DNA of 64,000 bases from Thermoplasmatota archaeon (GTDB taxonomy: Archaea > Thermoplasmatota > Thermoplasmata > UBA10834), in assembly GCA_018818785.1 (NCBI GenBank), contig JAHIRF010000005.1, positions 139,790 through 203,789 of the forward strand. The letters run 5' to 3'. How positions within the stretch are numbered: the stretch's first letter is position 1; the number at the start of each line of letters is the position of its first letter. Under the pieces are notes generated by a model. That model was given only the letters and a program-made list of their open reading frames with translations, was not told the origin of the DNA and made no database searches. Shown one piece after another: positions 1-64,000 of this stretch. The position numbers and the translations under genes were made by a program.

Positions 1-1
1 G

Positions 2-454
2 GTGAAGCCACCTCTACACCTGCTGCTCGTGGGCTGCGGGATCATAATGACGTTCGTGATATACTTCGTGATAAGGTTCGAAGTGAAAGAGATTGTAAAA
101 CACGTGAATTACTCCAACCTCGGGGTGAGGTCAGAGCGCAAGAGCGTTATCGTGGATCTGGTGTCGTGGTTGATATTCGGCTCTGTTCTCTCAGTCCTGA
201 TAGTGGTCTCCATATGGACGTACATGTGGCAACTGTCCCTGGTAGTAGCCATCTCTTATCTGGTCGGTCTGTTCTATCTCATGTTTGCAGCGCACAAGCA
301 CCTGTACGCCGAACAAGCCGCATTCATCCCGCCCATATACATGATGCCTCGACATGAGATCAAGGAAGATGATGAGGGGAATGGCCACGCAAAACCTTTG
401 CCGAAGGCGGTGTACGGCGTCGTGAAGACGCTTCCGAAGAACATGCGACTGTAG
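2..454 (+). CDS. hypothetical multi-pass membrane protein, 5' end outside window
   Basis: ORF reaches the window edge. Several hydrophobic helices (LLLVGCGIIMTFVIYFVI, LVSWLIFGSVLSVLIVVSIW). No recognisable catalytic motif. Confidence 0.4.
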   Translation: MKPPLHLLLVGCGIIMTFVIYFVIRFEVKEIVKHVNYSNLGVRSERKSVIVDLVSWLIFGSVLSVLIVVSIWTYMWQLSLVVAISYLVGLFYLMFAAHKHLYAEQAAFIPPIYMMPRHEIKEDDEGNGHAKPLPKAVYGVVKTLPKNMRL

Positions 455-588
455 TAGCGCTCAGAGCGACACTTGGGTCGCTGATCATCCCTGATGAAAA
501 TTGCTCTCCGAAGACCGCATTTGGCCATCAAAGATGGTTTGGCCGAATATGATAATCATCATATCTTCTCCTGGTCAATCACCCTTCA

Positions 589-1200
589 ATGACCTGGAAG
601 TCACAGGACGGCTATACTGCAGGGTTGTATAGCGGCGTTCTCGCGATCGTCACTTTCTGTGTGCTGTATCCAATTGCAGCTTACCAGGACCCAGACTATA
701 GATTCCTTGACAACTACCTGAGCGATCTTGGTGTAGGTCCAGGTGCATGGGCTTTCAACTCTGGACTTATCGTGACCGGTTCTCTCCTCGCGGTGTTCGC
801 AATATTTGGGGTGTACCGAGCGATCGGAACTGGCATATGGTCCAAACTGGGCACGGCAGCACTCGCAATATCTGGTGCATTTCTGGTATGTATTGGAATA
901 TTCACCGAGGATTTCGACGAGGTCCACACATTCTTCTCGTTCGCTTTTTTCATAACACTATTGATCACACTCGGGCTGATGTCCGTTGTCATGATCAGGA
1001 CCAAGGCGCTAGGTTCCATAGGCACCGGTGCGTCGATAACTGCCTTCATGGCAGGGGCGGCGTTGATCCCGCTCGGGGCGAATCCATTCACGGAGACCAT
1101 TGCTGTCTTGATCATACTGGCATGGGGTTCTTTGATCACGGTCCTTATATTCCTGAAGGACCAGGTTCAGAGCTCCGGCGAACCACATCTACGCCGTTAA
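589..1200 (+). CDS. polytopic membrane protein, DUF998-like
   Basis: ATG start. About 6 predicted transmembrane helices. An LSDLGVG motif after the first helix resembles the DUF998 family; recalled from memory, not searched. Confidence 0.45.
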   Translation: MTWKSQDGYTAGLYSGVLAIVTFCVLYPIAAYQDPDYRFLDNYLSDLGVGPGAWAFNSGLIVTGSLLAVFAIFGVYRAIGTGIWSKLGTAALAISGAFLVCIGIFTEDFDEVHTFFSFAFFITLLITLGLMSVVMIRTKALGSIGTGASITAFMAGAALIPLGANPFTETIAVLIILAWGSLITVLIFLKDQVQSSGEPHLRR

Positions 1201-1287
1201 GTGTGCCCTACAATCATTTTAAAACAGTAGTGCAATCAGCATCGCTAAGCAAGCCTGCATCACAGGCTGGAATAGAGGTCGAACGAA

Positions 1288-2493
1288 ATGAAAGCCAACG
1301 AGTACAGGGAACTTGATGAGAAATATGGGGCGCACAACTACCACCCGTTGCCAGTCGTACTGTCCAAGGCAAAGGGCGTTTGGGTCTGGGATGTCGAGGG
1401 AAACAAGTACATCGACATGCTGAGCTCATACTCCGCAATCAACCAGGGGCACCTTCATCCCAAGATTGTCGCAGCGGCTATCGAACAGCTCACAAGGATA
1501 TCCCTCTCGTCGAGAGCGTTCTCGAACGACAGGATGGGGCCGTATCTGAAGAAGCTCTGCGAGATCAGCGGTATGGAGATGGCCTTGCCGATGAACACTG
1601 GCGCAGAGGCCGTGGAGACCGCGCTGAAACTCGCTCGCAGATGGGCATATCAGAAGATGGGGGTTCCAGAGAACAAGGGTGAGTTGATAGTATGCGAGAA
1701 CAACTTCCATGGGAGAACCACGACCATCATCAGCTTTTCATCGGATCCAGGTTCCAAGAAGGGCTTTGGCCCTTACACGCCAGGCTTCGTGACCATTCCG
1801 TACAACGATATCAAGAGCTTCGAGAATGCGATCACCCCGAACACGATCGGTATCATGGTCGAGCCGATCCAAGGCGAGGCCGGTATCAATGTGCCATCTC
1901 CTGGCTACCTGAAGGAGCTCAGAAGGATCTGCACCGAGAAAGGCATACTGCTCATAATCGATGAGATACAGACGGGGTTCGCCAGGACCGGCAAGATGTT
2001 CGCCTTCGAACACGACGGGATCAAGCCGGATATCCTCTGTGTCGGCAAGGCTCTCGGAGGAGGACTGTATCCTGTATCCGCCGCGCTCTCGTCCAGGGAG
2101 ATAATGAGCATGTTCACACCCGGGTCGCACGGTAGCACATTCGGAGGCAACCCGCTCGCATGCGCGATAGCAGAAGCCGCCCTGGATGTCCTTATCGAGG
2201 AGAAGCTGACTAAGAGATCCACGGAGATGGGCGAGTACTTCGTCAAGAAGTTGAAGGAAGTCAAGACCCCCAAGATCAAGGAGATCAGGGCAAGGGGGCT
2301 GCTCATCGGTGTAGAATTCCACCTCGGTGCAAAGGAGACTGTCAGGCCTATCTGCGAGAAGCTCATGCAGAACGGAGTTCTTGCGAAGGACACACATGAG
2401 AAGACCATCAGGTTCGCACCTCCGCTCACGATCACAACGGATGAGATCGACTGGGCGATGGAGCGGATCAAGAAGGTCTTCGAAGAATATTGA
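1288..2493 (+). CDS. rocD: ornithine aminotransferase (class-III PLP aminotransferase)
   Basis: Motifs LSSYSAINQGH, DEIQTGFARTG and GKALGGG, with near-collinear similarity to eukaryotic and bacterial OAT. An AG-rich Shine-Dalgarno-like stretch precedes the ATG. Confidence 0.85.
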   Translation: MKANEYRELDEKYGAHNYHPLPVVLSKAKGVWVWDVEGNKYIDMLSSYSAINQGHLHPKIVAAAIEQLTRISLSSRAFSNDRMGPYLKKLCEISGMEMALPMNTGAEAVETALKLARRWAYQKMGVPENKGELIVCENNFHGRTTTIISFSSDPGSKKGFGPYTPGFVTIPYNDIKSFENAITPNTIGIMVEPIQGEAGINVPSPGYLKELRRICTEKGILLIIDEIQTGFARTGKMFAFEHDGIKPDILCVGKALGGGLYPVSAALSSREIMSMFTPGSHGSTFGGNPLACAIAEAALDVLIEEKLTKRSTEMGEYFVKKLKEVKTPKIKEIRARGLLIGVEFHLGAKETVRPICEKLMQNGVLAKDTHEKTIRFAPPLTITTDEIDWAMERIKKVFEEY

Positions 2494-2505
2494 TAAACAT
2501 CACTG

Positions 2506-2546
2506 CACGGGGGATTTTGCATCCCCGTGGCAATCTTATTTTTCTT
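2506..2546 (+). terminator. GC hairpin followed by T-tract, downstream of rocD
   Basis: cacgggggat/atccccgtg stem followed by cttatttttctt. An archaeal-style oligo-T terminator. Confidence 0.4.
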
Positions 2547-2575
2547 GGTTGCGTCATACCTCTACTGGGAGTCAT

Positions 2576-2992
2576 ATGGAAGTAATGCGGAATGGCAACC
2601 TGATATTTCTGCGTCTCGATCACGACGACGATATTCTGGCCAAGGTCCATGAGATCATCGCATCTGAAAAGTCGACGATGGTCTTCACAACCGGACTCGG
2701 TATGATACATGATTTCGAGCTGGGGTACTTCGACAACGGGCAATATCTGAAGAAGCACTATGCTGAGCCACACGAGCTTCTCTCGGTCCAGGGCTCCGTA
2801 TCTTCTGATGGAGAATCAAGGATCCATATTCACATCACAGTCGCAGACAAAGCACATGAGTCATTCGGAGGCCACCTACTATCTGGACGTGTCTGGATGA
2901 GCAATGAATTGGTGTTGTTGACAGTCGATGGTGTACGATCAAGACGAGAAATCGATCCAATCAGAAAGGTCGCAATCCTTCACTTTCCATGA
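2576..2992 (+). CDS. PPC/DUF296-domain (PCC) DNA-binding protein
   Basis: Motifs RIHIHITVAD and ESFGGHLLSGRV are typical of DUF296. The longer ORF from 2327 overlaps rocD and is judged an artefact; the internal ATG at 2576 is used. Confidence 0.5.
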   Translation: MEVMRNGNLIFLRLDHDDDILAKVHEIIASEKSTMVFTTGLGMIHDFELGYFDNGQYLKKHYAEPHELLSVQGSVSSDGESRIHIHITVADKAHESFGGHLLSGRVWMSNELVLLTVDGVRSRREIDPIRKVAILHFP

Positions 2993-3004
2993 AGTGGATA
3001 TTCG

Positions 3005-3985
3005 CTAGAGCAGATCCTTGACCATCAATATTTCTGTTGATTCGACCTCGAATCCTGCGGACTTGTACATGCCAAGAGCCTTCTCGTTCTCAGCATCGAC
3101 CATCAGCAGGACTCGTTTGGCTCCTTGAGACTTGAGCCAGTTCACACTATCGAGAAGGAGATTCCTACCCAACCCCTGCCTGCGATGTGATTGGACGACC
3201 CCCAGGATGGCTACCCATCCTTCTCTCACATCTCTTCCTTCGGTCTCAGGTTGCCTATCCTCACTCATAGCGAAGCCAACCGTTTTCCCATCGTCCACTG
3301 CGAACGTGACTGCAAACCTGTCGTTTGTGGCCTCGAAGAAATTCTTGAACCTGTCCATTGTGACGGGCGCGTAATTGAAATGATCCACAAACGATTCGTT
3401 TCGGACATCAACAATTCTCGAGGAGAGATTTTCGATATCATCCTCGATGAGTATGTGCTCAATCCTAATGCCCTTCGGAAACACGGCCTCCTCCGGTTCG
3501 CAATTCCCTTTTCGAACTATTTCGTAATACCTTCGGACTTCACGGAAGCCCGAGTTCTCCAGCAATTTCTTCTTCCAGGAGTCAATCTGATAGCACGGTA
3601 TCTGCGTCGCGGATACACCACGACCTACGAGATAATCGAGGGACTTCTCAAGAAGTGTTTCTTCGATTCCGTCGCATCTATGATTCCGCATGATCTCGAT
3701 GTATAGATACGAATCTCTCAATCCATAGGCCAGTCTGGCCTGGTCCACAAATCCGTTTGCATGACCAACAGCTTCTCCATCGATGATTGCCAGCCAAGCC
3801 CCTTCCGGGTCGTAATCGCTATCGAGAAAAGTCTCCACTCTCATCTCATCTGGATTTACCATTCTTTGCGAGGGTAGACCTGCTCTTGAATCGTTAGAGA
3901 TCTTCGCCATCGACTCGACGTCACTCTCGGTCGGATGTCGATATTCTATTTCGGGCATTATTCTCACCACGGATATGTGAGCCAT
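3005..3985 (-). CDS. tandem GNAT N-acetyltransferase (two acetyltransferase domains, MshD-like architecture)
   Basis: The C-terminal half has the Q/RxxGxG/A acetyl-CoA motif (HRRQGLGRNLL). The N-terminal half has a second GNAT-like fold. Confidence 0.6.
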   Translation of the reverse strand: MAHISVVRIMPEIEYRHPTESDVESMAKISNDSRAGLPSQRMVNPDEMRVETFLDSDYDPEGAWLAIIDGEAVGHANGFVDQARLAYGLRDSYLYIEIMRNHRCDGIEETLLEKSLDYLVGRGVSATQIPCYQIDSWKKKLLENSGFREVRRYYEIVRKGNCEPEEAVFPKGIRIEHILIEDDIENLSSRIVDVRNESFVDHFNYAPVTMDRFKNFFEATNDRFAVTFAVDDGKTVGFAMSEDRQPETEGRDVREGWVAILGVVQSHRRQGLGRNLLLDSVNWLKSQGAKRVLLMVDAENEKALGMYKSAGFEVESTEILMVKDLL

Positions 3986-4056
3986 TTGAATATAATCTTT
4001 TGAGGCCTCTTGTCCGGAGAATCAGGGAACCAATCTCAATTCTAAGGATGTAATCA

Positions 4057-4467
4057 TCAATCCAGGTCATCTCTGACAACTCGCCTTTTCTTTCCGCATT
4101 CCAGACAAGAATCTCTATGGACACAGAGGGTTCCTCCGCACTCAGGGCATGTCCATCTTATTTTTTCACTCGCAACAAATTTCCTTATCCCATTTTCTTG
4201 AATATTTTCAAGGTTCTCGATCATGCTCATCCCATATCTGGTTCTGTATCTCTTATCCAATTGTTTCATTCTTCTACATGGGAATTTGTCGCATGTGAAA
4301 CAGAATCTCGGCGTTTTCAGATTCATACACTTTCTAATAGTGCACTTAGAATGATGAGCCTTGTTCGGATTCTCATAATTACACCCTAGACATCTGTTCT
4401 TCTCTCTCTGATGGCCCAGACAGATCGCACAATTCATCCCACATGGTGCGATTAGCTTCAGATTCAT
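4057..4467 (-). CDS. Cys-rich DUF3795-like protein
   Basis: Motifs CGMNCAICLGH, CLGCNYEN and WTCPECGG are several CxxC pairs. Strong Shine-Dalgarno GGAGGAG upstream of the ATG. Confidence 0.45.
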   Translation of the reverse strand: MNLKLIAPCGMNCAICLGHQREKNRCLGCNYENPNKAHHSKCTIRKCMNLKTPRFCFTCDKFPCRRMKQLDKRYRTRYGMSMIENLENIQENGIRKFVASEKIRWTCPECGGTLCVHRDSCLECGKKRRVVRDDLD

Positions 4468-4547
4468 GACTACTCCTCCGCAGATTCAGTCAGCTATTCT
4501 CCAGTCAGTTCGAATAGACATTCCTATCGTCGGTCGAGAAGGGCGCC

Positions 4548-6626
4548 TCATGTTTGAGGCGGTGGGGCCTCCTCTCCCTTGTCGCCATTCTTCCTGATCA
4601 TGGTCACGTAGAGCCCGATCAAGATCGCCGCACCCAATATTCCCCCTATCAGACCCATGATGAATCCTGACAAGCTGATGTCATCACCTTCAGAACTCGA
4701 TTGGTTCTCAACATCTCCAATTCTGTCCACCGTCTCATCAAGCAGGTCCTGGGTGATATTGAGCGACTCGCTAATGGAAGCCAAAGAGATCAGTAGTGCC
4801 TCTAGTTCCGCATCAAACGCTGATTGATTGTCATCTGCACTGTCAAGGCCAACATATAGCTCCTGAATGTCATCTCGCACAGCAGCGAGGCCATCGGATA
4901 GTTCGTCGAGGGAGGCCTGTAGCGTTTCGAGATCGTCCTTGCTAGCATTCAGATCCGACCATATTATGGTCATGTCCGCGACGATCCTTCCGAGATCTTC
5001 TTCCAGAGCAATCAGTTCAGTCCACAGCTCGGGTACTGGATTCTCGTAAGTGATCGTGATGCTTACACTGCGCGAGTTTCCTGAAATGTCCTCTGCGGTC
5101 ACCATGATGGTGTTTTCGCCCTCCGAGAGCGCGAGGTTCATCGAGAATGCACCGGTCAGATCATCCACAGCTGCAATCAAGCCACCGATTGAGAGGGTTG
5201 CTCCAGGCTCTGTAGTCCCGGATACGGTGATGGTCGGTGTGTTGGTGGTGGCGCCCGAAATCGGCTCATCGACAGACAGTGCGGGAGGGGTGACATCCGG
5301 TGCTAGATAGGTATTGACTCCCGCTCTCTGGGTTATTCCATCATGCTGCAACCATATGGCGATGGTCGTTCCCGCACCACCTGAGGCGACATCCGGCAGC
5401 TCTCCCTGTCCCATGAACTCCTCGATGAGCTCTGGCTCACCCCAGCCAATACTGGTCGTATACAAATTCGCATAGACGCTGTAGCGGTAGCCATCGAACT
5501 GTGTCCAGACTGCCACTGCGCCCCCCTTATCATTGAGGGAAATCGCAGGAGTGCCGGCGTTATTGTCGTTCTTCTCAATCAGTTCCGCCGTGCCCCATCC
5601 TGAACTTGGAGTGTATCGATTCGCATGGATGTTGTTCCGTATACCATCCGATTGGGACCAAACGGTGATAGCGTTCCCGTCATCGTCCGTTCCGACGTCC
5701 CAGGCGAGGACGTGTCCCGTATCATCATTCTCGACGAGCTCTGGTTCACCCCAACCATCTCCGGCGACGTACCTGCACGCCAATAGACTGGCGGTCGTGC
5801 CGATCAACTCCTGCCAGACGACGGTGGCATTACCTCCTTCATCCATGGCGATTCTCGGATTTCCCGCAGTCCCGTCATACACATCCTCTACGAGATGTGC
5901 GGTTCCCCACCCTTCACCGATTTTATATTCATTCGCCCAGGCCTCGTAAATGGGGCTAGCCCAGACCTTCCAGACCACCACGGCATTGCCCTTTCCGTCC
6001 ATGGCTATCTGCGGGTAGCTGGGGTTCCCAGGGTAATCGTCTCCAATGATCTCCGTTGGTCCCCACCCCTCACCCTGGACGTACCTACTTGCGGTCACGT
6101 TGACGTGGTAACTATCGAACTGCGTCCAGACTGCGATCATATTATCTTCTCCATCTGTCGCAACAGACGGGCGAACACCTGATGCGGATGAGGCATCCTG
6201 CACGACTTCAGGTGTACTCCAACCCATGCCTGGTCGGTACTGGCTCGAGTATATCCAATAGGGCCCCACATTCTGACTCCACACGATAGTCACATTGCCA
6301 TTGGTGTCTGCAGCAATTGCAGGCGACTCGAGCAACTCCCACGAACCAAACTCGATGGTGCTTGCATCCGTCCATCCCTTGTCTGCGATGTACCTGCTTG
6401 TCATGACATTGATCGTGCTGACGCCATCGTACTGTCCCCAGACAGCCATGCCATTTCCATTCCCATCAACGACCACACTGGGTGCAGTGCAATAACCTAT
6501 ACCATCGTCTATCAATTCCGCTGTGCCCCAGTCGGATGCGACCTCCGCAGAGGATGGAACTGGTGTCATGAGCGTTCCACAGATTGTGATCAGAGCCAAC
6601 ATTGATACGAGCAACTTCCGACGCAT
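4548..6626 (-). CDS. secreted/surface repeat protein: signal peptide, about 8 tandem beta-propeller-like repeats, Ig-like domain, coiled coil, C-terminal TM anchor
   Basis: Start is set at MRRKLLVSMLALITIC, a signal peptide; the upstream part of the ORF overlaps tRNA-Gly. About 45-aa repeats carry DGNGNxxVVWxQxDG...RY...GWG...ELIE. C-terminal IMGLIGGILGAAILIGLYVTMI helix followed by KNGDKGEE. Confidence 0.6.
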   Translation of the reverse strand: MRRKLLVSMLALITICGTLMTPVPSSAEVASDWGTAELIDDGIGYCTAPSVVVDGNGNGMAVWGQYDGVSTINVMTSRYIADKGWTDASTIEFGSWELLESPAIAADTNGNVTIVWSQNVGPYWIYSSQYRPGMGWSTPEVVQDASSASGVRPSVATDGEDNMIAVWTQFDSYHVNVTASRYVQGEGWGPTEIIGDDYPGNPSYPQIAMDGKGNAVVVWKVWASPIYEAWANEYKIGEGWGTAHLVEDVYDGTAGNPRIAMDEGGNATVVWQELIGTTASLLACRYVAGDGWGEPELVENDDTGHVLAWDVGTDDDGNAITVWSQSDGIRNNIHANRYTPSSGWGTAELIEKNDNNAGTPAISLNDKGGAVAVWTQFDGYRYSVYANLYTTSIGWGEPELIEEFMGQGELPDVASGGAGTTIAIWLQHDGITQRAGVNTYLAPDVTPPALSVDEPISGATTNTPTITVSGTTEPGATLSIGGLIAAVDDLTGAFSMNLALSEGENTIMVTAEDISGNSRSVSITITYENPVPELWTELIALEEDLGRIVADMTIIWSDLNASKDDLETLQASLDELSDGLAAVRDDIQELYVGLDSADDNQSAFDAELEALLISLASISESLNITQDLLDETVDRIGDVENQSSSEGDDISLSGFIMGLIGGILGAAILIGLYVTMIRKNGDKGEEAPPPQT

Positions 6627-6721
6627 TGTCTCCCCATAAGGGCAATGGCTACACTGACTAAATCCCTTTGCAGGGCAACCCTGAAGACGAAATGAATTCT
6701 CTGGACGAAGAAGCATAGGAG

Positions 6722-6793
6722 TGCGGCTGCCGGGATTCGAACCCGGGCTTGAAGCTTGGGAAGCTTCAGTCCTAACCACTAGACTACAGCCGC
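6722..6793 (-). tRNA. tRNA-Gly (anticodon CCC)
   Basis: Reverse complement folds as a 72-nt cloverleaf: acceptor GCGGCTG/CAGCCGC, anticodon loop TTCCCAA, T-arm CCGGGTTCGAATCCCGG. Confidence 0.85.
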
Positions 6794-6850
6794 TTGTATT
6801 GCACGAATGTGGCATTTTGATTTAAACATATCCGAGCGGAAGGCGGTCTA

Positions 6851-7552
6851 TTATGATTCGATAACGGACAGGAAATGGTAGCCGTCTCTCGAGACGATCT
6901 CCTTCGAATCCAACCTGATCGGGTATGAGAACATCGGTCCGTCCGTCACCACCGTGTGATACTCGCCGTTCTCTCCCGCTGCATCTATTCCTATGGCTTC
7001 TATCTCACTCACGACGCTCGGTGTCAGTTCCTTTCCGAGGTAACTCTTATCCAAAACACCGTCCTTGACGGATACGATCCTGGCTTCGAAACCCATTGCG
7101 AAGAACTCGGCCAGCAGTTCTCGTCTGCCCATTTTCCAGAGCGGAAGAGCCGCCTTCATCCCCTTCTCCAATGTGACCCTCTCGACCCATTCCCTGTGAC
7201 CTTCGAGGTCTATGTCACCGAAGACACCGTGGGTTATCCCCAGCTTCTTCAGTTCATCCAGGGCATCTTTGAACTGCCCTTCGTACCCCTCCCAGGAGGC
7301 ATTCCTGGTCATCAGTGGGATCCCCATCGCTCTGGCTTGGCTGTCAATCACGGAGACGGGCAATCCATGCCCCCGCGACCTATCACCGGTCTCGATCAGC
7401 ATGGTCAGAAGATTTCTGGGCGATGCTCCGAGCTCGATGGCATGGAACAATGCGAGTGCGGAGTCCTTACCTCCGCTCCACGAACAAAAGAATGGTGTTT
7501 CGGGAACCAGCGTCTCTACTTCACGTTCTCGAGCTGGCTTATGATGTTCCAT
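6851..7552 (-). CDS. dph6: diphthine-ammonia ligase N-terminal domain protein (MJ0570-family PP-loop ATPase)
   Basis: PP-loop SWSGGKDS near the N-terminus. Overall MJ0570-like ATP-binding-domain pattern. Confidence 0.6.
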   Translation of the reverse strand: MEHHKPAREREVETLVPETPFFCSWSGGKDSALALFHAIELGASPRNLLTMLIETGDRSRGHGLPVSVIDSQARAMGIPLMTRNASWEGYEGQFKDALDELKKLGITHGVFGDIDLEGHREWVERVTLEKGMKAALPLWKMGRRELLAEFFAMGFEARIVSVKDGVLDKSYLGKELTPSVVSEIEAIGIDAAGENGEYHTVVTDGPMFSYPIRLDSKEIVSRDGYHFLSVIES

Positions 7553-7770
7553 ATGAGCGTCCGCCCGTGGAGGGGTATGTTCGGGTCATTGGCTAGTTCG
7601 TCGAGGATCATGATCGCGCTCGCGCTCCTGATGTCCAAAGCCTCCTCTTTGTGCGACAGTCTCTCCTTTGCTTGTGTCGCACCGCGCCGGATGTTCCTCG
7701 GGACCGAGTTGTCCTCGGCCAGCTGGTCCAACACCTCCATGATCTGTCTAAGCTTTGTTTCCATATCCAT
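7516..7770 (-). CDS. UPF0147-family small protein
   Basis: About 85-aa helical protein resembling archaeal UPF0147. ATG taken at 7770; a GTG alternative lies at 7779. TATA-like ttaataat lies about 25 nt upstream. Confidence 0.45.
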   Translation of the reverse strand: MDMETKLRQIMEVLDQLAEDNSVPRNIRRGATQAKERLSHKEEALDIRSASAIMILDELANDPNIPLHGRTLIWNIISQLENVK

Positions 7771-7816
7771 AGCGCTCACCTTCGAAAGTGATTATTAATG
7801 AGAAAGGCGGAGAAGA

Positions 7817-8161
7817 CTATTCCTTCTGCTCTTCCTCAACATCGACCTTGATCTTGCCTCTTTCCTTGAATGTGGTGACGACCATGAAGGTCTTGGTCTC
7901 CTTCACACCGTTTATGTCTGCGACATCGTCGACTATGAACTTCTTGAGTGCTCCATAATTAGGGAACCTTGCCTTCGCGAAGATATCCGTGTCTCCTGTG
8001 ACCAGGAATACATCCTCGACATGGTCGAAGGACGCGATCTTCTCCGCGACATCGTCGGACCCCTTCGTGTCGATCTTGAAGCTGATCAGGGCCGTGACCT
8101 GTTCTTCTCCATAGTACGTCGAGATGATCTCCTCGTACTCCTTCTTGTCTTTATCTTCCAT
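7817..8161 (-). CDS. stand-alone Lrp/AsnC C-terminal (RAM) ligand-binding domain protein
   Basis: RAM-domain pattern (VFLVTGDTDIFAKARFPNYGALKKFI). No N-terminal HTH is present. Confidence 0.55.
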   Translation of the reverse strand: MEDKDKKEYEEIISTYYGEEQVTALISFKIDTKGSDDVAEKIASFDHVEDVFLVTGDTDIFAKARFPNYGALKKFIVDDVADINGVKETKTFMVVTTFKERGKIKVDVEEEQKE

Positions 8162-8844
8162 GTCTTCGCCCCCCGATCGAGGATGCCTCTATCCGCGTGG
8201 TGCGGTTATCCGAGCTCAGGCGCCCTTAGGGTCAACAAGAGCCTTATCCTCGGCATTCCCGGAAGGGACTGCTTTGATAAGGGTCGGTACGAGCCCGATG
8301 TTACAGGCGTGCGCCTTCGAATTCCTCTTGGAGGTCTATGATCACCTGTTCAAGGATCTCCTCCAAGCTGGCGCTCCTGTACTCTCTCATTCCACCAAGG
8401 TCACTCTGAACTCTTGCAACATACGATGCGTTGCTCTTCAGAAACTCAACGTTGCACAAGGGCTCTTCCATCCGTGTTCACCCCATCTGGCCCAGGCACC
8501 ACCCGAGGCCATGGTTAGCGCGCTGGTGCGCCATATATCCTCTATTATTTAGACCTTTCTTAAAATGCTTCCGGTCACCCGACTAGCCAGAAAGCGATCT
8601 GACGCGAGTCCAGGTCGGATGATGGGGCCGTCAGGCCTGATCCACCCCCCAAAAAACATGCCATCCCTGATTGGTTTACAATGTCCAAGTTCGACCAATG
8701 CCAGCAACCAAGTATTATATATCGCGGCGACCGTAATCCCCAAATCGATGAACTCGGCAGCCAATAGCCTTATCATAATTATAGGCTGATTCTTGCCCCC
8801 ATTGCCGAGTTTGTATTAGAGGCCTTTTGGAGGGATTTGTTGTC

Positions 8845-11800
8845 ATGAAGAAGTACTACCGAGAACCTGCCGGCGAGACCTTTTCCGGCATAGAAGAGGA
8901 GGTTCTCTCTCTCTGGGAGCGGGAGGGCATGCTGCTCGAGGTCAGGGAGCGGATGCGCAACGGTATCCCGCTGTACTTCTGCGAAGGTCCGCCGACCGCT
9001 AAGAGCCCACCCCATTTCGGGGACGCGCTCACGCGCGCGGTTAAGGACGCGTTCCTCAGATTCCACATAATGAACGGTCGAAAGGTCCTGCCCTACATAG
9101 GTGGTTGGGACTGTCATGGACTTCCAGTCGAGCTGGAGGTCGAGAGGTCTCTAGGGCTGGAGTGCAAGGAAGATATCGAGCGATACGGGATCGAACTCTT
9201 CAACGCACGATGTCGCGAGAGCGTCCTCCGTTACAAGGGCGATTGGGAGGAGATGAGCCGTAGGGTCGGCTACTGGATCGATTTCGAGAACGCCTACATG
9301 ACCATGTCTAACGAGTACATTGAGAGTGTATGGTGGTCCGTCAAACAATTGCATTCGAAGGGATTGCTGGTCAAGGACAAACAGGTCGTCCCTTACTGCC
9401 CACGGTGCGGGACCACCCTGAGCACGCACGAAGTGGCCTTGGGGTTCGGCGAGGTCGAGACCAGATTCGTCGTCGCCCGCTTCAGAATCGACACGTTAGA
9501 TGCCAGCGCTCTGGTCTACACCGAGACACCATGGACCCTAGTGGCGAACGCCCTGCTCGCGGTCGATGGAAACCAACGATATGTGCTTATCGAATCATCG
9601 GGCGAGAGGTTACTCCTGAGCGACCGTAGCTCGAGGGCATTGTTGCCTTCATGCAAGGTGCTTCGCACCTTCTCAGGCACGGAGCTGGTCGGTCTATCCT
9701 ATGTTCCACCGTTCGATTACTCGGGGCGGCCCAGCGATTCGTTCAGGATCGTTCATTCCGACGAGGTCACCAAAGAGGAGGGCACCGGGATAATGCACGT
9801 GTGCCCTGCCTGCAGCTCGATAGATTTCGAGATATCAGCGGCCGAGGGACTCGAATTGTTCGATCCGGTCGACGATACCGCAAGGTTCACACAGAAGATC
9901 CCCGAACTCGCTGGCAAGTCGGTCACAGGTTCGAGCACCGAAGTGATACGAATGCTCGAGGGTTCAGGGTCGTTGTTCAAATGGGGTCTGATGAAACGGT
10001 CATCACCTTTCTGCTGGAGGTGTCAGACCCCGCTGATCTACAAGCTTAGGGACGCCTGGCTCATAAAGGCATCAGATGTGAAGGACGAGATGTCTCGATT
10101 GAACGAGAAGATCCGATGGGTGCCTGAGACCTTCCAGGACCTCAGGTTCGGAAACTTCATCGCTGACGCCAAAGACTGGGCCGTTAGCCGGAGTCGGTAC
10201 TGGGGGACTCCGCTGCCCATCTGGAGGTGCACGGAGGGCCACGAACATTGCGTGGGTTCGGTCCAGGAGCTAAGGGAGATGTCTGAGCTCCCGGTTCCAG
10301 ATGGATTGGACCTGCACCGTCCCTTCGTGGATGATATCACCCTGAGGTGCCCACAATGTGGCAAGAGCATGAAGCGTGAGGAATTCGTCCTTGACTGCTG
10401 GTACGATTCCGGGTGCGCGCCATTCGCTCAACATCACTACCCGTTCGAGAACAAGGATGCGTTCGATTCGCACAGGTCTTTGGATTTCATATCGGAATCG
10501 GTGGACCAGACTCGTGGGTGGTTCTACACACAGCATGTGCTGAGCACCCTGCTGTTCGATGCCCCTGCGTTCACTTCCGTTCTGGTGATGGGCAACGTGC
10601 TAGGTGCCGATGGGAAGAAGATGAGAAACGTGCACAAGAACACGGTATCGCCGTCAGAGGTGTTCTCATCCATCGGTGCGGATGCATCAAGATTCTATCT
10701 CTTGGGAAGCCCGACATGGGAATCCATTCAATTCTCAGAGGAGGATGTGAGGAAGACGATGGTCGGCACGCTCAAGACGCTCCTTAATGTCTACGCCTTC
10801 TACGCTTCCAATGCCAACGCCTATGGTTACACTGGCCAGGATGCCGAAGCCAAGACACACGACCTGGACACGTGGATCCTCTCCAGATTGAACACTACCA
10901 TAGTTGATGCCAGAAACGGGTTCGACGACCTCGAGGTCCATTGGGCGGTGAACTCTATCATGAAGTTCGTAGAGGATTTGAGTAATTGGTATGTTCGCAG
11001 ATCCAGGCGCAGGTTCTGGGTCGATAGCGATCCGCTCGACCGCTTCTCCGCGCATTCCACGCTCCACGAATGCCTCATGACATTGTCCATGATAATGGCC
11101 CCGATCACACCTTTCTTCGCGGACTGGCTCTACAGAAATCTGAAAGGGGCAAAGGGGAGCGTGCATCTCGAGGACTATCCGGTCTCGGGCGAGGAACATT
11201 CCAACAGACCGCTCGAACTGCAGATGTCCGTTGTTCGGAGGGCGGTGGAAGCTGGCCGCCTGGCCCGTCAGAACGCTAACATCAAGCTGAGGCAGCCGCT
11301 AGAGGAGGTCGTGATAGCCGCCAGCAGAGACGATGTCTGGACGCTACGCAGATATGAGAAGATGATCTCCGAGGAACTGAATGTCAGATCTGTGAAGTGC
11401 ATGGAATCTCGGGAGAGCATGGTGGAGTATGCCATATCGGCGAACCTCAGGACCCTTGGCCCGAGGTTCAAGGAAGGGGCCGAAGAGGTTTCGAAGCTGC
11501 TAGAGATGGTCGACGGCAGCGAACTGGTGAAGCATCTGAAGGCGAAGGGAAGGCTGCGCCTGGGAGGTTACGACCTCTACGAGGAGGATGTCATCATCAG
11601 CGAGACGCAGAAACCAGGATACACCCACGCATCGATGGATGACCTGCACGTCTACTTCTCGACCCAGATCAACACGAAGCTCAAGATGGACGGCCTGGCG
11701 AGAGAGGTCATCAGGCGCGTCCAGCACATGCGCAAGGCGCAGGGCCTGGCCTTTGACGACCTAGTGGTCGTGGAGTATTCGGCCCATCCGGACATCGAAG

Positions 11801-11937
11801 CCGCTATCGTCGCCCACAAGTCGCGCCTGGAGACGGAGACGCATGCGAAATCCTATTCGAAGGCCACCTCACTCCAAGGGGCCAAGAAGTGGACGGTCAA
11901 CAAGATGCCACTAGAACTGGTGGTCAGGATACTTTGA
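8845..11937 (+). CDS. ileS: isoleucyl-tRNA synthetase with atypical HIGH and KMSKS signatures
   Basis: Full-length class-I IleRS. GWDCHGLPVE, the editing-domain TPWTL motif and a Zn-knuckle CPRCG/CPQCG are present. The GGAGGG Shine-Dalgarno favours ATG 8845 over the TTG at 8827. HIGH reads PPHFGD and KMSKS reads KMRNV. Confidence 0.85.
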   Translation: MKKYYREPAGETFSGIEEEVLSLWEREGMLLEVRERMRNGIPLYFCEGPPTAKSPPHFGDALTRAVKDAFLRFHIMNGRKVLPYIGGWDCHGLPVELEVERSLGLECKEDIERYGIELFNARCRESVLRYKGDWEEMSRRVGYWIDFENAYMTMSNEYIESVWWSVKQLHSKGLLVKDKQVVPYCPRCGTTLSTHEVALGFGEVETRFVVARFRIDTLDASALVYTETPWTLVANALLAVDGNQRYVLIESSGERLLLSDRSSRALLPSCKVLRTFSGTELVGLSYVPPFDYSGRPSDSFRIVHSDEVTKEEGTGIMHVCPACSSIDFEISAAEGLELFDPVDDTARFTQKIPELAGKSVTGSSTEVIRMLEGSGSLFKWGLMKRSSPFCWRCQTPLIYKLRDAWLIKASDVKDEMSRLNEKIRWVPETFQDLRFGNFIADAKDWAVSRSRYWGTPLPIWRCTEGHEHCVGSVQELREMSELPVPDGLDLHRPFVDDITLRCPQCGKSMKREEFVLDCWYDSGCAPFAQHHYPFENKDAFDSHRSLDFISESVDQTRGWFYTQHVLSTLLFDAPAFTSVLVMGNVLGADGKKMRNVHKNTVSPSEVFSSIGADASRFYLLGSPTWESIQFSEEDVRKTMVGTLKTLLNVYAFYASNANAYGYTGQDAEAKTHDLDTWILSRLNTTIVDARNGFDDLEVHWAVNSIMKFVEDLSNWYVRRSRRRFWVDSDPLDRFSAHSTLHECLMTLSMIMAPITPFFADWLYRNLKGAKGSVHLEDYPVSGEEHSNRPLELQMSVVRRAVEAGRLARQNANIKLRQPLEEVVIAASRDDVWTLRRYEKMISEELNVRSVKCMESRESMVEYAISANLRTLGPRFKEGAEEVSKLLEMVDGSELVKHLKAKGRLRLGGYDLYEEDVIISETQKPGYTHASMDDLHVYFSTQINTKLKMDGLAREVIRRVQHMRKAQGLAFDDLVVVEYSAHPDIEAAIVAHKSRLETETHAKSYSKATSLQGAKKWTVNKMPLELVVRIL

Positions 11938-12406
11938 CCCTCTTCTTCGGTCCCTTGGATATCGATTTCTCCATCATGTATGCGTGCTTCTTGGCGCCGT
12001 AATAATCTTTCGCCATGGTCTTCAGAACATACCCGTGTTTGAGGTATAGGCTGATGGCCGGGGTGTTCTCTATGCCGACCTCGAGGCCACACCGGCGAAC
12101 CCCCAGGACAATCATCTTTTTCTCGCATTCAATCAATAGGCGCGAAGCCAACCCCTTCTCGCGTCTGCCATCCAGGACTGCGATGGATGCGATGCGTCCT
12201 TCCCCGCACCTCTTCGAGAACATGCACATGGCTGCCCCTACGATCATCTGTTCATCGACCGCGACCAATGCGATGGTATCGTTCCTGACGATGAATGCGG
12301 TGACGGTCTCCTGCTCGAACCGTCTCTCATCGAAACATTCCGCCTCCAAGCGCATGATGCCTGGTAGGTCTTTCATGGTGGCGATCCTCACCTTCACAGA
12401 TGGCAT
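11924..12406 (-). CDS. GNAT N-acetyltransferase (RimI-like)
   Basis: IRIATMKDLPGIMRLE at the N-terminus and an acetyl-CoA motif RREKGLASRLL. Start set at the internal ATG 12406, because the longer ORF overlaps the asnS start. Convergent 14-nt overlap with the ileS 3' end. Confidence 0.6.
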   Translation of the reverse strand: MPSVKVRIATMKDLPGIMRLEAECFDERRFEQETVTAFIVRNDTIALVAVDEQMIVGAAMCMFSKRCGEGRIASIAVLDGRREKGLASRLLIECEKKMIVLGVRRCGLEVGIENTPAISLYLKHGYVLKTMAKDYYGAKKHAYMMEKSISKGPKKRVKVS

Positions 12407-12479
12407 ACAACACTGCTTCGATATGTTCGTTGCGCTTCTTCCGAAGGGCTTATATTCGCCATGGGACTTCAGCATCTGG

Positions 12480-13769
12480 ATGGTCTCCATAAAGAACGCC
12501 GTCTCAGAAAAAATGGTAGGCAAGACTGTCCAGGTACGTGGATGGGTCTACCGCACCAGGAGCAGCGGCGGTATCGCTTTCGTCGTCATGCGTGATTCGA
12601 CGGGCATAGCCCAGGTCACTGTGAAGAAGGGTTCTGTCCCGGATGAGGACTTCGTCTCAGCCACCGATAACGGTATCGAGTCCTCGGCCATAGTCGAAGG
12701 GACCGTCGCGGAGGACAAGCGCGCACCGGGTGGCTATGAGATACGCGCAAGTCGGTTCATTCTGGTAGGAAAGGCCGAGCCGTTCCCAATCACTGAATAT
12801 CAAAGCACCGAGCTTCTGCTGGACCTGAGGCATCTATGGATCCGATCCCGGGAACAAACCGCGATCATGAGGATCAAGGATTCGCTTCTAAGGGGAGCAC
12901 GCAACTGGTTCCATGAGAACGATTACACCGAAGTGACACCCCCTATCATAACAGGGGTCGCTGCAGAGGACAGTACCAGCCTGTTCCAGATAAAGTACTT
13001 CGACAGGATAGCGTTCTTATCACAAAGTGCACAGTTCTATCTGGAATCGCTCATATTCTCGTGCGACAAGGTTTGGGCCCTCACCCCATCTTTCAGAGCG
13101 GAGAAGTCGAGAACCCCCAGACATTTGGCGGAATTCTGGCATCTCGAGATGGAAGCAGCCTGGCTGACGAACGAGGAGAACATGCAGGTGCAGGAGCAGA
13201 TGGTGACCGCCATGCTGCACAATGTGGCGGACGAATGTCCCGACGAGCTCGCGATGTTCAAGCGTGACCCAGCGGCCCTGAAGAAGATCGTGCCACCGTT
13301 CGATAGAATGCCTTACGGAGAGGCCATGCAGTACCTGCAAGGCAAAGGGTTCGACATGTCCTGGGGAGACGACCTGGGCGCAGTCGAAGAGCGCGAGCTG
13401 ACCAAGGATCGCACCATCCCGATGTTCGTGGTGAACTATCCGAAGGAGCTCAAACCGTTCTACATGAAGGAAAACCCGGATGACCCGCGCACATACAAGA
13501 ACAGCGACTTGCTGGCGCCGGAAGGCTTCGGCGAGATCATCGGCGGCAGCGAGAGAGAGACGGACAACGAACTCATCCTCGAGAGATTGCGTGAGAAGGG
13601 CGAACCCTTGGAGAACTACAGCTGGTATCTGGATCTCAGAAGGTACGGGTCGGTCCCGCACTCCGGGTTCGGTCTGGGAACGGAGAGGATCGTAACATGG
13701 ATATGCGGTCTAGATCACATCCGCGACGCGATACCATTCCCGCGCACAGTGTCCAGGGTGTTCCCCTAG
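12480..13769 (+). CDS. asnS: asparaginyl-tRNA synthetase
   Basis: Collinear with archaeal AsnRS: class-II motifs FRAEKSRTPRHLAEFWHLE, GGSERE and GFGLGTERIVTW. The ORF-track N-terminal extension from 12015 is rejected. Confidence 0.85.
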   Translation: MVSIKNAVSEKMVGKTVQVRGWVYRTRSSGGIAFVVMRDSTGIAQVTVKKGSVPDEDFVSATDNGIESSAIVEGTVAEDKRAPGGYEIRASRFILVGKAEPFPITEYQSTELLLDLRHLWIRSREQTAIMRIKDSLLRGARNWFHENDYTEVTPPIITGVAAEDSTSLFQIKYFDRIAFLSQSAQFYLESLIFSCDKVWALTPSFRAEKSRTPRHLAEFWHLEMEAAWLTNEENMQVQEQMVTAMLHNVADECPDELAMFKRDPAALKKIVPPFDRMPYGEAMQYLQGKGFDMSWGDDLGAVEERELTKDRTIPMFVVNYPKELKPFYMKENPDDPRTYKNSDLLAPEGFGEIIGGSERETDNELILERLREKGEPLENYSWYLDLRRYGSVPHSGFGLGTERIVTWICGLDHIRDAIPFPRTVSRVFP

Positions 13770-13781
13770 AACACCTTCGGA

Positions 13782-14828
13782 TCAGAGTCCTGCCATCTTG
13801 GCGCAGTAATCTGCATAGATCCTTGCTGCCTTCGCGACGTCCTCGACCTTGATCCATTCGTCTGGAATGTGACACGACGTCGGATCGCCAGGTCCGCATA
13901 TCATGAGCTTGTCATTGGCTGACTTGAACATCACCATCTCGGTGGCGTAGGGCACCGCGAGCACCTTCGTGTCCGGCCCTATGACCTCCTTTAAGGTCGT
14001 GACAGCTTCTATCGAAGGGTCAGTTCCGACAGGGTCGAGTTCGTGAAGTATCTTGATCTCGTATCCGTCATCGCCTATCCTCTTCCTCACCTCGTCAAGC
14101 ACGGCCGAGGTGTTCATCTCCGGAGGATATCTGACATCCACCTCGACGACGCACTCCGCCGGTATCACGTTCGTCGCCGTGCCTCCTCTTATGACGTCCA
14201 CGGTGAGGGTCATATGCTCGACCGGGTCCTCTGGAGGTATCTGGAGGTCCTTCATCTTCTGCAGGAGATCCACCATCTTGACTATCGCATTCTCGCCGAG
14301 GTGCGGCATGCTCGCATGCGCAGACTTCCCATCCGTGCATATCTCGAATTGTACCAGTCCCTTCTCCCGTATGACTATGTCGAAGTCAGTGGCCTCGGTG
14401 ACCATCACAGCCGGAGCGTTCTTCACCGCGGGGTCGATCGAAGCCGCGGCTGCGCCTGCCATCGAAGTCTCCTCATCGGTCGTGAAGCACAGCGAGAACG
14501 GTGTCTTCGCCTTGACCATCTCCTCTGCCGCTAGCAGCATGGCCACACAGCCGCCCTTCATGTCCCCCGTACCGCGACCGTAGAGGACGCCATCGATCAT
14601 CTCTCCCTGCTTCTTCGTCCATCCAGTAGTGCCTATAGGGACGGTATCTAGATGACCTGACAACATCACGCCGTTCTCCATGAACTGGCCTATCATCGCT
14701 GGGTTGTCTTTGGAGCCGTAGTTCCTGACATGCATCCCCAGCTCCTTCATCACCTTCGTCACATAGTTCGTGACTGGCTGCATGGAATCGTTCTCCGCCG
14801 ATCTGATCAGTACTAGTTCTGTGAGCAT
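13782..14828 (-). CDS. M20-family metallopeptidase (ArgE/DapE-like deacylase)
   Basis: GHLDTVP, GRGTGDMKGG and a dimerisation-domain pattern. An alternative TTG start lies at 14849. Confidence 0.7.
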   Translation of the reverse strand: MLTELVLIRSAENDSMQPVTNYVTKVMKELGMHVRNYGSKDNPAMIGQFMENGVMLSGHLDTVPIGTTGWTKKQGEMIDGVLYGRGTGDMKGGCVAMLLAAEEMVKAKTPFSLCFTTDEETSMAGAAAASIDPAVKNAPAVMVTEATDFDIVIREKGLVQFEICTDGKSAHASMPHLGENAIVKMVDLLQKMKDLQIPPEDPVEHMTLTVDVIRGGTATNVIPAECVVEVDVRYPPEMNTSAVLDEVRKRIGDDGYEIKILHELDPVGTDPSIEAVTTLKEVIGPDTKVLAVPYATEMVMFKSANDKLMICGPGDPTSCHIPDEWIKVEDVAKAARIYADYCAKMAGL

Positions 14829-14853
14829 CTTCTCCGCTTTGCTTATCAAAGTA

Positions 14854-15891
14854 TCACCGTGTCTTCTTGCCCGCGATCCGTTCGGATATCGCCACGATCA
14901 GCCTGGATAGGTTTTGCAGGTCCTTTAGGCTGGCGCATTCGGTCGGAGAATGCGTGTACCTCATAGGTATCCCGAGGGGCATCATGAGCGCGCCGAAATC
15001 TTGCATGACCGCGCCATCCGTAGCTCCCCCGCCTGTGCCATATTGCAGAGGTATCTTCTTCTCCTTGGCGACCGCCTCGATCATCTTGCGCAGCCTAGGG
15101 GATGCGATGGCAGCGTGATCCAGCATCCTCAGCGCAGGTCCGCTGCCAAGCAATATCCTTTCATAGGCGTCGCCCTGCATCGGTCCGTCCGTGGTCGTCA
15201 TCGTATCGACGGCGAATACATAGTCGGGCCTCATCGAGAAACCCACGACCTTGGCCCCCTTGAGCCCTATCTCCTCCTGCACGCTCCAGACGAATACGAG
15301 CTTGACTGGCAGCTTCCTCTTCCTGAGGATATCGATCGCGTCCAAGAGGATGGCGCAACCCGCGCGGTTGTCTATGCCGCGCGCGCATATGAGGTCTCTT
15401 CCGATGTATGACACATCCTTCTTGAAGACCATCGGGTCCAGGATCCTTATCCCGAGCTTCTCCGTCTCCTTCCTGCTCCTGGTTCCGACATCGACCCTGA
15501 CGTCCTCCCAGCTGACGGCCTTCTTCTTATCGTCACTCTCGGTCATCAGGTGAGGGGGTTTCAGACCGATCACCCCGTTCACGGTCCCCTTCTCGGTCTT
15601 GATCTCGACCACCCTGCCGACGAGTGTGCGGTCGTCTATCCCACCGATCTTGCGTATCCTTATGGACCCGTCGTTCTCGAGCTTGCTGACGATGAGCCCG
15701 AGTTCGTCCATGTGCGCTATGAGCACGACCTTGGGACCAGTGTCCCCGATGGTGCAGATCAAATTCCCTATGTTGTCCTCCTCGGTCTTCAGCCCCATCG
15801 CTTCGACCTTGGACCTGATGAACTCCCTTATCTCGTCCTCGAACCCGGACACCCCGGGCACGTGAATCATCTCTTCCAGTAACTCCTTCAT
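14854..15891 (-). CDS. M42-family (TET/FrvX-like) aminopeptidase
   Basis: HMDELGLIV and the typical M42 order of metal ligands. 4-nt overlap with gcvT suggests an operon. Confidence 0.75.
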   Translation of the reverse strand: MKELLEEMIHVPGVSGFEDEIREFIRSKVEAMGLKTEEDNIGNLICTIGDTGPKVVLIAHMDELGLIVSKLENDGSIRIRKIGGIDDRTLVGRVVEIKTEKGTVNGVIGLKPPHLMTESDDKKKAVSWEDVRVDVGTRSRKETEKLGIRILDPMVFKKDVSYIGRDLICARGIDNRAGCAILLDAIDILRKRKLPVKLVFVWSVQEEIGLKGAKVVGFSMRPDYVFAVDTMTTTDGPMQGDAYERILLGSGPALRMLDHAAIASPRLRKMIEAVAKEKKIPLQYGTGGGATDGAVMQDFGALMMPLGIPMRYTHSPTECASLKDLQNLSRLIVAISERIAGKKTR

Positions 15892-17045
15892 TCTAAGCCC
15901 CCCTTGACGAACGGTGGCTTGACCACCTCTGCGGATACTAGCGTGTCCCGCACCTTAATCTCGGCCTTCGTGCCGACCTTGGACATCCCGATGGGAACAT
16001 ATCCCATGGCGATGCCCTTCCTGAGCACCGGGGACAGCGTACCGCTCGTGACCCTGCCCACCTTGCTCCCATCCATCATGATATCGTAACCGTGTCTGGG
16101 TATACCCCTGTCCGTGGCCATCATGCAGACCAGCTTGTCGTAGTCCTTAGAGGCCTTCTGCTCCTCCAGCACGCTCTTGCCGAGGAAATCGTGCTTCCAA
16201 TCGACGACCCACGAAGGCCCGGTCTGAAGGCTCGTCTGAGCCCCCTCGAAATCTGTGCCGGACAACAGCAGCGCCTTCTCGAGTCTGAGCGTGTCCCTCG
16301 CGCCCAGACCGATCGGCTCGACCCCGAACGCCTTGCCCCTCTCGAGCACTGCTCTCCATACATCCACGGCATCTGCGTTCTCGCATATGATCTCGAAACC
16401 GTCCTCTCCAGTGTAACCGGTCCTTGAGACGAGCGCCTTTATCCCATCTCCAGGGCCGTTGCGATACTCCCTTCCCTTCAGGAGTTCGGTCTCGGGTTCC
16501 GAGCCACGCGTCTGGATACGGTCCAGCCGCGCGAACGCCGCCCAGAAGAAACCGACCTTCGACAGGTCGACAGTGGTCAGGCTGGCGAGCACATCCTTCG
16601 CGGTAGGTCCCTGGACCGCGATGGCTGCCAGATCCATGGACATATCCACGAGCTCCTGGCTCTTGAGATGGCTATCGACCCACTTCCTCATCTTCGAGGT
16701 CGTCGCCGCGTTCGGAACCATGAAGTATTCGTCAGGTCCGAGGGGCGTGGCGATCGTATCGTCCAATATGTGCCCGTGTTCGTCCAGCAGATGTGAGTAA
16801 ACGCATTTGCCCTGTGGGGCTCTCCGTACATCGTTCGTCATGAGCGTGTCGATGAGATCGCCGACACCCTCACCTCTGATTATAAAATCCCCCATGTGGG
16901 ACACATCGAAGGCACCACATGATTTTCGAACCGTCAAGTGCTCCTCGATGACTGACCTGTACTGGATGGGCATCTCCCATCCGGCGAACCAGACCATCTT
17001 CCCTCCGAGCGCGACATGTTCGCCGTGAAGAGGCGTCCTGTTCAT
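15888..17045 (-). CDS. gcvT: glycine cleavage system T protein (aminomethyltransferase)
   Basis: GcvT-like N-terminus (LHGEHVALGGKMVWFAGWEMPIQY) and full length of about 385 aa. Confidence 0.85.
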   Translation of the reverse strand: MNRTPLHGEHVALGGKMVWFAGWEMPIQYRSVIEEHLTVRKSCGAFDVSHMGDFIIRGEGVGDLIDTLMTNDVRRAPQGKCVYSHLLDEHGHILDDTIATPLGPDEYFMVPNAATTSKMRKWVDSHLKSQELVDMSMDLAAIAVQGPTAKDVLASLTTVDLSKVGFFWAAFARLDRIQTRGSEPETELLKGREYRNGPGDGIKALVSRTGYTGEDGFEIICENADAVDVWRAVLERGKAFGVEPIGLGARDTLRLEKALLLSGTDFEGAQTSLQTGPSWVVDWKHDFLGKSVLEEQKASKDYDKLVCMMATDRGIPRHGYDIMMDGSKVGRVTSGTLSPVLRKGIAMGYVPIGMSKVGTKAEIKVRDTLVSAEVVKPPFVKGGLE

Positions 17046-17115
17046 GCAACGGAATCGGACTAGTTATGCAAAAGCTTTGGGAACATAATCAAAAGATTCG
17101 CCAGATAAACGACCC

Positions 17116-17685
17116 TCAACGATATTGGTCGATCAGCTTCATCATGTCCTTCTCGAGGCCGACGCTCATGGCTGGAGCCTCGATCACCTCTACGTTCCTC
17201 TCAAGAAGCGCCAGCTCCTTCTCGCTGAAGGCGTCGGGGCTTATCGGTATCAGGACCACGGACTTGCTCTGCATGACCTGTTCGTTTATGTGCTCGGCGA
17301 ACCTGAGCACCTGCTGGAACCCGTTGTTTATGACAAGGTACTCGAGCCCGTCAACGATGACGACGCACCTCTCGTACCTCTCGATGAACGAAGAGATCAT
17401 GGTCGCGAGTGTGCCTATGCTAGTAGGGTTGTGATGGTCCTTGCCTGGGGTGTGGCTCAACCACAGGATGCGCGTGTCGCCCAAGTCGAAAGCCTCCTTG
17501 ACTTTCTCAGGGTACTGACGGGTGACGCATAATCCCGGAATGCTCTCAGAAATCGCGTTTTCAAACAGCCTGTAGGATAGGAAAGGCTTCCGCTCCCTGA
17601 CTACGTAACACATTCCCGCTTCGGGACGGATCAGCTCCATCTGGCTGGAGTTCTTCTCCTCCGAACCGATGTCCTTGTCCTCCAC
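17116..17685 (-). CDS. DUF835-domain protein
   Basis: CVTRQYPEK...RILWLS pattern typical of DUF835. GTG start at 17685, with TATA-like atatataaat about 25 nt upstream, so probably a leaderless mRNA. Confidence 0.45.
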   Translation of the reverse strand: MEDKDIGSEEKNSSQMELIRPEAGMCYVVRERKPFLSYRLFENAISESIPGLCVTRQYPEKVKEAFDLGDTRILWLSHTPGKDHHNPTSIGTLATMISSFIERYERCVVIVDGLEYLVINNGFQQVLRFAEHINEQVMQSKSVVLIPISPDAFSEKELALLERNVEVIEAPAMSVGLEKDMMKLIDQYR

Positions 17686-17753
17686 GATGTGTGTGACTGA
17701 AACGGCCCTATTTATATATTGGCATTCCTGGCAATTTAACCGCTCGGTAATCG

Positions 17754-18923
17754 TCAGATAGATTCATCTAGCATCTGCGAAACCTTCTGCTGAAGAACCT
17801 TCGCCGGGATGTCTAGAAGGGTTATGACTGTCGTCTTTCCAGATATGCCTAGCCCACTCTTCTTGGCGCTCACGACGCCGAGCGTGTCAAGATCCTTCAT
17901 CAATGTCCAGAACGCGGTGTGTGCCCGCGGCTTCTCGTCGTACTCCTCGCACGCGACGCTATAGGCCGATTCCGCGTCCTTGGTCGTTATGTATGCCTTG
18001 CCCTTGGATGCCCTCGCGATCCCAAGGAGCGTGAGCTTCTGATGCTTATCGAGGCAGCTCAACTTCGATTCGGTTATGGAGCTGTAAGCCTCGGCCTTAG
18101 CTCCCCTTACGTGCTCCACATTGATCATGCCCTGCCTTTCCTCATCGGCCAGCATGCCTGCCTTCTCCAGGATCTCGATAGCGAATCTAGCATCACCCCA
18201 TTCGGAGGAAACCTCTGCCATGAGGTCGACGGAATCATCGTCCACGGAACCTTCGTGCAGCGCGAGTTCGGCTCTCTGGGCTATTATGTCCCTCAGCTCC
18301 TCGCAGGTGTATTTCCCGAACTCGACCACATTGGTCCGCTTGAATGTGCTGGCAGATGCTGGATCGATCATATCGAAGATGTTCTTCTGCGATATCAGTA
18401 TGACCGAAACGAGTGGTCTGGAGTCGACCTTCTCTTCGCCGAACCGCGTGAGTTTGTATATTATGTCCGGGCCGGCCTTCTTCAGGAGCACGTCGGCTTC
18501 ATCGAGGGCCACGACCAGATGTATTTTGCGCTTCTCGAGATCCTTCCTGAGGATGCTGAGCATCTCAGTTATGCTGAAACCTCTGTCAGGGAAGTTGGGC
18601 TGGAAGTGGTTCACTATCTGCAGGACCACGGCGGATTCGCTGTTCCTCTGCCTGCAGTTGACGATGGTCCAATCGATTGCCACTTGCTTCTTCTCGCCGT
18701 GCTCCTTGAGATCCATGCAGAATCTCTTGGCAGTGGCCGTCTTGCCGGTTCCAACGCTGCCCATGAGCATGGCGTTCTGCGAGGCATTCTCCTCGAAGAC
18801 GGGCCTGAAGAGCATGACCAGTTTCCGCATATGCGTCTCTCTGTGCACGAGTTTGGGCGGAACGTAGTCGAACGACAGAGTACGTTGATCCTTGAAAACG
18901 CTCTTACCAATAGATTCCCACAT
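17754..18923 (-). CDS. cdc6: Orc1/Cdc6 replication initiator (AAA+ plus winged helix)
   Basis: Walker A GSVGTGKT, Walker B LVVALDEAD, C-terminal winged-helix region. Confidence 0.85.
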   Translation of the reverse strand: MWESIGKSVFKDQRTLSFDYVPPKLVHRETHMRKLVMLFRPVFEENASQNAMLMGSVGTGKTATAKRFCMDLKEHGEKKQVAIDWTIVNCRQRNSESAVVLQIVNHFQPNFPDRGFSITEMLSILRKDLEKRKIHLVVALDEADVLLKKAGPDIIYKLTRFGEEKVDSRPLVSVILISQKNIFDMIDPASASTFKRTNVVEFGKYTCEELRDIIAQRAELALHEGSVDDDSVDLMAEVSSEWGDARFAIEILEKAGMLADEERQGMINVEHVRGAKAEAYSSITESKLSCLDKHQKLTLLGIARASKGKAYITTKDAESAYSVACEEYDEKPRAHTAFWTLMKDLDTLGVVSAKKSGLGISGKTTVITLLDIPAKVLQQKVSQMLDESI

Positions 18924-18993
18924 CTGACTCCGCCTGAGGACTCGGCTGGCTATCTACTTCGCCGTATTTTAAAGGATTCGCGCCGATGAGCTC

Positions 18994-19009
18994 AGGCAAA
19001 TGATTTTAT
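18994..19009 (+). promoter_or_regulatory. promoter-like motif CAGGCAAATGATTTTA (BRE/TATA candidate)
   Basis: Near-identical 16-mer also at 21638-21653. Each lies about 32 nt upstream of a start codon. Confidence 0.35.
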
Positions 19010-19040
19010 GCCAATACGTCGGTCGAAGGGCGGTGTGAGG

Positions 19041-19388
19041 ATGGCTTCGGAAGAGGATATCATCAGTTCGGTGCTGAAGGGCACGAAATCAATGCTGCAG
19101 TCGGAGACGCTCATCGTCGATGCTGTCCAGGAGCTCGTGAAGGACGAGATCAAGAGGCACATGAGGGCGAAACTCGACGCGGACCCTGCGTTGAGAGCGG
19201 AGCTGAAGAAAGCCATCGAGGAGATGCTCGAGGCGAAGCTCCACGAAGCATATGCTCTGCTGAAGATCGGCAAGTGCGGTGCTAAACTCGGCATCTCCAT
19301 GGTGCCTCCAGAGATGCGGAAGGAGATAGGGCACGAGCTGGCATCGATTTTTGAGAAGGAAATGTCGAAGATGCTCGAACAGGAATGA
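19041..19388 (+). CDS. hypothetical all-helical acidic/basic protein
   Basis: Coding-like helical sequence. ATG 19041 preferred; an alternative ATG at 19008 overlaps the TATA-like element. Confidence 0.4.
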   Translation: MASEEDIISSVLKGTKSMLQSETLIVDAVQELVKDEIKRHMRAKLDADPALRAELKKAIEEMLEAKLHEAYALLKIGKCGAKLGISMVPPEMRKEIGHELASIFEKEMSKMLEQE

Positions 19389-19504
19389 GCTCGTAGGACG
19401 TGCGCACAGCTGCAACTCTGCCCGATATAGGATGACGACCCATCCAAAACAGATGGATTAAGGGGTTCAAAGAAGAGGTTTGAAAGAACAGTAGAAAGGT
19501 GGTT

Positions 19505-19810
19505 TCAGCCGAAGAGCGCGCTGAGACCAGCTGCTGCCTCTTCCTCAGAGACTCCCTTTTCCTCTTTCTCTTCTTTCTTATCTTCCTTCTTCTCCGCGGA
19601 TCCCGCAGCTGGCGCCGCAGCGGCCACAGGTGCAGCGACTGCAGTTGCGATCGCTTCGTCTATGTCGACACCATCGAGGGCCGCGGTCAAAGCCTTGACG
19701 CGTGTCGCGTCTGGCGTGACACCGGCGGCCTTCAGGACGCTCGTTATGCTCTCTTCGGTCACCGGCTTCTTCGCCGCGTGCAGGACCATCGCGCTGTACA
19801 CATACTCCAT
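19505..19810 (-). CDS. rpl12: 50S ribosomal stalk protein L12/P1
   Basis: N-terminal dimerisation helix, Ala/Pro hinge, acidic tail ending [12 protein letters not shown]. Confidence 0.85.
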
Positions 19811-19831
19811 TCTTCTGCCTCCTTACATCGA

Positions 19832-20842
19832 TTATCCGAATAGTGCCCCGAGGCCGGCCGCAGCCTCATCCTCAGAGACCTTCTCTTCCTTCTTGTCCTC
19901 TTTCTTCTCTTCCTTCTTGCCACCATCGGACTTCGGCTCTGATGGCTTGGGGACTGCGCTCAGAATGCCCTTGAGTTCGTCGTCCAGCCCCTCAGTGGAG
20001 ACCTTGGACGCGAGGGACAACATCTGGGCGTTCGCCTTCGACAACATTAGCTTGATAGTCTCCTCGTTCGCGATGCTCGCGTTGACCGCGAGGTTCAACG
20101 CGTTCATGTGTGCCTTCGAAAGCATCGGCCTGATAGACACAGTAGTCGGGAAGGATACGAAGACCGCCAGGTTGAGGGCGCCGGCCGCAGCCTGCAGCAC
20201 ATTTGAAAGGTATGCATCATAATCAATCGCGAGGACATCCTTGCCGTATACGGTGCCATTCTCGTAGGCCGCGTGAAGACTGAGACCAACAGTCATGGGG
20301 TATATCTCGAGCTTCGAGAGGACGAGCGCGACATCCCTGGATATCGTCTCGCCCTTCTTCACCAGCACCTTGTCCTTCTTGATGACCACTTTCCCACGCT
20401 CGATCGCCGCAGGAAGTCCCGCCTTCTGCAGGTCTCCCACGATCGGACCGGGTTTGAATGGCGTGTCGCCAGCCTTGATCTCGATGTCCTCGGGGGATAT
20501 CTCTCCTCCCTTCGCTGGCATCTTGGTCTTGGTGGCGTCCAACTGCCTGAACAATTTGAATGGGTTGAGCGAAGATATGACCACCGCACACTGACCGTCG
20601 ACCACGTCGGTGAGCGTCTCGACCCCCTTGATCTGTTTCCCCACATCCTGCAGGGCGAGCTTCATCAGGGAGTTCTTTAGCATCATTATCTCAGCTGAGT
20701 CACGCAGGTTCGCCCTGATCGTCTGGAACGCAGGCGCAGGGACTCCGTGGATATCGACTACACCGATGACCTTCCCCTTGGCTATCCTTGAGGATAGTTC
20801 GGCGACGGCCTGCTTCTTCTGCCCTGCAACGTGCGCCGTCAT
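19832..20842 (-). CDS. rpl10: 50S ribosomal protein L10/P0
   Basis: P0 architecture with a C-terminal tail ...EDEAAAGLGALFG matching the L12 tail. Confidence 0.85.
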   Translation of the reverse strand: MTAHVAGQKKQAVAELSSRIAKGKVIGVVDIHGVPAPAFQTIRANLRDSAEIMMLKNSLMKLALQDVGKQIKGVETLTDVVDGQCAVVISSLNPFKLFRQLDATKTKMPAKGGEISPEDIEIKAGDTPFKPGPIVGDLQKAGLPAAIERGKVVIKKDKVLVKKGETISRDVALVLSKLEIYPMTVGLSLHAAYENGTVYGKDVLAIDYDAYLSNVLQAAAGALNLAVFVSFPTTVSIRPMLSKAHMNALNLAVNASIANEETIKLMLSKANAQMLSLASKVSTEGLDDELKGILSAVPKPSEPKSDGGKKEEKKEDKKEEKVSEDEAAAGLGALFG

Positions 20843-20843
20843 C

Positions 20844-21482
20844 TCATATCACCTTGAATGATGGGCCCATGGTTGTCTTGACATAGGCCGACCGGATGTT
20901 CATCTTACCCCTCTCCAGCTTGGATGTCAGCCTCTTGATTACCGCATCGAGGTTCTCGGCTAGCTGCTCGGGAGTCATCTCCTTCGTCCCGATCGGCAGA
21001 TGGAAGGTCTTCTTGTCCTTCGTCCTGACGGTGACGCTCACCTTCAACTTCTCGATGATCGATTTCGGGTCCGAGCCTGGCGGGATCGGCTTCGGCATCT
21101 TGCCCCTGGGGGCGAGGATTACGCCCAGCCTCTTACCGATCGTGGGCATCAGAGGCGCTTCAGCGACGAAGAAATCGTTCGTCCTGGCGAACTTCTTCGC
21201 CTTGGTCTTGTCCTTGGCTATCTCTTCGATCTCCTCAGGTTGTACGATGGCATCGGCAATCCCTTTTGCCTTCACGGCCATCTCAGAACCGCCGAAGACG
21301 CCGACCTTGATCTCTCTCCCACGTCCGTGTGGGAGCATGATCTCCTCTTGGATCCTGTTCTTCGGGTTGCTGAGGTCAATGTCCTTGAGGTTGACCGCGA
21401 GTTCGACCGATTCTATAAAATTTCTTTTCTTGGACTCGGCCTGGAGCTTCTTCATGATTTCAATCAGATGTTGGTCTACCAC
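20844..21482 (-). CDS. rpl1: 50S ribosomal protein L1
   Basis: uL1 signature through the whole length. The stop is adjacent to the rpl10 start. Confidence 0.9.
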   Translation of the reverse strand: MVDQHLIEIMKKLQAESKKRNFIESVELAVNLKDIDLSNPKNRIQEEIMLPHGRGREIKVGVFGGSEMAVKAKGIADAIVQPEEIEEIAKDKTKAKKFARTNDFFVAEAPLMPTIGKRLGVILAPRGKMPKPIPPGSDPKSIIEKLKVSVTVRTKDKKTFHLPIGTKEMTPEQLAENLDAVIKRLTSKLERGKMNIRSAYVKTTMGPSFKVI

Positions 21483-21637
21483 TGTGAACCCTCCGCTGTA
21501 GTCCCTGCGAGCACGAAAGCTCTCCTACATGCCTAGGGAAATGAGCGAATGACGAATTGGTTTATAAGTCTTTCGCGTCTCCAATGCCGTCATCTGGTGA
21601 CTGGCTAGGAGCTGCCTGCGCCCCTCATGGCACCATC

Positions 21638-21653
21638 AGGCAAATGATTTAAC
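21638..21653 (+). promoter_or_regulatory. promoter-like motif CAGGCAAATGATTTAA (second copy)
   Basis: 33 nt upstream of the GTG start of the oxidoreductase gene at 21686. Confidence 0.35.
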
Positions 21654-21685
21654 GCTGCCGGGGCAATGCATGACATGCCTCAGGG

Positions 21686-23098
21686 GTGAGCAGGTTGGTT
21701 CGGAGGATAGTGATAGTCGGCGCTGGTTGCGGTGGAGGTACGGCCGCCCAGTTCGCTAGGAAAACGGACCGTGTAGCCGAGATTACAATGATAGAGCGAG
21801 AGAACTACCCTCAGTATTCTCGCTGCGGCTTGCCCTATGGCATATCCGGGGTCATACCCGAACTGACCAACCTGATCGAGGCACCCGAGGAACGATTGAA
21901 GAAGAACAGGATCGGTGTCATGCTCGGCACCGAGGTCACATCCGTGGATCCGGGGTCCAAGGTGGTCCACGCCAGGAAGGCAGACGGTGCAGAGGTCGAG
22001 CTTCCTTATGACAGCCTGGTCCTGGCGACAGGCGCGATGGCTTGGGTGCCCAACATCAAGGGTGCGTTCAAGGACGGCAGCAAGGAGTTGAAGCAAGGTG
22101 TATTCGTGCTTCGGACGATCGAGGATGCCAGAGGGATACAATCCCTGGCGTCCAAGGGCAAGCGCGCAGTGGTCGTTGGCGCTGGCCTGGTCGGTTTGGA
22201 GGTGGCAGAGGCCCTCATGGTGCGTGGATGCAAGGTGACCATAATCGAGTACCTCTCAAACTGCATACTCGCGATGGTCGATGATGACATGGCCCAGATG
22301 ATGGCCGATGCTATCAGGGGACATGATGTGAAGATGTTCAACGAGTACGAGGTCACCGAGATACTGGGCGATGACCGCGCGAACTGCGTCGTCGCAGTTG
22401 ACCGCAAGACCAAAGAGGAGCGGACCTTCTACGCCGATTTGATCGTCATAGCTACCGGCCAGAGGGGAGAGACGATGCTGGCCAAGCAGGTCGGGTGCGA
22501 TGTCGGGAACACCAAGCAGATCGTTGTGGATGACAGGTGCGAGACATGCATGAAAGACGTCTTCTCCGTGGGCGACTGCACAGAGTATCCTGATCTGATA
22601 ACGGGGACGCCGACCGTGAGCGGGCTGGGCACGATAGCCGTCAAGATGGCCATGGTGGCTGGCATCAATGCCGCGGGAGGGGACGAGAGGTTGCCGAAAG
22701 GTTTCCTGCAGACGAGGGCCACGGAGCCTTTCGGATGTCAGGTGGCTGCAGTAGGGCCCACCTCCGCGCAGCTGGAACAGCACGGTATCAAGCCAATCAT
22801 CGGGAAGGTTCGAGGGTTCACGCTGCCGGATTACTTCCCAGGCAGGAAGGAGATCTATGTGAAGGTCCTCGCACACCCGGACGATGGAAAGATACTCGGC
22901 GCTCAGATCGTCGGTGAGGATAGGGTCCACATGCGGGTGAACGCGTATGCGGTCGCGCTACAGGCGGGCATGACGGTGCACGAGTTCGCGCAGCTGGAGA
23001 CCGCCTATTGTCCTCCGGCGGCACCTACCATGGATGTGATCACGATCGCATGCGAGGCGGTCAGGCTGAAGCTCGCCAGAGGCGCAGCTAAGAATTGA
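21686..23098 (+). CDS. FAD-dependent pyridine-nucleotide disulfide oxidoreductase (CoA-disulfide reductase / NADH oxidase family)
   Basis: GAGCGG dinucleotide-binding motif. Single active-site Cys in YSRCGLPY. Second NAD(P) motif VVVGAGLVGLE. GTG start. Confidence 0.75.
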   Translation: MSRLVRRIVIVGAGCGGGTAAQFARKTDRVAEITMIERENYPQYSRCGLPYGISGVIPELTNLIEAPEERLKKNRIGVMLGTEVTSVDPGSKVVHARKADGAEVELPYDSLVLATGAMAWVPNIKGAFKDGSKELKQGVFVLRTIEDARGIQSLASKGKRAVVVGAGLVGLEVAEALMVRGCKVTIIEYLSNCILAMVDDDMAQMMADAIRGHDVKMFNEYEVTEILGDDRANCVVAVDRKTKEERTFYADLIVIATGQRGETMLAKQVGCDVGNTKQIVVDDRCETCMKDVFSVGDCTEYPDLITGTPTVSGLGTIAVKMAMVAGINAAGGDERLPKGFLQTRATEPFGCQVAAVGPTSAQLEQHGIKPIIGKVRGFTLPDYFPGRKEIYVKVLAHPDDGKILGAQIVGEDRVHMRVNAYAVALQAGMTVHEFAQLETAYCPPAAPTMDVITIACEAVRLKLARGAAKN

Positions 23099-23123
23099 CA
23101 GTCTCCGCACGAGTCAGGTCGTA

Positions 23124-23606
23124 TTAGAAAACGCCCGCGTAGCCGCCCGCGTCCATTTCCTTGATGACGTCCTTGGGCTCCTTACCATCCACGGTCACAC
23201 CCATGGATGTACAGGTCCCGACGACCTCTCTGAACCTGGACCTCTTATCCTTGCCCAGCATCGAGTCCTTCTTCATCTCTGCGATCTTCAGAGCCTGCTG
23301 GATGCTCAGGTTCCCGACCTTGGTCGACTTGGGGCTACCGCTCCCCTTCTCGATCTTGATCTCCTTCAAGATCAGCGCAGTCGTGGGCGGCGTACCAACC
23401 TTGATCTCAAACCCCTTCGTCTTGGGATCTACGGTGAGTGTGATTGGCACCTTCATGCCTGCGAAAGCCTTCGTCTTCTCGTTTATTGCGTTTACTACCT
23501 GTATCACGTTGACTCCCATTGGACCGAGTGCCGGACCAAGTGGTGGTCCAGGTGTTGCCTTTCCCCCGTCCACTAGGACTTCGAGTTTCTCTACCATTGA
23601 GCTCAC
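23124..23606 (-). CDS. rpl11: 50S ribosomal protein L11
   Basis: uL11 signature (GKATPGPPLGPALGPMGVN). Confidence 0.9.
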   Translation of the reverse strand: MSSMVEKLEVLVDGGKATPGPPLGPALGPMGVNVIQVVNAINEKTKAFAGMKVPITLTVDPKTKGFEIKVGTPPTTALILKEIKIEKGSGSPKSTKVGNLSIQQALKIAEMKKDSMLGKDKRSRFREVVGTCTSMGVTVDGKEPKDVIKEMDAGGYAGVF

Positions 23607-24520
23607 TTCTCCTTTTCAAGAACTCGGACGTGGTCTCCCCGTATAGTCACCGGGATCGGGACCATCGCCTCGAATAGTTCGACAGTTATCTCTTCCTTGT
23701 TCTGATCGATCTGCTGGACCCTGGCCTTCTCACCCTTGAACGGTCCAGCTATGAGTTCGACTATGTCTCCTTCGACTATGCCGGCCACTATGGGCTTCGG
23801 CGTCAGGAAGTGCTCGATCTCGGCGAAGGTGGTCTCTCCCTTGACCATGCCCCTCGTGCGCCTGACACCCTTCACCACTTCCCTGAGACCGTCCGTGTTC
23901 ATCGCCTCGACGAAGACGTAGCCTCGGATCGTCGCCGGTGATAGGATTGCGAACACTCCCATCGGCTTCGGCTTCGCCCTGCTGGCGATGGAGTCCGCGA
24001 CCGTCTTCTCGTGACCTATTGATGTCTTGACCGCCAGGATAGATTGTCTGGCAGTGGCCTGTATGGTGACGACATCGCTGATGCCGGGATCATCCTTGAT
24101 CGCCGCGCTGATCAGCACGGTCACCTTGTCTCCGAACCTAGCACCAGAAGGCGAGTTGATCTTCAAGGTGAGGTTCTTCTCCTCACCAGGCATGATGTCG
24201 AATGAGGCCTCGTTGGTATGGTCGGCTGATGGCGTGTTCTCCCAGACAACCCCGACCGCGTCGTAGAGCTTGACGAACCATTCAGGTGAGCCCTCCTCGG
24301 TCGCGGAGAATACGGTGTCGACCTTCAATGAGACCGAATGTGTCTGCCCATCGTCTAGGATCTTCAGGCTCATCTCGCACTCGGTCGAATCGCCAGACGG
24401 GACCGACCTGTTGGTCTCCCCTTGGATAACGAACTGCAAGCTCTTCGAGCCAGACGGTGCAGGGTGGTCCGCTTCCTTCTTCGGCTCCTGCTTCTTTGAA
24501 TTTACATCAAACAATCCCAA
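23603..24520 (-). CDS. spt5: transcription elongation factor Spt5 (NGN plus KOW) with an N-terminal extension of about 155 aa
   Basis: The C-terminal 150 aa are a typical archaeal Spt5 (ILAVKTSIGHEK...GDIVELIAGPFKGEKARV). An in-frame, beta-rich extension lies upstream with no stop. TTG at the ORF start; internal ATGs at codons 50 and 110. Confidence 0.7.
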   Translation of the reverse strand: MGLFDVNSKKQEPKKEADHPAPSGSKSLQFVIQGETNRSVPSGDSTECEMSLKILDDGQTHSVSLKVDTVFSATEEGSPEWFVKLYDAVGVVWENTPSADHTNEASFDIMPGEEKNLTLKINSPSGARFGDKVTVLISAAIKDDPGISDVVTIQATARQSILAVKTSIGHEKTVADSIASRAKPKPMGVFAILSPATIRGYVFVEAMNTDGLREVVKGVRRTRGMVKGETTFAEIEHFLTPKPIVAGIVEGDIVELIAGPFKGEKARVQQIDQNKEEITVELFEAMVPIPVTIRGDHVRVLEKEK

Positions 24521-24553
24521 AATAATCCCTCATATCTCCATAGTGCTGAAACC

Positions 24554-24793
24554 TCAGCTGAACGCCTTGATGATCATGTCGGAACCGTATTCGAAGATCC
24601 AATAGATCAGGAATCCAAGCCCTCCGATCAGAGCCAGCCCTATGGCTACGGTCTGAGTGACCTTGATGTACTCCTCGCCCGTCGGTTTGCGCGCCATCTT
24701 CAACACTCTGCCGTACTTGCCTTTCCCGACGTGCTTGGTCTTCTCCTCGATCTTCCTCTGAAGATTCCAGGATTTGTCAACTATGTCTGCCAT
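24554..24793 (-). CDS. secE: protein translocase subunit SecE/Sec61-gamma
   Basis: 79-aa protein with a single C-terminal transmembrane helix (VAIGLALIGGLGFLIYWIF). Conserved position upstream of spt5. Confidence 0.7.
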   Translation of the reverse strand: MADIVDKSWNLQRKIEEKTKHVGKGKYGRVLKMARKPTGEEYIKVTQTVAIGLALIGGLGFLIYWIFEYGSDMIIKAFS

Positions 24794-24815
24794 TTTGTTC
24801 CTGTCCTGTTAGTAC

Positions 24816-25919
24816 CTACTTGATGAAGTCCAGCCCCATCGCCTCGTTCTTCCTGTTCTTCTTGGGGCCCAGGATGTGCCTGGACTTCACTCCGGTTATG
24901 ACGACCATGACCCTAATCGTCCTCTCGAGGGTCTCGTCGACGGCCGCACCCCAGATGATCCTCGCGCCTGGGCTGATCTTCGACTGGATGACTTCGGCGA
25001 CCTGTTCGGCTTCGCTCACGGTCATGTCGGAACCTCCCGTGACGTTGACGAGCGCTGCGGTCGCTTCGGATATGTCCAGCTCTATCAACGGTGAGTTGAT
25101 GGCTTCGGTGACTGCCGCGACTGCCCTGTCGTCGTCGTCCGATTCGCCTAGCCCTATCATGGCGACTCCGCCAGCCTTCATGACTGTCTTGATATCGTTG
25201 AAATCCAGATTTACCAGTCCGGGCTTGGTGACAATCTCCGTGATGCCCTTTATGGATCTCATGAGGACCTCGTCCGCCACCTTGAACGCCGCGTTCAGGG
25301 ATAGCTTGGGGACGATCTCCAGGAGCTTATCGTTTGGTATCACGATGACAGTGTCCGCGACGCTCCTCAGCCGGTCCAGTCCCCATTCCGCGTTCTCGGC
25401 CCTTATCGAGCCTTCCGCCTGGAACGGGTATGTGCATATTGCGATCGTGAGCGCTCCGCACTCCTTCGCCACCTGAGCGACGAATGGTGCAGAACCTGTC
25501 CCGGTACCACCACCGAGACCGCATGTGACGAATACTATATCGGCTCCGACGACGGACTTCTTGATCTCTTCCTCCGCCTCCCTGGCAGCCTCCTCACCGA
25601 CCTGTGGCAAGGCGCCTGCCCCGAGCCCTCTAGTGACACGCCTTCCGAGAAGTATCTTGTGTGGCGCGCGCGTCATAAGGAGATGCTGTGCGTCTGTGTT
25701 CGCAGCGTACAGCTCGGCTCCGATGATGCCTGCCTCAGCAAGCCTGTTTATCGTGTTGGAGCCGCCTCCACCGCATCCGAAGATCCTAATGGTGGTCTTC
25801 AGACCTTGGAGTATCTTCTGCAGCTCCTCATCTTCCGCCGTGAAGGATTGGAAACCTTCCGGCCTCTTCATCTGCTCTTCTTCAATTGCTGTGAGGGCAC
25901 TGTCGACGAGGGACTTCAT
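24816..25919 (-). CDS. ftsZ: cell division GTPase FtsZ (copy 1)
   Basis: [15 protein letters not shown] and a T7 loop. Start set at ATG 25919 (MKSLVDS). Confidence 0.85.
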
Positions 25920-26046
25920 CTCGGGCCTCCGTGGCGTTGTACACGTATAGTGAACGTGACAAAGTGGCAACGGCGAGCCAAGCTCACCGGTTGATTGGAC
26001 CGTAGCTGATTAGGTATCTTAAACGTTTCGGAGATGCTTTGGAGCG

Positions 26047-27168
26047 TCAGCGGACCAGATCCACCTCGCCGATGCCCTTGTATCTCTTCTCCGCCTGCTT
26101 CCCTAGAATCTGCGACGACTTGACTCCAGTAGCCACTAACATGACCCGGATGGTCTTGTCCAAGGCAGGGTCGACAGCCGCTCCCCATATGATGCGAGCG
26201 TTCGGTCCCACCCTCGCCTGTATCTCCTCCGCGGCGCGCTGCGCCTCGGATATCGTCATATCCGTTCCACCTATGACATCGATGAGCACGCCATTAGCCT
26301 CGCTTATATCGACATCGAGGAGCGGTGAGTTGATCGCTTGTTCTATCGCTTCCATGATCCTATCGTCACCTGGGGCGTCCGATTCCCCTAGACCGATCAT
26401 GGCCACTCCTGCACCCTTCATTATGGTCTTGACATCGTTGAAGTCGAGGTTCACCAGACCTGGTCTGGTTATGACCTCGGTGAGTCCCTTTATGGACCTC
26501 ATCAGTACCTCATCCGCGACCTTGAACGCCGCGTTGAGCGAGAGTCTTGGGACGACCTCGAGTAACTTGTCGTTGGGGATGACTATGACGGTGTCAGCGG
26601 AATCCCTGAGCTTGTCCAGCCCCCATTCCGCGTTCTCCATTCTCATCTTGCCCTCTCCCTTGAACGGGAGCGTGGCGACAGCGATCGTGAGTGCGCCCAT
26701 CTCCTTGGCCATGCGCGCCACTACGGATGCCGCACCTGTTCCGGTGCCGCCACCGAGACCGCAGGTGATGAAGCAGATGTGTGTGTCCGCAAGGATCTTC
26801 TTGAGTTCATCCTCCGCCTCTCTGGCCGCCTCTTCGCCTATCTGTGGGAGTGCGCCTGCGCCCAGTCCTCTCGTGACTCTGCGGCCTAGGAGGATCTTGT
26901 GCGGTACCCTGAGGACGAGGAGGTGTTGAGCATCCGTGTTAGCTGCGTACAGCTCCGCGCCTACGATACCTTCATCATGTATCCTGGCAACGGTGTTGGT
27001 TCCACCTCCACCAACACCTATGATCTTGATGTTAGTTTTGAGGCTCCGCAATATCTGCTCGAGCTCTGCGTCCACCCTTTGATCCTGGTCCAGCATCCCT
27101 GCTTCGGTGATACCAGTCCCAGGGCCTGACTCTCTTGCGATTGCGTCTTCGACGAGTGATCTCATCAT
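26047..27168 (-). CDS. ftsZ: cell division GTPase FtsZ (copy 2, tandem paralog)
   Basis: Same signatures as copy 1. Visually about 70-75% identical to it over the GTPase core. Confidence 0.85.
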   Translation of the reverse strand: MMRSLVEDAIARESGPGTGITEAGMLDQDQRVDAELEQILRSLKTNIKIIGVGGGGTNTVARIHDEGIVGAELYAANTDAQHLLVLRVPHKILLGRRVTRGLGAGALPQIGEEAAREAEDELKKILADTHICFITCGLGGGTGTGAASVVARMAKEMGALTIAVATLPFKGEGKMRMENAEWGLDKLRDSADTVIVIPNDKLLEVVPRLSLNAAFKVADEVLMRSIKGLTEVITRPGLVNLDFNDVKTIMKGAGVAMIGLGESDAPGDDRIMEAIEQAINSPLLDVDISEANGVLIDVIGGTDMTISEAQRAAEEIQARVGPNARIIWGAAVDPALDKTIRVMLVATGVKSSQILGKQAEKRYKGIGEVDLVR

Positions 27169-27372
27169 GTTTGTTCACCCCTATCAGAGGCGATAGCGCA
27201 TATCTCGCTACGCCACTGGCTAGTGCATCCCACGCGCGCGTCGCGTATACGATAAAATCGCAATGTGAGTATAAAAAATGTTCGCACACTGACAGAATCG
27301 CGGGATCGCCCCTCCTCTCTCATCATCCAATCACGCGCAATCTTTTTCCCGGGATACATAGATTCCATCAGA

Positions 27373-27648
27373 GTGGAGATACGCGCACACGTCATCTTCG
27401 AAGGGCTCGTGCAGGGAGTGTTCTTCAGAGCGAACGCTCAGAGATTCGCGCAAAACCATGGATTGACTGGTTGGGTCAGGAACATGCCCGATGGACGTGT
27501 GGAGGCCGTGTTCGAGGGCGATGAGGGATCGGTCGATGCTGCGATAGAGTGGTGCTCTAACAAGCAGCCGCATGCGCGGGTCGATCGGAGCACGGTCGAT
27601 AGATCAGAAGCGACCGATGAGTATGATGATTTCTCGATCGCGCATTGA
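27373..27648 (+). CDS. acyP: acylphosphatase
   Basis: VxGxVQGVFFR motif and about 90-aa fold. GTG 27373 preferred. The ATG at 27265 would include a TATA-like gtataaaaaatg inside the ORF. Confidence 0.65.
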   Translation: MEIRAHVIFEGLVQGVFFRANAQRFAQNHGLTGWVRNMPDGRVEAVFEGDEGSVDAAIEWCSNKQPHARVDRSTVDRSEATDEYDDFSIAH

Positions 27649-27654
27649 ACCAGG

Positions 27655-28842
27655 TCACTTCACGATGATTATCGATGCTAGCGCAACCGCGGCGACAGTC
27701 ATGCAGATGGATGGGTCGGCCCCGACCACGAGCACTGCGATCAGGATCGCTATCCCGACACACTTTCCCGCGCTCAGGTAGAATTCCCTGAGGAGCACAC
27801 CCTTCTTCTTGAAACGCTCCAGCTTGTCGACCAGCATAGTGAATAGGAACGATGGTATCATTGCGATCCAGAAGTACGCCAGACTCATGGCGGACAGGTA
27901 CTCTCCTGGTCCGTTCGAATAAGCTGCGTACAAGGTGCTGATGGCCCCGAAGGCCGCTCCTATCCTGACTATCGAGACCCTGTCCTTCAGACGGTCCGAC
28001 AGATAGCCTAACGCCACGGTGGTCACCGCTCCCCAGAATGCGAACAGCGCGAGATAGCCGCTGAGAGTCACCTCGGATTTCGCGAACTCGAAGCTTATCA
28101 GGGGCACCAGCACCCAGAATATCCCGTCCTGTATCCCCTCGGCGAATAGGGATGATTTGAGTCTCCAGCTCACACCTTTCATGTCCAAGTCCACGTGCAG
28201 TTTCCCCACCAGGTTGACCTTCATCGACTGGAGCAGTTCAGGTATGATGATCCGTTCCCTCAGCTCTTTGAATACGCCGAAGCCGGAGACGTAGACCAAG
28301 TTGCATGTTACGATGATGGCAGCAATAGCGAAGAGGACCTGGTAGGAGCCGATTCCTATGATGAGTCCGCCCGCGAGCGGAGCCGTGGTCGACACCAGCG
28401 GGAATATGAGGAAATATGCGCCCACTCCCGCACCCCTCTTCTTCCTCGATGTTATGTGCATTATGAGCGCGTTGTACGGCACCCAGAACGTGGCCATATA
28501 TGTCCCGAAGAATATCGGAGGTATCAGTATCAGGTACCATCCCTTCAGGAACATGAGCAGGATGTAGTATGCGACGAGACAAACGAGCGCGGTCTCGATG
28601 GATGCAGGAAAACTGCGCATGATCGGTCTGGCCGCGAACGCTATCAAAGCGGTCGTCATGACCACGCTGACGAGGATGAATAGGGCGCATTGCTGATAGT
28701 CCGCCCCGCCTTTGTAGAGATAGATCAGAGCGAAGGCATTCGCCATCGTGTTGGATATGGCGACGAGTGTCTGCAGGATGATGAGCGAACCATGCCTATG
28801 AGACATCTCCAGAATGTAGTGTTTGAATTGAGAGCCCTGCAT
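27655..28842 (-). CDS. MFS-type transporter
   Basis: About 12 predicted transmembrane helices with a 6+6 organisation. Confidence 0.65.
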   Translation of the reverse strand: MQGSQFKHYILEMSHRHGSLIILQTLVAISNTMANAFALIYLYKGGADYQQCALFILVSVVMTTALIAFAARPIMRSFPASIETALVCLVAYYILLMFLKGWYLILIPPIFFGTYMATFWVPYNALIMHITSRKKRGAGVGAYFLIFPLVSTTAPLAGGLIIGIGSYQVLFAIAAIIVTCNLVYVSGFGVFKELRERIIIPELLQSMKVNLVGKLHVDLDMKGVSWRLKSSLFAEGIQDGIFWVLVPLISFEFAKSEVTLSGYLALFAFWGAVTTVALGYLSDRLKDRVSIVRIGAAFGAISTLYAAYSNGPGEYLSAMSLAYFWIAMIPSFLFTMLVDKLERFKKKGVLLREFYLSAGKCVGIAILIAVLVVGADPSICMTVAAVALASIIIVK

Positions 28843-28914
28843 GATATCCTTTCCGTCATCTGCCCTTCGGTATTTGTCGCATACACAAATCAGTCTTTCT
28901 ATTGCAACCCCGCA

Positions 28915-29757
28915 TCATGCGAATGCTTTGCCATATACCGCACGGGGGACATCGTGGTGTATCTTGTGGGCCGCCTCCTCACTCATGATCCCCTTCTCCA
29001 TGAGGGCCTTCGTCCGCTTGGGCACCGTTCCGATCGCGAGGACCGCGCCGGGTCGTGACGGGTCGTCCAGGAAGTCCGTCTCGAGCATGAACCGATCTCC
29101 TTTGGACAGCGCCACCTGAACCGCTGATTTCCCTGCTAGGACCGATGGCACGAGTCCGAAGTTCTCGTCCTCTTGGACCAGGGGTGGCGAATAGTGCTTG
29201 ACCACGCGGCCAGGTTCGAGGCCGACGGATTCCGCCATGTGAGCCAGTTCCTTCATAGATTCGGGCGTTGCCCCTTCCGTATGCAGCACGATCGCGCAAC
29301 CTGTGCGCCTGGCAACTTGCATTCCGTGACGCAGGATATCGTTCGAGGCGCTCCAGACCTCCTCGCCGACTGGAAAATGGGGTCGTCCCACCTCGCCTAT
29401 CGCAATGGCTCTGCCATCTGCCACATATTCCGCGGCTATATCCATGCCTTCCATCATGATCTGTTTGGCCGTCTCGAGCCCGTATCTCCTCTGGAAGCTC
29501 AGGAGCTCCACGGGATATGGTCCGACCGTAGCGTACGCGTGCAGCGAAGTCTCTTTGTTGACTCTGTCCTTGATGTTCACGGTCACATCGAAGGCGGTCC
29601 TGAAATCATCCGCCTTGGATATCTCGACGTGGTCGTATGGAAGATGTGAGATTATCAGGTGGGTGCCGCCGAGCTTCTCGAACTCCCTCGCCGAATCCAC
29701 ATTTCTTCCCTTGATCGGTTCCAGATGGACGTGGTTATCCAATATCGGTATGGACAT
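28915..29757 (-). CDS. TatD-related metal-dependent hydrolase
   Basis: N-terminal DNHVHLE, and His/Glu/Asp ligands spaced as in TatD-family TIM-barrel hydrolases. Confidence 0.55.
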   Translation of the reverse strand: MSIPILDNHVHLEPIKGRNVDSAREFEKLGGTHLIISHLPYDHVEISKADDFRTAFDVTVNIKDRVNKETSLHAYATVGPYPVELLSFQRRYGLETAKQIMMEGMDIAAEYVADGRAIAIGEVGRPHFPVGEEVWSASNDILRHGMQVARRTGCAIVLHTEGATPESMKELAHMAESVGLEPGRVVKHYSPPLVQEDENFGLVPSVLAGKSAVQVALSKGDRFMLETDFLDDPSRPGAVLAIGTVPKRTKALMEKGIMSEEAAHKIHHDVPRAVYGKAFA

Positions 29758-29942
29758 GGGTGTAAGTTCTCGGTCACTTGAAGAGTCACGCAGATTTCAA
29801 TTCTTCTGTTCTCTTATCAACAGCGACTTCGACATCCTCAGGCCTCCAGACATATGCAACTTATTTATCAGCACACTCCGTTCCCATCTCCTGCAGTCGG
29901 CCAGGCTAGCCTGCTGCGTTCGGGCATCAGAGGTGTTCTTGG

Positions 29943-31595
29943 ATGGGAGATAACGGCGCGTCCTCAAGTGGTCAAGGCATATTCCTCAGAGAGACCACTG
30001 GCCTGGTCCGAGAGATGAAGTGGCACGACGCCCTTTTCATCAACCTGCTCAACATGAGTGTAGGGGTCGGCGTTGCCTATGTCATATTCCTCGGCCCAGG
30101 AATATTCCCAGGAGCGAATGTCACACTTGGTCTGGTTCTGTGCGCGATCGGCTGCTTCTTCGGGATGTACTGTTTTTCAGCGCTCACGGCCGCGATGCCG
30201 CGCAGCGGCGGCGACTATGTCTTCGTCAGCAGAGTCCTCCATCCGTCCATCGGGTTCGGCTCCAGCTGGATGTGGGTCTTCTGGAACGTCGTCTGGTGCG
30301 CCATCCTCGGGACGTGGGTCGTGACCTGGGGTCTCAGAGACCTCTTCGGAATGCTGGGTGTCGTGAACAACGATCCGAACCTGCTCGACTGGGCCGACAG
30401 GCTGAGCCAGCCGGACCATCCGATCACTTTCACGCTCACTGCAATGGTCGTCATACTGTCCGGCGTGATGTTGGCACTGGGAACCAAGTTATACCTGAGG
30501 GTGCAGGCAGTCTGTGCGATAATCGGCCTTATCATGCTGGTCGTGGTCGCGGCCATTTTCCTCACGACCTCAAATCAGGAATTCTCATCGACCTGGGACC
30601 AATACGCAACCGGTCAAGGCGCTGCGGACTATAGTGAGACCGTCGCGGATGCCGCCTATGATTCTCCATGGTACAATTACAGTGACTGGCAGTTGACCCT
30701 TGCCATCCTGCCGATAGGGTTATGGTCCCTTGCATATCCGTACTTCACGTCGTTCGTGGGCGGCGAACTGAAGACTCCAAGAAGGACCGCATTAATCGGC
30801 AACATGGGTGCGTTGGTCATCGGCGCGGCATTCATAATCGGGCTATGGTCGATAATCACGAACACGTTGGGAGATACGTTCATACAGGGTACCTACGCCC
30901 AGTTCTACGAATATGGCTCGACGAGCTACGGGATGCCGAGCGTATGGTTCGACTTCCACGCCGGCATCGCTTCGAAGAGCAGCGCAGCGGTCTATATCAT
31001 CGGTATAGGGATGGTCGCATGGCTGCTCATGTACCCGGCCCTGGCATGCATCGGCCAGACAAGGGCGGCGCTGGCATGGTCCATGGATAGGATAGTGCCG
31101 TCGTGGTTCGGGAAGGTGAGCGAGAGATGGAATTCGCCTTTGAACGCGATCGTCTTCTTCACCACGATCAACATGATATACCTGGCATTCTACGCGAGAT
31201 TCTCTGACTACCAGGGCGGTTTCACCGCGGTGCTCGGCCAAGCGCTCGCGACATTCACGCTCGTCGGTTTTGCCGCCATACTCCTGCCATACAGGAAGAA
31301 GACGAGGAAGATATACGAATCCTCAGGGATGAATCACAAGATATTCGGAGTGCCGTTGATCACCATCTCCGGCATAATATGGGTCGCATTCCTGTCGGTG
31401 AGCATCTGGTACTTCATGATCGACCCCAACCTCGGAGCGACTGATTATTGGAGTCCCGTGACCAGATACTTCTCGCTCTATCTCACGGTGGCGATATTCT
31501 TTGCGGGGTTCGCGCTTTATTGGGTGTCGAGATGGTATAGGAAGAAACACGGCGTGAACATCGACCTTGCCTTCGAACAGCTCCCACCCGAATGA
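29943..31595 (+). CDS. APC-superfamily amino-acid permease
   Basis: About 12 transmembrane helices with G-rich TM1/TM6 motifs typical of the APC family. Confidence 0.65.
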   Translation: MGDNGASSSGQGIFLRETTGLVREMKWHDALFINLLNMSVGVGVAYVIFLGPGIFPGANVTLGLVLCAIGCFFGMYCFSALTAAMPRSGGDYVFVSRVLHPSIGFGSSWMWVFWNVVWCAILGTWVVTWGLRDLFGMLGVVNNDPNLLDWADRLSQPDHPITFTLTAMVVILSGVMLALGTKLYLRVQAVCAIIGLIMLVVVAAIFLTTSNQEFSSTWDQYATGQGAADYSETVADAAYDSPWYNYSDWQLTLAILPIGLWSLAYPYFTSFVGGELKTPRRTALIGNMGALVIGAAFIIGLWSIITNTLGDTFIQGTYAQFYEYGSTSYGMPSVWFDFHAGIASKSSAAVYIIGIGMVAWLLMYPALACIGQTRAALAWSMDRIVPSWFGKVSERWNSPLNAIVFFTTINMIYLAFYARFSDYQGGFTAVLGQALATFTLVGFAAILLPYRKKTRKIYESSGMNHKIFGVPLITISGIIWVAFLSVSIWYFMIDPNLGATDYWSPVTRYFSLYLTVAIFFAGFALYWVSRWYRKKHGVNIDLAFEQLPPE

Positions 31596-31622
31596 TCTGC
31601 TCTCCGAGGATAAGGGCACCCT

Positions 31623-32675
31623 CTAGTACATGTTCAAGTATCGCTTGAGCGCGGCAAGCGCTACGACCGTTATCCATTGGTCTTTCTCGGGGTTCGGTCG
31701 CTCGGATACATGCCAGAAACCTTCCTTCGTCCTTGCAGCCAGAAGCCATCGTATGGGCTTCTCCATTCGCGGGTCCTCCGGGCCATATCCGTTCCATGTT
31801 AGGATGTCCAGGGCCGACAGTCCGCTCCCGAGGTATGTCGGATACTTGAATCTGGTCCAATTCTTCTCGGATTGGTAGAACGATGCGTGATAATTGCGTT
31901 TGAAGAACCGGTCGAGTATGAAGTCGATACCTCTGCGCACAGCCGCTGATTTGTGAAGGAGTTTGTGGTATGTGAGTCCCCTGATGGCCATGACCGTGCT
32001 CCAGATGCAGCTGGGTATGTCGTCATAGTCCTTCGGATCATATGCCGGCGCATCCTCACTTTCGACAAGGTCCATGAACCCACGTTTCTTCAAGCATCTA
32101 TATTTCGGCCGATACCACATATCTTGGATGTATGGGATATTCCACCCACCATCCTGCCTCTGCATGCTCAGGATCCATCGAATCAGTCTCTGGGTCCTTG
32201 GATCGTCAAACAGGCCGAATTGTTGCATGTTCCTAACTGCGAAACCGTTGTAATACGGGAGCGGGAAGGCATTGGTCCACGGTCCAGAAATATATCCTTC
32301 CTTGGTCTGCCATCCGAAGACCTTCTCAAACGATGCTCGGACATGCCCCTCATCGATGTTGGTTATGTAATCTCCGAGGGTGTATTGGTTTCTAAGGATT
32401 GTCACATATGTCCATCCGATGGGAGGTCCTGGCCCCCTCTCCTCCTCAAATCGTTTCTGTCTTGATATCGGCCATGTGCCGTCCGCGCTCTGTTTGCTCA
32501 GGAGACGCAGCTTCGCAGGATATTCAGCGCACTCTCTGTTCGTCTGCTTCATCATGGAGTCCTCATCCCCCTTCTCCATGATGACCCTTAGAAGCCAGTG
32601 TTTGACCGGAGGAGAAGATATCTGAAGCAGCTTCCTCGAAGAGTCTTCGACAACTTTGTTGATTTCAGCGCGCAT
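31623..32675 (-). CDS. prenyltransferase/squalene-cyclase-repeat (alpha/alpha-toroid) protein, paralog B
   Basis: Three QW-type repeats (LLSKQSADGTW, WILSMQRQDGGW, WLLAARTKEGFW). ATG 32675 aligns with the paralog A start. Confidence 0.5.
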   Translation of the reverse strand: MRAEINKVVEDSSRKLLQISSPPVKHWLLRVIMEKGDEDSMMKQTNRECAEYPAKLRLLSKQSADGTWPISRQKRFEEERGPGPPIGWTYVTILRNQYTLGDYITNIDEGHVRASFEKVFGWQTKEGYISGPWTNAFPLPYYNGFAVRNMQQFGLFDDPRTQRLIRWILSMQRQDGGWNIPYIQDMWYRPKYRCLKKRGFMDLVESEDAPAYDPKDYDDIPSCIWSTVMAIRGLTYHKLLHKSAAVRRGIDFILDRFFKRNYHASFYQSEKNWTRFKYPTYLGSGLSALDILTWNGYGPEDPRMEKPIRWLLAARTKEGFWHVSERPNPEKDQWITVVALAALKRYLNMY

Positions 32676-32747
32676 CTTCGAATCCACCAATGCATCGTGT
32701 GATTTGAAAGGTTTTGGATCAGCACGAATTCTGCACGTCGCGCATGA

Positions 32748-33800
32748 TCAATACATGTCTGCGTATCGAGAGAGTGTACTGATGGCTATCTCCGTTATCC
32801 ACTGATTCTTCTCGGGATCCGGCCTCTCGGACCTGTACCAGAATCCATCCTTAGACCTCATCTTCAGAAGCCATCTCACTGCCTTTTCCATGCGCTCATC
32901 CTCTGGACCGTATCCTAATATGGCCAGGATTTCTAGAGCCGAGAGCCCGCTGCCGAGATATGTTGGGTACTTCAATGTCGTCCAGTTCGTCTCAGACTGC
33001 AGTAATGTCGAGTGATAGTTCCTCTTGAAGAAGCCATCCATGAGAAAATCGGCGCCTCTCAGGACCGCCCTCCTCTTCATCATGTCTGGGTTCCAGACGG
33101 CCCCTCTTATGACGGCGAGTGTGCTCCACAGGCAGCTTGGAATATGTCTGTACTCATCGGGGTCGTAAGATGGCCGGTCCTCGCTCTCAACCAGTTTCAT
33201 AAAATTCTTCATCTTCATGTGGACATACTCTGGTCGGTAGCGCACATCCTGCAGATACGGAATGTTCCATCCACCATCATGCCGTTGCATGCTCAACAGC
33301 CATTTCATGAGCTTGTCCACTCTCGGGTCGTCCCGCAATCCGAACTCAAGAGAGTTCCTAAGTGCCAATCCGTTGTAGTGCGGTATCGGAAATGCGTCAG
33401 TGGTTGGGCCAGGAATGTACCCTTCCTTGACCTGCCAGCCAAGCATCTTCTCGAAAGAAGCTCGCACATTACCCTCGTCGATCTTGGCAACATACTCCCC
33501 GAGCATCAACTGGTTCCTCAACATGGTGGTGTATGTCCACCCGATTGGCGGCCCAGGCCCGCGCTCCTCCTCCATCCTCCTCAATCTCGATATCGGCCAT
33601 GTGCCGTCTTCACGCAGCGAATCGAGTAGATGCAGTCTAGGAGGGTATGTCTCACATTCTTTGATTGTCTGCTTGAGGACTGGGTCGTCAGAGTCCTTCT
33701 TCATCACGTCGGAAAGGAGCCAAAATCTCACCGGAGGAATCGATATCTGAAGGAGCTTCCTTGCAGACTCGTCCACCGTTCTTCGAATCTCTGTCAACAT
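32748..33800 (-). CDS. prenyltransferase/squalene-cyclase-repeat (alpha/alpha-toroid) protein, paralog A
   Basis: QW-type repeats (LLDSLREDGTW, KWLLSMQRHDGGW, RWLLKMRSKDGFW). About 55-60% identical to paralog B by eye. Confidence 0.5.
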   Translation of the reverse strand: MLTEIRRTVDESARKLLQISIPPVRFWLLSDVMKKDSDDPVLKQTIKECETYPPRLHLLDSLREDGTWPISRLRRMEEERGPGPPIGWTYTTMLRNQLMLGEYVAKIDEGNVRASFEKMLGWQVKEGYIPGPTTDAFPIPHYNGLALRNSLEFGLRDDPRVDKLMKWLLSMQRHDGGWNIPYLQDVRYRPEYVHMKMKNFMKLVESEDRPSYDPDEYRHIPSCLWSTLAVIRGAVWNPDMMKRRAVLRGADFLMDGFFKRNYHSTLLQSETNWTTLKYPTYLGSGLSALEILAILGYGPEDERMEKAVRWLLKMRSKDGFWYRSERPDPEKNQWITEIAISTLSRYADMY

Positions 33801-33889
33801 CACTGTGCCGGGAGGTCAATGTCTTTGTAGGAAATCTCTTTTTCGTAGATCGAGTCCGACGCAGTGATTTTCCTAATTCAGCTCCACGA

Positions 33890-34186
33890 TCATGATTGAA
33901 GTCCACATTCCACCGCAAACTTGAAGCCCTTCCCCTCTTCTTCTTGAACCTTCTTGTAGAAGTCGCAATTCATGCATACGATCACCTTGGGCACGAACGA
34001 TCCCGTGGGTTCTCCTCCACAGAGAGTGCCGGCGACCGCCCAGCATATCCTTCCACCATTCTTCCCATGGTTCATTCCATCCGATCGAGAGTACGTGCAC
34101 GCTGGACATACTCCGCGTTCGGATACCTTGGCTCCTCCAGGGAATCGCTGGCAATCTTTGAACTCCCAACAGTTCTGCACTCCCAT
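33890..34186 (-). CDS. small Cys-rich protein with two CW motifs (10 Cys in 98 aa)
   Basis: MGVQNCWEFKDCQRFPGG...GVCPAC...GGRICWAVAGTLCGG...CMNCDFY. GGTGAGG Shine-Dalgarno 3 nt upstream of ATG 34186. The longer ORF to 34588 overlaps the antisense transposase fragment and is rejected. Confidence 0.45.
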   Translation of the reverse strand: MGVQNCWEFKDCQRFPGGAKVSERGVCPACTYSRSDGMNHGKNGGRICWAVAGTLCGGEPTGSFVPKVIVCMNCDFYKKVQEEEGKGFKFAVECGLQS

Positions 34187-34324
34187 TTCCTCACCACTCC
34201 CAAACGTGCTTCGGATAGAGCACGGTCCGGAGCATGGAATGACGGTACATTTCTGATAAGTCTTGCCATGAATCGGTCTGGAATGCGAAAGCATTGATAC
34301 GCCATCTGAGAGCCATAGAACGGC

Positions 34325-34687
34325 ATGCCGAGTTATCCCAACAAGACTATCAAGAAGGAGCTCGGGAGTTTCAAGCGCAAGGGTGATATGCCTTCGGGCA
34401 TCAAGCAGTACACGCTTCACAAGATCTTGCCTAGCATCCGCGCAGAGAAGTCGAATGACAAGAATGAAAGACTTCACGGCACGGAGAAATCGAGAACCAA
34501 GATCATGAGGGCATTCGACCACGAAGCGGGAGCGTCTGCTTTGATGGACGGATGGAGGGTTCATTACGATATGATTCGGACTCATCAAACGCTCGTCATG
34601 ACACCAGCCGAAGCCGCTGATATTCCGTCATTGCCAGGCTTCAAGTGGTATGAACTAATAAAGCTGGCTAGCAGGCAAAGCTCTTGA
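34325..34687 (+). pseudogene. truncated IS6-family transposase (C-terminal about 75 aa only)
   Basis: NERLHGTEKSRTKIMRAFDHEAGASALMDGWRVHYDMIRTHQTLVMTPAEAADI aligns with the C-terminus of the full transposase at 37891-38880 (IERFHNTLKDRVKILRGFGSRGGASTALDGFVIQYNFLRRHTSLKGMTPAERAGI). Confidence 0.55.
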
Positions 34688-34762
34688 ATATCAGAAAATG
34701 AAATTTAGAGGCAAAAATCATATATAGTGCGATTCAATAGTGGGTAACATAAAATCCCCAGT

Positions 34763-35473
34763 ATGACCCTTCTCTTCACGAAAAGGGGAATGCTGGGTTC
34801 CACTTCTTCAATCATAATCTCCTGGAGGAATGATAAATCGGACGCTATCATATTCATTGATGGAAACAATTTCTATCACAACTCACGATCAATGGGAATT
34901 AAGCCTGGGAGCATAGATTTCGATAAGCTCATCAATTTCATCTGTTTAGAGTTCAAATGCAATAGAAAGCAAGTTCGTTACTACAATTCTGAACCAGATA
35001 TTTCGGATGGAACGAAGAAATATTACGGTGCTCAGAAATTCTTCAGCGAACTAAAAAAGCTCGGTTTTATCGTTCAGACGAGAAAACTCCAGAAGCAATC
35101 AAACGAAAAAGAGATCAATGCAAGGATTAAGGTCATTGATGACGAGGAATATTGTCCTATATGCAGACCACTTGTTGAGAATGCATGTATTCAATGCGTG
35201 GGTCGATTCAGCAAAAAGGAAAAGGGCATTGATGTTTGGATAGCCATTGATATGCTAAATCTTTGTCTGTTGCGTAATGAATGCGATATGTGTATATTAG
35301 TGTCGGGTGATGGTGATTTTGTTCCCGCCCTGGATATTATCAAGGGATCTGGCAAGGAGGTTGCATCCACATCCGTATACCATGGATATTCGAATCTCCT
35401 GAGAGAGAAACATAGATTCAAGACAATAACAGAACAGGAACTCGAAGGACTCTTGAAACAAGATCGTTTTTGA
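34763..35473 (+). CDS. NYN/LabA-like domain protein (predicted RNase fold)
   Basis: Motifs IFIDGNNF, GIDVWIAIDML and ILVSGDGDFVPAL. Region looks AT-rich. Confidence 0.6.
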   Translation: MTLLFTKRGMLGSTSSIIISWRNDKSDAIIFIDGNNFYHNSRSMGIKPGSIDFDKLINFICLEFKCNRKQVRYYNSEPDISDGTKKYYGAQKFFSELKKLGFIVQTRKLQKQSNEKEINARIKVIDDEEYCPICRPLVENACIQCVGRFSKKEKGIDVWIAIDMLNLCLLRNECDMCILVSGDGDFVPALDIIKGSGKEVASTSVYHGYSNLLREKHRFKTITEQELEGLLKQDRF

Positions 35474-35670
35474 CTAATGCACTCAGACTCGCCACCATCC
35501 GAAGATTTACAGCGGAAAACGTCAGACGGAAACCACCCGTTAATTAGACAGAACCGAGACCAAGGGCATTGTTGCATTAAGTATGATTCAGTAGATGTCT
35601 CCGAAATGCTTGTCTGACGATTCATATGGCCAGTCGTCGGAATATTGTGAGCCCTCATCATGTCACATTC

Positions 35671-36273
35671 TCATTTCAGAGGAACTAGTAGCCACCGATC
35701 ATGATTAAGGAAGGGCACGAAGATGTTGCCACCGCTGTCTCTGTTGGCCAAATACGTATGAATCCCGATTTGGTTCAAGGACAGATGCATGAATCGTTCT
35801 ATGTAGAATTCCCAGGGTCTCTCCGATGTCGTCCTTGGTTCCTTTTCCAGGAGCTTTAGGGCGGTCTCAGAGCAGTCTTGCAGGTATTTCATGAAGATTG
35901 GCCAACCTTCTTGTCCAAATCCATCTCCCTTTTCTTTGCTGCCCTCTTCTCCAGTATAATCATCACCCGGTTTTCCATGTGCTCCGAAATGTGGTGACGG
36001 ATCGCTGATGCCCTTCAATCTTTCTTCGAGCTCGATTCTGATTTCTGCAATATCTGAATCGACCCCATAAAACCTCAATCTGATCTCTGGAGTTTTCGGT
36101 TCCAAGACTGGGCATTCTTCTCTTAGAAAATGCCATCTCATGTCCTGCCTACGCTCTTGCGCACGTTCCTTTACCTCATTCACATAGTTTTTCACAAAGC
36201 CAAGCAGGACTCTATCGAAATCCCCCGCATTTCTCAGATGGATATTTACCTCAACCCACTTGTATTCACTCAT
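35671..36273 (-). CDS. hypothetical protein
   Basis: No confident family. ATG 36273 (MSEYKW...) preferred over the GTG at 36282. Confidence 0.4.
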   Translation of the reverse strand: MSEYKWVEVNIHLRNAGDFDRVLLGFVKNYVNEVKERAQERRQDMRWHFLREECPVLEPKTPEIRLRFYGVDSDIAEIRIELEERLKGISDPSPHFGAHGKPGDDYTGEEGSKEKGDGFGQEGWPIFMKYLQDCSETALKLLEKEPRTTSERPWEFYIERFMHLSLNQIGIHTYLANRDSGGNIFVPFLNHDRWLLVPLK

Positions 36274-36352
36274 TTGAACCACCTACGGTCATGAATGCGT
36301 CTGCTGATAGATTATCATTCTTATCTGGGCCAGTCAAATCTGAACGCGGCAC

Positions 36353-36730
36353 TCAACATTCTTCAGGCCAAGGTGTCGATGTTATTCCCTGCATCTTGCG
36401 CATTTCCTTATGGTTCCCAACCCACCAGCAAATTATCGTATTCTTGGGAACCTCATTGCAGGGGCATCTATGCTTGGTCTGATGAATAGTCCCTATGCAT
36501 TCCCAGCAGAGAGTCACGATTATTCGGAGGTCTTTTAGGACCTTTATCTCCCTATCGCCAGCCAGGCCCGCAGTGAGTGGGTAAGTGAAGTGTTTTGGAT
36601 TCTCAAGAACCTTCTTCAATTTCTTCTCGATAGCGCTACGCGCTATGGGGTCACCAATACATTTGAGACATTCCTTGAATTTTGGATGAAAAAGAAAAGA
36701 TGGTGGTTCATTCGGACTCAAAGACTTCAC
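36353..36730 (-). CDS. RelE/ParE-like toxin-fold protein with a Cys/His-rich C-terminus
   Basis: About 125 aa. FKECLKCIGDPIARSAIEKKLKKVLENPKHFTYPLTAGLAGDREIKVLKDLRII resembles a RelE/YafQ-type fold. GTG start overlapping the upstream Panacea gene. Confidence 0.35.
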   Translation of the reverse strand: MKSLSPNEPPSFLFHPKFKECLKCIGDPIARSAIEKKLKKVLENPKHFTYPLTAGLAGDREIKVLKDLRIIVTLCWECIGTIHQTKHRCPCNEVPKNTIICWWVGNHKEMRKMQGITSTPWPEEC

Positions 36731-37394
36731 TCCATGTCAGGAGTTCCTTTGCCTTAAATGGTGTCTCCAGCGTTTCTCTGATCTCTGGGTATCTGTATGA
36801 GAACATGAGATCCAGAGTTCGTATCCATTCTTTAGGAATCTCAAATTCGTAACTGACATCCCGCAGCTTGATCGGATTGAGCAATGGGGTACCATCTGGT
36901 ATGTCGTCTATCTTTGCCGTCGAGTCTCTATAGGGAACTTGGCATCTGTGACTCAGATCCCTCAATTCCCTACCAGTATACTCTCCAAGATGGTGAATCC
37001 AACCACTTAGATGGTCGATTATTGGGGCGTTCTCTCCCGAATCAATGAACTCAGACATCTGGGAGACAAGCTCTTTCCCTTCCTTTGTTATCGCCTCGAT
37101 AGCTTTGTTCTGACCTTTTAACTCTACGAATCCAATCTGGTTAAAGAGGTCAAGGTCCTTGACAATCTCAGCACTCATCGGTCCATGTGTCCATTTAAAG
37201 AATTGGTAATTGATTCCTTTTATCCGCTTTACCTGAGCATCGTACTGATTGAAAAACGCGGTCTTCTGAATTTTCCATTTATCCAAAGTGCCATATTCAG
37301 AAAGCCCATTCATTGTGTACAATAACAGCACTTTGTTTATAATCTCATCAACCTCTGCGAGGTCGTCCATCTCACCCTGCTCGACGCTTATCAT
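36708..37394 (-). CDS. Panacea (DUF4065)-domain antitoxin-like protein
   Basis: KVLLLYTMNG...KWTHGPMSAEI matches the Panacea pattern (KLLYfa...hGPv). Co-directional and overlapping with the downstream toxin-like gene. Confidence 0.5.
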   Translation of the reverse strand: MISVEQGEMDDLAEVDEIINKVLLLYTMNGLSEYGTLDKWKIQKTAFFNQYDAQVKRIKGINYQFFKWTHGPMSAEIVKDLDLFNQIGFVELKGQNKAIEAITKEGKELVSQMSEFIDSGENAPIIDHLSGWIHHLGEYTGRELRDLSHRCQVPYRDSTAKIDDIPDGTPLLNPIKLRDVSYEFEIPKEWIRTLDLMFSYRYPEIRETLETPFKAKELLTWSEVFESE

Positions 37395-37890
37395 TCCTAT
37401 CCGTCCAAACGACTATCTATTCCATCAAATTCTCACTTTCACGGGTGCCAATGTTAGCTAGTATAATATGATTTTGATATGTCATTCAGCGATATTAAGC
37501 TTGCCGACTGACGCATTCATAATGATTTCATACCGGGATTTTTTGTATGCTGGCTAACAAATTCTAGAAATGAGAACGCGGCTCAAATCATTCGATAGAC
37601 TGAAACGACTTGTTTTCGACGACCCCACACTTCAGCTCGGGCTAGAGGATTTCGGCCTGGCTGGGGATAGCTACTTATACAACACGCACCAATTAGGGTA
37701 TATTGAGGGTGCAAATAACCCCTCTTGGATGGGACGGTATGGAAGTAACGATACCCGATGCCGACATAGTGATCGAGGCCGGAGTAACGGAAGATGGCCG
37801 GATATACGGCCTCAAGAAGTACGCTGGCCGTACGGTCAAGATTGTCGTGCTAGAGGAGAAACGGAAGAAGTAAATCGACACCAAACAACA

Positions 37891-38880
37891 ATGGGTGACT
37901 GGGCCGGAGGTTGCCGCCTCCGCCCAGTCGGGAGGCCCGATACCTTGAATATCAGACCCCCAGAGAATCACATCAAGCTTGAACCGAATAAGACTTTCGC
38001 AGGTAGGACCGAAACTGGTCATGTAGGATGCAAGTTCTGCAAGAGCCACCAGGTCGTCAAGAATGGCAAGCGTGGCGATAAGCAGCTCTACAAGTGCAAA
38101 TCATGTGGCAAGCAATTCGTAGACAATGAATGCTTTCCGAGGATGCGCACCAGTGCACGAGCAATCTCCGTCGCTCTCGAAGCCTATTTCGATGGTCTCT
38201 CACTCGCTAAGGTCGTCAATCTTCTGAGGCGCGTGTATGGAATCACCATAAACAGGGCGACAGTCTGGAGGTGGATTCAGAAGTACGTTCCTTTGGTCAA
38301 GAAGATGATGGGCCAGTTCACCGCCAATGCAACTAGTTCATGGCACGCAGATGAGACTGCAGTGAAGATCAAGGGAAATATCCATTGGTTCTGGGATGGC
38401 ATCGATTATGATACGCGCTTCATCGTGATGGGTTTGCTCACTCGAAGACGTTCTGTCTCTAACGCTCGCAAGTTCTTCATTGGAGCCAAGGCACAAGTGG
38501 GCGGAAAGGCTCCTGGAGTCATAGTGACTGATGGCTGTGGCTCCTATCGGAAGGGTGTCACAAAGGCGTTCTGGAGAAAGGTCCAGCTTGGAGAATGCAC
38601 TCTTATCCAGAAAGCTGGGTTAAGGGCTAGGTTGGGTAAGCTCTCCAACAATGTGATCGAACGATTCCACAACACCCTCAAAGACCGTGTCAAGATTCTA
38701 AGAGGATTCGGGAGTCGAGGTGGCGCATCAACTGCCCTTGACGGATTCGTGATTCAGTATAACTTTCTTCGAAGGCATACCTCATTGAAAGGTATGACTC
38801 CTGCAGAAAGGGCTGGAATCAGACTACCGACCGTGATGGGATGGGGCGACCTCATACAGTGGTCTCTGAAGCGTTCATAG
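37891..38880 (+). CDS. IS6-family DDE transposase with N-terminal Zn-finger
   Basis: DDE region HADETAVKIKG...WFWDGIDYDTRFIV matches the IS6 DETyvKvnG...YlyRAVD pattern. N-terminal CKFC...CKSC zinc ribbon. The ORF-track extension from 37570 is low-complexity and probably non-coding. Confidence 0.6.
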   Translation: MGDWAGGCRLRPVGRPDTLNIRPPENHIKLEPNKTFAGRTETGHVGCKFCKSHQVVKNGKRGDKQLYKCKSCGKQFVDNECFPRMRTSARAISVALEAYFDGLSLAKVVNLLRRVYGITINRATVWRWIQKYVPLVKKMMGQFTANATSSWHADETAVKIKGNIHWFWDGIDYDTRFIVMGLLTRRRSVSNARKFFIGAKAQVGGKAPGVIVTDGCGSYRKGVTKAFWRKVQLGECTLIQKAGLRARLGKLSNNVIERFHNTLKDRVKILRGFGSRGGASTALDGFVIQYNFLRRHTSLKGMTPAERAGIRLPTVMGWGDLIQWSLKRS

Positions 38881-38897
38881 TGCAATAGTGCAGATAC

Positions 38898-39770
38898 TCA
38901 CTTAGGTTTTCTGAAATGCATCATGTTGTGATGTTGATGGTTTATTCTGTATGCATATGGGTATCCGAAAGGGAACAATGGCTTGACGGGCTGGAGCAAC
39001 ACAACGGTCCCTGAGAACTCGTAACCAATCTTCTCCATCATTGGCACTATGTCTGCCTGGACGCATTTCTCCTTCTTCTTCACCGTGAAGTCGCTCATTA
39101 TGAGAGTGCAATATCTACCGTTCCTAAGCCTGGAGAAGGTCTTCGACATGATGTCCGAGAGAGACTGAATGAACCCACTGTACTCATCGATATTGCCCAA
39201 GTCGTTCTTTCTGTCAGTGTAGCAGGCTACACCTTCTCTCGCCCCCATGCGATACAGTTTCCCATTGTGCTGTCGTATCCCCTTTCCATTGTTCTTGAGG
39301 ATGTTATGGTAGGGCGGAGAGGTCACCACGTAGTCGACCATTGGCACATTATCGAGTTTCTTCAGGGAGTCGCCGATGATATACTCGTATTCTTCTAGAT
39401 CTCTCGACCTCAGTCTCTTCTGGGCAATCTTCTTGTAGTCTGCATTTATGTCAATTCCTATTGCTTTTCGTCCTACCTGGTTGGAGGCAAGCAGTGTCGT
39501 TCCGCTCCCAGCGAACGGGTCAAGCACCGTCATCCCTTTCTTTGTGAACAACTCGACAAGTCTTTGAATATCCCTGACGAGAAATGGTGCGGGATGACTG
39601 TAGGCTTCCTTGTCGTCTGCGCAGCCAACAGATTGCCAGAAGCTGCCGGATAGTAGGAGCCAGTCACGTCCTGACAGATTGTTCAGCTTATTCCTAATAT
39701 CATATTTGCCAGGCTTGTTCTCCTCCGACAGGGGCTTCCTCGGGTTCTTCTTCTCGGTTGTACTCTTCAT
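38898..39770 (-). CDS. site-specific DNA methyltransferase (N6A/N4C, PF01555-like)
   Basis: Motif I VLDPFAGSGTTLLAS and motif IV TSPPYH. 4-nt overlap with the upstream large methyltransferase gene. Confidence 0.75.
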   Translation of the reverse strand: MKSTTEKKNPRKPLSEENKPGKYDIRNKLNNLSGRDWLLLSGSFWQSVGCADDKEAYSHPAPFLVRDIQRLVELFTKKGMTVLDPFAGSGTTLLASNQVGRKAIGIDINADYKKIAQKRLRSRDLEEYEYIIGDSLKKLDNVPMVDYVVTSPPYHNILKNNGKGIRQHNGKLYRMGAREGVACYTDRKNDLGNIDEYSGFIQSLSDIMSKTFSRLRNGRYCTLIMSDFTVKKKEKCVQADIVPMMEKIGYEFSGTVVLLQPVKPLFPFGYPYAYRINHQHHNMMHFRKPK

Positions 39771-42136
39771 TTCAATTCCTTTGCCGTTCGTGTGATTTCC
39801 TTGATGGTTGGCTCGGAGAACCCTGCTAGACGCTCAACATCTCTATATGTTAGGTATCTCCAACTGTTTTCCTCGAATGCTCTGACGAACAGAGGGTCAC
39901 AAACCCTCTTCAATTCCGATTCCCGAGCTATGGGTATTACCATGAACTTGGGAATTGTCTTCTCCGTGTTGGATGCTCTTTGAATGGCTGATGTGAATCC
40001 AGTGGAGTTCTCAACCTCGAAAACGCATTCTATGGACGCCCCATCTTCTGATAGCCAGAGGACATCAATCATCTCTATTCGTTCCAGTTTCAATGATTCA
40101 TAGCTGCCACTGAGGGTAGATAGGTCCACAAATGTCGAAAGGTCACGAAGAGGCTTGTTGAAATCGTAGAATTCGGGCTGCTCTCGTTTTCCCACGAATA
40201 CCGAGAATCCGTTCTTCCTTCCTGCGGCACAGAGCAAGCTAATGATGCGGCTGTGTTCACCAACCGTTTTCACCACCACATCCTTTATCTTCCAAAATCC
40301 ACCAGCTCGAGAGGCGTACTTCTCCAATACCTTGACGATGCCACGTGGGTCGGGAGTGAGGCCATTTGGGTATGTCTGGAAGAGTTCTCCGATGACATCG
40401 TCAAGTCTCACAGAAACTCTTCTTCTGAGTATGGACAGAACTAATTCCTCCACACGGTCTTGAAGTGGTCTGTCTGGGTAGTTAATGTGGCTCTGCGGTT
40501 CTCTGAACCACCATATGTCGCCAGAACCGTCGAATTCGTTCGGCATCACTACGAATGTGCCCTCCTCCCCAGCCTCTCGTCTCAGAACTCTTTCAATTTC
40601 CTGGCTGTAGTCTCTCGGATGGATGTATCCTGCTTGGATCATCTCTGGAATCAACCCCGCAACAATGAACGTGTATGGTGTAGGTTCGTTTCGAATCGCG
40701 ATTATCTCTATGGCTTTCTGCACAATGAAATGCTCTAGACCAGACTGGTCATCGGTAAAATCCACATCCCTGCGTTTGACACATCGTATGTAGAAGTCGG
40801 CTCCAGACGTTCCATACGGATTAGAGACGTTGGATTCACCCGACCTACGATTGTATTGGTGTGTCACTTTGTCGAATCTAAATCCCGCTATCTTGACTGC
40901 ATTCACAAAGTCGTTCCATTCGCGGATCTTCTTGTGGTGGAATGTCACCACCAAGTAGCCATCATCCTTGAGCACTTGATGCATTTGCTTGAACGCATTC
41001 GCCATTCTCGTTCTGTACTGCTCTCTACTAGCTAGACCCTCCTTTATCGTAATCTCAGAACTGAGATCGGGCGCGTATTTCTTATCCACTTCCTTGAGCC
41101 AGACGAGCCATATCAGACTCAGGTCAAGATAGAAGACCAATCCTGCGTATGGAGGGTCCGTGATTATGAAGTCGATGCTTTTCTCTTTAACGTACTTTGA
41201 TAAATCCGCCACATCCAGTGTCCCATAGTTAATGTCCTTGCTCCCGTCGATTTTCTTCTTGACGTTGAGACATGAGACAGATATGTCTTTCTTCAACCTC
41301 TTCTTGGCGTCAATCATTGCTGAGCGAACACTTTGTTTACCCAGGCATGCCCTCTCGAAGATGATTAGAGGGTTCTGTTCAAGGGATTTGCTTCGTATCA
41401 TATAGTCGGCTCTTCCCCAACTCCCTGAGAAATCTCTTTGGGATGCCTTGCTTCTGGGAACCACCATCTTGAATGTAAGATGGAGTGTCTGGATGAATCC
41501 ATACAGCAACTGATGACGAATATCTCTGTCGTCGACCTTGAGTATCTTGTCGAATATTGATGAGAGCAAGTACAGGTTCCTCCTTGTCCAGAGGAACTCG
41601 AAACTGTCCCCACCCACATCTAGGATGAATTTGTGAGTAATGGATGGTGTGGTGGGAAACTTATCCTTTGGATACTTGAATGGTATATCGATGCTCAGCA
41701 TCTGAATCGCTTTCTCTCTGTCAACATCCTCCGCCGGAAGCCGATATTTCTTGCCCGAATTCGTTTCTAGGCACACTTCGTCAACGTTTCCAGATTTCCA
41801 TCTGTAATTGTATACATGAGTGCCCTGGCCCTGATGGAGTCTCATGTAGTGCTCCTTGTACACCAAATCCGATTCTATCGCTTCCTTGATTCTCAGGAAC
41901 TCTTCCACGAATCTTGGCTCATCGAAATTCGTGTCGAACACCTCTATCGTGAACGATGTGATTGGATTCAAGTCGAAGCACAGTGCTCTCCTTCGTGCAA
42001 TGACCGTCTCAAATGCGGACATTGCGCTGCCAGCAAAAGGATCAAGCACCAAGCCACCAGGTGGGCAGTAGCATTCAACATATCTCCGCCAGATATTGTG
42101 AGGTTTCTTCCCCCAGTACTTCATTGCGGTGTACAT
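39767..42136 (-). CDS. large DNA methyltransferase fusion protein (MTase module plus about 300-aa C-terminal domain of unknown function)
   Basis: Motif I GGLVLDPFAGSAMSAFE near the N-terminus and DPPY motif IITDPPYAGLV about 300 aa later. C-terminal region with ECVFEVENST...K. ORF-track TTG start at 42211; the first ATG gives 42136. Confidence 0.55.
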   Translation of the reverse strand: MYTAMKYWGKKPHNIWRRYVECYCPPGGLVLDPFAGSAMSAFETVIARRRALCFDLNPITSFTIEVFDTNFDEPRFVEEFLRIKEAIESDLVYKEHYMRLHQGQGTHVYNYRWKSGNVDEVCLETNSGKKYRLPAEDVDREKAIQMLSIDIPFKYPKDKFPTTPSITHKFILDVGGDSFEFLWTRRNLYLLSSIFDKILKVDDRDIRHQLLYGFIQTLHLTFKMVVPRSKASQRDFSGSWGRADYMIRSKSLEQNPLIIFERACLGKQSVRSAMIDAKKRLKKDISVSCLNVKKKIDGSKDINYGTLDVADLSKYVKEKSIDFIITDPPYAGLVFYLDLSLIWLVWLKEVDKKYAPDLSSEITIKEGLASREQYRTRMANAFKQMHQVLKDDGYLVVTFHHKKIREWNDFVNAVKIAGFRFDKVTHQYNRRSGESNVSNPYGTSGADFYIRCVKRRDVDFTDDQSGLEHFIVQKAIEIIAIRNEPTPYTFIVAGLIPEMIQAGYIHPRDYSQEIERVLRREAGEEGTFVVMPNEFDGSGDIWWFREPQSHINYPDRPLQDRVEELVLSILRRRVSVRLDDVIGELFQTYPNGLTPDPRGIVKVLEKYASRAGGFWKIKDVVVKTVGEHSRIISLLCAAGRKNGFSVFVGKREQPEFYDFNKPLRDLSTFVDLSTLSGSYESLKLERIEMIDVLWLSEDGASIECVFEVENSTGFTSAIQRASNTEKTIPKFMVIPIARESELKRVCDPLFVRAFEENSWRYLTYRDVERLAGFSEPTIKEITRTAKELK

Positions 42137-42468
42137 CGGAGGACGAACATCTTCAACGAGAGCGTAATTGATGTGCGTCACTGCGAAATCAGTTTCCTGC
42201 TGCCCAATCAATTCTTGCCACCTCTCTGTATCCAGTTGAGGATGGCCTCTTCGACCGCAGCCTTGATGTCGCCCTTCTTAAAACCGCCAGACCGTTTGTA
42301 GATCTCGTCACGCAGAGCTTTGTCGACCTCGTGGGAAATCTCAACCTTGGTCAAGTTATCGCAGATGTATGCACGTAAGTACTTATGTACTTTGGTACTT
42401 TAGTTCCTAAGTGTCTGTAACCGGAGCCCTGCGCGTTGATGGGTGTGTTACCGAAGGTAGGACACATC

Positions 42469-42951
42469 TCATCTTCGTGGCTGGTAAACCTTCTTATGAT
42501 AACCATTTCGTCTGAAGAGCTTATATGCTCGCGTGTAGACGTTTCGCCAATCACCCTTGCTCAGGTCCTTGTAGTGACAATTGAGGCCCCGTCTCGTCTT
42601 TGAAGCGATATAGTCTAGACAGCGATGACCATAGGCGATTCTCACATAATCGGTTGCAGTTTCTGGGCGAATTCCTATCGAGCCGACAAAACCGTCAATC
42701 ATGTCGCGTATCCCCTCAGGAGAATGCCAATAATCGAGGTCACGATGGTCTGGGCCAAATTTCTTTGCGTTCTTGTCCATTCTTCTATGAACGCTCGTTC
42801 CGTCAGTATCCTCGTATATCACTCCGTTCTTCACGAGGCGTTTCTCATCAAAATCTAGATGATAGTCCAGAGATGGCACCATTTCCACCCGGAGGCATAG
42901 ATGCCCCTTCGGCCTATTGATGATATTGCAGATCCCATCTGTTAGAGTCAA
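42469..42951 (-). CDS. hypothetical protein
   Basis: Protein-like composition, no recognisable motif. 4-nt overlap with the upstream ORF suggests co-transcription. Confidence 0.35.
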   Translation of the reverse strand: MTLTDGICNIINRPKGHLCLRVEMVPSLDYHLDFDEKRLVKNGVIYEDTDGTSVHRRMDKNAKKFGPDHRDLDYWHSPEGIRDMIDGFVGSIGIRPETATDYVRIAYGHRCLDYIASKTRRGLNCHYKDLSKGDWRNVYTRAYKLFRRNGYHKKVYQPRR

Positions 42952-43544
42952 GAACTCCGAGGTTCCCGCTCTTTCTCCCGCTTTCCAACAATTTTCATCA
43001 GCTGAGGGATGTCCTTCTCCACCCTGGCCGATAGCTTTTCAATTGCCTTCATTACAGGTCTGATTTCAAATGTCGAATTCAAGAATACGACGGTCATCGT
43101 GGGAGCATCGAAGAAGCCAAAATGAGGTGCATTGAGGGGCAGCATCGTGTGCTTCTGGAAATTCACTCCCCCTCTCCTGAAGCCAGGGTTGGCCTTCATC
43201 CACTTGTCGAGCCTTTCGTCGAAGTGGTCGAAATGGTCCCTCATCTTGCGTGAGTTCAACGGGGATGTTTCGAGGATGGAGAATCGCGACTTCAGATGCC
43301 TTGCCCTTTCTTGGCACCTTTCCGATTTGTTAGGTGGCCAGAATGATCTAGAAATACCTGCGGATGAACGGAGCAAAGCCTTCAGACAGAACCAGACCCG
43401 ATCAGCATCTCGAACAGCAATGCTGCACAACAGACCGCGATAAGCCATCTTGGCGTGCAGACAATCGTCTTCCAGTGAGTACTCGAAACCAAGAATCTCC
43501 ATATCCTCCATGCGGTCACCTAATGATGATATGGGATGTCCCAT
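42948..43544 (-). CDS. hypothetical protein
   Basis: No recognisable motif. Sits in the accessory island. Confidence 0.35.
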   Translation of the reverse strand: MGHPISSLGDRMEDMEILGFEYSLEDDCLHAKMAYRGLLCSIAVRDADRVWFCLKALLRSSAGISRSFWPPNKSERCQERARHLKSRFSILETSPLNSRKMRDHFDHFDERLDKWMKANPGFRRGGVNFQKHTMLPLNAPHFGFFDAPTMTVVFLNSTFEIRPVMKAIEKLSARVEKDIPQLMKIVGKREKEREPRSS

Positions 43545-43764
43545 CTCTTAGGATGTATGATTCTGGGCTTCTTCCTTTGGACAAGATCGGGCCTTGGCTC
43601 TCCATCGCTTCCTAGCGGAATCATGGTCATACAACTGAGAACCCTCTCGATTGTCATATGGTTTTGGGCTGCATGTAGGCTACAGGATTGGGCTGTACTA
43701 TCGGCTACCCGCAGTCAATACACTTATATGTGCCACTTGAGTAGAATGCATCCAAGGGAATACC

Positions 43765-43980
43765 GTGAAGTCATACGAAAGAGCAAGGAGCGCCGAAGGG
43801 AAGAAGAGAGAGCCGTACTGCGCCAAGGTGAGCATCGTCGAAACCCAGATGCGAAACATGTGGCCGGATGCGTACTTGATGCCCAGAGAAGCGTACTTGA
43901 TACACCTGCGCATCCTGATTAGCGAGATGACTGCGTTGATAAAGGCGACCGAGGCTGAGATCAAACGAGTAGAAAACTGA
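43765..43980 (+). CDS. hypothetical small protein
   Basis: 71-aa ORF on the strand opposite its neighbours. Weak support. Confidence 0.2.
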   Translation: MKSYERARSAEGKKREPYCAKVSIVETQMRNMWPDAYLMPREAYLIHLRILISEMTALIKATEAEIKRVEN

Positions 43981-43987
43981 TTGGTGG

Positions 43988-44671
43988 TTACTCGGAATCT
44001 GAAGGAGGCAACGAATACAGTTCCTTATCTACCATCTTGTTGAACTCCAGCTGAGCATTGCGCGCCTCCTTATACGTCTCATTCGCATCCAATGAAGACA
44101 TACCTGCGAAGAGGATTAGCACGGACCCAACGACAATCGCTGCAATCTGAAAGCTATCTCCCACCAGAGAGTATGCCAGTATTAAGAATCCCATGCCTAA
44201 CAGACATATCATCGCACGGAGGACCAGCGAGGAACACTTGTCTTCGGCAGTCCATCCCTCAGTGTAGAGTGTTGACACCTTCTCACACTCCCCGAACTTG
44301 CTGGTCAGCTCTTCTGTCAATTCCTTGAGTTGGCCATGCTCTTCGGGCGTAGGGGGCGTCTTCTCAATAAGCGCTTTGACTGCATTGAGGACTTCTGATG
44401 TGTCCTGGTCCTCAGTCATTGCCTTAATGAGACTTTTCCGAATCTCCGCAAATTCAGGGTTTCGCTTCAGGATGTTATCGATCTGTTGAACCGATTTCGT
44501 GAGGTACGTGAGGAAGAACTGATTGACAAGTCTTGAGCGCATAGCTACGTGTTGGTCCCTCCCTTCTTTTCGGAACCTCTCCGCATGAGATCGCAGGTGA
44601 ACGAAGAGCGCCACCAACGCGCCCCCACCGACCAAACACGCGGCTCCAATCGCAACAAAATCATCGGCCAT
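43988..44671 (-). CDS. hypothetical membrane protein
   Basis: N-terminal transmembrane helix (FVAIGAACLVGGGALVALFV) and two C-terminal helices around a long helical region. Confidence 0.4.
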   Translation of the reverse strand: MADDFVAIGAACLVGGGALVALFVHLRSHAERFRKEGRDQHVAMRSRLVNQFFLTYLTKSVQQIDNILKRNPEFAEIRKSLIKAMTEDQDTSEVLNAVKALIEKTPPTPEEHGQLKELTEELTSKFGECEKVSTLYTEGWTAEDKCSSLVLRAMICLLGMGFLILAYSLVGDSFQIAAIVVGSVLILFAGMSSLDANETYKEARNAQLEFNKMVDKELYSLPPSDSE

Positions 44672-44680
44672 AGTCTCTCC

Positions 44681-45310
44681 CTATTCAACTGGCGGTCCTT
44701 CGTACTCGGACTCCTTCGCAAATGATGGATAGTGCTCGTACACGTGCGTTATCAAATCATGAATGGGCATCATATTGTACTGTATCTTGATGTCTACGAG
44801 CCCCTGTCTCAAGCGCGGTTCAAGCGAATCGTAAGCCATCCTTGCTCGTTCAAAACCTTCAGGAGTCAGGCTATAGACTTCACTCCCGAAGCCTGAGGTA
44901 ATCTGGATGAGCCCTTTCCTAATCAGGTCTGAGAAGTCATTCCAAGCACCGTCTGAATACGGCCCGTACTTGTATGGTCGAAATGAGTAGAACCCTTTGA
45001 CATCTTTGAATCGCATCAAGAAGAGAAACAGTTCCTTCATGAGCCGTGTCTTCCCCGCAATCGGTTCGTTGTATCGCTGCCTCCTTCCACCCGCGAAGAG
45101 AAGCATCAGTATCCAGTCTTCTAGTCGAGTAGGAATCTCGCTAATAGTGGCTTTCCTCTCTTCCCAGGGCATCCCTAGCATTTCCCGAATCGCTCCCTTT
45201 CGAGAGCCATTATACCATTTGTGCCATTTAAGCCTAGGCCACTTCTGAGGGTGCTCATCACCATCACCCGACTTGTGACAGAACTGGCAGGACCAGGTTC
45301 GTTCATTCAT
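44681..45310 (-). CDS. hypothetical protein with an N-terminal Cys cluster and a possible winged-helix region
   Basis: WSCQFCHKSGDGDEH at the N-terminus. KTRLMKELFLFLMRF...YSFRPYKYGPYSD resembles Panacea-type or winged-helix segments. Confidence 0.35.
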   Translation of the reverse strand: MNERTWSCQFCHKSGDGDEHPQKWPRLKWHKWYNGSRKGAIREMLGMPWEERKATISEIPTRLEDWILMLLFAGGRRQRYNEPIAGKTRLMKELFLFLMRFKDVKGFYSFRPYKYGPYSDGAWNDFSDLIRKGLIQITSGFGSEVYSLTPEGFERARMAYDSLEPRLRQGLVDIKIQYNMMPIHDLITHVYEHYPSFAKESEYEGPPVE

Positions 45311-45549
45311 ATCCGAGGTCTATCCAATCAAAAAGGCACGATTCCCAGGCTCAAAGTGAGTCTGACGCCCTGAAGGTGCCCATTTCGGAGACCTCTGAAA
45401 TCGTCAGAATCTCGTCTGACTGGACTACCCAGATTCATCCTACTTAATGCAACAATGCCGAGACCAAGAAAGGTATAAATACTCACGAGTTTATACTGAC
45501 ATTTGTCTGACAATTCGAGCAATATCGTCCGACGCCGGGAGACTTCCAA

Positions 45550-45864
45550 ATGGTCGAGTCAGAGCGTGTCACGATAAGACTACCGAATGAGCGCGTCCAG
45601 GCGCTCCAGGCTCTAGTGGATCAGGGGAAGTTCTCCACGCTCTCCGACGCGATCAGAGCCGCGATAGACAAGTTCGTCGAGAGCGAATTCACACCAGAAT
45701 ATATAGAGAAGGTAACAGTCGAGCTGCCTAAGGGCAATGTCGTGAACCTGAAGCAGCTGGTTCAGGACGGCGACTCCGTTTCTGTAGACGACGCCATCAG
45801 AAACGCTGTGCGCGAATACATACGCAAGAGATTGTCACAAGCGATGCAAGAACTCGAAAGGTGA
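45550..45864 (+). CDS. tandem ribbon-helix-helix (CopG/Arc-like) DNA-binding protein
   Basis: Two RHH units in one chain (VTIRLPNERVQALQALVDQGKFSTLSDAIRAAI and VTVELPKGNVVNLKQLVQDGDSVSVDDAIRNAVREYI). Confidence 0.55.
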   Translation: MVESERVTIRLPNERVQALQALVDQGKFSTLSDAIRAAIDKFVESEFTPEYIEKVTVELPKGNVVNLKQLVQDGDSVSVDDAIRNAVREYIRKRLSQAMQELER

Positions 45865-45959
45865 CGATCCACAAACCGAGCGCAGAGGATGGGAAGCAGA
45901 TGGCCACGCACGCATGTATGCATGAGCGAACGCCCTCTTCAGGGAGGTGCAATTAGCGC

Positions 45960-47009
45960 ATGCTCAACAAGTTGATCCAGGATGCCCTCGAGACGGAGCG
46001 CGACTTCGAGGTACATCTTGCTCCGAAGATATGCGTCGTGGGCTGCGGTGGCGGCGGTTCGAACAGTGTGCACAGGATCAATAGAGTAGCGCTGGAAGGT
46101 GTCGACACCATCGCTATCAACACGGACAAGTTCCACTTGGCCAGGACCGATGCGAAGAAAAGGCTGCTCATAGGCGAGCATGCGACATTCGGATATGGCA
46201 CGGGCGGAGACCCCGATATAGGCGAGAAGGTAGCGTATGACGCGATGGACAAGATAGAGGCGCTGGTGCGCCAATACGATATCGTGTTCGTCACGGCTGG
46301 CATGGGCGGCGGAACGGGCACGGGAGTCGCGCCAGTCGTAGCAGAGGCTGCGCGAAGACACGGCGCGATATCAGTCGCACTCGTGACGATACCCTTCGAT
46401 ATCGAGAAAGGGAGGTTGCGCGTCGCGTTCAACGGGATCGCGAAGCTGAGGGAGAGCGCTCACAGCACGATCATACTAGACAACAACCGTCTGTTGAAGA
46501 TCGCGCCCAAGTTGCCGATCGAACAGGCGTTCATGGTGATGGACCAGCTCATCGTCGAGGTCGTCAAGGGTGTGACCGAAACGGTGTGCGAGACCAGCAT
46601 GATCAATCTGGACTTCGCAGACTTCAGGAGCCTGATGCTCAAGGGTGGCGCGTCCACCGTGCTCTACGGTGAGAGCGAGGACGCTCAGAAGGTGGTCGCA
46701 GAGGCGATCAGCAACCCACTACTGGATATCGACTTCGAAGGCGCCACAGGCGCGATGATCCATCTCACCGGTGGTCCGTCGCTATCCCTGCGGAAGGCGT
46801 ACGAAGTCTTCAACGGTATCACGAACAAACTCGGAGATTGCGCCCACATCAAACTGGGCGCAAGAATAGATCCGGACATAGGCCAGAGCATCAAGCTGAT
46901 GGCGATAGTCACCGGCGTCCGGACACCCGAAGATACGGACGCGTTCAGGCTCCCAGAAATAGACGGGCTGATCAGCGCCCGGATCGCCATGGCAAACGTG
47001 TTAGGATGA
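45960..47009 (+). CDS. FtsZ-family GTPase, divergent third paralog
   Basis: GCGGGGSN and GGGTGTG tubulin/FtsZ signatures. Shorter than the other two copies and lacks the usual C-terminal tail. Confidence 0.7.
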   Translation: MLNKLIQDALETERDFEVHLAPKICVVGCGGGGSNSVHRINRVALEGVDTIAINTDKFHLARTDAKKRLLIGEHATFGYGTGGDPDIGEKVAYDAMDKIEALVRQYDIVFVTAGMGGGTGTGVAPVVAEAARRHGAISVALVTIPFDIEKGRLRVAFNGIAKLRESAHSTIILDNNRLLKIAPKLPIEQAFMVMDQLIVEVVKGVTETVCETSMINLDFADFRSLMLKGGASTVLYGESEDAQKVVAEAISNPLLDIDFEGATGAMIHLTGGPSLSLRKAYEVFNGITNKLGDCAHIKLGARIDPDIGQSIKLMAIVTGVRTPEDTDAFRLPEIDGLISARIAMANVLG

Positions 47010-47092
47010 TATCCTCCCCCACATATACAACAACAAAAAATGCGCCCCCTACCGTAACTTTGGGGGGCGCCACAGATTTTTCCGGAAATCAA

Positions 47093-47869
47093 TCATGATT
47101 CAAGCTCAGTCTTCGCATCATCCTTCTTGGCCTTGGACGAGGTCTTCCTGGGCCTCTTCTTGGGCAGCTCTCCATGGGTCGCCTCCTTTATGGCATTGTC
47201 CAGGACCCCCATGAGCGAATGGAATTCCCAGGTCGATGGGACCGCTCTCGACACGATCCGCCTGAACATGACCTTCGTCTTCCCCTTCTTGTGCTCGGGC
47301 CAATCGATGCAGTCGAGGAGCATGGCGAAGTATTCGTGCAGTTTCTCAGTCTCCATCTCGGAGGCCAGTTGCGGTTCCCATCTCTCCACACCTGTTGCGA
47401 AGAGCTCGTAGAACACTATCGCCGCGGCATGGCTGATGTTGAGGATAGTGTATGCCGGATTCGCTGGAATAGTGATGAGGAAGTCGCAACGCCTGAGGAG
47501 TTCCTTGTCGAGTCCGAAATCCTCTCGACCGAAAAGGATCGCGATGGTGCCATCGAACTCCTTGATCTTCTGCGAGAATTCCTTCGGAGTCATCGAGATC
47601 CTCGCGAAATGCTTCTCGTTGCAGGTATCGATTCCAGAAGTGGCAGCCACGAAATCAACACCCTGGAGCGCCTCCTCGTCGGTGAACACTCTCTTCGCGT
47701 TCTTGAGGATGTCCGTGGCGTGCATCGCGCGCTTGATCGCCTCCTCGCCTATGGCGCAAGGTCTGACGAGCACCAATTCCTCGAGCCCGAAGTTCTTCAT
47801 GGACCGCGCGATCGCCCCGACGTTGCCGTCGTGCAACGGTTCTACCAGTACTACCCTGAAGTGCGGCAC
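47093..47869 (-). CDS. SPOUT-class RNA 2'-O-methyltransferase (TrmJ/TrmH-like)
   Basis: SpoU fold motifs (VVLVEPLHDGNVGAIARSM, ILFGREDFGL, LNISHAAAIVFYEL). Basic C-terminal extension. Confidence 0.65.
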   Translation of the reverse strand: MPHFRVVLVEPLHDGNVGAIARSMKNFGLEELVLVRPCAIGEEAIKRAMHATDILKNAKRVFTDEEALQGVDFVAATSGIDTCNEKHFARISMTPKEFSQKIKEFDGTIAILFGREDFGLDKELLRRCDFLITIPANPAYTILNISHAAAIVFYELFATGVERWEPQLASEMETEKLHEYFAMLLDCIDWPEHKKGKTKVMFRRIVSRAVPSTWEFHSLMGVLDNAIKEATHGELPKKRPRKTSSKAKKDDAKTELES

Positions 47870-47921
47870 GGCATCACGACAGATGCCCTAGGTATTTAAC
47901 TCTGTAGCAGATAATCTGGGC

Positions 47922-48740
47922 GTGAGCGGCGAAGAGGAGATACGGGTCGCGCTTAAGGTCGCATACGATGGCACGAACTACTTCGGCTTCCAGAGGCAGC
48001 CGGGCAGAGTGACCGTCGAGGGAGCACTTGTGACAGCGCTCGACAAGGTGGGTGCAATCAGCTCGCCGAGGGAGTGCGGGTACCGAAGTTCCAGTCGCAC
48101 GGACCGGGGCGTGAGCGCCCTCGGGAACGTCATCTCCTTCCGCACGTCATTCCCGCTGCGGTCCATATGCTCAGCGATCAACTCTGAGCTGGAGGACATA
48201 TGGGCGTATTCCATCGCTCGTGTCCCTGATGATTTCAATCCAAGAGCGGCCAGGCAGCGATGGTATCGATACTATCTCCCTAAGGATGGGCAGGACCTTA
48301 CTGTAATGAAAGCCCTGGCCGAGAGATTCATCGGGATACATGATTTCTCATCATATGCCACGAAGGCCGATAGGAATCCGATGAGGAAGATCGACTCGAT
48401 CGACATATCCGATGAGGGGCTTTTCCATGCCCTCGATTTCCGGGCGGAGAGTTTTCTCTGGAACATGATCCGCCGGATCGTCTGGGTGATGAACGAGGGA
48501 AGCACAGGCAGGCTGGATCTGGCATCGATAGGGCCGGAGGCGAAGAAGAAGCTCATAAGAATCGGCCTTTCCCCACCCGAGTACCTCCTGCTCATGGATG
48601 TCGACTGCGGCGTCGAGTTCGAGCTGGACGAGCGCGCGCGGATACGCATAAAGCGGATGGCAGAGCGGATGATGAAGAGTCATTCTATGAACCTGATCTT
48701 CTCGGAGCATGTCCGCGACCTATCTCTTCGCGGGTTGTGA
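47922..48740 (+). CDS. truA: tRNA pseudouridine synthase A
   Basis: VAYDGTNYFGFQRQ, with catalytic Asp in the RTDRGVSA motif. Confidence 0.8.
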   Translation: MSGEEEIRVALKVAYDGTNYFGFQRQPGRVTVEGALVTALDKVGAISSPRECGYRSSSRTDRGVSALGNVISFRTSFPLRSICSAINSELEDIWAYSIARVPDDFNPRAARQRWYRYYLPKDGQDLTVMKALAERFIGIHDFSSYATKADRNPMRKIDSIDISDEGLFHALDFRAESFLWNMIRRIVWVMNEGSTGRLDLASIGPEAKKKLIRIGLSPPEYLLLMDVDCGVEFELDERARIRIKRMAERMMKSHSMNLIFSEHVRDLSLRGL

Positions 48741-48776
48741 AGGTTGATATGTGCGGAGACTCGTACGCACGTTAAG

Positions 48777-49292
48777 ATGAAAGTGGCAGTGACAGGGACT
48801 CCAGGCGTCGGGAAGACCTCCGCGACCGCCCTCGTTCGTTCCATACGCGTCATACGGGTCAACGACCTAGTAGACGAGTACGACGCGATCACAGGCACCG
48901 ACGAGGAGCGCGGTTCGAAGGAAGTGGACGTCGATAAGCTCAAGGCCGCTCTTTCGAAGATGGATGGGGATATGTTGCTCGAGGGGCACCTCTCCCACCT
49001 TCTAGGGGTCGATATCGCCATCGTCCTGCGCTGCTCGCCAGCCGTTCTTCGCGAGCGTCTGGAGCTGCGTGGATGGAGCGCGGCCAAGGTCATGGAGAAC
49101 ATGGAAGCGGAAGCCGTTGATGTCATCCTCGTCGAGGCTCTGGGGTGCGTTCCAAAGACATGCGAGATAGATGCCACGGGCATGTCTTCCGAGGCGGTGG
49201 CCAAAGCGATTGAGGAAATCATCGCCGGAGAAAGTGAAAAATATCCAGTTGGCAATGTTGACTGGAGCCAGGAGGTTATGAGCTGGTTTTAG
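48777..49292 (+). CDS. adenylate-kinase-like NTPase (Fap7/AK6 family)
   Basis: P-loop GTPGVGKTS followed by the short LID-less architecture typical of archaeal Fap7. An alternative start lies at 48744. Confidence 0.6.
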   Translation: MKVAVTGTPGVGKTSATALVRSIRVIRVNDLVDEYDAITGTDEERGSKEVDVDKLKAALSKMDGDMLLEGHLSHLLGVDIAIVLRCSPAVLRERLELRGWSAAKVMENMEAEAVDVILVEALGCVPKTCEIDATGMSSEAVAKAIEEIIAGESEKYPVGNVDWSQEVMSWF

Positions 49293-49318
49293 AGAAGTAT
49301 CGCACGGAGGCCGATAGG

Positions 49319-49906
49319 GTGCTGGCACCTGCCGCGCAGCAGCTCACCTCAGTCAACCCTCACCACATATCGGCAGCATCTCTGGTCTGCGCACTGTTCG
49401 CAGGCATATTCTTCGCGCAGCAGAGACCTGAGCTGTTCCTCCTGCTCGCATCCGCTTTCGTTGCATTGAACGGATTGCTCGACGCCCTGGACGGGAAGGT
49501 CGCCAGGCTGATGTCCAAGGAATCCAAGCGGGGCGACTTCGTCGACCACATCATCGATAGATACGCGGACATGTTCATACTCGCAGGTATCGCCCTCGGT
49601 GCCTACTGTTCGTTGTTCGTCGGATTGTTCGCGGTCATCGGCGTGATGCTGGCCAGCTACATGGGCACGCAGGCCCAGGCGCTCGGTCTCCGTCGAGAGT
49701 ACAGGGGCGTGCTCGGACGAGCCGATAGACTAGTGCTTCTGATCCTGGTCCCGATACTCCAGTACATCCTATTGTGGCTGGGCGGGGACTTCAGCAGCGA
49801 CATCATGGGATTGACTGTCATCGGATGGATGATGGTGTACTTCGGCATCGCTGGCAACATCACAGCTCTTCAGAGGGCCTGGATGATCTGGAAGTCACTT
49901 CCGTGA
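49319..49906 (+). CDS. CDP-alcohol phosphatidyltransferase-family protein
   Basis: DGxxARx8Gx3Dx3D motif (DGKVARLMSKESKRGDFVDHIIDRYAD) in a protein with about 6 transmembrane helices. Confidence 0.7.
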   Translation: MLAPAAQQLTSVNPHHISAASLVCALFAGIFFAQQRPELFLLLASAFVALNGLLDALDGKVARLMSKESKRGDFVDHIIDRYADMFILAGIALGAYCSLFVGLFAVIGVMLASYMGTQAQALGLRREYRGVLGRADRLVLLILVPILQYILLWLGGDFSSDIMGLTVIGWMMVYFGIAGNITALQRAWMIWKSLP

Positions 49907-50926
49907 CGGAGGTTTGAACCTCTTGCCTTTGGATCTGTAATATGTCAACGGATGGGCCATCCAATCCTTCTTGCACAGCGAATCAGGGTCGAAGCAGATG
50001 CCATAGCTCTTCATCGTGCTGCATTCGGGTGGAGTGTACTCCGTCCCGGAGATCTCCCCCGTGATATGCTGTATCTGGTACCGGGACTTGCTCTCGTCGA
50101 AATCAGGGGCTGATGAGAATGTCTCCAGTACCTCGTCAGAGTTCATGCCCAGTGTATGCAGGAACGATACCAATGCGAATCTCCCGGTGTGTGGGACGTT
50201 CTCTCCGCTCTGTATCATGGTGAGGAGCTTCTTCATGCATGGGGGGAATCTTATGATGCTGACCTTGCCCATGCTCCTCGCCTTGAACTCCGCGCGCTTC
50301 TCCTCCATGATCTTGCTTATGACCGTGATGTCCTGGGAGAATGCGTTCATGATGTCGTCGTTGACCGCGAGTGGAAGCTCGGACGAGATCTTCTCCGTGA
50401 GCATCTGCTGGATGAGTCTGACCAATCGCTGCTTTGTGACGATGACTCTACCATCTTGCAGCCGCTGATTGATGAGCTTCCAATCCTTGCTCCTCATCGC
50501 GGCAGAGAACCTCAGGAAATCGGTGAAATCCACGGAGATGGTATCCTCGTCCACCGAGACATTCAGTCCGAGCTCCTCAGCGACCGATTTGATGAACGTG
50601 AACTCCTCTCCTCTCAGATGCTTGTCAGCCTTCTTCGCCTCGGCGATGGCGTATCTGGTCACAAGCATCTGGTCGGTCACGGCCGATACTATCATCCTCG
50701 CGACTGGATAGCTCAATAATTCGTTGTTCGCATCTACTTCCGATGCCATCGGATGGTCCTCGATCATGCCGTTCTCCAGCGCTTCCATGACCCGTTCCTT
50801 TCCCATGAACCGGGCCCTTTCATAAGCTACGCTGGTGGTGAGCTTGCTCAGATCGACTCCGGTCTCCCTCAGATATGCAGATGCACCCTTCAGGAACGGA
50901 TACTTCGCCGCCAGCTTGACATCCAC
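49895..50926 (-). CDS. priL: DNA primase large subunit PriL
   Basis: PriL-like helical N-terminal domain and a C-terminal 4-Cys Fe-S domain (FPPCM...C...C...C). Confidence 0.65.
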   Translation of the reverse strand: MDVKLAAKYPFLKGASAYLRETGVDLSKLTTSVAYERARFMGKERVMEALENGMIEDHPMASEVDANNELLSYPVARMIVSAVTDQMLVTRYAIAEAKKADKHLRGEEFTFIKSVAEELGLNVSVDEDTISVDFTDFLRFSAAMRSKDWKLINQRLQDGRVIVTKQRLVRLIQQMLTEKISSELPLAVNDDIMNAFSQDITVISKIMEEKRAEFKARSMGKVSIIRFPPCMKKLLTMIQSGENVPHTGRFALVSFLHTLGMNSDEVLETFSSAPDFDESKSRYQIQHITGEISGTEYTPPECSTMKSYGICFDPDSLCKKDWMAHPLTYYRSKGKRFKPPSRK

Positions 50927-50981
50927 GCCGTCCTCTCTCCTCTCTACTCGAATCGCCGCTCTGATTACAATAACTTGACTG

Positions 50982-52646
50982 CTACGATCTCTCTACATCT
51001 CCGCATACCAGATATGATCGTGCCGATGCGAGGGCGGTCTCCTCGTCGAATATCTGCCAGAGATCCTCCGGATCATCAAATGGCCTCTTTCTCATTATCG
51101 CCATGGCCCTCCTCCTGCCTATCCCAGGGATCGCTTCGAGCATCGCCATCGATGCGGTGTTCGCATTCGTCGGATTTGCTATCCCCGTCACGCTCCTGGG
51201 GCCGCACCCGATGATCGCGACATCGATATCCATTCCTATCTCGAAGGCGTATGGCAGGCCGACCAGGAGCGGGTAGGTGCCGACCTGCCTCCCGAAGGTC
51301 CTCCCGCCCTCCCTCAGTTCCGTACGGACATTCCTGAGGATGGAGCCGCTCGGCAGAAGTCTCTCCAGCATGGGCTGGTCGATCTGTTCCCTCACATCTC
51401 TCTTGAACTTCTCGAACTCCTTGCGGTGCCTGACGCCAGGTGAATCAGCGCGGTAGGGTACCACCTGCCGTATGTTTATTCGTCTGAGGAGGAGCCCTTC
51501 GTCCACGACCTTCTGAAGGAATTGGAGATTGAGCGCGTAGGTCTGCTTAGATTCCCCTTCGAGACCACATACGAAATTGATGCCTGGCAGAACATGGGGC
51601 AGACCGGATGGTCCGACCACTCTTCCCAATTCGTTGACGATCCTGACCGCTTCGATCGTCTGATCCGCTGATGCATTCAGGTTGTTCGCCTCCGCAACCT
51701 TAGGGTCTGCGGATTCCAGTCCGAAGGCGAGGACATTGCCGCTCGTGCAGTTCTCCACGATCGCTTTCAAGATCTTTCGAGACTCCTCTGGATGCGAGGC
51801 TATCACTGCGGGGTTCGCATTGTCTAGATGGAACACCCTCGGGCGCATCGTCTCCTTCACTCCCTTCAACAGGGACTCGATCGCCGCCACGTTCGGCCTC
51901 GGTGTCTCGCTCATGCCGACATCTTCTGATTTGTAGCAGAATACGCAGGACTGCGCACCCAATCGGATGTTTCTGACGCCCGCATCGGACAGGGCCGCGA
52001 CCTCTCTCAAGATGTCCTTCGGTTCGCGAAAGACGACTTCCCCTGATAATGGTTCGACGCAGAACTTGCACCCGCCGCTGATGTACCTGACGCAGCCACG
52101 ATACATCTGTACCTCGGCTATCAGTGGTCCTCCCGCGTCCGGGTGGATCGATGAGATGACCGCTCCAGCCTCCAGCCAGGAATTCCATTCCTCCTGACCT
52201 CTGCGCCTATCCTCCAGAGCCCCATTCGAAACGAGCTCGAACAGCGCAGCATCCAGATCCTCTGATACAATGTGGTCGAAGCATCCCTTCAATGCATCAG
52301 ACAACCTGCGTTCGTCGACCCCTAGGCTGGCCACCTTCAAACCCTTGAACGACCCGCATATCTTGATGAGTTCCTTATCGCTTGCTGGCATTCCCCTGAG
52401 ATACTTCCCGGGAACTGCCACCCTCCTGATCACAGCGAGCAGGTCGAACCCGCTGAAATCGTCCTCTCCATCCCTCCACTGGTCAACGGTCCTGTAGTGG
52501 CCCTCCGCTCCCGCTTTCGCGAGCGCGCCGAAGGCCAGTCTGGCATAGGGGGAGATATACGGCGGGACGCCAAGGCACGCAGGCTCATCGGTGTACCCGT
52601 CGAGGACGAGGGCTCTCATCGTCGCTGTGAACGGTTCTGTCCACAT
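50982..52646 (-). CDS. radical-SAM-like protein with atypical Cx7Cx2C cluster and C-terminal helix-hairpin-helix
   Basis: GCVRYISGGCKFC triad in a TIM-barrel-like central domain. C-terminal LEAIPGIGRRRAMAIM is an HhH motif. Confidence 0.5.
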   Translation of the reverse strand: MWTEPFTATMRALVLDGYTDEPACLGVPPYISPYARLAFGALAKAGAEGHYRTVDQWRDGEDDFSGFDLLAVIRRVAVPGKYLRGMPASDKELIKICGSFKGLKVASLGVDERRLSDALKGCFDHIVSEDLDAALFELVSNGALEDRRRGQEEWNSWLEAGAVISSIHPDAGGPLIAEVQMYRGCVRYISGGCKFCVEPLSGEVVFREPKDILREVAALSDAGVRNIRLGAQSCVFCYKSEDVGMSETPRPNVAAIESLLKGVKETMRPRVFHLDNANPAVIASHPEESRKILKAIVENCTSGNVLAFGLESADPKVAEANNLNASADQTIEAVRIVNELGRVVGPSGLPHVLPGINFVCGLEGESKQTYALNLQFLQKVVDEGLLLRRINIRQVVPYRADSPGVRHRKEFEKFKRDVREQIDQPMLERLLPSGSILRNVRTELREGGRTFGRQVGTYPLLVGLPYAFEIGMDIDVAIIGCGPRSVTGIANPTNANTASMAMLEAIPGIGRRRAMAIMRKRPFDDPEDLWQIFDEETALASARSYLVCGDVERS

Positions 52647-52842
52647 AATATGTTTCTATTTCGTCGACCACGTCCGACCTGCTCCCCCAAGCGCCTTCGT
52701 GTAAGATGATAATCTATTAATCCGTCGAAATAATCATGTCTTCATAGCAATAACCGTAACAAACGACCATATCGGTTGTTCGAAATCGGAGAATCAACCA
52801 ACGAGTTTCGACGTTAACATAGACACAAAGGGGTAGAATCGA

Positions 52843-54279
52843 ATGGCAAAGAAATCCAAGCCGGCCAGTAGGAAGGCCGTGAAGAACGCGCCCGCCAAGA
52901 AGAAGGCGGTCAAGTCCAAGGCGAAGGCAAAGCCCGCGAAACCGGTATCCGTTGAAGCCATGCTGAAGAAGGCATACGAACCGGCCAGACTCGCGATGAT
53001 CTACCACCCGTTCTACGAGGGTAAGATCGAGATCACGCCCAAGTGCTGCGTGAGAGACTTCAACGACTTCGCCATCTGGTACACGCCGGGTGTGGCAGAG
53101 TCATGCAAGGCGATCAACAAGGACAAGGAACTGTCGTATACCCACACGAACAGGTGGAACACGGTCGCTGTCGTATCCGACGGTACGAGGGTATTGGGTC
53201 TCGGCGACATCGGTCCCGAGGCTGGTATGCCGGTCATGGAGGGCAAGTCTCTCCTGTTCAAGTACCTCGGCGGCGTCGACGCATACCCGCTATGCCTCGG
53301 TACGAAGGACCCCGAGGAGATCATAAACACGGTCAAGCTGCTGCAGCCATCCCTCGGTGGCGTCAACCTCGAGGACATCTCGCAGCCCAAGTGCTTCTAC
53401 ATACTCGAGCGCCTGAGGAAGGAGTGCGAGATCCCTGTCTGGCACGACGACCAGCAGGGCACTGGTACGATCGTTGCTGCCGGTGCGGTGAACGCTGCGA
53501 AGATGGTCGGCAAGAAGCCGTCACAGATGAAGGCGGTCTTCATCGGTGCGGGTGCCGCAAACATAGCCATATCCAGGATCATGCAGGTCTCCGGCTTCAA
53601 GTGGGAGAACATGATCATGTGCGATTCCAAGGGAACCCTTCATCCTGGCAGAGAGGAAGTCAAGGCCGAGTTCAAGGAGAAGTGGTTCATGTGTGAGAAT
53701 TCCAACAAGGAACGAGTCGTCGGTACATCACAGGATGCGATGAAGGGTGCCGATATCGTCGTCGCAGCTTCGAAGCCGGGACCTGGCACGATCAAGCCGG
53801 AGTGGATCAAGGGTATGGCGAATGACTCGATCGTGTTCGCCACAGCCAACCCGATACCTGAGATATGGCCATGGGAGGCGAAGGAAGCTGGCGCGAAGAT
53901 CGTCGCAACAGGCAGGTCCGACTTCCCGAACCAGGTCAACAACTCGCTCGGATTCCCTGGCATATTCAGGGGAACCCTCGATGTCAGGGCTAGGACGATA
54001 TCCGACACTATGTGTCTGGCAGCCGTCCTCGAGATCGCGAAGACCGCGGAGGACAAAGGCCTCACCGAGGAATACATCGTCCCAACGATGGATGAGTGGG
54101 AAGTGTTCCCGAGAGAGGCAGCGGCCGTCGGTAGGGCAGCCATCAAGGAAGGCATCGCAAGGGTCAAGCTCAGCAGGCAGGAGCTCTACGAGAAGGCTGA
54201 GTCGATCATCAGGCGCGCAAGGAACCAGACAAAGTACCTGATGAAGGGCAGATACATCCCCCCGCCACCTAAGGCGTAG
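52843..54279 (+). CDS. NAD(P)-dependent malic enzyme with a Lys/Ala/Pro-rich N-terminal tail
   Basis: Malic-enzyme core (IWYTPGVAE, VFIGAGAANIAI). A 38-aa tail AKKSKPASRKAVKNAPAKKKAVKSKAKAKPAKP precedes it. AGGGG Shine-Dalgarno upstream of ATG 52843. Confidence 0.8.
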   Translation: MAKKSKPASRKAVKNAPAKKKAVKSKAKAKPAKPVSVEAMLKKAYEPARLAMIYHPFYEGKIEITPKCCVRDFNDFAIWYTPGVAESCKAINKDKELSYTHTNRWNTVAVVSDGTRVLGLGDIGPEAGMPVMEGKSLLFKYLGGVDAYPLCLGTKDPEEIINTVKLLQPSLGGVNLEDISQPKCFYILERLRKECEIPVWHDDQQGTGTIVAAGAVNAAKMVGKKPSQMKAVFIGAGAANIAISRIMQVSGFKWENMIMCDSKGTLHPGREEVKAEFKEKWFMCENSNKERVVGTSQDAMKGADIVVAASKPGPGTIKPEWIKGMANDSIVFATANPIPEIWPWEAKEAGAKIVATGRSDFPNQVNNSLGFPGIFRGTLDVRARTISDTMCLAAVLEIAKTAEDKGLTEEYIVPTMDEWEVFPREAAAVGRAAIKEGIARVKLSRQELYEKAESIIRRARNQTKYLMKGRYIPPPPKA

Positions 54280-54395
54280 GGTCCTGGCCAACGACCATTA
54301 AACCCTTTCAGAAAACCCTTATCCTTTCAATTTCTGAACCGATAGATATTCTGCAGAGCATCCGCTATCTTCGAAACTGGGCAAGAATCTTATGT

Positions 54396-54662
54396 TCAGA
54401 GCAGTCCCATCTGGACGATCTCTACACTCTGGACGCCGCCGACGCCGGATATAGCTGCTTCCACCTGGTCAGCGCCGCCCTTCTTGTCGTCAAGGACCAC
54501 GAGCACGTGCAACGCTTTCAGGCCGAATGCGACGGGTTTCGTTTCGGAAGCCTTGAAAACAGCTCCCTCCGGCAGTACCTTCCGTATCTCCTTCACCAGA
54601 CTGTCCAGATCGATATCGACACTCTCCGGAAGGATCCTGTACTGTAGACCTACTTCTCCCAT
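54396..54662 (-). CDS. ef1b: translation elongation factor aEF-1 beta
   Basis: MGEVGLQYRILPESVDIDLDSL...VAFGLKALHVLVVL is collinear with archaeal aEF-1beta. ATG 54662 is used. Confidence 0.75.
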   Translation of the reverse strand: MGEVGLQYRILPESVDIDLDSLVKEIRKVLPEGAVFKASETKPVAFGLKALHVLVVLDDKKGGADQVEAAISGVGGVQSVEIVQMGLL

Positions 54663-54672
54663 GAAAGGCACC

Positions 54673-54843
54673 TCAAGGTCCGATGAATCCACATCCGGGA
54701 CACTTGTACTTGACACTCTGGTCCCTGCAGTTCATGCATCTGCCGATTACAGCGTTCCCGCACTTCGGGCATGGGAACGTGGTCTCGGTCTTCCTGACGA
54801 GGCGTATGCCACAAGAGGAGCATTTCTTTTCATGGTCGCTCAA
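54673..54843 (-). CDS. small double Zn-ribbon protein (conserved aEF-1beta neighbour)
   Basis: CSSCG...CPKCG and CMNCR...CPGCG. The TTG at 54843 has TATA-like ttatat about 27 nt upstream. The longer ORF to 55056 overlaps the flavodoxin start on the other strand. Confidence 0.5.
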
Positions 54844-54951
54844 AATCTTCGACCTCGGCGCTGAGATATAAGCTATTTGTATATAACCCTTAGTGAGCTG
54901 GACAGCGAAGTTAAATCTATTGGATTCCATCAGTGCCAGGGGCTGACAAAT

Positions 54952-55419
54952 ATGAGAGGTCTGGTCGTTTACGACAGCTACTATGGAAATACGAAGGCGG
55001 TTGCCGAGGCCATTGCCGAGGAGATCCGGGCAATGGGTCACGATGCGGTCATGCATTCTGCAAGGGAGAGCTTCCCGAAAGAGCTGGACTATGGTTTCCT
55101 ATTCATCGGATCGCCCACGCGTATGACCAAGATGACTAGCCGCACGAAGAAGTTCGTGAAGAAGCTCGGGAAGAGTTCCTGGAGCTCAAAGCCCGTGTAT
55201 ACGTATGATACTATTATGACTGGTGCGATGGAGAACGCAGGGCGTTGGAGTGGGACGGCCGCTCAGAAGCTGCATGATCTCGCCAAAGATGTCGGTCTCA
55301 ATCCAGACCCATCGGTCCTGCACACCGATGTTACCGGCATGAAGGGACCGTTGGCAAAAGACGCAATCGACAAGGCGAAGGCGTATGTACGCGATAGCTT
55401 GTCGAAGCTCGACAGATGA
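54952..55419 (+). CDS. flavodoxin-fold protein
   Basis: [23 protein letters not shown] is a flavodoxin-like N-terminal FMN-binding loop. The start is the internal ATG of ORF 54877. Confidence 0.65.
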
Positions 55420-55678
55420 CGATGTGTCCTTGCTCCGATCATCTGGGTGCGTCTAGAGTCGACGCATTTCCCGTCAGTGTGATAACCCGTGGCAATGGTG
55501 CAGTTAATAATATTTGCCCAAAACGCTATTATTATTATCCAATTATTATAGTACAATACACCAAATATATGCTGTCTGGAGGGGAATCCGGCCCAAACCT
55601 CTCGATGGATGATAGTCATTAAATACTTGAACGAACTACACGGGCTGCTAACGCAGCCTAGGGTATCTACGCCGCCCA

Positions 55679-55822
55679 GGGCCCGTAGCTCAGCTAGGTA
55701 GGAATCTCATGCATTCTCGATGTTATGGTTTCCCTAGAAAGAGCATCTGCCTTTTAAGCAGGTGGCCCGGGGTTCGAATGACTACGCCATACAGACTAGT
55801 CTCGGAAATCCCCGCGGGCCCG
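55679..55822 (+). tRNA. tRNA-Lys (anticodon UUU) interrupted by two putative non-canonical introns (D-arm about 40 nt, T-arm about 30 nt)
   Basis: Perfect acceptor GGGCCCG/CGGGCCC. D-stem GCTC...GAGC separated by 49 nt instead of 8-10. Anticodon arm TCTGC-CTTTTAA-GCAGG has no intron. T-arm CGGGG-TTCGAAT-[30 nt]-CCCCG. Confidence 0.5.
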
Positions 55823-55908
55823 CCGGGCGTCGACTGCGGACCGGGGGAGAAACGGAACGAATCCCACGGTTTCTCTGTAGAATACCCTTCGCCAGTATGG
55901 TGATTAGG

Positions 55909-56166
55909 ATGGCCGGAGAATTTAACGTCTTGGAGCATGAGCTCGTACCCGAGTATCATCTTCTGTCGGAGAAGGAGGCCGAGAAGGTCCTTAAGCAGCT
56001 GAAGCTTACGAAGGACCAGCTTCCAAAGACAAGGATAACTGACCCGTGCATTCGCACGCTCGATGCGATTGTTGGGCCAGTCGAAGAGGGAATGGTAGTC
56101 AAGATCGTCAGGCGCAGCTCAACGAGCGGCGTGTCGATCTGTTACAGACTTGTAGTGCGGGGGTGA
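55909..56166 (+). CDS. rpoH: DNA-directed RNA polymerase subunit H (Rpb5 homolog)
   Basis: [24 protein letters not shown]...CYRLVV. An alternative ATG lies at 55897. Confidence 0.8.
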
Positions 56167-56170
56167 ACCC

Positions 56171-59100
56171 TTGAGGGAACTTGTTGAAACCTATTTCAGG
56201 GAAAGAAGTGTAGTCAACCATCACACAGCGTCGTACAACGATTTCCTGCCGACGATAGACCATCCGAACAGCAGGATGCAGACGATCGTGGACAACGTCC
56301 GCGCATCTCCCGACGAGGCCGACAGGGGGATAATCCGGCTCGACCCAGACCGGACCGAGGGCAAGATCATCGAGATCAGGATCGGTCGCAGAAGGGACGA
56401 GAAGACCGGGCGCGTTGATCCAAGCGCCAGGCCGACGATATCTGTCGGAAGGCCGGTGATCAAGGAGGCCAATGGTGCCACCCACGACCTCTATCCGATG
56501 GAGGCGAGGTTGAGGAACCTCAATTACTCCGCACCGATTCATCTCGAATTCACGATCGTAGAGGACGGGATCGAACGCGAGCCAGAGAGGGTGCACATCG
56601 GTGACCTGCCCGTAATGATACAGTCCAAGAAGTGCAACCTGCACAAAGACAACATCGACATGGACCGCGAACCGACCGACGAAGACGTCCGCGAGTTTCA
56701 TGTGAAGATGGGCGAAGATTTGTGCGACCCAGGCGGCTATTTCATCATAGGTGGTACCGAGAGGGCGCTGATATCCCTCGAGGACCTCGCGCCGAACAGG
56801 GTCATGGTCGAGATGAACGAGCGCTACGGCACGAGCCTACACGTTGCGAAAGTATTCTCGCAGAAGGAAGGTTACAGGGCGCTCACTCTGATGGAGAAGA
56901 AGAAGGACGGTATACTGGTCGTATCAGTGCCCGCTGCCTCCGGTCAGATCCCGTTAATAGTCCTCATGAAGTCTCTCGGGATGGAGAGTGATGAGGAGAT
57001 ATACAAATCGATAGTGTCTGATCCGCAGATGGCGAACATCGTGTACGCCAACATCGAAGAGTGTCAGAACAAGAAGCTGTATCCTCCGAACGGCATCTAC
57101 ACGACCGAGGACGCGATACTGTTCCTCGAGAGGAAGTTCGCGACTGGCCAGGCGAAGGAATACAGGGCGAAGAAGGTCGAGAGCATAATCGACCGGTCCC
57201 TGCTACCACACCTTGGTGACACCTCGGATGCGAGGATGAAGAAGTCCATATTCCTGGGCCGTGTCGCCAGAGCCATACTCGAACTTGAGCTCGGCAAGCG
57301 TAAGGAGGACGACAAGGACCACTACGCTAACAAGAGGTTGAAGCTCGCAGGCGACCTGATGGAGGACCTCTATAGGGTCGCTTTCACCAACCTGATCAAG
57401 GACCTGAAGTACCAACTGGAGCGAGGGTACACGAGGAAGAAGGGCATGAGGATATCCTCGGCCATAAGACCTGATCTACTCACCCACAGGTTGCTCCATG
57501 CGTTCGCGACCGGCAACTGGGTCGGCGGAAGGGCTGGTGTCTCTCAATTGCTGGACAGGACGTCCAACATGAGCGCGCTGTCCCACCTTAGGAGGGTAAC
57601 ATCGCCACTCACCAGGAGCCAGCCTCACTTCGAGGCGAGGGACCTGCACCCCACTCAATGGGGTCGATTGTGTCCGAACGAGACTCCTGAAGGTCAGAAT
57701 TGCGGTCTGGTCAAGAACTGCGCTCTCATCATCGATGTGAGTGAGGGGACGGACGACAAGGAGGTCATCTGGCTCCTGCGCGACCTTGGCGTGAAGGAGG
57801 TCAGCGAGCAGCAGACGACCGAGACCCGTGTCTATGTCAACGGTGACCTGATAGGTCTCCACGACAAGCCCAAAGAGCTGGTCGAGGAGATACGCCAGAG
57901 GCGCAGGTCCGGCCTGTTGTCGCACGAGGTCAACATACGCTTCGACAACAACATGAATGAGATCATTATCAACTGCGACGAGGGCAGGCTGAGGAGGCCT
58001 CTGCTCGTCGTCCGCCACGGCAAGACGCTCATGACCCGGAGGCACATCGAGGACATGCGGTCGCATAAGGCGAAGTGGTCCGACCTCATACGCGAGGGAG
58101 TCGTCGAATGGATCGATGCGGAAGAAGAGGAAGATTCCTATATCGCCGTGTTCGCGCACGAGACACCTCAGAAGTGTGAGCACTGCGGAAAGTTCCTGTC
58201 CACACTCGATGTGGAATGGCGCAACCCTGGAGAGGAGGGCAAGACCGTCCTGGAGTGCAAGTCATGTGGCGGCACGATGCAGATCGAATCGCAACTGAAG
58301 GATAACCACACTCACCTGGAGATCGACCCGATGGTCATCCTGGGTGTGTGTTCAGGCATGGTTCCGTACCCCGAGCACAACTCTAGCCCGAGGGTCACCA
58401 TGGGTGCGGGTATGGCCAAGCAGTCGTTGGGCCTGAGTTCGTCCAACTACCGCATAAGGCCGGATACCCGGAGTCACGTGATGCACTATCCGCAGCGGTC
58501 GTTGACGACCACGAAGACGATGGAGTTCGTCAACTTCATGCACAGGCCCGCGGGACAGAACTTCGTTGTCGCGATAATGTCGTATCAGGGTTACAACATG
58601 GAAGATGCGATCGTCATGAACAAGTCCTCCGTCGAGAGGGGGCTGGGCCGATCGACCTTCATGAGGACCTACAGGGCGGAGGAGCGCAGGTATCCGGGAG
58701 GTCAGGAGGACCACTTCGAGATACCGAGTCCGGATGTTAGAGGCGCCAGAGCCGACCTCTCCTACAGCAACTTGGGTGAGGACGGTCTCATCGGCCCTGA
58801 GACGAGGGTCGAGGGCGGTGATGTGCTCATAGGCAAGACGTCACCTCCGAGGTTCTTGGAGGAGGAAGCTGATTTCCTCACACCTCAGAAGAGGAGGGAG
58901 ACATCCGTCACGGTCCGTCCAGGCGAGAGCGGCTGGGTCGACTCCGTCATGCTGACTGAGTCCGAGAACGGGTCGAGGCTCGTCAAGGTCAAGGTCAGGG
59001 ATCAGAGGATCCCGGAGCTGGGGGACAAGTTCGCTTCCAGACACGGCCAGAAGGGTGTCGTCGGATTGCTCGTGCACCAGGAGGACATGCCGTTCACTGG

Positions 59101-59757
59101 TGACGGATTGATCCCAGACCTGATCATCAACCCGCACGCCATCCCATCCCGTATGACCGTCGCCCACGTGCTGGAGATGGTCGGCGGCAAGGTCGGCTCG
59201 ATGGAAGGCAGATTCATGGACGGTACCGCGTTCAGCGGCGAGACGGAAGAGGCGATCAGAGACGCGCTCATACGGAACGGGTTCAAGCATAACGGTAACG
59301 AGGTCATGTATGACGGGGTCACCGGCCGCAAGATAGAGGCGGAGATATTCATCGGCGTGATCTACTACCAGAAGCTGCACCACATGGTATCTGGTAAATT
59401 GCATGTCAGGAGCAGAGGCCCGGTCCAGATACTCACCAGACAGCCGACCGAGGGGCGCTCGAGGCAGGGCGGTCTGAGATTCGGTGAGATGGAGAGGGAT
59501 TGCCTGATCGGTCACGGGGCCGCGATGGTCATCAAGGACAGGCTCTTGGATGAATCTGATGGTACGCTGCAATATGTCTGTGGCAACTCGAGCTGCGGAC
59601 ATATCGCGATCCTGGATAGGAGAGGCACGTTGAGGTGCCCTGTCTGTGGCAATAACTCGAAGATATACCAGGTCCAGACATCCTACGCGTTCAAACTGTT
59701 GCTCGACGAGCTTCTGTCGCTTGGTGTCGCCATGCGCCTTCAACTGGAGGATTTGAA

Positions 59758-59761
<4 letters not shown>
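56171..59761 (+). CDS. rpoB: DNA-directed RNA polymerase subunit B (unsplit)
   Basis: 1196-aa protein with all Rpb2-type conserved blocks, including the C-terminal Zn motif CGNSSCGH...CPVCG. 4-nt overlap with rpoA'. Confidence 0.95.
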
Positions 59762-63989
<4,228 letters not shown>

Positions 63990-64000
63990 ACATGATAGAT

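Follow-up and report, generated by a model that had tools for sequence, protein, structure and literature searches.

An archaeal IleRS2-type protein without canonical HIGH and KMSKS motifs, likely a retained paralog of isoleucyl-tRNA synthetase

What does a full-length isoleucyl-tRNA synthetase (IleRS) do once the HIGH and KMSKS signatures that define class I enzymes are no longer canonical? The question is raised by a gene in the 64,000-nt stretch of DNA analysed here (the window), which runs on the forward strand from an ATG at 8845 to a stop codon ending at 11937 (8845..11937) and encodes a 1030-aa protein. An earlier note had described the product as a full-length IleRS reading HFGD for HIGH and KMRNV for KMSKS. 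Alignment with IleRS2 from Priestia megaterium (PmIleRS2, PDB 8c8v) extended from end to end and revealed a complete domain set, that is, the Rossmann/HUP domain, the CP1 editing domain, the anticodon-binding domain and the C-terminal DUF5915 domains; PF19302 was also found. The protein scored 748.3 bits against TIGR00392, the ileS equivalog, above the curated cutoff of 621.4 and about 210 bits below the canonical archaeal IleRS2 P0117 (957.5 bits). The sequence matched PmIleRS2 with 778 bits and PmIleRS1 with 268 bits, and a full-length AlphaFold2 model (pLDDT 86.7) superposed on PmIleRS2 8c8v with a TM score of 0.92 and on 8c9e with 0.73. By sequence, fold and DUF5915 C-terminus, the protein is of the IleRS2 and not of the IleRS1 structural type. 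The Zn-knuckle cysteines C185/C188/C390/C393 and C502/C505 are present and invariant across its clade.

The alignment with 8c8v confirmed the reading of both motifs and ruled out their misalignment. The HIGH loop (aa 49-60; 8989..9024, + strand) reads PPTAKSPPHFGD, compared with the canonical PPTANGxPHxGH: the invariant Gly54 is lost, Lys stands at position 53 and Asp60 replaces the second His. H57-F-G-D60 (nt 9013-9024, cat ttc ggg gac) aligns under HVGH of PmIleRS2, and the KMSKS-equivalent loop, K592 M R N V596 (10618..10632, + strand, aag atg aga aac gtg), aligns under KMSKS; therefore, the true motifs do not lie intact elsewhere in the protein, as the earlier note had allowed they might. 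The HIGH signature is thus missing, be it as HxGH or as the known G/AxHH or HxGT variants, and the KMSKS-equivalent loop is devoid of the catalytic second Lys, as the note had seen, and of both Ser. The note had also taken every change for a single-nucleotide step from the canonical codon, which is correct for D60, R594 and N595 and incorrect for V596, whose GTG cannot be reached from a Ser codon in fewer than two steps.

These departures are shared by a whole family. The same motif residues were found in seven independent assemblies of the window's species-level (90%-identity) cluster, and the KMSKS loop drifts in all of the ∼115 related proteins (56-97% identity) from Thermoplasmata MAGs, with a column entropy of ∼3 bits. 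At the second-Lys position, 15 of 115 clade sequences carry K, 45 carry R and 55 another residue, compared with K in 120 of 120 canonical archaeal IleRS2, which keep HxGH and KMSK[ST] with at most one exception per position. The HIGH pattern in the clade is HxGH in 66 of 112 sequences, HxGD in 24 and other in 22, HxGD being absent from the 120 canonical IleRS2, from 120 IleRS-A-like sequences and from those representatives in which the HIGH motif was read. SIAD, DMSD, DIGD, QIRH or APGH stand where HIGH would be in proteins of the window's sub-clade, which has the most degenerate motifs of the whole family. Judged from these sequence comparisons, the motif loss in the window protein is far beyond chance. 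Since K or R occupies the second-Lys position in 60/115 sequences and HxGH persists in 66/112, parts of the family may still activate isoleucine weakly.

In a library of 1.84 billion proteins, the clade formed a single 50%-identity representative (1821 bits) and the next match scored 1144 bits, a gap which indicates that there are no intermediates between the clade and other IleRS. Of the 149 remaining representatives, only two lacked the second Lys, and GTGxVHxAP was kept in all and WTTTPWT in all but one; P0361, one of the two without the second Lys, reads WTAAPWT. The canonical representatives nearest to the clade profile belonged to Asgard and mixed lineages and gave no pointer to a second copy. 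Among the matches listed from a genome-contig scan with the clade alignment there was no clade genome, these matches being unrelated IleRS2 of at most 42% identity. No KMSKS-less IleRS, archaeal IleRS pseudo-paralog or IleRS-DUF835 fusion was described in the literature searched. Thus, in the searchable literature, a family of full-length IleRS copies without the ATP-handling signature residues is previously undescribed. The earlier note's option of a lineage-specific motif variant is apt as a description, and it does not serve as an explanation.

We then compared which parts of the protein have been retained. Comparison with a 92%-identical relative gave a dN/dS of 0.095 at dS 0.40, seen in every domain, and the gene is under strong purifying selection and not dying. 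Conservation relative to canonical IleRS2 was 1.22 in the anticodon-binding domain, 1.48 in the C-terminal domains, 0.84 in CP1, which is the least conserved large domain of the clade, and 0.49 in the KMSKS loop. The first half of the isoleucine/adenosine pocket, GWDCHGLP (aa 87-94; 9103..9126, + strand), is invariant in the clade, and its Asp is the residue that we take, from the T. thermophilus IleRS structure, to bind the isoleucine amino group. The second half, W519...E551-x-x-D554-Q555-T-R-G-W559-F-Y (10399..10527, + strand), is likewise invariant, with D554 at 0.94; G48, P49, P50, D89, W519, E551, D554, Q555, W559 and RGWFY are all present and invariant or nearly so. Around the pocket, the clade has its own invariant cysteines (C46, C90, C518 and C524). 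All six known readers of the tRNAIle anticodon loop are kept: R718 and R721 of the anticodon-binding domain (10996..11007, + strand; invariant in 115/115), which correspond to the yeast IleRS readers of C32/A35/U36, R736 and R739; R808 and N648, which correspond to yeast R838 and N660 (both 115/115); and Q960...R963 of the last C-terminal domain (11722..11733, + strand; likewise invariant in 115/115), which correspond to yeast Q996 and R999, reader of the wobble base N34. In addition, the clade has gained invariant basic residues at 835, 839, 856, 903 and 905.

The editing site has followed a different course. Its Thr-rich motif (aa 225-231; 9517..9537, + strand) reads YTETPWT instead of the canonical WTTTPWT, so the site is not fully canonical; a second motif (aa 313-327; 9781..9825, + strand) reads GTGIMHVCPACSSID, for which the canonical form is GTGxVHxAPAxGxxD, and retains His318 and Asp327. 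The earlier note had listed TPWTL, GWDCHG and the Zn knuckles as present, which they are, the altered Thr-rich motif aside, and had called the protein otherwise well conserved, a description that the relaxed editing site contradicts. Across the family, the editing His is kept in 19/115 members and lost in 96/115, and of the Thr residues in WTTTPWT, 9/115 retain the second and 51/115 the last. The window's own sub-clade still has His318, Asp327 and most of TPWT.

If the window protein no longer activates isoleucine, another enzyme would be expected to charge tRNAIle, and a candidate for this task was found in a relative. The closed 1,975,906-bp contig ena:ERZ25039515:contig_27509 carries P0024, a clade member 62% identical to the window protein (1,528,505-1,551,603), and, ∼1 Mb away, a second IleRS, P0522 (504,748-528,896). 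Of three closed genomes, the other two being CP070748.1 and a 1.42 Mb contig, this is the one in which co-residence was shown. P0522 scored 969.7 bits against TIGR00392 and presents HIGT, AMSKS (xMSKS), WTTTPWT and VHIAPGHGPED, as do all 120 of its relatives. With its PPYTTGxIHxGT...NK motif and a relatively closer position to IleRS1, P0522 is IleRS-A-like, and the C-terminal tail of this partner consists of HhH and DUF835 domains, a fusion that is unreported in the searchable literature. This separate, motif-intact IleRS probably does the real charging in the relative. Methanomassiliicoccales-related MAGs widely carry the IleRS-A-like family, whose identity ladder runs parallel to that of the clade, consistent with co-inheritance, and the genes of both groups lie in conserved syntenies of their own. 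In sample Ga0256868, a P0522-like gene occurs together with P0105, which belongs to the clade. By extension from the relative's genome, the second enzyme would be present in the window's own organism as well. A P0522 scan of metagenome contigs found none shared with a clade member, the large clade contigs held no Aciduliprofundum-like second copy when queried with the canonical Thermoplasmata IleRS2 P0117 (no shared contig), the 64-kb window contains no second ileS, and sample look-ups for the window's species and candidate partner genes returned no shared assembly.

The window gene and P0024 show clear synteny and are orthologous. Upstream of the window gene, on the minus strand, are a conserved gene for a stand-alone Lrp/AsnC ligand-binding (RAM) domain protein of 114 aa without a DNA-binding domain (7817..8161) and, between the two, a 56-aa ORF of conserved position and without a family match (8301..8471). 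Downstream lie a conserved convergent gene for a GNAT acetyltransferase (11924..12406, - strand, its end taken from the gene call), which overlaps the stop of the IleRS-like gene by 14 nt, and a conserved class II Asp/Asn-tRNA synthetase gene (12423..13769, + strand). An Rfam scan upstream of the window gene returned no RNA element. The locus contexts differ from that of canonical Thermoplasmata ileS, and for this reason they say nothing about orthology. The broader surroundings are core housekeeping genes (AsnRS/AspRS, Dph6-like, Cdc6 and ribosomal L1/L10/L12), where a primary ileS might be expected, and this counts against the gene being a paralog.

On balance, we favour the explanation that the window gene derives from IleRS2 and has been retained as a neofunctionalised paralog (a 'pseudo-IleRS') that would have lost canonical activation, with charging left to another enzyme. 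This is the option of a paralog with altered or lost aminoacylation in the earlier note, and the shared contig of P0024 and motif-intact P0522 speaks for it; the same substitutions in a single-copy enzyme, which the note had named as contrary evidence, were not found in the one genome open to this comparison. Four other explanations have to be weighed. That the motifs stem from errors of sequencing or assembly, or from a pseudogene in decay, is close to inconceivable: three of the four departures from consensus are indeed single-nucleotide steps, but identical motifs in seven independent assemblies and degeneracy in more than 110 family members refute an error, which the note had considered, and a frame intact over 1030 aa together with the low dN/dS refutes decay. 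It is very improbable that the protein is a free-standing Val-tRNAIle deacylase in which CP1 edits in trans and tRNAIle recognition serves targeting. The retention of His318, Asp327 and most of TPWT in the window's sub-clade would suit this editing-only role, also proposed in the note, as would the invariant tRNAIle readers; however, editing catalytic residues are not conserved across the family, and we reject this role for the family as a whole. Of the large domains, CP1 shows the lowest conservation, an intact editing site is already provided by the co-resident IleRS-A-like enzyme, and the invariant synthetic-site pocket would be left unexplained. The gene could also be the sole IleRS of the window's organism, if the co-residence seen in the relative did not extend to its sub-clade. 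We regard this as quite improbable: the lack of a second ileS in the 64-kb window and of a sample match for the species, as well as the housekeeping neighbourhood, are consistent with it, but nowhere in the family are the motifs more degenerate than in this sub-clade, the gene is clearly syntenic and orthologous with P0024, and IleRS-A-like genes are widespread in related MAGs.

The remaining explanation, unlikely but deserving more attention, is that of a still working, second IleRS in which a basic residue of the HIGH loop (K53, or R54 or R55 in other sub-clades) stabilises the transition state in place of the KMSKS lysine and Asp60 might recruit Mg2+. A K or R is found at positions 52-55, the site of the otherwise invariant Gly, in 111/125 clade sequences (89%) and in 7/121 canonical ones, an arrangement that resembles the compensation seen in ArgRS. 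The invariant isoleucine/adenosine pocket, the tRNA readers and the strong purifying selection are also what an active enzyme would show, and the conservation of the pocket counts to that extent against a loss of activation. Furthermore, HxGT occurs naturally in the IleRS-A-like enzymes of the same archaea, so that the fourth HIGH position is not absolutely required, and IleRS2 tolerates a rearranged HIGH, G/AXHH, with near-normal kinetics (PMC10485003). Against this, the basic residue moves among positions 53, 54 and 55 and is missing in ∼10% of members, including close relatives of carriers; SIAD, DMSD, DIGD, QIRH and APGH are hard to fit with a shared ATP-phosphate chemistry; the HIGH loop evolves faster than the remaining protein inside two 90%-identity clusters; and a motif-intact IleRS is at hand in the one genome tested.

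Returning to a paralog released from charging, the following picture can be proposed. The window gene is part of an old, tightly conserved, lineage-specific family of paralogs, derived from IleRS2, in uncultured Methanomassiliicoccales-related Thermoplasmata, in which an IleRS-A-like enzyme with an HhH-DUF835 tail, encoded elsewhere on the chromosome, would make the Ile-tRNAIle of the cell. Freed, on this view, from that task, the paralog has shed the residues by which the ATP phosphates are held during the transition state of activation, the KMSKS loop family-wide and the second His of HIGH, sometimes also the first, in the window's sub-clade, and constraint on the post-transfer editing site has relaxed. 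Selection still maintains the isoleucine/adenosine pocket, every residue that reads the tRNAIle anticodon loop, and the RNA-binding domains of the C-terminus with their new invariant basic residues. Because the ATP motifs are lost while pocket, tRNA readers and C-terminal domains are kept, the most likely mode of action would be non-canonical. The protein probably still binds isoleucine and tRNAIle, as its retained residues suggest: it would dock tRNAIle, or Ile-tRNAIle, via the anticodon, and the old synthetic site would hold isoleucine or the isoleucyl-A76 end without ATP-dependent activation. Together with the predicted loss of activation, this would make the protein a sensor, a regulator or a factor that handles tRNA, and not a synthetase. 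A more radical version, which we hold to be rather doubtful, is that the paralog has new chemistry and either uses, by means of its intact pocket and tRNAIle readers, the Ile-tRNAIle made by the IleRS-A-like enzyme as substrate or signal, or charges tRNA independently of KMSKS; the former might involve ATP-independent transfer or sequestering of the isoleucyl group, possibly with C46, C90, C518 and C524.

The interest of the family lies in an archaeal lineage having kept a full-length IleRS of 1030 residues under strong selection, long after discarding the class I-defining HIGH and KMSKS and with every residue for recognising isoleucine and tRNAIle preserved. It offers a natural experiment on the uses of a synthetase scaffold beyond charging, such as sensing, tRNA handling or aminoacyl-tRNA-dependent chemistry, and, if new chemistry or KMSKS-independent charging proved true, a full-length class Ia synthetase would for the first time have been shown to function in the absence of the ATP motifs. 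There is also a practical side. Automatic pipelines label the window protein 'isoleucine--tRNA ligase', and ileS is among the marker genes for archaeal phylogeny and MAG quality checks. As a consequence, genomes of this lineage would yield two ileS-type hits whose origins differ deeply, one IleRS2-like and one IleRS-A-like, and such pairs can mislead phylogenies, estimates of contamination and reconstructions of metabolism.

Among known systems, IleRS2 itself is the closest: the enzymes of P. megaterium (8C8V) and of the yeast cytoplasm (8WND) share with the window protein the length, domain order, isoleucine pocket and anticodon-reading arginines. The window protein differs in its drifting KMSKS loop, its HFGD, the absence of the invariant Gly before HIGH and the relaxed editing site, and in a relative the clade member shares the genome with another IleRS. 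A basic residue that replaces the conserved Gly shortly before HIGH recalls ArgRS without the KMSKS lysine, a loss which, as Sekine et al. reportedly found in 2001, is compensated by a lysine of the HIGH loop. The Sekine paper is among the references of PMC8975779 and PMC8318970. The compensating Lys is reportedly fixed and conserved and the ArgRS the sole one in its genome, whereas the basic residue of the clade is mobile and sometimes absent. The G/AXHH IleRS2 of mupirocin hyper-resistance (PMC10485003) offer a natural, clade-wide departure from HIGH on the IleRS2 scaffold, but they keep both His, in swapped positions, as well as an intact KMSKS, and are active housekeeping enzymes, whereas the window protein has Asp for a His and has lost KMSKS. 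Two deep IleRS clades per genome are known from P. megaterium (IleRS1 and IleRS2) and Pseudomonas fluorescens, and the partner P0522 looks like a member of the archaeal IleRS-A clade (bioRxiv 10.64898/2026.02.03.703510); the two bacterial copies are both active, with antibiotic resistance conferred by the second, whereas here the IleRS2-type copy is without signature motifs. Aminoacyl-tRNA synthetase folds that selection has kept without the ATP signature, beside a functional copy, are represented by HisZ, the HisRS-like regulator of ATP-PRT, and by the C-terminal pseudo-monomer of trypanosomatid TyrRS, in which ARAVL replaces KMSKS (PMC8319005). HisZ has given up tRNA binding, and in TyrRS the altered unit is one half of a single molecule; unlike both, the window protein stands alone at full length, with its editing domain and every tRNA-recognition residue still in place. 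Finally, cyclodipeptide synthases (PMC4066775) provide a purely conceptual likeness, a class I fold that kept the aminoacyl pocket without HIGH and KMSKS, but they are small, single-domain, class Ic-derived enzymes with a catalytic Ser, and neither such a residue nor a product cluster is evident here.

The IleRS-like ORF of the window runs on the forward strand from an ATG at 8845 to a stop codon ending at 11937 and encodes 1030 aa that carry the Pfam domains tRNA-synt_1, Anticodon_1 and DUF5915. The protein scores 748 bits on TIGR00392, the NCBIfam ileS equivalog, which is above the curated cutoff of 621, and its closest solved structure is Priestia megaterium IleRS2 (PmIleRS2, PDB 8c8v; E 1e-232, residues 17-1011 aligned). 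H57-F-G-D60 (cat ttc ggg gac, 9013-9024, + strand) falls under HVGH of 8c8v and K592-M-R-N-V596 (aag atg aga aac gtg, 10618-10632, + strand) under KMSKS. Since alignment and codons agree, an earlier note was right in describing both catalytic signatures as degenerate. Its claim that each change is a single-nucleotide step from the canonical codon fails at V596, because turning GTG into a Ser codon takes more than one substitution. As for the editing motif TPWTL, reported there as present, the TPWT core stands but the segment reads YTETPWT instead of the canonical WTTTPWT.

A search of 5.8 billion proteins identified 114 relatives with 56-97% identity, beyond which identity fell sharply to 45%; the named ones all derive from Thermoplasmata, Thermoplasmatota or ‘Methanomassiliicoccus sp.’ MAGs. 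The KMSKS loop is degenerate in every one of them (KMRNV, AMRPS, VIRSS, KITKD, KMERD and other variants). HFGD and KMRNV recur in all seven members of the window's 90%-identity cluster, which were assembled independently on contigs as long as 455 kb. The sequence error considered in the earlier note can thus be discarded. A canonical set of 120 archaeal IleRS2, 51-100% identical to the canonical enzyme P0117 and including Aciduliprofundum, retained PPTANGxPHxGH and KMSK[ST] with at most one exception per position. When 1.84 billion 50%-identity representatives were searched exhaustively with HMMER, the clade appeared as one representative at 1821 bits and the next protein scored 1144 bits. Only 2 of the remaining 149 best representatives lacked the second Lys of KMSKS; GTGxVHxAP was present in all 149 and WTTTPWT in all but P0361. 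The clade stands apart as a discrete family. Outside it, the IleRS representatives P0361 (RMSQS, PLTAHAQPTAHH instead of the HIGH loop and WTAAPWT at the editing site) and P0386 (KMSSS) both lack the second Lys and may be further independent degenerate IleRS copies.

We counted losses over 115 clade representatives (112 for HIGH). The second Lys of KMSKS was Lys in 15, Arg in 45 and another residue in 55. HIGH read HxGH in 66, HxGD in 24 and otherwise in 22, including SIAD, DMSD, QIRH, APGH and NVEN, while the preceding Gly, invariant in canonical IleRS2, was retained in none. A Lys or Arg at positions 52-55 occurred in 111 of 125 clade sequences, compared to 7 of 121 canonical ones. At the editing site, the catalytic His (H318) was retained in 19/115 representatives, the second Thr of WTTTPWT in 9/115, its last Thr in 51/115 and the Asp (D327) in 113/115, indicating that this site is relaxed family-wide as well; H318 is retained in the window's own sub-clade.

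Invariant across the clade are G48, P49, P50, GWDCHGLP, W519, E551, Q555 and RGWFY. In the yeast IleRS-tRNAIle structure, R736 and R739 read C32/A35/U36, and R999 and Q996 read N34 (PMC11685878). Transferring the yeast tRNA-reading residues of that study through an alignment with yeast cytoplasmic IleRS (8wnd) matched R736, R739, R999, Q996, R838 and N660 with R718, R721, R963, Q960, R808 and N648 of the window protein, all six invariant in 115/115 representatives. The ratio of conservation within the clade to that within canonical IleRS2 was 1.06 and 1.00 for the Rossmann halves, 0.84 for CP1, 0.49 for the KMSKS loop, 1.22 for the anticodon-binding domain and 1.48 for the C-terminal domains. 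The latter have gained clade-invariant basic residues (R835, K839, R856, R903 and R905), and new invariant cysteines, C46 and C524, surround the pocket together with C90 and C518. The gene is alive: against its 92%-identical relative at locus L092, dN/dS was 0.095 at a dS of 0.40, every domain behaving alike. An AlphaFold2 model built from the clade alignment reached a pLDDT of 86.7 and a TM of 0.92 to full-length PmIleRS2.

Three clade members lie on contigs larger than 1.4 Mb, and a canonical Thermoplasmata IleRS2 query returned no relative sharing a contig with them. Archaeal IleRS-A has been described as a third deep IleRS clade (2026 preprint, 10.64898/2026.02.03.703510). The HMMER representative P0341 has an IleRS1-like PPYTTGSIHIGTAWNK motif and one cluster member named Thermoplasmata archaeon; a homology search with it retrieved P0522, a protein of 1382 aa (gene at L088:10001-14149). 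Record look-up placed P0522 (504,748-528,896) and the clade member P0024 (1,528,505-1,551,603) on one record of 1,975,906 bp, ena:ERZ25039515:contig_27509. P0522 carries HIGT, AMSKS, WTTTPWT and VHIAPGHGPED and scores 970 bits on TIGR00392, and IleRS1 is relatively nearer to it than to the window protein. Its relatives show H[LIVM]GT and WTTTPWT in 120/120 and xMSKS in 118/120; the fourth HIGH position is Thr instead of His throughout these 120 IleRS-A-like proteins of Methanomassiliicoccales-related archaea (also at loci L089, L093, L094 and L124). P0522 ends in a C-terminal extension with HhH and DUF835, shared by ∼70 relatives annotated as Methanomassiliicoccales, Methanomassiliicoccus sp. 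or Thermoplasmata; in these enzymes it spans 300-450 aa and combines helix-hairpin-helix repeats with a strongly conserved DUF835 domain, in some cases adding zinc ribbons. The identity ladders of P0522 (0.96, 0.86, then 0.79-0.72) and P0024 (0.99, 0.96, 0.87, then 0.79-0.72) run in parallel, as would be expected if both genes were inherited jointly. From orthology and synteny, we infer that the window's own species also has a second IleRS.

The earlier note had offered a paralog with altered or lost activity, possibly editing-only, as one explanation. The intact P0522 on the contig of P0024 favours an IleRS2-derived paralog, and the family would thus stand beside an intact IleRS-A-like enzyme; an editing-only role is compatible only with the window's sub-clade, not with the family as a whole. 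The main rival is that catalysis persists independently of KMSKS, aided by a basic residue in the HIGH loop. ArgRS offers a parallel, and IleRS2 tolerates a rearrangement of HIGH (PMC10485003); however, the basic residue changes position and is sometimes missing, and HIGH itself is replaced in sub-clade members, for instance by DMSD or SIAD, which weakens this explanation.

We therefore prefer the paralog reading. The family has dropped the ATP-phosphate-binding residues and, family-wide, the editing catalytic residues too, while keeping all determinants for recognising isoleucine and the tRNAIle anticodon loop and tightening its RNA-binding domains. This combination suggests a non-canonical, probably non-catalytic role. 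Such a protein might dock tRNAIle or Ile-tRNAIle, hold isoleucine or the isoleucyl-adenosine end, and so serve in sensing, regulation or tRNA handling. The window protein is very likely not the housekeeping synthetase, and activation has rather probably been lost in its sub-clade; any one specific role is proposed with much lower confidence.

Gene order around the clade gene is conserved down to 58% identity: Dph6-like, UPF0147, stand-alone RAM domain, 56-aa ORF, IleRS-like, GNAT, Asp/AsnRS, M20, M42, GcvT, DUF835, Cdc6 and ribosomal L10/L1. The stand-alone Lrp/AsnC ligand-binding (RAM) domain protein (7817-8161, − strand) lacks a DNA-binding domain, and its gene is always divergent and upstream of the IleRS-like gene. 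Branched-chain amino acids are common ligands of small RAM-domain proteins, which makes a functional link with an isoleucine-binding pseudo-synthetase conceivable. Between both genes lies a 56-aa ORF (8301-8471, − strand) without family match, constant in size and position in 8/8 clade loci examined, followed by a 373-nt gap before the IleRS-like start in which an Rfam scan found no match. The convergent GNAT acetyltransferase gene (11924-12406, − strand) overlaps the last 14 nt of the IleRS-like gene, an arrangement kept clade-wide. A stand-alone DUF835 protein (17116-17685, − strand) and the DUF835 tail of P0522 share 37% identity; in all clade loci examined, the gene for the stand-alone protein sits next to Cdc6 as a neighbour of the degenerate IleRS-like gene. 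The closed clade genome CP070748.1 (GCA_020348345.1; 1.70 Mb) encodes, ∼8 kb from its IleRS-like gene, a protein of the MttB family (trimethylamine methyltransferase-like; L085:1755-3215), consistent with a Methanomassiliicoccales-related lineage. Elsewhere in the window, the 5′ portion of the mechanical ORF 4548-6815 (− strand), whose product has a glucodextranase-B/Ig-like domain, contains a tRNA-Gly(CCC) gene (6721-6793, − strand), so the true start of this ORF must be further downstream. The segment 34001-44000, with a G+C of 0.455-0.49 against 0.55-0.58 across most of the window, could be a foreign island.

A full-text literature search retrieved no KMSKS-less IleRS, archaeal IleRS pseudo-paralog or IleRS-DUF835 fusion. 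Catalysis-less aaRS-like paralogs are already known: HisZ is one example and the pseudo-monomer of the trypanosomatid TyrRS (PMC8319005) another. Unusually, the window protein is free-standing and full length, and its editing domain is in place along with every tRNA determinant.

Follow-up and report, generated by a model that had tools for sequence, protein, structure and literature searches.

A stand-alone two-CW protein and two tandem QW-repeat toroid paralogs sharing a syntenic position in Thermoplasmata

In prenyltransferase beta subunits and LanC, which share the toroid superfold, the inner-helix N-terminus is the topological site of the Zn ligands; these are Asp/Cys/His in the beta subunits and Cys-Cys-His, with the CHG motif, in LanC. 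Class II terpene cyclases combine an alpha/alpha toroid beta-domain with QW repeats. Squalene-hopene cyclase (SHC; PF13243/PF13249) has two domains, and the monodomain protein MstE (PDB 6SBB) and the myxobacterial proteins 8PAK and 8PAJ each consist of a single ~350-aa (alpha/alpha)6 toroid with QW-type repeats. The MstE clade includes archaeal sequences, and the acid of MstE is DxD, not DxDD (PMC12414744). The two-CW domain, represented by the NCBIfam model NF045718, has no published function or structure; in the literature searched we found no publication on the domain or the model, and neither a solved structure nor a detectable structural relative was found. Similarly, the literature searched yielded no publication on the archaeal toroid family described below.

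The window, a 64,000-nucleotide stretch of DNA from a Thermoplasmatota archaeon, carries three neighboring genes that the first-pass annotation had described as a small Cys-rich protein followed by two toroid paralogs, a candidate peptide-modification or metal/redox system. Our gene models are as follows:

33890..34186, minus strand: two-CW gene encoding 98 aa (KKE24_03335, MBU1158353.1), based on its ORF, an NF045718 match, a dN/dS of 0.09–0.14 and the exact sequence in NCBI
32748..33803, minus strand: toroid paralog B, 350/351 aa (KKE24_03330), based on its ORF, AlphaFold, and fold and SHC profile matches
31623..32690, minus strand: toroid paralog A (KKE24_03325), with a probable ATG start at 32675 that gives 350 aa, based on its ORF, the NCBI length and alignment

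All three ORFs are on the minus strand in the order two-CW, toroid B, toroid A, separated by gaps of 89 and 72 nt. Thus, the original description of three real genes on the same strand with gaps below 90 nt is correct. The two-CW gene starts with an ATG at 34186 with GGTGAGG just upstream, while toroid B, which ends at 32748, may start at either ATG 33800 or GTG 33803. For toroid A, the ATG at 32675 has GGTGGA 7 nt upstream; a 355-aa form starting at a TTG is probably too long, as the NCBI versions have 350 aa. Toroid B is a 100% match to a database protein (P0001), and the toroid A counterpart (P0015, 350 aa) is found on the same contig. KKE24_03335 is annotated by NCBI as a hypothetical protein. 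Inspection by eye of both intergenic gaps revealed no obvious oligo-T terminator or TATA-like box, and the short gaps and shared orientation are compatible with a single transcript.

Comparison with orthologues gave dN/dS values of 0.09–0.14 for the two-CW gene where it is intact and 0.09–0.28 for the toroids. Chance ORFs can be excluded because of the NF045718 match (E 1.3e-29), the 328 toroid homologues found and these low dN/dS values; for the two-CW gene, with 557 homologues found, coding capacity and conservation are both confirmed. Relaxed selection on the window two-CW gene was considered and rejected, given an omega of 0.09–0.14 against the related loci L001 and L002. Over the 48 codons that can be aligned to the pseudogene at a third locus, L003, the value is 0.20. 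We also rejected a known defense system because PADLOC gave no match for any of the three proteins.

The 98-aa protein contains the motifs NCWEFKDC, GVCPAC, GRICWAVAGTLCGG and CMNCDFY. Its length and motifs are as first described, but it has nine cysteines (positions 6, 12, 27, 30, 48, 56, 71, 74 and 94) and not ten. A match to a two-CW model, which had been proposed as a check, was indeed found: residues 4–83 align to positions 1–80 of the 80-position NF045718 profile with a score of 102.4 bits against a cut-off of 35, and this whole-model score places the protein in the two-CW domain family. Pfam, from which the family is absent, returned only noise for this protein (HIPIP, E 0.11; zinc finger, E 0.32). 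In an alignment of 115 family sequences, no variation is seen at C6-W7, C48-W49, C12, C27, C71 or C74, and conservation of C56 is 90% or higher; the window protein has every one of these residues. In L002 and P0121, C56 has been lost. The protein therefore matches the family over its full length, in its seven conserved cysteines (C6, C12, C27, C48, C56, C71 and C74) and both Cys-Trp pairs, and has the size of the common stand-alone form. In contrast, it has two extra, non-conserved cysteines (C30 and C94), its central segment reads GGEPTGSFVPK where the consensus is GGKVQGxFAxK, its host belongs to the Thermoplasmata, where two-CW proteins are rare, and no signaling gene adjoins it.

The best-scoring 120 of the 557 homologues are ~90–160 aa long. 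Aligned homologues are 51–65% identical over their full length and come from Planctomycetes, Nitrospirae, Elusimicrobia, Deltaproteobacteria and methanogens, with stand-alone forms occurring in anaerobic bacteria and methanogens. Additionally, Pfam-confirmed fusions join the two-CW domain to cNMP_binding and Pkinase (eight loci), to MCPsignal/HAMP/CZB with the two-CW domain at the C-terminus, to HisKA/HATPase_c, to PAS, and to DUF4118 and Usp. In these relatives, the two-CW domain lies at one end of Ser/Thr kinases, histidine kinases, chemoreceptors and PAS proteins. Neighboring genes tell a similar story: two Response_reg genes and a GAF-HATPase gene in Methanosphaerula, CheW and MCP in Elusimicrobia, CheB with Response_reg and CheW at a further locus, and Response_reg with GGDEF and a cyclase at another. 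Among two-CW loci of at least 5 kb, 26 of 45 have a signaling gene fused or no more than 2.5 kb away, and signaling genes occur at 0.165 per kb within 2.5 kb of the two-CW gene versus 0.035 per kb further away, a 4.7-fold enrichment. A link to NiFe-hydrogenase, seen at two loci, was rejected as a general association since it appeared at none of 80 metagenome loci. Because of the kinase, chemoreceptor and PAS fusions and the response-regulator and CheW neighbors, we read the domain as a sensory input module and not a RiPP precursor; the two-CW family is widespread, and its members are probably sensory modules. No signaling gene lies within 10 kb of the window two-CW gene, and the association seen across the family does not extend to this locus.

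The two toroid paralogs are 62% identical in a pairwise comparison taken from the alignment and carry the QW-type repeats KWLLSMQRHDGGW and RWLLKMRSKDGFW, plus weaker DGTW and GWQVKEG units, confirming the description of tandem 350-aa QW-repeat proteins. AlphaFold predicts toroid B as a single-domain (alpha/alpha)6 toroid of ~12 helices arranged in hairpins (pLDDT 91.8, pTM 0.90). The highest-ranking Foldseek matches are SHC, drimenyl-PP synthase, Tpn2 and MstE, that is, class II terpene cyclases, together with other toroids. Sequence-profile matches are limited to SHC, monodomain cyclases and RabGGTase beta, the last with the broad family profile only (E 0.009); the SHC match has an E-value of 2.5e-13 with the core family and 1.3e-24 with the broad family. 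Pfam SQHop_cyclase_C/N scores fall just under the gathering score (25.6 versus 26.1 bits for B, 24.9 versus 26.2 bits for A), and most of the distant relatives tested pass it at 33–53 bits. The toroid fold assigned by the first-pass annotation therefore stands, since the predicted model is confident and profile matches lead only to the terpene-cyclase/prenyltransferase superfamily. By fold, an alpha/alpha toroid with QW repeats, the paralogs resemble the beta-domain of class II cyclases.

Catalytic signatures are a different matter. In class II cyclases the DxDD (or DxD) general acid stands at the start of an inner helix. The toroid family has no conserved D.DD, and 14 of its 84 ORFs contain a D.DD at any position. 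In a low-scoring stretch of the alignment, anchored by the next QW repeat, PDV(D)DTAVV of SHC lies opposite YPTYLGSGLSAL of the toroid family. None of the six inner-helix N-termini in the family alignment has a conserved acidic cluster. The suggestion that the toroids are of the LanC or prenyltransferase type was not upheld by HMM searches: no LANC_like (PF05147) match was found at E ≤1, CHG is found in none of the 84 family ORFs, Prenyltrans (PF00432) reaches 14.3 bits for B against a cut-off of 26.5 with no match for A, and a prenyltransferase alpha subunit (PPTA-type gene) is absent from the 10 kb around the toroids. Core-family members share the invariant motifs DGTWPI, GPGPPxGWT, PSCxW, FFxxNxH and GSGxxAL, and in addition an invariant cysteine (C224), located where an inner helix begins, along with an invariant histidine (H264); the broader family conserves neither C224 nor H264. 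On the basis of sequence and predicted secondary structure, the invariant residues appear to cluster in the loops that precede the six inner helices, where toroid enzymes canonically have their pocket.

These features set the window toroids apart from each of the systems they resemble. They match MstE and the myxobacterial proteins in size, fold, QW-type repeats and profile similarity, but lack DxDD or DxD, superpose with a TM-score of ~0.3–0.5, have no biosynthetic gene context and possess invariant motifs of their own. Their QW repeats align with those of squalene-hopene cyclase at the profile level, although the window proteins have one domain where SHC has two, score below the Pfam threshold and lack the catalytic motif. 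With prenyltransferase beta subunits and LanC they share the superfold and, in the core family, a cysteine at an inner-helix N-terminus; they differ in the sub-threshold PF00432 score, the lack of a LANC_like match, CHG and an alpha-subunit gene, and the limited retention of the Cys and His.

All 77 genome loci of the toroid family are from Thermoplasmata/Methanobacteriota MAGs, and several genomes have two to four loci. Among the sequences found, we saw the family only in Thermoplasmata. It falls inside a wider group of ~330-aa proteins, and the named members of that group are archaeal. Copies are scattered within a genome and belong to separate syntenic orthogroups, each with conserved housekeeping neighbors that are unrelated between orthogroups, including an ABC transporter, DUF72, an ADP-forming CoA ligase, GNAT, Rad50, TauE and NosD-like proteins. 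Clustering of the neighbors of the 77 loci, 10 kb on either side of each, identified no conserved functional partner, just orthogroup-specific housekeeping genes. The largest neighbor clusters consisted of the toroid gene's own alternate-frame shadows. An ABC-transporter link was dismissed as not general, as this gene adjoins ~4–5 loci of a single orthogroup (orthogroup A).

A two-CW gene is found within 10 kb of a toroid gene at five of 78 toroid loci (the window, L001, L002, L003 and L012), and a toroid gene near a two-CW gene at one of 89 two-CW loci (L090). No toroid was found near a two-CW gene at the two-CW loci examined outside Thermoplasmata. The gene order of the window is kept in L001 and L003, and L002 has the same order with a single toroid gene. 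At L003 the two-CW gene carries a 2-bp deletion and a C6Y substitution and is a pseudogene, with both toroid genes beside it full-length ORFs. L012 has two two-CW copies, the nearest of which is divergently oriented, and at L090 the two-CW and toroid genes are separated by an aldo/keto reductase gene. Given these counts and the L003 pseudogene next to intact toroids, the idea of a gene neighborhood conserved as a system was not sustained. Adjacency is confined to one syntenic orthogroup, orthogroup A, where ~6 of 13 assessable loci have it and ~7 of 13 have no two-CW gene, as is true of all other orthogroups. Within this orthogroup, the window clade, L012 and L090, which share just ~60% identity, all have a two-CW gene no more than ~1.5 kb upstream of the toroid, and such recurrence in three diverged lineages is beyond a one-off.

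The three-gene block sits in conserved core synteny with TatD, MFS, FtsZ, SecE, Spt5 and L11. The neighboring island (~34283–45419) is indeed present, as noted in the first-pass annotation, but it is an insertion that the orthologous loci L001 and L002 do not have. Because the island is genome-specific, its adjacency gives no support to the accessory role that had been read from it.

How, then, are the three genes related? For a scheme in which the toroids prenylate or cross-link cysteines of a 98-aa precursor, by analogy with LanC or prenyltransferase beta, one could point to the Cys-rich small ORF upstream of duplicated toroid genes in the same orientation with short gaps, to a superfamily that includes enzymes acting on Cys peptides, to the invariant C224 and H264 of the core family, and to a Methanofastidiosia two-CW gene that adjoins an HPr-kinase-C-like gene with a radical SAM gene ~1.9 kb off. 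We nevertheless regard this RiPP-like scheme as very improbable. Full-length identity of 51–65% across phyla is the opposite of what a hypervariable precursor would display, and fusions place the domain in kinases and chemoreceptors. LanC and prenyltransferase signatures are missing as described above, with Prenyltrans at 14.3 versus 26.5 bits and no alpha subunit nearby, and C224 and H264 are not kept in the broader family. The pairing occurs at 5/78 toroid and 1/89 two-CW loci, a pseudogene stands beside two full-length toroids at L003, and a protease, a transporter and a leader-recognition gene are all absent from the locus. As judged from sequence, the conservation pattern strongly disfavors a precursor, while the metal/redox alternative raised for the small protein is plausible.

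A different kind of coupling, a sensor-effector pair, would have the stand-alone two-CW protein recruited within this lineage to control, or be matured or chaperoned by, the orthogroup-A toroids, the genes being co-transcribed and the proteins interacting. The window, L001, L002 and L003 agree in order and orientation, and two-CW genes also stand just upstream of the orthogroup-A toroids of L012 (two copies) and L090, making ~6/13 assessable loci. Additionally, a stand-alone two-CW protein must act via a partner, no kinase or response-regulator gene is near the window copy, and the gene is under purifying selection (omega 0.09–0.14). However, all instances share one syntenic position and may reflect a single ancestral event; a two-CW gene is absent from ~7/13 assessable orthogroup-A loci and from every other orthogroup, and no toroid accompanies the two-CW loci outside Thermoplasmata; L012 is divergent in orientation and L090 has an intervening aldo/keto reductase; the L003 copy is a pseudogene, and neither L002 nor P0121 retains C56. 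We judge such a pair to be distinctly unlikely. Alternatively, the toroids could be true class II-type, beta-only monodomain cyclases of the MstE kind that rely on a non-canonical acid to form a cyclic isoprenoid or meroterpenoid, with the two-CW protein irrelevant. Their best Foldseek and profile matches are class II cyclases, including monodomain MstE, 8pak, 8paj and 6ij1; the MstE clade has archaeal members, and MstE itself uses DxD instead of DxDD (PMC12414744). At L168 a distant relative has an amine-oxidase/phytoene-desaturase-type gene and an ICMT/PEMT gene in its vicinity. We hold this reading to be rather unlikely.

We favor, with moderate confidence, the view that the three genes are all functional, occupy a shared syntenic position in one lineage of Thermoplasmata and do not form a precursor/enzyme system. 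The 98-aa protein consists of a stand-alone two-CW domain, a module of ~80 residues with seven conserved cysteines and two Cys-Trp pairs. We infer that the cysteines bind a metal or Fe-S cofactor, and that the domain would then signal redox, metal or gas status to a partner through protein-protein contact. Toroids A and B are cytoplasmic single-domain (alpha/alpha)6 proteins of the terpenoid-cyclase/prenyltransferase superfamily; they might bind a hydrophobic, isoprenoid-like ligand and perhaps also convert it, through a non-canonical mechanism. Adjacency would be inherited synteny in a sub-lineage, possibly with co-transcription, and the toroids would function independently of the two-CW gene. 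Counting against this explanation are the co-orientation with short gaps, the order kept in L001 and L003, the recurrence in three lineages and the lack of an adjoining signaling partner. Overall, there is no evidence for coupling of the two-CW protein and the toroids, and the locus looks like a neighborhood and not a new modification system.

As a system, the three genes carry little weight because the evidence is for neighboring genes and not a conserved module. The separate parts have a meaning of their own. The two-CW domain is extremely conserved, widespread among anaerobes, and wired into kinases, chemoreceptors and response-regulator neighborhoods; its cofactor and signal, once found, would define a new sensory input domain. 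Archaea, including Thermoplasmata, also possess a large family of single-domain QW-repeat toroids without known catalytic motifs, which could bear on archaeal isoprenoid chemistry.

The three-gene arrangement described in the first-pass annotation is real, as indicated by the ORFs, the NCBI loci and purifying selection on all three genes relative to orthologues (omega 0.09–0.28). As described there, the genes share one strand and are separated by short intergenic gaps (89 and 72 nt), lying head-to-tail; NCBI labels each 'hypothetical protein' (Candidatus Thermoplasmatota MAG):

34186 (ATG) to 33890, minus strand: two-CW gene, 98 aa, with GGTGAGG ahead of the ATG (KKE24_03335)
33800/33803 to 32748, minus strand: toroid B ORF (KKE24_03330)
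32675 (ATG, most likely start) to 31623, minus strand: toroid A, with GGTGGA 7 nt upstream (KKE24_03325)

Toroids A and B are 62% identical. The small protein contains nine Cys residues and not the ten originally counted. At L083 9477-10000 (equivalent to 33801-34324 of the window), the 98-aa two-CW ORF is missing from the ENA gene calls and present at NCBI; automated gene calls easily miss small Cys-rich genes of this kind.

An HMM search for the suspected two-CW family was positive: the small protein is a full-length match to NF045718 ('two-CW domain-containing protein') at 102.4 bits (E 1.3e-29; cut-off 35 bits), while no Pfam model was found for it. A search of 5.8 billion proteins returned 557 relatives, the best 120 of which are about 90–160 aa, and those aligned from this set share 51–65% identity with the window protein. 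Their hosts are Planctomycetes, Nitrospirae, Deltaproteobacteria, Elusimicrobia, Zixibacteria, Armatimonadetes, Methanosphaerula and Methanofastidiosia. Across 115 aligned sequences C6-W7, C12, C27, C48-W49, C56, C71, C74 and several Gly and Arg residues are invariant or nearly so, and C30 and C94 of the window protein are lineage-specific. Full-length conservation across phyla is the opposite of a precursor pattern, which speaks against a RiPP precursor identity, and the RiPP-like reading of the locus is not supported. One two-CW locus has a RiPP-like flavour, the only such context seen: on a Methanofastidiosia contig (L087 794-5289) the gene lies between MatE transporter and HPr-kinase-C-like genes and about 1.9 kb from a radical SAM gene.

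Elsewhere the two-CW domain associates with signalling genes. Methanosphaerula carries two pairs of a stand-alone two-CW and a response-regulator gene, together with one GAF histidine kinase gene, and an Elusimicrobia contig groups CheW, two-CW, periplasmic-binding protein and MCP genes. Another locus has two tandem two-CW genes with CheB, a response regulator and CheW; a further one has a response-regulator ATPase, a GGDEF response regulator and an adenylate/guanylate cyclase. A metagenome scan added 80 two-CW loci, in which domain fusions were confirmed with Pfam:

L098, L114, L116, L129, L140, L161, L162 and L165: N-terminal two-CW with cyclic-nucleotide-binding and Ser/Thr kinase domains (8 loci, about 550 aa)
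L119: two-CW at the C-terminus of an MCP
L092: two-CW on a histidine kinase (HisKA/HATPase_c)
L097: two-CW with PAS
L155: two-CW with DUF4118 and Usp

Of the 45 loci that span 5 kb or more, 26 have a signalling gene fused to two-CW or within 2.5 kb of it, and the density of signalling ORFs close to the two-CW gene is 4.7 times that further off. We infer that the domain serves as a sensory input module that binds a cofactor through Cys ligands, with both cofactor and signal putative. A link to NiFe hydrogenase at two loci did not hold more widely.

The toroid fold had been called correctly. The AlphaFold model of toroid B (pLDDT 91.8, pTM 0.90) shows helical hairpins stacked as in typical (alpha/alpha)6 toroids, and Foldseek ranks class II terpene cyclases at the top (E 2e-5 to 1e-3, TM about 0.5). 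The sequence profiles match the terpene cyclase/prenyltransferase superfamily only: SHC at E 2.5e-13 (core profile) and 1.3e-24 (broader profile), the monodomain cyclases 6IJ1, 8PAJ, 8PAK and MstE at 1e-8 to 1e-5, and RabGGTase beta at 0.009. Superfamily membership is therefore solid, without the catalytic hallmarks. Anchored on the following QW repeat, the DxDD segment of SHC aligns opposite YPTY(L/F)GSGLSAL; among 84 toroid family ORFs D.DD is conserved nowhere and CHG is absent altogether. Neither Pfam Prenyltrans nor LANC_like gives a match, and no prenyltransferase alpha-subunit gene lies nearby at the window locus. Toroid enzymes keep their active sites on the face where loops enter the inner helices. 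The core-family invariant motifs (DGTWPI, GPGPPxGWT, LRN, PHYNG, PSCxW, FFxxNxH, NWT and GSGxxAL) fall mostly in loops into the six inner helices, a placement, judged from sequence and predicted secondary structure, that points to a putative functional pocket.

The core family comprises 328 clusters at 90% identity and two full-length representatives in a library of 1.84 billion. In 185,579 species genomes we found 77 toroid loci, all in Thermoplasmata/Methanobacteriota MAGs, with several genomes carrying 2–4 each. An E-value gap from 1e-121 to 1e-33 separates the core from a broad set of ~320–345-aa proteins, most tested members of which pass the Pfam SQHop_cyclase_C threshold; the few with named sources come from Odinarchaeia and Methanomassiliicoccales, all 'hypothetical'. 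C224 and H264 are invariant in the core family and not conserved in the broad one. The toroid genes form several orthogroups, each in a stable syntenic setting of its own among unrelated genes (TatD/MFS/FtsZ, ABC transporter, DUF72, Rad50, ADP-forming CoA ligase, GNAT, TauE, NosD-like protein, PAS kinase), and across them there is no common partner gene and no isoprenoid or peptide-maturation context. At L168 1507-6017 a distant relative of ~338 aa is encoded immediately downstream of a flavoprotein gene of the amine-oxidase/phytoene-desaturase type, with an ICMT/PEMT-family methyltransferase gene about 2.8 kb away, a possible isoprenoid hint from a single locus.

The proposed module is not a conserved neighbourhood. 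HMM and motif scans agree that two-CW occurs within 10 kb of a toroid at 5 of 78 loci (the 77 plus the window: the window, L001, L002, L003 and L012), and the reverse scan found a toroid near 1 of 89 two-CW loci (L090, with an aldo/keto reductase gene between the two). These six cases are confined to the syntenic orthogroup of the window, where they make up about 6 of the 13 loci whose upstream sequence extends far enough, and the adjacency may therefore stem from one ancestral arrangement. A clade-specific functional link is a less probable account: the close gene spacing and the absence of a visible terminator between the genes would be compatible with it, but nothing positive favours it. 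The toroids are not dependent on the two-CW gene: the nearest copy in L012 is divergently oriented, the conserved C56 is lost in L002 and in the metagenomic P0121, and in the closest relative of the window genome, L003, two-CW is a pseudogene (6370-6700; 2 bp deleted within the ICW codons, and TGT-to-TAT, C6Y) upstream of two full-length toroid ORFs.

The toroid pair itself has diverged unevenly. Between the window and L003 the flanks are 97–98% identical (dS about 0.1), whereas dS is 1.13 for toroid B and 0.23 for toroid A; against L001 the order is reversed (0.41 and 1.22). The single toroid gene of L002 aligns at the DNA level to A as well as to B, over stretches that overlap. Such mosaic divergence of 31623-33803 points to exchange of alleles or to recombination among the tandem copies.

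The trio does lie beside island DNA, as noted originally, but the accessory function drawn from this does not follow. The ~11-kb insertion at 34283-45419 is specific to the window genome and absent from the orthologous L001 and L002 loci, and the trio block lies in conserved core synteny, flanked on one side by amino-acid permease, TatD, MFS, two FtsZ, SecE, Spt5 and L11 genes and on the other by ribbon-helix-helix (RHH), FtsZ and SpoU-type methyltransferase genes; thus the adjacency says nothing about trio function. GC content is 0.44–0.50 in the insertion versus about 0.55–0.58 in the flanks, and L003 keeps only the first ~385 bp of the insertion (34283-34668), overlapping a 120-aa ORF. The two island methyltransferase genes probably form a restriction-modification unit. 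The window also contains three FtsZ/tubulin-family genes. Island and FtsZ/tubulin features are:

34763-35473: NYN-domain gene, island
37570-38880: DDE transposase, island
38898-39770: N6/N4 methyltransferase, island
39767-42211: 814-aa N6/N4 methyltransferase with NmeDI-like C-terminal domain, island
24816-25970 and 26047-27168, minus strand: FtsZ/tubulin tandem pair beside SecE, Spt5 and L11
45960-47009, plus strand: third FtsZ/tubulin gene, after a small tandem ribbon-helix-helix protein gene

Most likely, then, the small protein is a stand-alone two-CW sensory protein of a known, uncharacterised family, the toroids are two members of an uncharacterised family, observed only in Thermoplasmata and without known catalytic motifs, and lineage-restricted synteny is all that links the three genes. 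The system itself is of modest interest; what remains of interest is the biochemistry of the two-CW and toroid families.

Follow-up and report, generated by a model that had tools for sequence, protein, structure and literature searches.

Members of the IS6 family of insertion sequences are ~0.8 kb in length (0.7-0.9 kb, up to ~1.7 kb), encode a single open reading frame (ORF) and generate 8-bp target duplications, and only one known member, ISDsp3, carries a passenger gene, a single one (Varani et al. 2021, PMC7986276). Clades with zinc-finger "long" transposases form part of the IS6/IS26 family literature (PMC7986276; Harmer and Hall 2019, PMC6807381). A terminal inverted repeat (TIR) consensus of at least 18 bp has been reported for archaeal members. 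The units mobilized by IS26 have a directly repeated IS copy at each end and integrate beside a copy that is already present, with no new duplication.

Here, we describe a locus within a 64,000-nt stretch of DNA (the window) from an uncultured Thermoplasmata archaeon that is best explained, with a probability of roughly 0.8, as a single unit transposon (35565-45459, 9,895 bp) loaded with restriction-modification (R-M) and toxin-antitoxin-like cargo and inserted upstream of the promoter of a cdrS-ftsZ2-like operon, next to a separate NYN cassette. The element resembles IS6/IS26 in its transposase, an IS240/IS26-type DDE enzyme with the signature N-N-x-I-E-x-x-H-x-x-x-K-x-R, and in its TIRs, which start GGCATTGTTGCA, close to the IS26 end, GGCACTGTTGCAAA. 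As in IS26 pseudo-compound transposons and translocatable units, an IS6-type transposase would move adaptive cargo, and insertions accumulate beside existing IS6 ends; unlike in those units, there is one transposase, the ends are inverted and 9.9 kb apart, and the 9-bp duplication is fresh. Further differences from known IS6 members are the size (9.9 kb here, 7.9-8.0 kb in sister elements), the ~10 passenger genes on both sides of a central zinc-finger transposase and conserved 44-aa ORF, the 9-bp length of the duplications and an apparent preference for positions 9 bp upstream of a TATA box. This departure from the published description (~0.8 kb, 8-bp duplication, at most one passenger) counts against reading the locus as a unit transposon.

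A low-GC mosaic

GC content was 48.0% in the segment compared to 55.3% in the rest of the window (by part: transposon 48.0%, NYN cassette 39.2%, remainder 55.3%), and GC3 was likewise reduced. Windows of 9.9 kb elsewhere never fell below 52.3% (mean 55.7, sd 1.1), and 95% of the 1-kb windows inside lay under the outside 5th percentile. These windowed values bear out the impression of the initial annotation that the segment is AT-richer than its flanks. Its further proposal, a single ~11-kb island at 34300-45320, gives way to a mosaic of three parts, an ancestral IS6 remnant, an NYN cassette and the 9,895-bp transposon, upon comparison with the empty site of the closest relative (locus L006; FtsZ 97% identical), which lacks both the NYN gene and the transposon. 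Judged against L006, the inserted DNA comprises 34666-35489 (NYN cassette) and 35565-45468 (transposon plus the duplicated 9 bp). The suggestion of foreign accessory DNA with defence-type genes was sound: the segment is missing in the closest relatives, where the flanking genes adjoin, and profile searches recovered the gene content as described, namely an IS6 transposase, an NYN protein, two PF01555 methyltransferases and, sub-threshold, a Panacea protein. Contigs of 373, 311 and 417 kb, found in ENA, JGI and NCBI listings, encode these same proteins, which argues against mis-assembly. The two leftmost parts are as follows.

34325-34687 (+), IS6-type transposase remnant, C-terminal third only, without the first two catalytic Asp
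34666-35489 (+), NYN cassette, 824 bp, 39% GC, with one NYN (LabA-like) nuclease-domain gene at 34763-35473

The remnant ORF matches rve_3 (E 2.7e-4) and retains a degenerate right inverted repeat at 35540-35555. It had been taken for a truncated direct copy of the intact transposase, but the two share only ~42% protein identity, and at least eight relatives (L006, L009, L010, L012, L013, L025, L037 and L039) keep an orthologous ORF (62-84% identity) directly 5′ of the RHH gene. By these alignments, the fragment is an old, ancestral piece of the conserved flank and lies outside the recent insertions. The NYN cassette, which sits in the tail of the remnant relative to L006 and is absent from L006-L039, is an insertion separate from the transposon; its gene matches PF01936 (E 6.4e-19) and the PADLOC NYN model (3e-11). 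A search for repeats at the cassette borders found none, only a 2-nt "ct" ambiguity.

Transposon ends, empty site and transposase

35556-35564 (no strand), left target-site duplication (TSD) copy, 9 bp, GAGACCAAG
35565-35587 (+), left TIR, GGCATTGTTGCATTAAGT, 18 nt perfect and 22/23 versus the right end
45437-45459 (-), right TIR, pairing with the left end
45460-45468 (no strand), right TSD copy, GAGACCAAG, identical 9-mer to the left copy
37570-38880 (+), IS6-type DDE transposase, N-terminal CxxC zinc finger, catalytic part from ~37987
37739-37873 (+), 44-aa ORF (MEVTIPDADIV...VVLEEKRKK), overlapping the long transposase ORF in another frame

The TIRs are identical at 18/18 positions (chance expectation, 0.09 matches) and the identical 9-mers directly abut both element tips, while L006 presents the uninterrupted target with a single copy of the 9-mer, GGGACCAAG. 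Subterminal sequence is conserved on the left (to ~35620) with the left ends in L047 and L061, and on the right over ~60-80 nt with L041, L042, L050 and L007. Immediately beyond the right TSD copy lies the BRE/TATA-like box, AAAGGTATAAATA, of the downstream cdrS-ftsZ2-like operon (RHH 45550-45864, FtsZ-like 45960-47009). A solo right end of 33 nt sits at the same nucleotide in L007 and L008, so events at the site were more complex than one insertion.

The transposase matches PF13610 (E 2.6e-17), retains an intact DDE signature (ADET, TDG, NNVIERFHNTLKDR) and is identical to a protein (P0121) that NCBI names "IS6 family transposase"; homologues are 57-100% identical, and the 436-codon frame is open in six diverged ones. 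A search for an inverted repeat beside the transposase gene found none. The 44-aa ORF, which has no match in Pfam or PADLOC, precedes the catalytic region in every element of the family, is predicted as a gene of 44-45 aa in L058-L063 and L066, and shows 59-80% identity across loci.

A two-gene methyltransferase and putative nuclease cassette

Type IIG/IIC R-M enzymes with a companion methyltransferase include Eco57I with M.Eco57I and the MmeI family, and in the classical IIG arrangement the nuclease is N-terminal and precedes a gamma-class N6A methyltransferase. One cargo module of the element resembles these systems in that one polypeptide would join cleavage and methylation with a second methyltransferase encoded alongside.

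38898-39770 (-), 290-aa stand-alone DNA methyltransferase, companion of the 814-aa protein
39767-42211 (-), 814-aa fusion protein, candidate R-M enzyme

Unlike classical IIG enzymes, the 814-aa protein begins with a permuted PF01555-type methyltransferase (motif I at about residue 57, DPPY at 352-355), continues with two winged-helix domains (~480-690) and ends in a PD-(D/E)xK nuclease domain (residues 690-814, 39770-40144), a small module like the non-specific cleavage domains of FokI and BspD6I. Its putative catalytic residues read D...ExE, not D...ExK. A nuclease had been suspected in just this C-terminal domain, and the suspicion was well founded: the region carries the precomputed Pfam domain NmeDI_C and is hit by a PADLOC model of type II restriction enzymes (E 3.4e-5). 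The namesake, R.NmeDI of Neisseria meningitidis, is a free-standing nuclease of 351 aa, encoded by a gene that overlaps the one for its own methyltransferase, M.NmeDI (Kwiatek and Piekarowicz 2007, PMC2095814). The matched PADLOC REase_II model, with 351 positions, has the length of R.NmeDI; unlike in R.NmeDI, only the last ~150 residues of our protein (651-796 of 814) correspond, and these are fused to an amino-methyltransferase.

The 290-aa enzyme matches PF01555 (9.6e-25) and, over its full length, PADLOC MTase_II models; its motif I is followed by an SPPY motif IV that looks typical of N4-cytosine enzymes. In both methyltransferases, motif I (FxGxG) precedes motif IV (DPPY or SPPY), as read from the sequences and Pfam coordinates, an order permuted relative to the canonical beta class to which they had been assigned. 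The reported gene overlap at 39767-39770 was confirmed. Four other genomes likewise have the two genes side by side, the 290-aa gene always lying directly 3′ of the large gene (L002/3, L004 and L005), in a cassette conserved across bacteria and archaea.

Most likely, the pair is an R-M system complete in itself. In this scheme, the 814-aa protein would rely on its methyltransferase/TRD and winged helices for DNA recognition, methylate one strand (DPPY, probably m6A) and cleave through its C-terminal domain; protection of the opposite strand would fall to the 290-aa enzyme (SPPY, probably m4C). We consider it rather unlikely that the methyltransferases do not restrict, the 814-aa protein then being an orphan or regulatory enzyme with a nuclease-like domain that is inactive or only binds DNA, possibly shielding the mobile element from restriction of host or foreign origin. 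Besides the two profile matches of the C-terminal domain, three observations oppose such a role: D716, E732, E734 and K755 are invariant in 34 bacterial and archaeal homologues (53-72% identity); a second methyltransferase strictly accompanies the protein, which fits two-strand protection of an asymmetric site from a linked nuclease; and the cassette lies elsewhere in mobile or defence regions with transposases, PIN toxin-antitoxin genes and GmrSD.

Related elements and the insertion site

Two further complete elements, L061 6020-14033 (TSD CGCCGCGAC) and L062 6618-14502 (TSD TTCTGGCAT), have matching TIRs and the same core, and share with the window element the layout of a central 44-aa ORF and zinc-finger IS6 transposase within 9-bp duplications; in both, an R-M gene adjoins the transposase and is joined by other defence-like cargo. 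The core (37600-38867 in the window) is 73-74% identical at the DNA level in L058-L060, and the gene at the 3′ end of the transposase varies: the window has its PF01555 methyltransferase pair there, L058 and L062 have HsdS plus N6_Mtase, and L060 and L061 have MmeI-like enzymes, so that the MmeI-like type, too, travels as cargo of sister elements. A TIR pair was not recognised in L058, L060 (right end only), L064 and L066, and no compact copy, consisting of ends and transposase only and tying the one to the other, was found. That most of the region is one TIR- and TSD-bounded transposon of a recurrent family had escaped the earlier reading.

Wherever a right end can be recognised, the right inverted repeat (IRR) is followed by 9 nt and then a TATA box. 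Across the family, this TATA box is usually that of the RHH-FtsZ operon; islands with this transposase lie 5′ of RHH-FtsZ in the window, L062/63, L064 and L066, and most relatives have remnants of an IS6-type IRR directly beside the RHH TATA box. As judged from these alignments, related elements have landed repeatedly just 5′ of the same cell-division operon, apparently preferring a position 9 bp upstream of a TATA box. The transposase would synapse the two distant ends and insert them with a 9-bp stagger, the right end landing 9 bp upstream of the TATA box at an old IS6 landing site.

An improbable alternative is that the island was assembled piecemeal, its two inverted repeats being the outer ends of different decayed IS6 copies, brought together as a pseudo-compound transposon or by independent insertions. 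IS6/IS26 elements do classically move cargo as pseudo-compound transposons between two IS copies (PMC7986276), the site is strewn with IS6 end remnants that fall into at least three sequence types, and the older IS6 remnant lies directly to the left. Such an assembly is nevertheless hard to reconcile with a lone, central transposase gene without an adjacent inverted repeat, with ends that are inverted rather than direct copies and whose distinct left- and right-type subterminal sequences are conserved in other elements, with a 9-bp duplication around the whole unit and an exact empty site in L006, and with the two other complete elements, each with a single transposase and a 9-bp duplication.

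Orphan proteins and candidate toxin-antitoxin pairs

In addition to the R-M module, the unit transposon would carry stabilising or defensive cargo in the form of three orphan proteins and two Panacea-type pairs.

35671-36282 (-), 203-aa cargo protein, borderline Lant_dehydr_C / thiopeptide-type bacteriocin biosynthesis domain
42469-42882 (-), 137-aa protein of a small orphan family; listed ORF extends to 42951
42948-43544 (-), 198-aa (or 187-aa) orphan protein, one homologue only

The 203-aa protein matches PF14028 at E 3.7e-5 (24.5 bits, cut-off 24.4) and TIGR03891 sub-threshold. The 137-aa protein, with no Pfam or PDB match, belongs to a family of 33 cluster representatives in which H32, D36, H46, H53, H86 and D90 are invariant in the alignment. 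The overlap described at 42948-42951 needs a TTG start, but homologues of the 137-aa protein begin at residue 24-26 of the listed ORF and the gene caller leaves a 65-nt gap. In L065, the gene for the sole homologue of the 198-aa protein (P0167, 54% identical) is directly followed by a BglII-type restriction enzyme gene, a PF01555 methyltransferase gene and an HTH gene.

That these hypothetical genes (42469-43544) encode the nuclease partner of the two methyltransferases, as had been proposed and as their position (same strand, directly upstream of the large methyltransferase), the His/Asp pattern of the 137-aa protein, compatible with a metal-dependent hydrolase, and the BglII-type neighbourhood of P0167 might suggest, is highly improbable given that neither gene accompanies the cassette in L002/3, L004 and L005, that neither product matches a nuclease family (Pfam, PADLOC, NCBIfam, PHROGs and PDB), that the 137-aa protein lacks similarity to the BglII-like enzyme of L065, and that the 4-nt overlap between them rests on the doubtful start.

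36353-36730 (-), ParE/RelE-like candidate toxin, 125 aa, with an inserted Cys/His zinc-ribbon; start codon uncertain
36708-37394 (-), Panacea (SocA-like) candidate antitoxin, 228 aa (Pan228); PF13274 sub-threshold
43988-44671 (-), membrane protein, 227 aa; by eye, one N-terminal and two C-terminal hydrophobic helices with a charged helical middle
44681-45310 (-), second Panacea-like protein, 209 aa, candidate antitoxin; PADLOC PDC-M19A 1.2e-14

Membrane-disrupting and ParE/RelE-like classes have both been described among PanT toxins (Kurata et al. 2022, PMC8832971). The cargo pairs resemble PanA-PanT systems in placing a SocA/Panacea-like protein beside a small unrelated partner, ParE/RelE-like in one case and a membrane protein in the other; they differ in that the Panacea matches are sub-threshold or come through PADLOC and PHROG models only, in being predicted from sequence, and in the zinc ribbon inserted into the toxin candidate. 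Pan228 matches PF13274 at E 0.0018 (19.6 bits, cut-off 25.7) together with phrog_1281 and phrog_14939, and its homologues in L060 and L062 adjoin small partner genes. The 125-aa candidate toxin matches ParE_toxin sub-threshold (E 0.12). In L062, the Pan228 homologue is followed by a 130-aa gene whose product is homologous to the candidate toxin (E 6e-7) and matches ParE-like_toxin at E 0.018. The overlap noted between the toxin candidate gene and that of Pan228 (36708-36730) holds only with a GTG start for an ORF left uncalled by the metagenome gene caller.

The 209-aa protein, previously listed as hypothetical, matches the same PADLOC model as Pan228 (PDC-M19A), has phrog_14939 in common with it and shows weak direct similarity over the W..GP.S core. 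The 227-aa gene lies 10 nt downstream on the same strand, and its product, for which only weak profile matches were found, is a candidate toxin of the adjacent Panacea-like protein. This second pair had been overlooked in the earlier reading.

A transposon and a second insertion upstream of the RHH–FtsZ operon

Annotation with Pfam, PADLOC and NCBIfam recovered most of the gene list of the initial annotation: an IS6-type transposase, a C-terminal IS6 fragment, a NYN protein, a sub-threshold Panacea protein and two PF01555 methyltransferases, together with several proteins without family assignment. The right flank carries a ribbon-helix-helix (RHH) gene and an FtsZ paralogue, and the left flank two SQHop_cyclase-like "toroid" genes and a two-CW-domain gene; neither tRNA genes nor Rfam families were found inside the segment or at its borders. 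The features discussed here are as follows.

34325–34687, IS6 fragment
34666–35489, NYN cassette
35565–45459, transposon
35565–35587 and 45437–45459, terminal inverted repeats (TIRs)
36353–36730, 125-aa ORF
36708–37394, 228-aa Panacea-like protein
37570–38880, transposase
37739–37873, 44-aa ORF
38898–39770, 290-aa methyltransferase
39767–42211, 814-aa methyltransferase
42469–42882, 137-aa protein
44681–45310, 209-aa protein
45550–45864, RHH protein
45960–47009, FtsZ paralogue

The 232-aa ORF at 33890–34588 (minus strand) is over-extended; its last 98 residues alone (33890–34186) match the two-CW domain (NF045718, 9e-29), and these are the portion kept in relatives.

Repeat finding identified a 23-nt inverted repeat at 35565–35587 and 45437–45459, whose tips GGCATTGTTGCATTAAGT are identical at 18 of 18 positions (chance expectation, 0.09 matches) and both adjoin the 9-mer GAGACCAAG. 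The closest relative (L006) is uninterrupted at this locus, running from the IS6 fragment through a degenerate IS6-type end ttaattagacagaacc and a single GGGACCAAG to AAAGGTATAAATA and the RHH gene, and is an exact empty site. On the strength of the TIRs, the abutting 9-mers and this empty site, 35565–45459 is one 9,895-bp insertion with a 9-bp target-site duplication (TSD). Comparison with the same relative also revealed a second, independent insertion of 824 bp (34666–35489), consisting of the NYN gene alone and lying inside the tail of the IS6 fragment; repeats were looked for at its borders and none were found. The single island of about 11 kb proposed initially is therefore replaced by a transposon and a separate small insertion. 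Nor is the IS6 fragment the truncated direct copy it had been taken for: it shares ~42% protein identity with the intact transposase, and an orthologous ORF (62–84% identity) lies directly upstream of RHH in at least eight relatives, so that the fragment has long been present there. The region is an IS6 hot spot of mosaic make-up, most of it a single IS6-type cargo transposon that is delimited by TIRs and a TSD and belongs to a recurrent family, apparently undescribed. Its cargo is a compact restriction–modification (R-M) module and toxin–antitoxin-like pairs, for which we infer activities, methylation types and toxin–antitoxin roles, as we do the choice of target.

Base composition agrees with the by-eye impression of an AT-richer segment. 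Computed in 2-kb windows, the GC fraction is 0.45–0.50 in the segment vs. 0.55–0.59 on both flanks, with 48.0% GC across 35565–45459 and 39.2% across 34666–35489, compared to 55.3% in the rest of the window. The lowest value among 9.9-kb windows elsewhere is 52.3% (mean 55.7, s.d. 1.1), 95% of the 1-kb windows within the segment have a GC content under the 5th percentile of the outside windows, and GC3 of the segment genes is shifted in the same direction. A second, smaller dip (0.48) at 3000–5000 holds an acetyltransferase-like ORF and a Cys-rich ORF (by eye from translations), next to tRNA-Gly (6721–6793).

The window derives from an uncultured Thermoplasmata archaeon. A scan for the FtsZ paralogue, taking one genome per species, yielded 34 loci. 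Since the order RHH, FtsZ, SpoU methylase, pseudouridine synthase is retained in all 34, the right flank is core genome; the NYN gene and every gene of 35671–45310 are absent from all 34. The three closest relatives by FtsZ identity (L006, 97%; L008, 96%; L007, 94%) have the "toroid" genes and the two-CW gene within 150–260 bp of RHH. An integrated plasmid or virus was dropped as an explanation, integrase, replication and structural genes all being absent from the region, and the idea that the RHH–FtsZ pair belongs to the mobile element was dropped as well, since all 34 relatives keep the pair in synteny with genes for SpoU, pseudouridine synthase and primase.

A recurrent family of IS6-type cargo elements

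The transposase matches PF13610 (DDE_Tnp_IS240, E 2.6e-17) and rve_3 (7e-9), shows the DDE and K/R residues, and is identical to a protein that NCBI names "IS6 family transposase". A gap of 17 bp separates its stop codon from the convergent methyltransferase gene, and no inverted repeat flanking the intact transposase gene itself was found. IS6 family members measure ~0.8 kb, with 14-bp ends, 8-bp TSDs and a single member that has one passenger gene (PMC7986276); archaeal members are reported to have a longer end consensus (at least 18 bp) and a debated family status (PMC6807381). The element in the window resembles IS6/IS26 in its DDE transposase of IS240/IS26 type and in short conserved TIRs starting GG at both tips. 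It departs from the 8-bp rule (PMC7986276), as do its two complete sister elements, in having 9-bp TSDs. It also departs from the compact plan of about 0.7–1.7 kb filled by one transposase ORF, measuring 9,895 bp with about ten passenger genes (sisters, 8,014 and 7,885 bp), and its family has an extra 44-aa ORF. IS6/IS26 elements are known as minimal insertion sequences, with cargo transported solely by two-copy compound structures. An IS6-type element that combines one transposase with a 9-bp TSD and ten passenger genes extends the reach of this transposase type, and offers a concrete means by which defence genes could be exchanged within an archaeal class that is uncultured and poorly studied.

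Searches returned 46 transposase homologues, the few with a named source being Thermoplasmatota/Thermoplasmata. All those traced to contigs lie within accessory regions, each preceded by a conserved 44–45-aa ORF, and their surroundings are as follows.

L058/59: HsdS and N6_Mtase beside or around the transposase
L060: MmeI-like 903-aa enzyme; HEPN_AbiV and a Panacea-like gene
L061: MmeI-like 957-aa enzyme
L062/63: HsdS and N6_Mtase
L064: HD, DUF3800, Panacea and a ThiF/Prok-E2_E/Multi_ubiq set (8776–11261); island at the RHH–FtsZ site
L066: Schlafen/AlbA_2-HATPase protein and a 2,046-aa protein without Pfam record (7285–17067); island at the RHH–FtsZ site

Two of these loci hold complete sister elements. 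That of L061 (6020–14033, 8,014 bp) has ends beginning GGCATTGTTGCG and GGTATTGTTGCG, and that of L062 (6618–14502, 7,885 bp) has 20-nt identical ends, TGCATTGTTTACTTCGTGTTG. All three complete elements have 9-bp TSDs (GAGACCAAG in the window, CGCCGCGAC in L061 and TTCTGGCAT in L062), and subterminal sequence is conserved between elements over 55–80 nt, left-type and right-type separately. No TIR pair was recognised in L058, L060, L064 or L066. A TIR scan of viral contigs gave no match; in metagenomes it gave 18, with similarity beyond the 18-mer in four only (L041, L042, L047, L050), the remainder being at chance level. In L047 (139–1259) a left end almost identical to the window's over 55 nt precedes a different, 317-aa ORF, so that the cargo beside the left end is also exchanged. 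That ORF resembles the Panacea domain by eye (…RFNKIAYL…WHWYLFG…), with no significant match in Pfam. Separately, a 107-nt non-coding stretch upstream of the 198-aa gene (43527–43630) is 75% identical to L058 5664–5770, where the nearby genes are otherwise unrelated to the window's.

Upstream of the catalytic region of the transposase (37570–38000 in the window; also L058, L060, L061, L062 and L064), two overlapping frames are both conserved. The first 150 codons of the 436-codon frame are stop-free in each of six homologues of 57–77% identity, and the 44-aa ORF in the +1 frame (37739–37873) shows conservative substitutions and terminates in A-rich GAGAAACGGAAGAAGTAA. These could be overlapping genes, or a programmed frameshift could fuse the small protein to the transposase. 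The ORF had no match in Pfam or PADLOC, searches that likewise left a resemblance to DUF2080 unconfirmed.

A proposed target site at cell-cycle promoters

Wherever a right end was recognised, it is followed by 9 nt and then by a BRE/TATA-like box of a gene pointing away from the element. This gene is RHH in the window, L062, L064, the relative L007 and the metagenome loci L041 and L050, and smc in L061; L060 has a homologous promoter flank with a downstream gene lacking family assignment. Transposase-bearing islands occupy the upstream side of RHH–FtsZ in the window, L062/63, L064 and L066, no element end being recognised at the L066 junction. Most relatives examined, island-free ones included, have an IS6-type right-end remnant abutting the RHH TATA box; these remnants (L006–L039, 9–40 nt upstream of the box) are of three types, GGCATTGTTGCATTAAGT, GGCATTGTTAACTTGAGT and GGTTCTGTCTAATTAAC. 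Two relatives (L007, L008) have a 33-nt solo right end of the window element's type at the same nucleotide, which fits either a site hit repeatedly or an insertion later deleted or exchanged between lineages.

By gene arrangement, an RHH gene followed by an ftsZ paralogue matches cdrS-ftsZ2, an arrangement described as conserved across Euryarchaeota; in Haloferax, cdrS is essential, and repressing it reduces ftsZ1, ftsZ2, sepF and an smc homologue (PMC8406309). Repeated landing next to this promoter, which serves an essential cell-division operon, offers a testable instance of archaeal target selection and could affect expression of the operon.

The heptamer GTCNGAC has a background of 0.27–0.43 per kb. 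Two copies lie in the 70 nt beyond the right end of each of the three complete elements, in the RHH and smc promoter regions, and four of the six ends have one copy in the first 90 nt of the element, about 45 nt in. Five of the 17 copies in the window lie within 90 nt of the element tips.

Window: 35612, 45414, 45505, 45527, 35521
L061: 14079, 14090, 6066
L062: 14548, 14570, 14457

We hypothesize that the heptamer may be a targeting motif, an operator or a regulatory cue. We propose, tentatively (probability roughly 0.3), an undescribed Thermoplasmata family of IS6-derived cargo transposons (8–10 kb, 9-bp TSDs, a 44-aa accessory ORF overlapping the transposase frame) whose members would act as carriers of exchangeable defence modules (different types of R-M system, Panacea pairs, ubiquitin-like ThiF/E2 systems and Schlafen-like genes). 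These elements would select their targets, setting the right end 9 bp upstream of a TATA box that belongs to a cell-cycle gene (smc or the cdrS-ftsZ2-like RHH–FtsZ operon), a possible cue being the paired GTCNGAC in those promoters and the copy ~45 nt inside element ends, perhaps read by element proteins or by the host RHH regulator.

A candidate compact restriction–modification module

The gene for the 814-aa protein lies on a 373-kb ENA metagenome contig, and identical proteins are encoded on 311-kb (JGI) and 417-kb (NCBI) contigs; the protein has >1,200 matches at E ≤ 1e-5. Among the 120 matches listed (54–100% identity), all but one, a 692-aa protein without NmeDI_C, carry both PF01555 and PF27126 (NmeDI_C), as assigned by precomputed Pfam hits; the few named sources among them are bacteria, and both bacteria and archaea are given for the family. 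A plasmid collection gave distant matches only (<30% identity), to the methyltransferase part. A homologue of the 290-aa methyltransferase directly follows that of the 814-aa protein in four of four other loci (L002/3, L004, L005) in the same order, while all other neighbours differ, which makes the two genes a self-contained unit in mobile or defence contexts.

Both proteins contain PF01555, with FxGxG and DPPY motifs in the 814-aa protein (VLDPFAGS near residue 57, TDPPY at 351–355) and FxGxG and SPPY in the 290-aa protein (VLDPFAGSG near residue 83, TSPPY near residue 150). Motif I precedes motif IV in both, a permuted arrangement relative to the beta order with which Pfam coordinates agree, and the proposed beta-class assignment is accordingly not borne out.

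The proposal of a nuclease within the large methyltransferase itself gains support from NmeDI_C, from the alignment of residues 651–796 with the C-terminal half of a 351-position PADLOC model for type II REases (E 3.4e-5), and from the invariance of D716, E732, E734, R745 and K755 in 34 homologues, features of a restriction-enzyme-fold nuclease domain with conserved acidic residues. Sequence searches of the PDB with this domain (single sequence and profile) gave no match. Nucleases listed with the protein were R.BspD6I small subunit, Hna, Tox-REase-5, NucC, NgoMIV, HindIII, BsaWI, BglII, FokI, AgeI, BstYI, PspGI and EcoRII. The alternative that neighbouring hypothetical proteins (42469–43544) supply the nuclease finds no support, given that the neighbours of the cassette all differ in L002/3, L004 and L005. 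In the NmeDI gene organisation, the nuclease has the NmeDI methyltransferase gene alongside (PMC2095814). Unlike NmeDI-type REases, with homology over the whole 351 aa, the 814-aa protein matches by residues 651–796 only, and in place of the NmeDI methyltransferase the partners here are PF01555 amino-methyltransferases.

The 814-aa protein is most likely a combined R-M enzyme and the 290-aa protein its companion methyltransferase. On the established reading of these motifs, DPPY in one enzyme and SPPY in the other would point to m6A and m4C marks on opposite strands, the pattern of type IIS systems with asymmetric sites. The 814-aa family appears to represent compact R-M enzymes of an uncharacterised class, with an unusual domain order, and is a possible source of new specificities.

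Toxin–antitoxin-like pairs and orphan cargo

The initial annotation named a toxin–antitoxin pair of a Panacea-domain and a RelE-like protein. The 228-aa protein matches PF13274 (E 0.0018) at 19.6 bits, below the 25.7 cut-off, and has homologues in L060 and L062. The 125-aa ORF downstream (36353–36730) has a homologue (E 6e-7) in L062 that occupies the same downstream position, so that the adjacency of a Panacea-like gene and a small partner is conserved there. Both small proteins show sub-threshold ParE-type matches and a Cys/His zinc-ribbon insert; the L062 homology and the ParE-type matches in both give the RelE-like call weak but convergent support.

The 209-aa protein (44681–45310) has no Pfam match; it matches the PADLOC model PDC-M19A (1.2e-14), which the 228-aa protein also matches, and phrog_14939 is common to the two. 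After 10 nt its gene is followed by that of a 227-aa protein with three hydrophobic helices by eye. Toxins that disrupt membranes are among the documented partners of Panacea antitoxins (PMC8832971), and the two genes would form a second Panacea pair with candidate toxin–antitoxin roles.

The 137-aa protein (42469–42882) belongs to an orphan family of 33 clusters, with no relative in Pfam, PDB or PADLOC, whose invariant VH-x3-D ... H-x6-H ... GH-xx-LD pattern suggests a metal site. Comparison with the BglII-like enzyme of L065 showed no similarity. The 198-aa protein has one homologue in 5.8 billion clusters, which lies in that locus (528–3149) immediately upstream of the BglII-family endonuclease, with a convergent PF01555 methyltransferase and a small HTH gene; because of this neighbourhood, it may be an R-M-associated accessory protein. 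The 203-aa protein has a borderline Pfam match to Lant_dehydr_C.

Follow-up and report, generated by a model that had tools for sequence, protein, structure and literature searches.

Positions 55679-55822 on the forward strand of the window (the whole 64,000-nucleotide stretch of archaeal DNA analyzed here) hold the pieces of a tRNA-Lys(UUU) interrupted twice outside the anticodon loop. The question is whether these pieces form a working gene and, if so, what kind of endonuclease would splice its transcript. A first-pass annotation made from the sequence had proposed two non-canonical introns, with a degraded pseudogene as the alternative. We consider it very likely that the locus is a working tRNA-Lys(UUU) gene carrying one intron in the D-loop and one in the T-loop.

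Exons and the spliced product

The gene spans 144 nt with its introns and consists of three plus-strand exons of 21+39+14 = 74 nt. Exon 1 (55679-55699, 21 nt, G1-U20) carries the 5′ acceptor strand, U8 and A9, the 5′ D-stem GCTC and the D-loop AGCUAGGU. Exon 2 (55740-55778, 39 nt, A21-A59) holds the 3′ D-stem GAGC, the anticodon arm with TTT at 55753-55755, the variable loop, the 5′ T-stem and the T-loop UUCGAA, and exon 3 (55809-55822, 14 nt) supplies U60, the 3′ T-stem CCCCG, the 3′ acceptor strand CGGGCCC and the discriminator G73. CCA is not encoded, with CCG following directly after exon 3. All three exons are collinear inside the 144 nt, which is the arrangement of neither a split nor a permuted tRNA gene.

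When the three segments are joined, ARAGORN calls the 74-nt product as tRNA-Lys(ttt) with a regular cloverleaf, as the first-pass annotation had anticipated, and the helices that it described are all in place. The acceptor stem pairs at 7 of 7 positions (GGGCCCG at 55679-55685 with CGGGCCC at 55815-55821, then the discriminator G at 55822), and the D-stem halves GCTC (55688-55691) and GAGC (55741-55744) lie 49 nt apart. The anticodon loop CTTTTAA (55751-55757) is intact, with no intron at 37/38, and the two parts of the T-arm, CGGGG-TTCGAAT (55768-55779) and CCCCG (55810-55814), are separated by 30 nt. Upstream, a TTAAATA element lies at 55619-55625 on the plus strand, 60 nt before tRNA position 1. 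Every lineage examined has an element of this kind (TTAAATA, TTATATA or TTTAAATA) between -51 and -61, the one with an intronless orthologue among them, and the element's likeness to the archaeal TATA consensus suggests a promoter that would give a leader of ~25-30 nt.

The unspliced locus received no ARAGORN call, with or without the -i option, and no Rfam tRNA match at the gathering threshold or even at E ≤ 5. This silence reflects the limits of the tools and is no evidence against the gene. Because both programs miss it, metagenome-assembled genomes of the clade may seem to be without tRNA-Lys(UUU), and such an apparent loss affects inferences on genome completeness and codon usage.

Intron positions and splice motifs

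The first-pass annotation had seen one insert in the D-arm and the other in the T-arm, with none at 37/38, and had named 22/23 and 59/60 as positions known for such introns. Both introns stand, and the second does lie at 59/60; the first lies at 20/21 rather than 22/23. Positions 21/22 and 22/23 were rejected since the nucleotide after U20, the first of the intron, varies between A and T while A21 is always kept, and the two bulges of the splice motif agree only on 20/21. This junction is fixed by the bulge-helix-bulge (BHB) rule at both bulges and by the intronless orthologue at locus L068.

Intron 1 (55700-55739, plus strand, AGGAATCTCATGCATTCTCGATGTTATGGTTTCCCTAGAA) is 40 nt long in the window, 29-41 nt among the genome loci and 36-42 nt in metagenome contigs, and its interior has drifted to ~34% identity among relatives. 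Its central helix H pairs the exon strand C16 U17 A17a G18 (CTAG, 55694-55697) with intron positions 55734-55737. These four CUAG/CUAG pairs are invariant in all sequences and 100% paired across 25 diverse precursors. The CTAGG/CCTAG pairing remarked on in the first-pass annotation is present. The 5′ bulge (55698-55700) consists of G19, U20 and the first intron nucleotide A, is 3 nt in the RNAalifold consensus with its third nucleotide variable (A/T), and has its predicted cut after 55699. Beyond it, the inner helix h′ joins GGAA (55701-55704) to TTCC (55730-55733), which is followed directly by the intron strand of H, so that the 3′ strands together occupy 55730-55737. This inner helix changes by covariation between relatives (GGAA/TTCC, GGAT/ATCC, GGAC/GTCC, GGAG/CTCC, AGA/TCT and GGGG/CCCC), with compensatory changes at 5 of 6 pairs and pairing of 84% versus 68% in shuffled alignments (0/2000 in a permutation test). 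In every sequence the 3′ bulge (55738-55740; A, A and A21, predicted cut after 55739) is AA or AG followed by A21. Opposite it lie the unpaired A14 and G15 (55692-55693), which make this side a 3x2 internal loop rather than a clean bulge. Intron 1 thus combines a strict 5′ bulge, H and h′ with a relaxed 3′ side, an HBh′-like motif.

Intron 2 (55779-55808, plus strand, 30 nt, TGACTACGCCATACAGACTAGTCTCGGAAA) interrupts the T-loop at 59/60 and measures 29-34 nt in relatives. Its junction is fixed by the BHB rule together with the constant mature T-loop TTCGAAT (62 of 62 sequences), and also by L068 and L103, two natural variants whose T-arm is uninterrupted. Here helix H pairs U54 U55 C56 G57 (TTCG, 55773-55776) with CGGA at 55803-55806 and is stacked directly on the T-stem, which serves as helix h; every sequence has CGGA or CGAA as the intron strand, and the helix is 100% paired in the 25 precursors. 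The 5′ bulge (55777-55779; A58, A59 and the first intron nucleotide U, predicted cut after 55778) lies opposite a single unpaired nucleotide, T 55802, giving a 3x1 loop that is hBH-like. The inner helix h′ pairs GACTA (55780-55784) with TAGTC (55797-55801), so that the 3′ strands of the motif (55797-55806) comprise TAGTC, the unpaired T and CGGA. It extends over 5-9 bp in relatives, with compensatory changes at 6 of 6 pairs. On the strict 3′ side, the bulge (55807-55809; A, A and U60, predicted cut after 55808) places 3 nt between H and the T-stem and in every sequence reads AA, AG, AT or AC followed by T60. The palindrome AGACTAGTCT pointed out in the first-pass annotation does lie inside this intron, at 55793-55802.

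A strict register for the h′ of intron 2 was considered and rejected, because covariation is seen only when the register has an additional nucleotide on the 3′ side. That register is 73% paired versus 49% in shuffled alignments (0/2000), and the strict register gave no covariation signal (47% versus 47% shuffled). RNAalifold leaves the same column unpaired in its consensus. The strict register is present in three sequences (L052, L056 and L059).

BHB-type motifs can accordingly be drawn at both junctions, as the first-pass annotation had expected, and covariation backs them. From 25 diverse precursors, RNAalifold recovered the cloverleaf and both BHB geometries unprompted, with compensatory changes at 13 pairs and all four bulges 3 nt long. 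By a formal helix count, 95.9% of cells were paired, versus 87.9% in shuffled alignments and at most 48.7% in slid registers, and the covariation score was 0.233 versus 0.096 when shuffled (0/500). Cutting after the second nucleotide of all four bulges yields exactly the mature sequence of L068 and L103, which a cut after the first bulge nucleotide would not. Both introns therefore have the 4-bp exon-intron helix H, the 3-nt bulges and the cloverleaf upon removal that characterize archaeal BHB tRNA introns. Neither is a strict hBHBh′ motif, each having one strict and one relaxed side, and both belong with the relaxed HBh′ and hBH classes, which were reportedly set out by Marck and Grosjean in 2003. 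In each intron a helix is kept beyond the relaxed side, a milder departure than a bulge-helix-loop.

The minimum free energy fold of the window's precursor (-56.4 kcal/mol, z = -2.97) is a cloverleaf with extended D and T arms, and both inserts fit it as arm extensions, as would be expected if they were retained in a mature tRNA with enlarged D and T arms. A functional tRNA needs G18/G19 and U54-G57 for its elbow, however, and these are the nucleotides with which the inserts pair. Orthologues without one or both inserts exist (L103 and L068), and the conserved part is the 4-bp helix with its 3-nt bulges, an EndA substrate, rather than the length of the arms. We regard retention as very improbable and favor removal of both inserts by splicing.

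On this splicing model, a precursor of ~144 nt plus leader and trailer would be transcribed from its own TATA-box promoter. Each intron would then pair with the loop that it interrupts, C16-G18 with CUAG and U54-G57 with CGGA, to form the BHB. The archaeal splicing endonuclease EndA would cut every bulge after its second nucleotide, and an RtcB-type ligase would join the exons into the 74-nt tRNA. Until then the central helices would tie up G18/G19 and U54-G57, the later elbow nucleotides of the D-loop and T-loop, so that the L-shape could form only once both introns are gone. Transcription, EndA cleavage, ligation and this consequence for folding are all inferred. One reason for the introns to persist may be that, with G18/G19 and U54-G57 masked, the elbow depends on complete splicing.

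Conservation and distribution of the two-intron gene

Of 80 related loci, 76 have a tRNA-Lys gene upstream of rpoH, and in 75 of these it carries both inserts at the same positions with variable lengths. These carriers, 75 genomes, belong to uncultured Thermoplasmata and to the Methanomassiliicoccaceae; the two-intron gene also occurs in 86 of 90 metagenome contigs, which derive from sediments and wetlands. Chance falls far short of explaining why the split gene recurs in one syntenic position. The window does derive from a metagenome-assembled genome, a source in which a chimeric join or mis-assembly within the tRNA gene, or an error in binning, might be suspected. Yet 75 independent assemblies, produced in many studies, show the same structure, as do 86 metagenome contigs, and their intron sequences are specific to the lineage. 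This leaves an assembly or binning artefact with a practically negligible probability.

Exons and introns differ sharply in conservation. Among exon columns, 64 of 74 are invariant with ~96% pairwise identity, versus 2 of 62 and ~34% in the intron interiors; the intron nucleotides of H and the bulges are again conserved (9 of 12 invariant, ~93% identity). Exon 1 is invariant or nearly so among 62 distinct precursor sequences, and of the 31 clade loci that carry exon 2, 30 match it at 100% identity and one has a single substitution. The anticodon stem shows compensatory GC/CG/AU changes between clades (pair 74-82), and compensatory changes occur in the acceptor stem too. These patterns indicate strong purifying selection on the gene.

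They also bear on the possibility that two insertions disrupted a former tRNA-Lys and that an intact tRNA-Lys(UUU) elsewhere does the work, for which the failure of ARAGORN and Rfam to recognize the locus could be cited. A pseudogene would not be expected to keep exons 96% identical over an order-level spread as intron interiors fall to 34%, nor to show compensatory changes in the acceptor and anticodon stems, a conserved promoter and a covarying splice motif in both inserts. Among 241 million metagenome records, copies with the clade's exons numbered 0 intronless versus 90 intron-containing. It also fits poorly with L068, from the Methanomethylophilaceae, which has an intronless orthologue at the same locus. 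The other natural variant, L103, has the D-loop intron only. The pseudogene alternative of the first-pass annotation thus fails on selection and on copy counts, and we find it scarcely credible; a working gene with two introns remains the preferred reading.

This gene is probably the sole tRNA-Lys(UUU) of its host genome. A T-arm pattern search returned only a known tRNA-Gly, and ARAGORN over 1.6 Mb found nothing further. A custom scan of the window and the loci for further T-loop introns gave 155 background matches in coding sequence and nothing credible. We also considered a box C/D guide RNA within the introns and set it aside; the introns are 29-41 nt long and between-clade conservation is limited to the splice motif.

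The host lineage is an uncultured group of Thermoplasmata, sister to the Methanomassiliicoccales, with 78% RpoB identity to the latter. In this the first-pass annotation was right to suppose a euryarchaeal context. Its further view that such a gene would be unusual there holds for the context and not for the implied isolation, as the gene is kept across the Methanomassiliicoccaceae and the sister clade, and introns of this type in Methanomassiliicoccales are on record. A tRNAscan-SE 2.0 survey (Chan et al. 2021, PMC8450103, Supplementary Table S7) lists 138 tRNA genes with 13 canonical and 6 non-canonical introns for three genomes of Methanomassiliicoccales, as well as one two-intron gene, which is very probably an orthologue of the window gene. 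The table gives counts by clade only and does not go into the gene, its positions, motif type, conservation or enzyme, and the window's lineage lies outside its coverage. In the literature searched for a link between Methanomassiliicoccales or Thermoplasmata and tRNA introns, this supplementary table was the only mention. The window gene is thus no new kind of element, its relatives' introns having already been counted by automated prediction. Taken across its relatives, the alignments point to two old, vertically inherited introns resident in a single gene. What the clade adds is an essential single gene that has long kept two introns, neither of them canonical, with one-sided relaxed motifs.

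The splicing endonuclease of the clade

With M. jannaschii EndA as the tblastn query (a sequence 100% identical to PDB 1a79), no EndA was matched within the window or the 80 loci, and a Pfam scan of 20 ORFs near the locus found housekeeping genes only. A protein search with the same sequence returned only Methanococci and DPANN; alignment of the matches of ~300 aa led to Thermoplasmata. The EndA examined here, P0120, is encoded on CP070736.1, the genome of locus L028, whose RpoB is 90% identical to that of the window, and its orthologues stand in conserved synteny in three clade genomes. The tRNA-Lys locus of L028 falls in an N-gap of the assembly and the other two proteins, P0143 and P0144, derive from other assemblies, so that EndA and the two-intron gene are linked at the level of the clade only.

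P0120 contains the N-domain and the catalytic domain of the enzyme (Pfam) twice in one polypeptide, and each of the two repeats can be aligned with M. jannaschii EndA over its full length. The C-terminal repeat has an intact Tyr/His/Lys triad; the N-terminal repeat carries Phe at the Tyr position and Ser at that of His. Its best PDB match is the M. kandleri fused enzyme, 5x89 (full length, E 7e-40). This architecture indicates an EndA of the alpha'2 type, which according to a review is the only type of the euryarchaeal group that includes Thermoplasmata (PMC5829648). At the site of the CSL and ASL loops, taken as A. fulgidus E174-L178 (PMC3241643) and compared for P0120 at the sequence level only, we found no insertion, as FGKLIGPILQLSL equals A. 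fulgidus YGSEKGDLVTLSL and M. jannaschii YGNVEGNFLSLSL in length. Relative to M. jannaschii, the Tyr-His segment lacks 2 residues. Judging from the alignment, the broad-specificity loops (CSL/L1, ASL/L2 and the Nanoarchaeal-type L3) appear to be absent from the clade's EndA. A conserved Lys/Arg opens the beta-turn at the CSL site in the pattern [FY]G[KR]xxG.

Multiple-intron tRNA genes of Thermoproteales and other TACK archaea were reportedly described by Sugahara et al. in 2007 and 2008. As in those genes (reviewed in PMC4033280), the window gene is collinear with two short non-canonical introns, each of which folds with the neighboring exon into a BHB or relaxed BHB, and intron removal restores a normal cloverleaf. 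In contrast, the Thermoproteales and TACK hosts have an (alpha-beta)2 EndA with a crenarchaea-specific loop and many introns, often alike between genes through intron transposition, whereas the window's clade of Thermoplasmata has a loop-less alpha'2 enzyme and two introns in one gene with vertical descent. A closer likeness is the pre-tRNA-Glu(UUC) of Methanopyrus kandleri, which has a non-canonical HBh′ D-loop intron in a host whose EndA is likewise without a CSL or ASL loop (Kaneta et al. 2018, PMC5829648). That gene has in addition a canonical intron at 37/38 and none in the T-loop, unlike the window gene with its intact anticodon loop, and the M. kandleri enzyme consists of separate alpha and beta subunits and is slow in vitro on the relaxed intron, whereas the clade's EndA is a two-repeat polypeptide. 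ARMAN-2 (2012, PMC3488258) shares a T-loop intron with a relaxed BHB; its three-unit epsilon2 EndA requires an ASL loop for cleavage, and the window's clade has no ASL-type insertion.

Reviews assign to euryarchaea with alpha4 or alpha'2 enzymes only single strict-BHB introns at 37/38, and describe non-canonical or multiple introns as having co-evolved with loop-bearing (alpha-beta)2 or epsilon2 enzymes (PMC4090602, PMC5829648). As read from the sequences, one-sided relaxed introns combined with a loop-less alpha'2 EndA appear to conflict with this textbook rule. The wild-type alpha'2 EndA of A. fulgidus "hardly cleaved" a BHB intron in the D-loop (PMC3241643) and "barely cleaved" a relaxed-BHB T-loop intron (PMC3488258). 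Such poor activity of loop-less alpha'2 enzymes on D-loop, T-loop or relaxed introns (see also PMC5829648) would favor splicing by another RNase or by a second endonuclease paralogue such as an alpha/beta pair. Against this, the euryarchaeal group containing Thermoplasmata is described as alpha'2 only (PMC5829648), and the EndA orthologue is syntenic in three clade genomes. Non-canonical introns are moreover listed for Methanosarcinales (11) and Methanocellales (4) (PMC8450103 Table S7), orders whose EndA type is inferred, and their presence in presumed alpha'2 orders suggests that alpha'2 enzymes cope. We consider splicing by another agent unlikely.

Tentatively, and with considerable doubt, we propose that the clade's alpha'2 EndA, with none of the three known loops, has a broadened specificity that takes in introns of the D-loop and T-loop as well as BHBs relaxed on one side. 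If so, broad specificity would have been reached along one more independent route, and subunit type and loop content would fail to predict the introns of a lineage. An essential gene together with the only identified EndA, a loop-less alpha'2 enzyme, offers a conserved natural pair of substrate and enzyme for gauging how strict alpha'2 enzymes are. Candidate features that may underlie such a broadening are the N-terminal repeat, which is undegraded and resembles the M. kandleri beta subunit, or the Lys/Arg of the [FY]G[KR]xxG turn.

Intron junctions and splice motifs of the tRNA-Lys(UUU) gene

The tRNA-Lys(UUU) gene at 55679-55822 (+) consists of three segments separated by two inserts (GGGCCCGTAGCTCAGCTAGGT / 40 nt / AGAGCATCTGCCTTTTAAGCAGGTGGCCCGGGGTTCGAA / 30 nt / TCCCCGCGGGCCCG). 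Every sequence element listed for this locus in the first-pass annotation was present where claimed, and the exons do rebuild a cloverleaf, the joined 74 nt being folded by ARAGORN as a regular tRNA-Lys(ttt). The unspliced locus was not called by ARAGORN, with or without its intron option, and the tRNA model of Rfam did not match it at a cut-off as loose as E<=5.

Archaeal introns are bounded by two 3-nt bulges lying a 4-bp helix apart, each cut behind its second nucleotide; we used this established rule to place both junctions. For intron 1 (55700-55739, +), the central helix H pairs C16-G18 (CUAG) with CUAG of the intron, the 5' bulge is G19 U20 / i1, the inner helix h' is GGAA/UUCC, and the 3' bulge (A A / A21) is followed by the D-stem, so that both cuts concordantly give position 20/21. 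Junctions at 21/22 or 22/23 are excluded by the first intron nucleotide, which varies between A and T among relatives with A21 restored every time; the D-arm intron is therefore present, at 20/21. For intron 2 (55779-55808, +), the outer helix h is the T-stem, H pairs U54-G57 (UUCG) with CG(G/A)A, and the bulges are A58 A59 / i1 (5') and A(A/G/U/C) / U60 (3'). The rule puts this intron at position 59/60, which is the exact T-loop counterpart of canonical 37/38.

A bulge-helix-bulge (BHB) or relaxed BHB motif could be drawn at each intron. Each motif has one strict and one relaxed side because of the unpaired A14 and G15, and of a register with one extra nucleotide in intron 2: intron 1 is HBh'-like (3x2 loop at the 3' site) and intron 2 hBH-like (3x1 loop at the 5' site). 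Alternative pairs in the window sequence (G19-C, A58-U) can cut the 5' bulges to 2 nt. The predicted mature sequence is identical to that of the intronless orthologue L068, and its T-arm part also to that of L103, a D-intron-only variant. The observation of a two-intron tRNA-Lys(UUU) is confirmed and its interpretation supported, with intron 1 refined to 20/21.

Covariation, conservation and flanking elements

RNAalifold predicted the same geometry from 25 diverse precursors without manual input, with compensatory changes at 13 pairs. Its D arm comprises the D-stem, unpaired A14 and G15, a 4-bp H, a 3-nt bulge, h' and a 3-nt bulge on the return strand; its T arm comprises the T-stem, a 4-bp H, a 3-nt bulge, h', one unpaired nucleotide, H and a 3-nt bulge. 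By pair counting, 95.9% of cells were paired, versus 87.9% after shuffling and <=48.7% in slid registers, and covariation reached 0.233 versus 0.096 for shuffled alignments (0/500). The H helices are invariant throughout, and the intron-internal helices show compensatory changes at 5/6 and 6/6 pairs. Permutation tests agreed on the helices, with an intron 2 signal only in the register with one extra 3' nucleotide (73% versus 49%); the strict register of its h' gave none (47% versus 47%). For the window precursor, the minimum free energy fold (-56.4 kcal/mol, z -2.97) is a cloverleaf with both arms extended.

In 76 of 80 loci exon 2 occupies the equivalent position ahead of rpoH, and 75 of these carry both inserts at the same two positions, with lengths of 29-41 nt (intron 1) and 29-34 nt (intron 2). 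At the same locus L068 (Methanomethylophilaceae) has a contiguous 74-nt gene called tRNA-Lys by ARAGORN. L079 has no tRNA upstream of rpoH; the other loci without exon 2 are L028, with a 100-N assembly gap, and contig ends. The 25-sequence alignment points to purifying selection: 64/74 exon columns are invariant (96% pairwise identity), and so are 9/12 of the intron nucleotides that build the central helices and bulges (93%), against 2/62 in intron interiors (34%). Such a contrast marks an expressed gene with introns that are free to drift except in their splice signals.

Could the locus instead be a degraded pseudogene beside an intact tRNA-Lys? Among 241 million metagenome records, the spliced D-junction joined to the clade's exon 2 had zero matches, leaving no intronless twin, versus 90 copies of that exon preceded by the intron 3' end (86 complete two-intron genes, three cut by contig ends and one D-intron-only variant). 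Given these counts, the conservation, and a TATA box that all lineages compared keep at a constant spacing (-51 to -61), the locus is not a pseudogene. The D-intron-only variant L103 (metagenome contig Ga0315314_1017244, ~800-1000), mis-called by ARAGORN as an intron-containing tRNA-Gly, has a longer D-loop intron and a contiguous T-arm (…GGGGTTCGAATCCCCG…), and the two introns were therefore gained or lost independently. Among close relatives in the window's clade, the T-loop intron changes at a slower pace than its D-loop counterpart (17 versus 44 distinct interiors among 82 metagenome copies, loci L082-L161) and keeps the loop motif AC(A/C)GAC, which could reflect short divergence time or extra constraint.

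The 5' leader end CGCCC (55673-55677) is complementary to the 3' trailer start GGGCG (55825-55829), lengthening the acceptor stem past an internal loop (A-1 opposite G73 C C). Such complementarity recurs in L004, L012, L017, L054, L060, L067 and other loci as helices of 4-10 bp with differing sequences (CCAA/TTGG, GCTACCAA/TTGGTAGT, TTACTTACC/GGTAGGTGA), is absent in the Methanomassiliicoccus-like group, and has a mean helix length of 4.88 versus 3.91 with shuffled partners (0/500). The region from TATA box to tRNA (55635-55678) is unusually conserved inside the window's clade (ACTACACGgCCTGCTAACGCAGCCtaGGGTATC...CGCCGCCCA), and a hairpin (GGGCTGC-TAAC-GCAGCCT, 55642-55659) spans the expected transcription start.

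The splicing endonuclease and proposed processing

Neither the window nor the compared loci encode the splicing endonuclease EndA. A search seeded with M. jannaschii EndA (sequence confirmed against 1a79) and extended with aligned two-repeat homologues led to an EndA (P0120, 351 aa; L081 3001-4056) on CP070736.1, the genome of clade member L028, with orthologues in two further Thermoplasmata MAGs (L172, L173) in the same HSP20-EndA-GAPDH synteny, hence in three genomes. Each repeat can be aligned with the M. jannaschii subunit over its whole length; Tyr and His are lost from the N-terminal one, and the C-terminal one retains Tyr, His and Lys. With two full repeats and catalytic residues only in the C-terminal one, the enzyme is, judged by sequence, of alpha'2 type. 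The crenarchaeal (CSL) and ARMAN (ASL) specificity loops are inserted at A. fulgidus E174-L178 (PMC3241643, PMC3488258). Sequence comparison found no insertion at this site in the clade's enzyme, whose Tyr-His segment is shorter than that of M. jannaschii and which conserves Lys/Arg at the start of the turn at the CSL site. Whereas the N-terminal repeat of A. fulgidus EndA has a deletion, that of the clade is full-length (residues ~100-122 present) and catalytically dead; among PDB entries, P0120 best matches the M. kandleri fused enzyme (5x89) over its full length.

BHB and relaxed-BHB multi-intron tRNAs are well known from Thermoproteales and other TACK archaea, Nanoarchaeum, Korarchaeum and ARMAN, and among euryarchaea from M. 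kandleri and M. thermautotrophicus (PMC4033280). Reviews allow alpha4/alpha'2 euryarchaea just a single canonical-position intron with a strict BHB (PMC4090602) and assign cleavage of non-canonical introns to (alpha-beta)2 and epsilon2 enzymes only (PMC5829648), and A. fulgidus alpha'2 EndA hardly cleaves a D-loop BHB intron (PMC3241643) or a relaxed T-loop intron (PMC3488258). The gene is unexpected against these accounts, yet less isolated than first supposed: for three Methanomassiliicoccales genomes tRNAscan-SE 2.0 had already counted 13 canonical introns, six non-canonical ones and one gene with two introns, the totals for all Euryarchaea being 25 non-canonical introns and seven genes with two (Supplementary Table S7, PMC8450103). 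Our literature search found no paper text discussing these Methanomassiliicoccales introns. The tRNA-Lys gene is therefore a well-documented further case, from a sister lineage, of a known type of gene. What it adds is the great age and conservation of the arrangement and its coexistence with a loop-less alpha'2 endonuclease; how such an enzyme handles both introns is the most interesting question.

Following established archaeal tRNA biology, the precursor would be transcribed from the TATA promoter, trimmed by RNase P and 3' processing, cleaved by EndA at four bulges, joined by RtcB and, since CCA is not encoded, receive CCA after transcription. The two H helices would sequester G18/G19 and U54-G57, so that the D/T elbow could not form until both introns were removed. 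More speculatively, this masking may have a regulatory or protective role, one idea being protection from elements integrating into tRNA genes, as proposed in PMC3488258.

Genomic context

About 75 nt downstream of the tRNA-Lys gene lies rpoH (55897-56166, Rpb5_C), followed by an unsplit rpoB and rpoA'/A''; upstream are housekeeping genes (flavodoxin, malic enzyme, radical-SAM protein, primase large subunit, SpoU methylase and pseudouridine synthase). Over its N-terminal 600 aa, RpoB shares 100% identity with one 'Thermoplasmata archaeon' MAG, 86-98% with about 30 more Thermoplasmata MAGs and 70-78% with Methanomassiliicoccales, and the context is therefore truly euryarchaeal, as first described. 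The sole tRNA reported by standard tools in the 64 kb is an ordinary intronless tRNA-Gly(CCC) (6721-6793, -), so not all tRNAs of the organism are interrupted. A weak, sub-threshold Rfam match to the archaeal box C/D sRNA sR10 (45840-45888, +; 18.2 bits against a gathering score of 45, E 3.5) shortly before ftsZ (45960-47009) is probably due to chance. A DDE transposase (IS240/IS66-like, rve_3; 37570-38880, +) beside an N6/N4 DNA methylase (38898-39770, -), with neighbouring ORFs at 42469-45310 lacking Pfam matches, may represent a mobile or defence islet.
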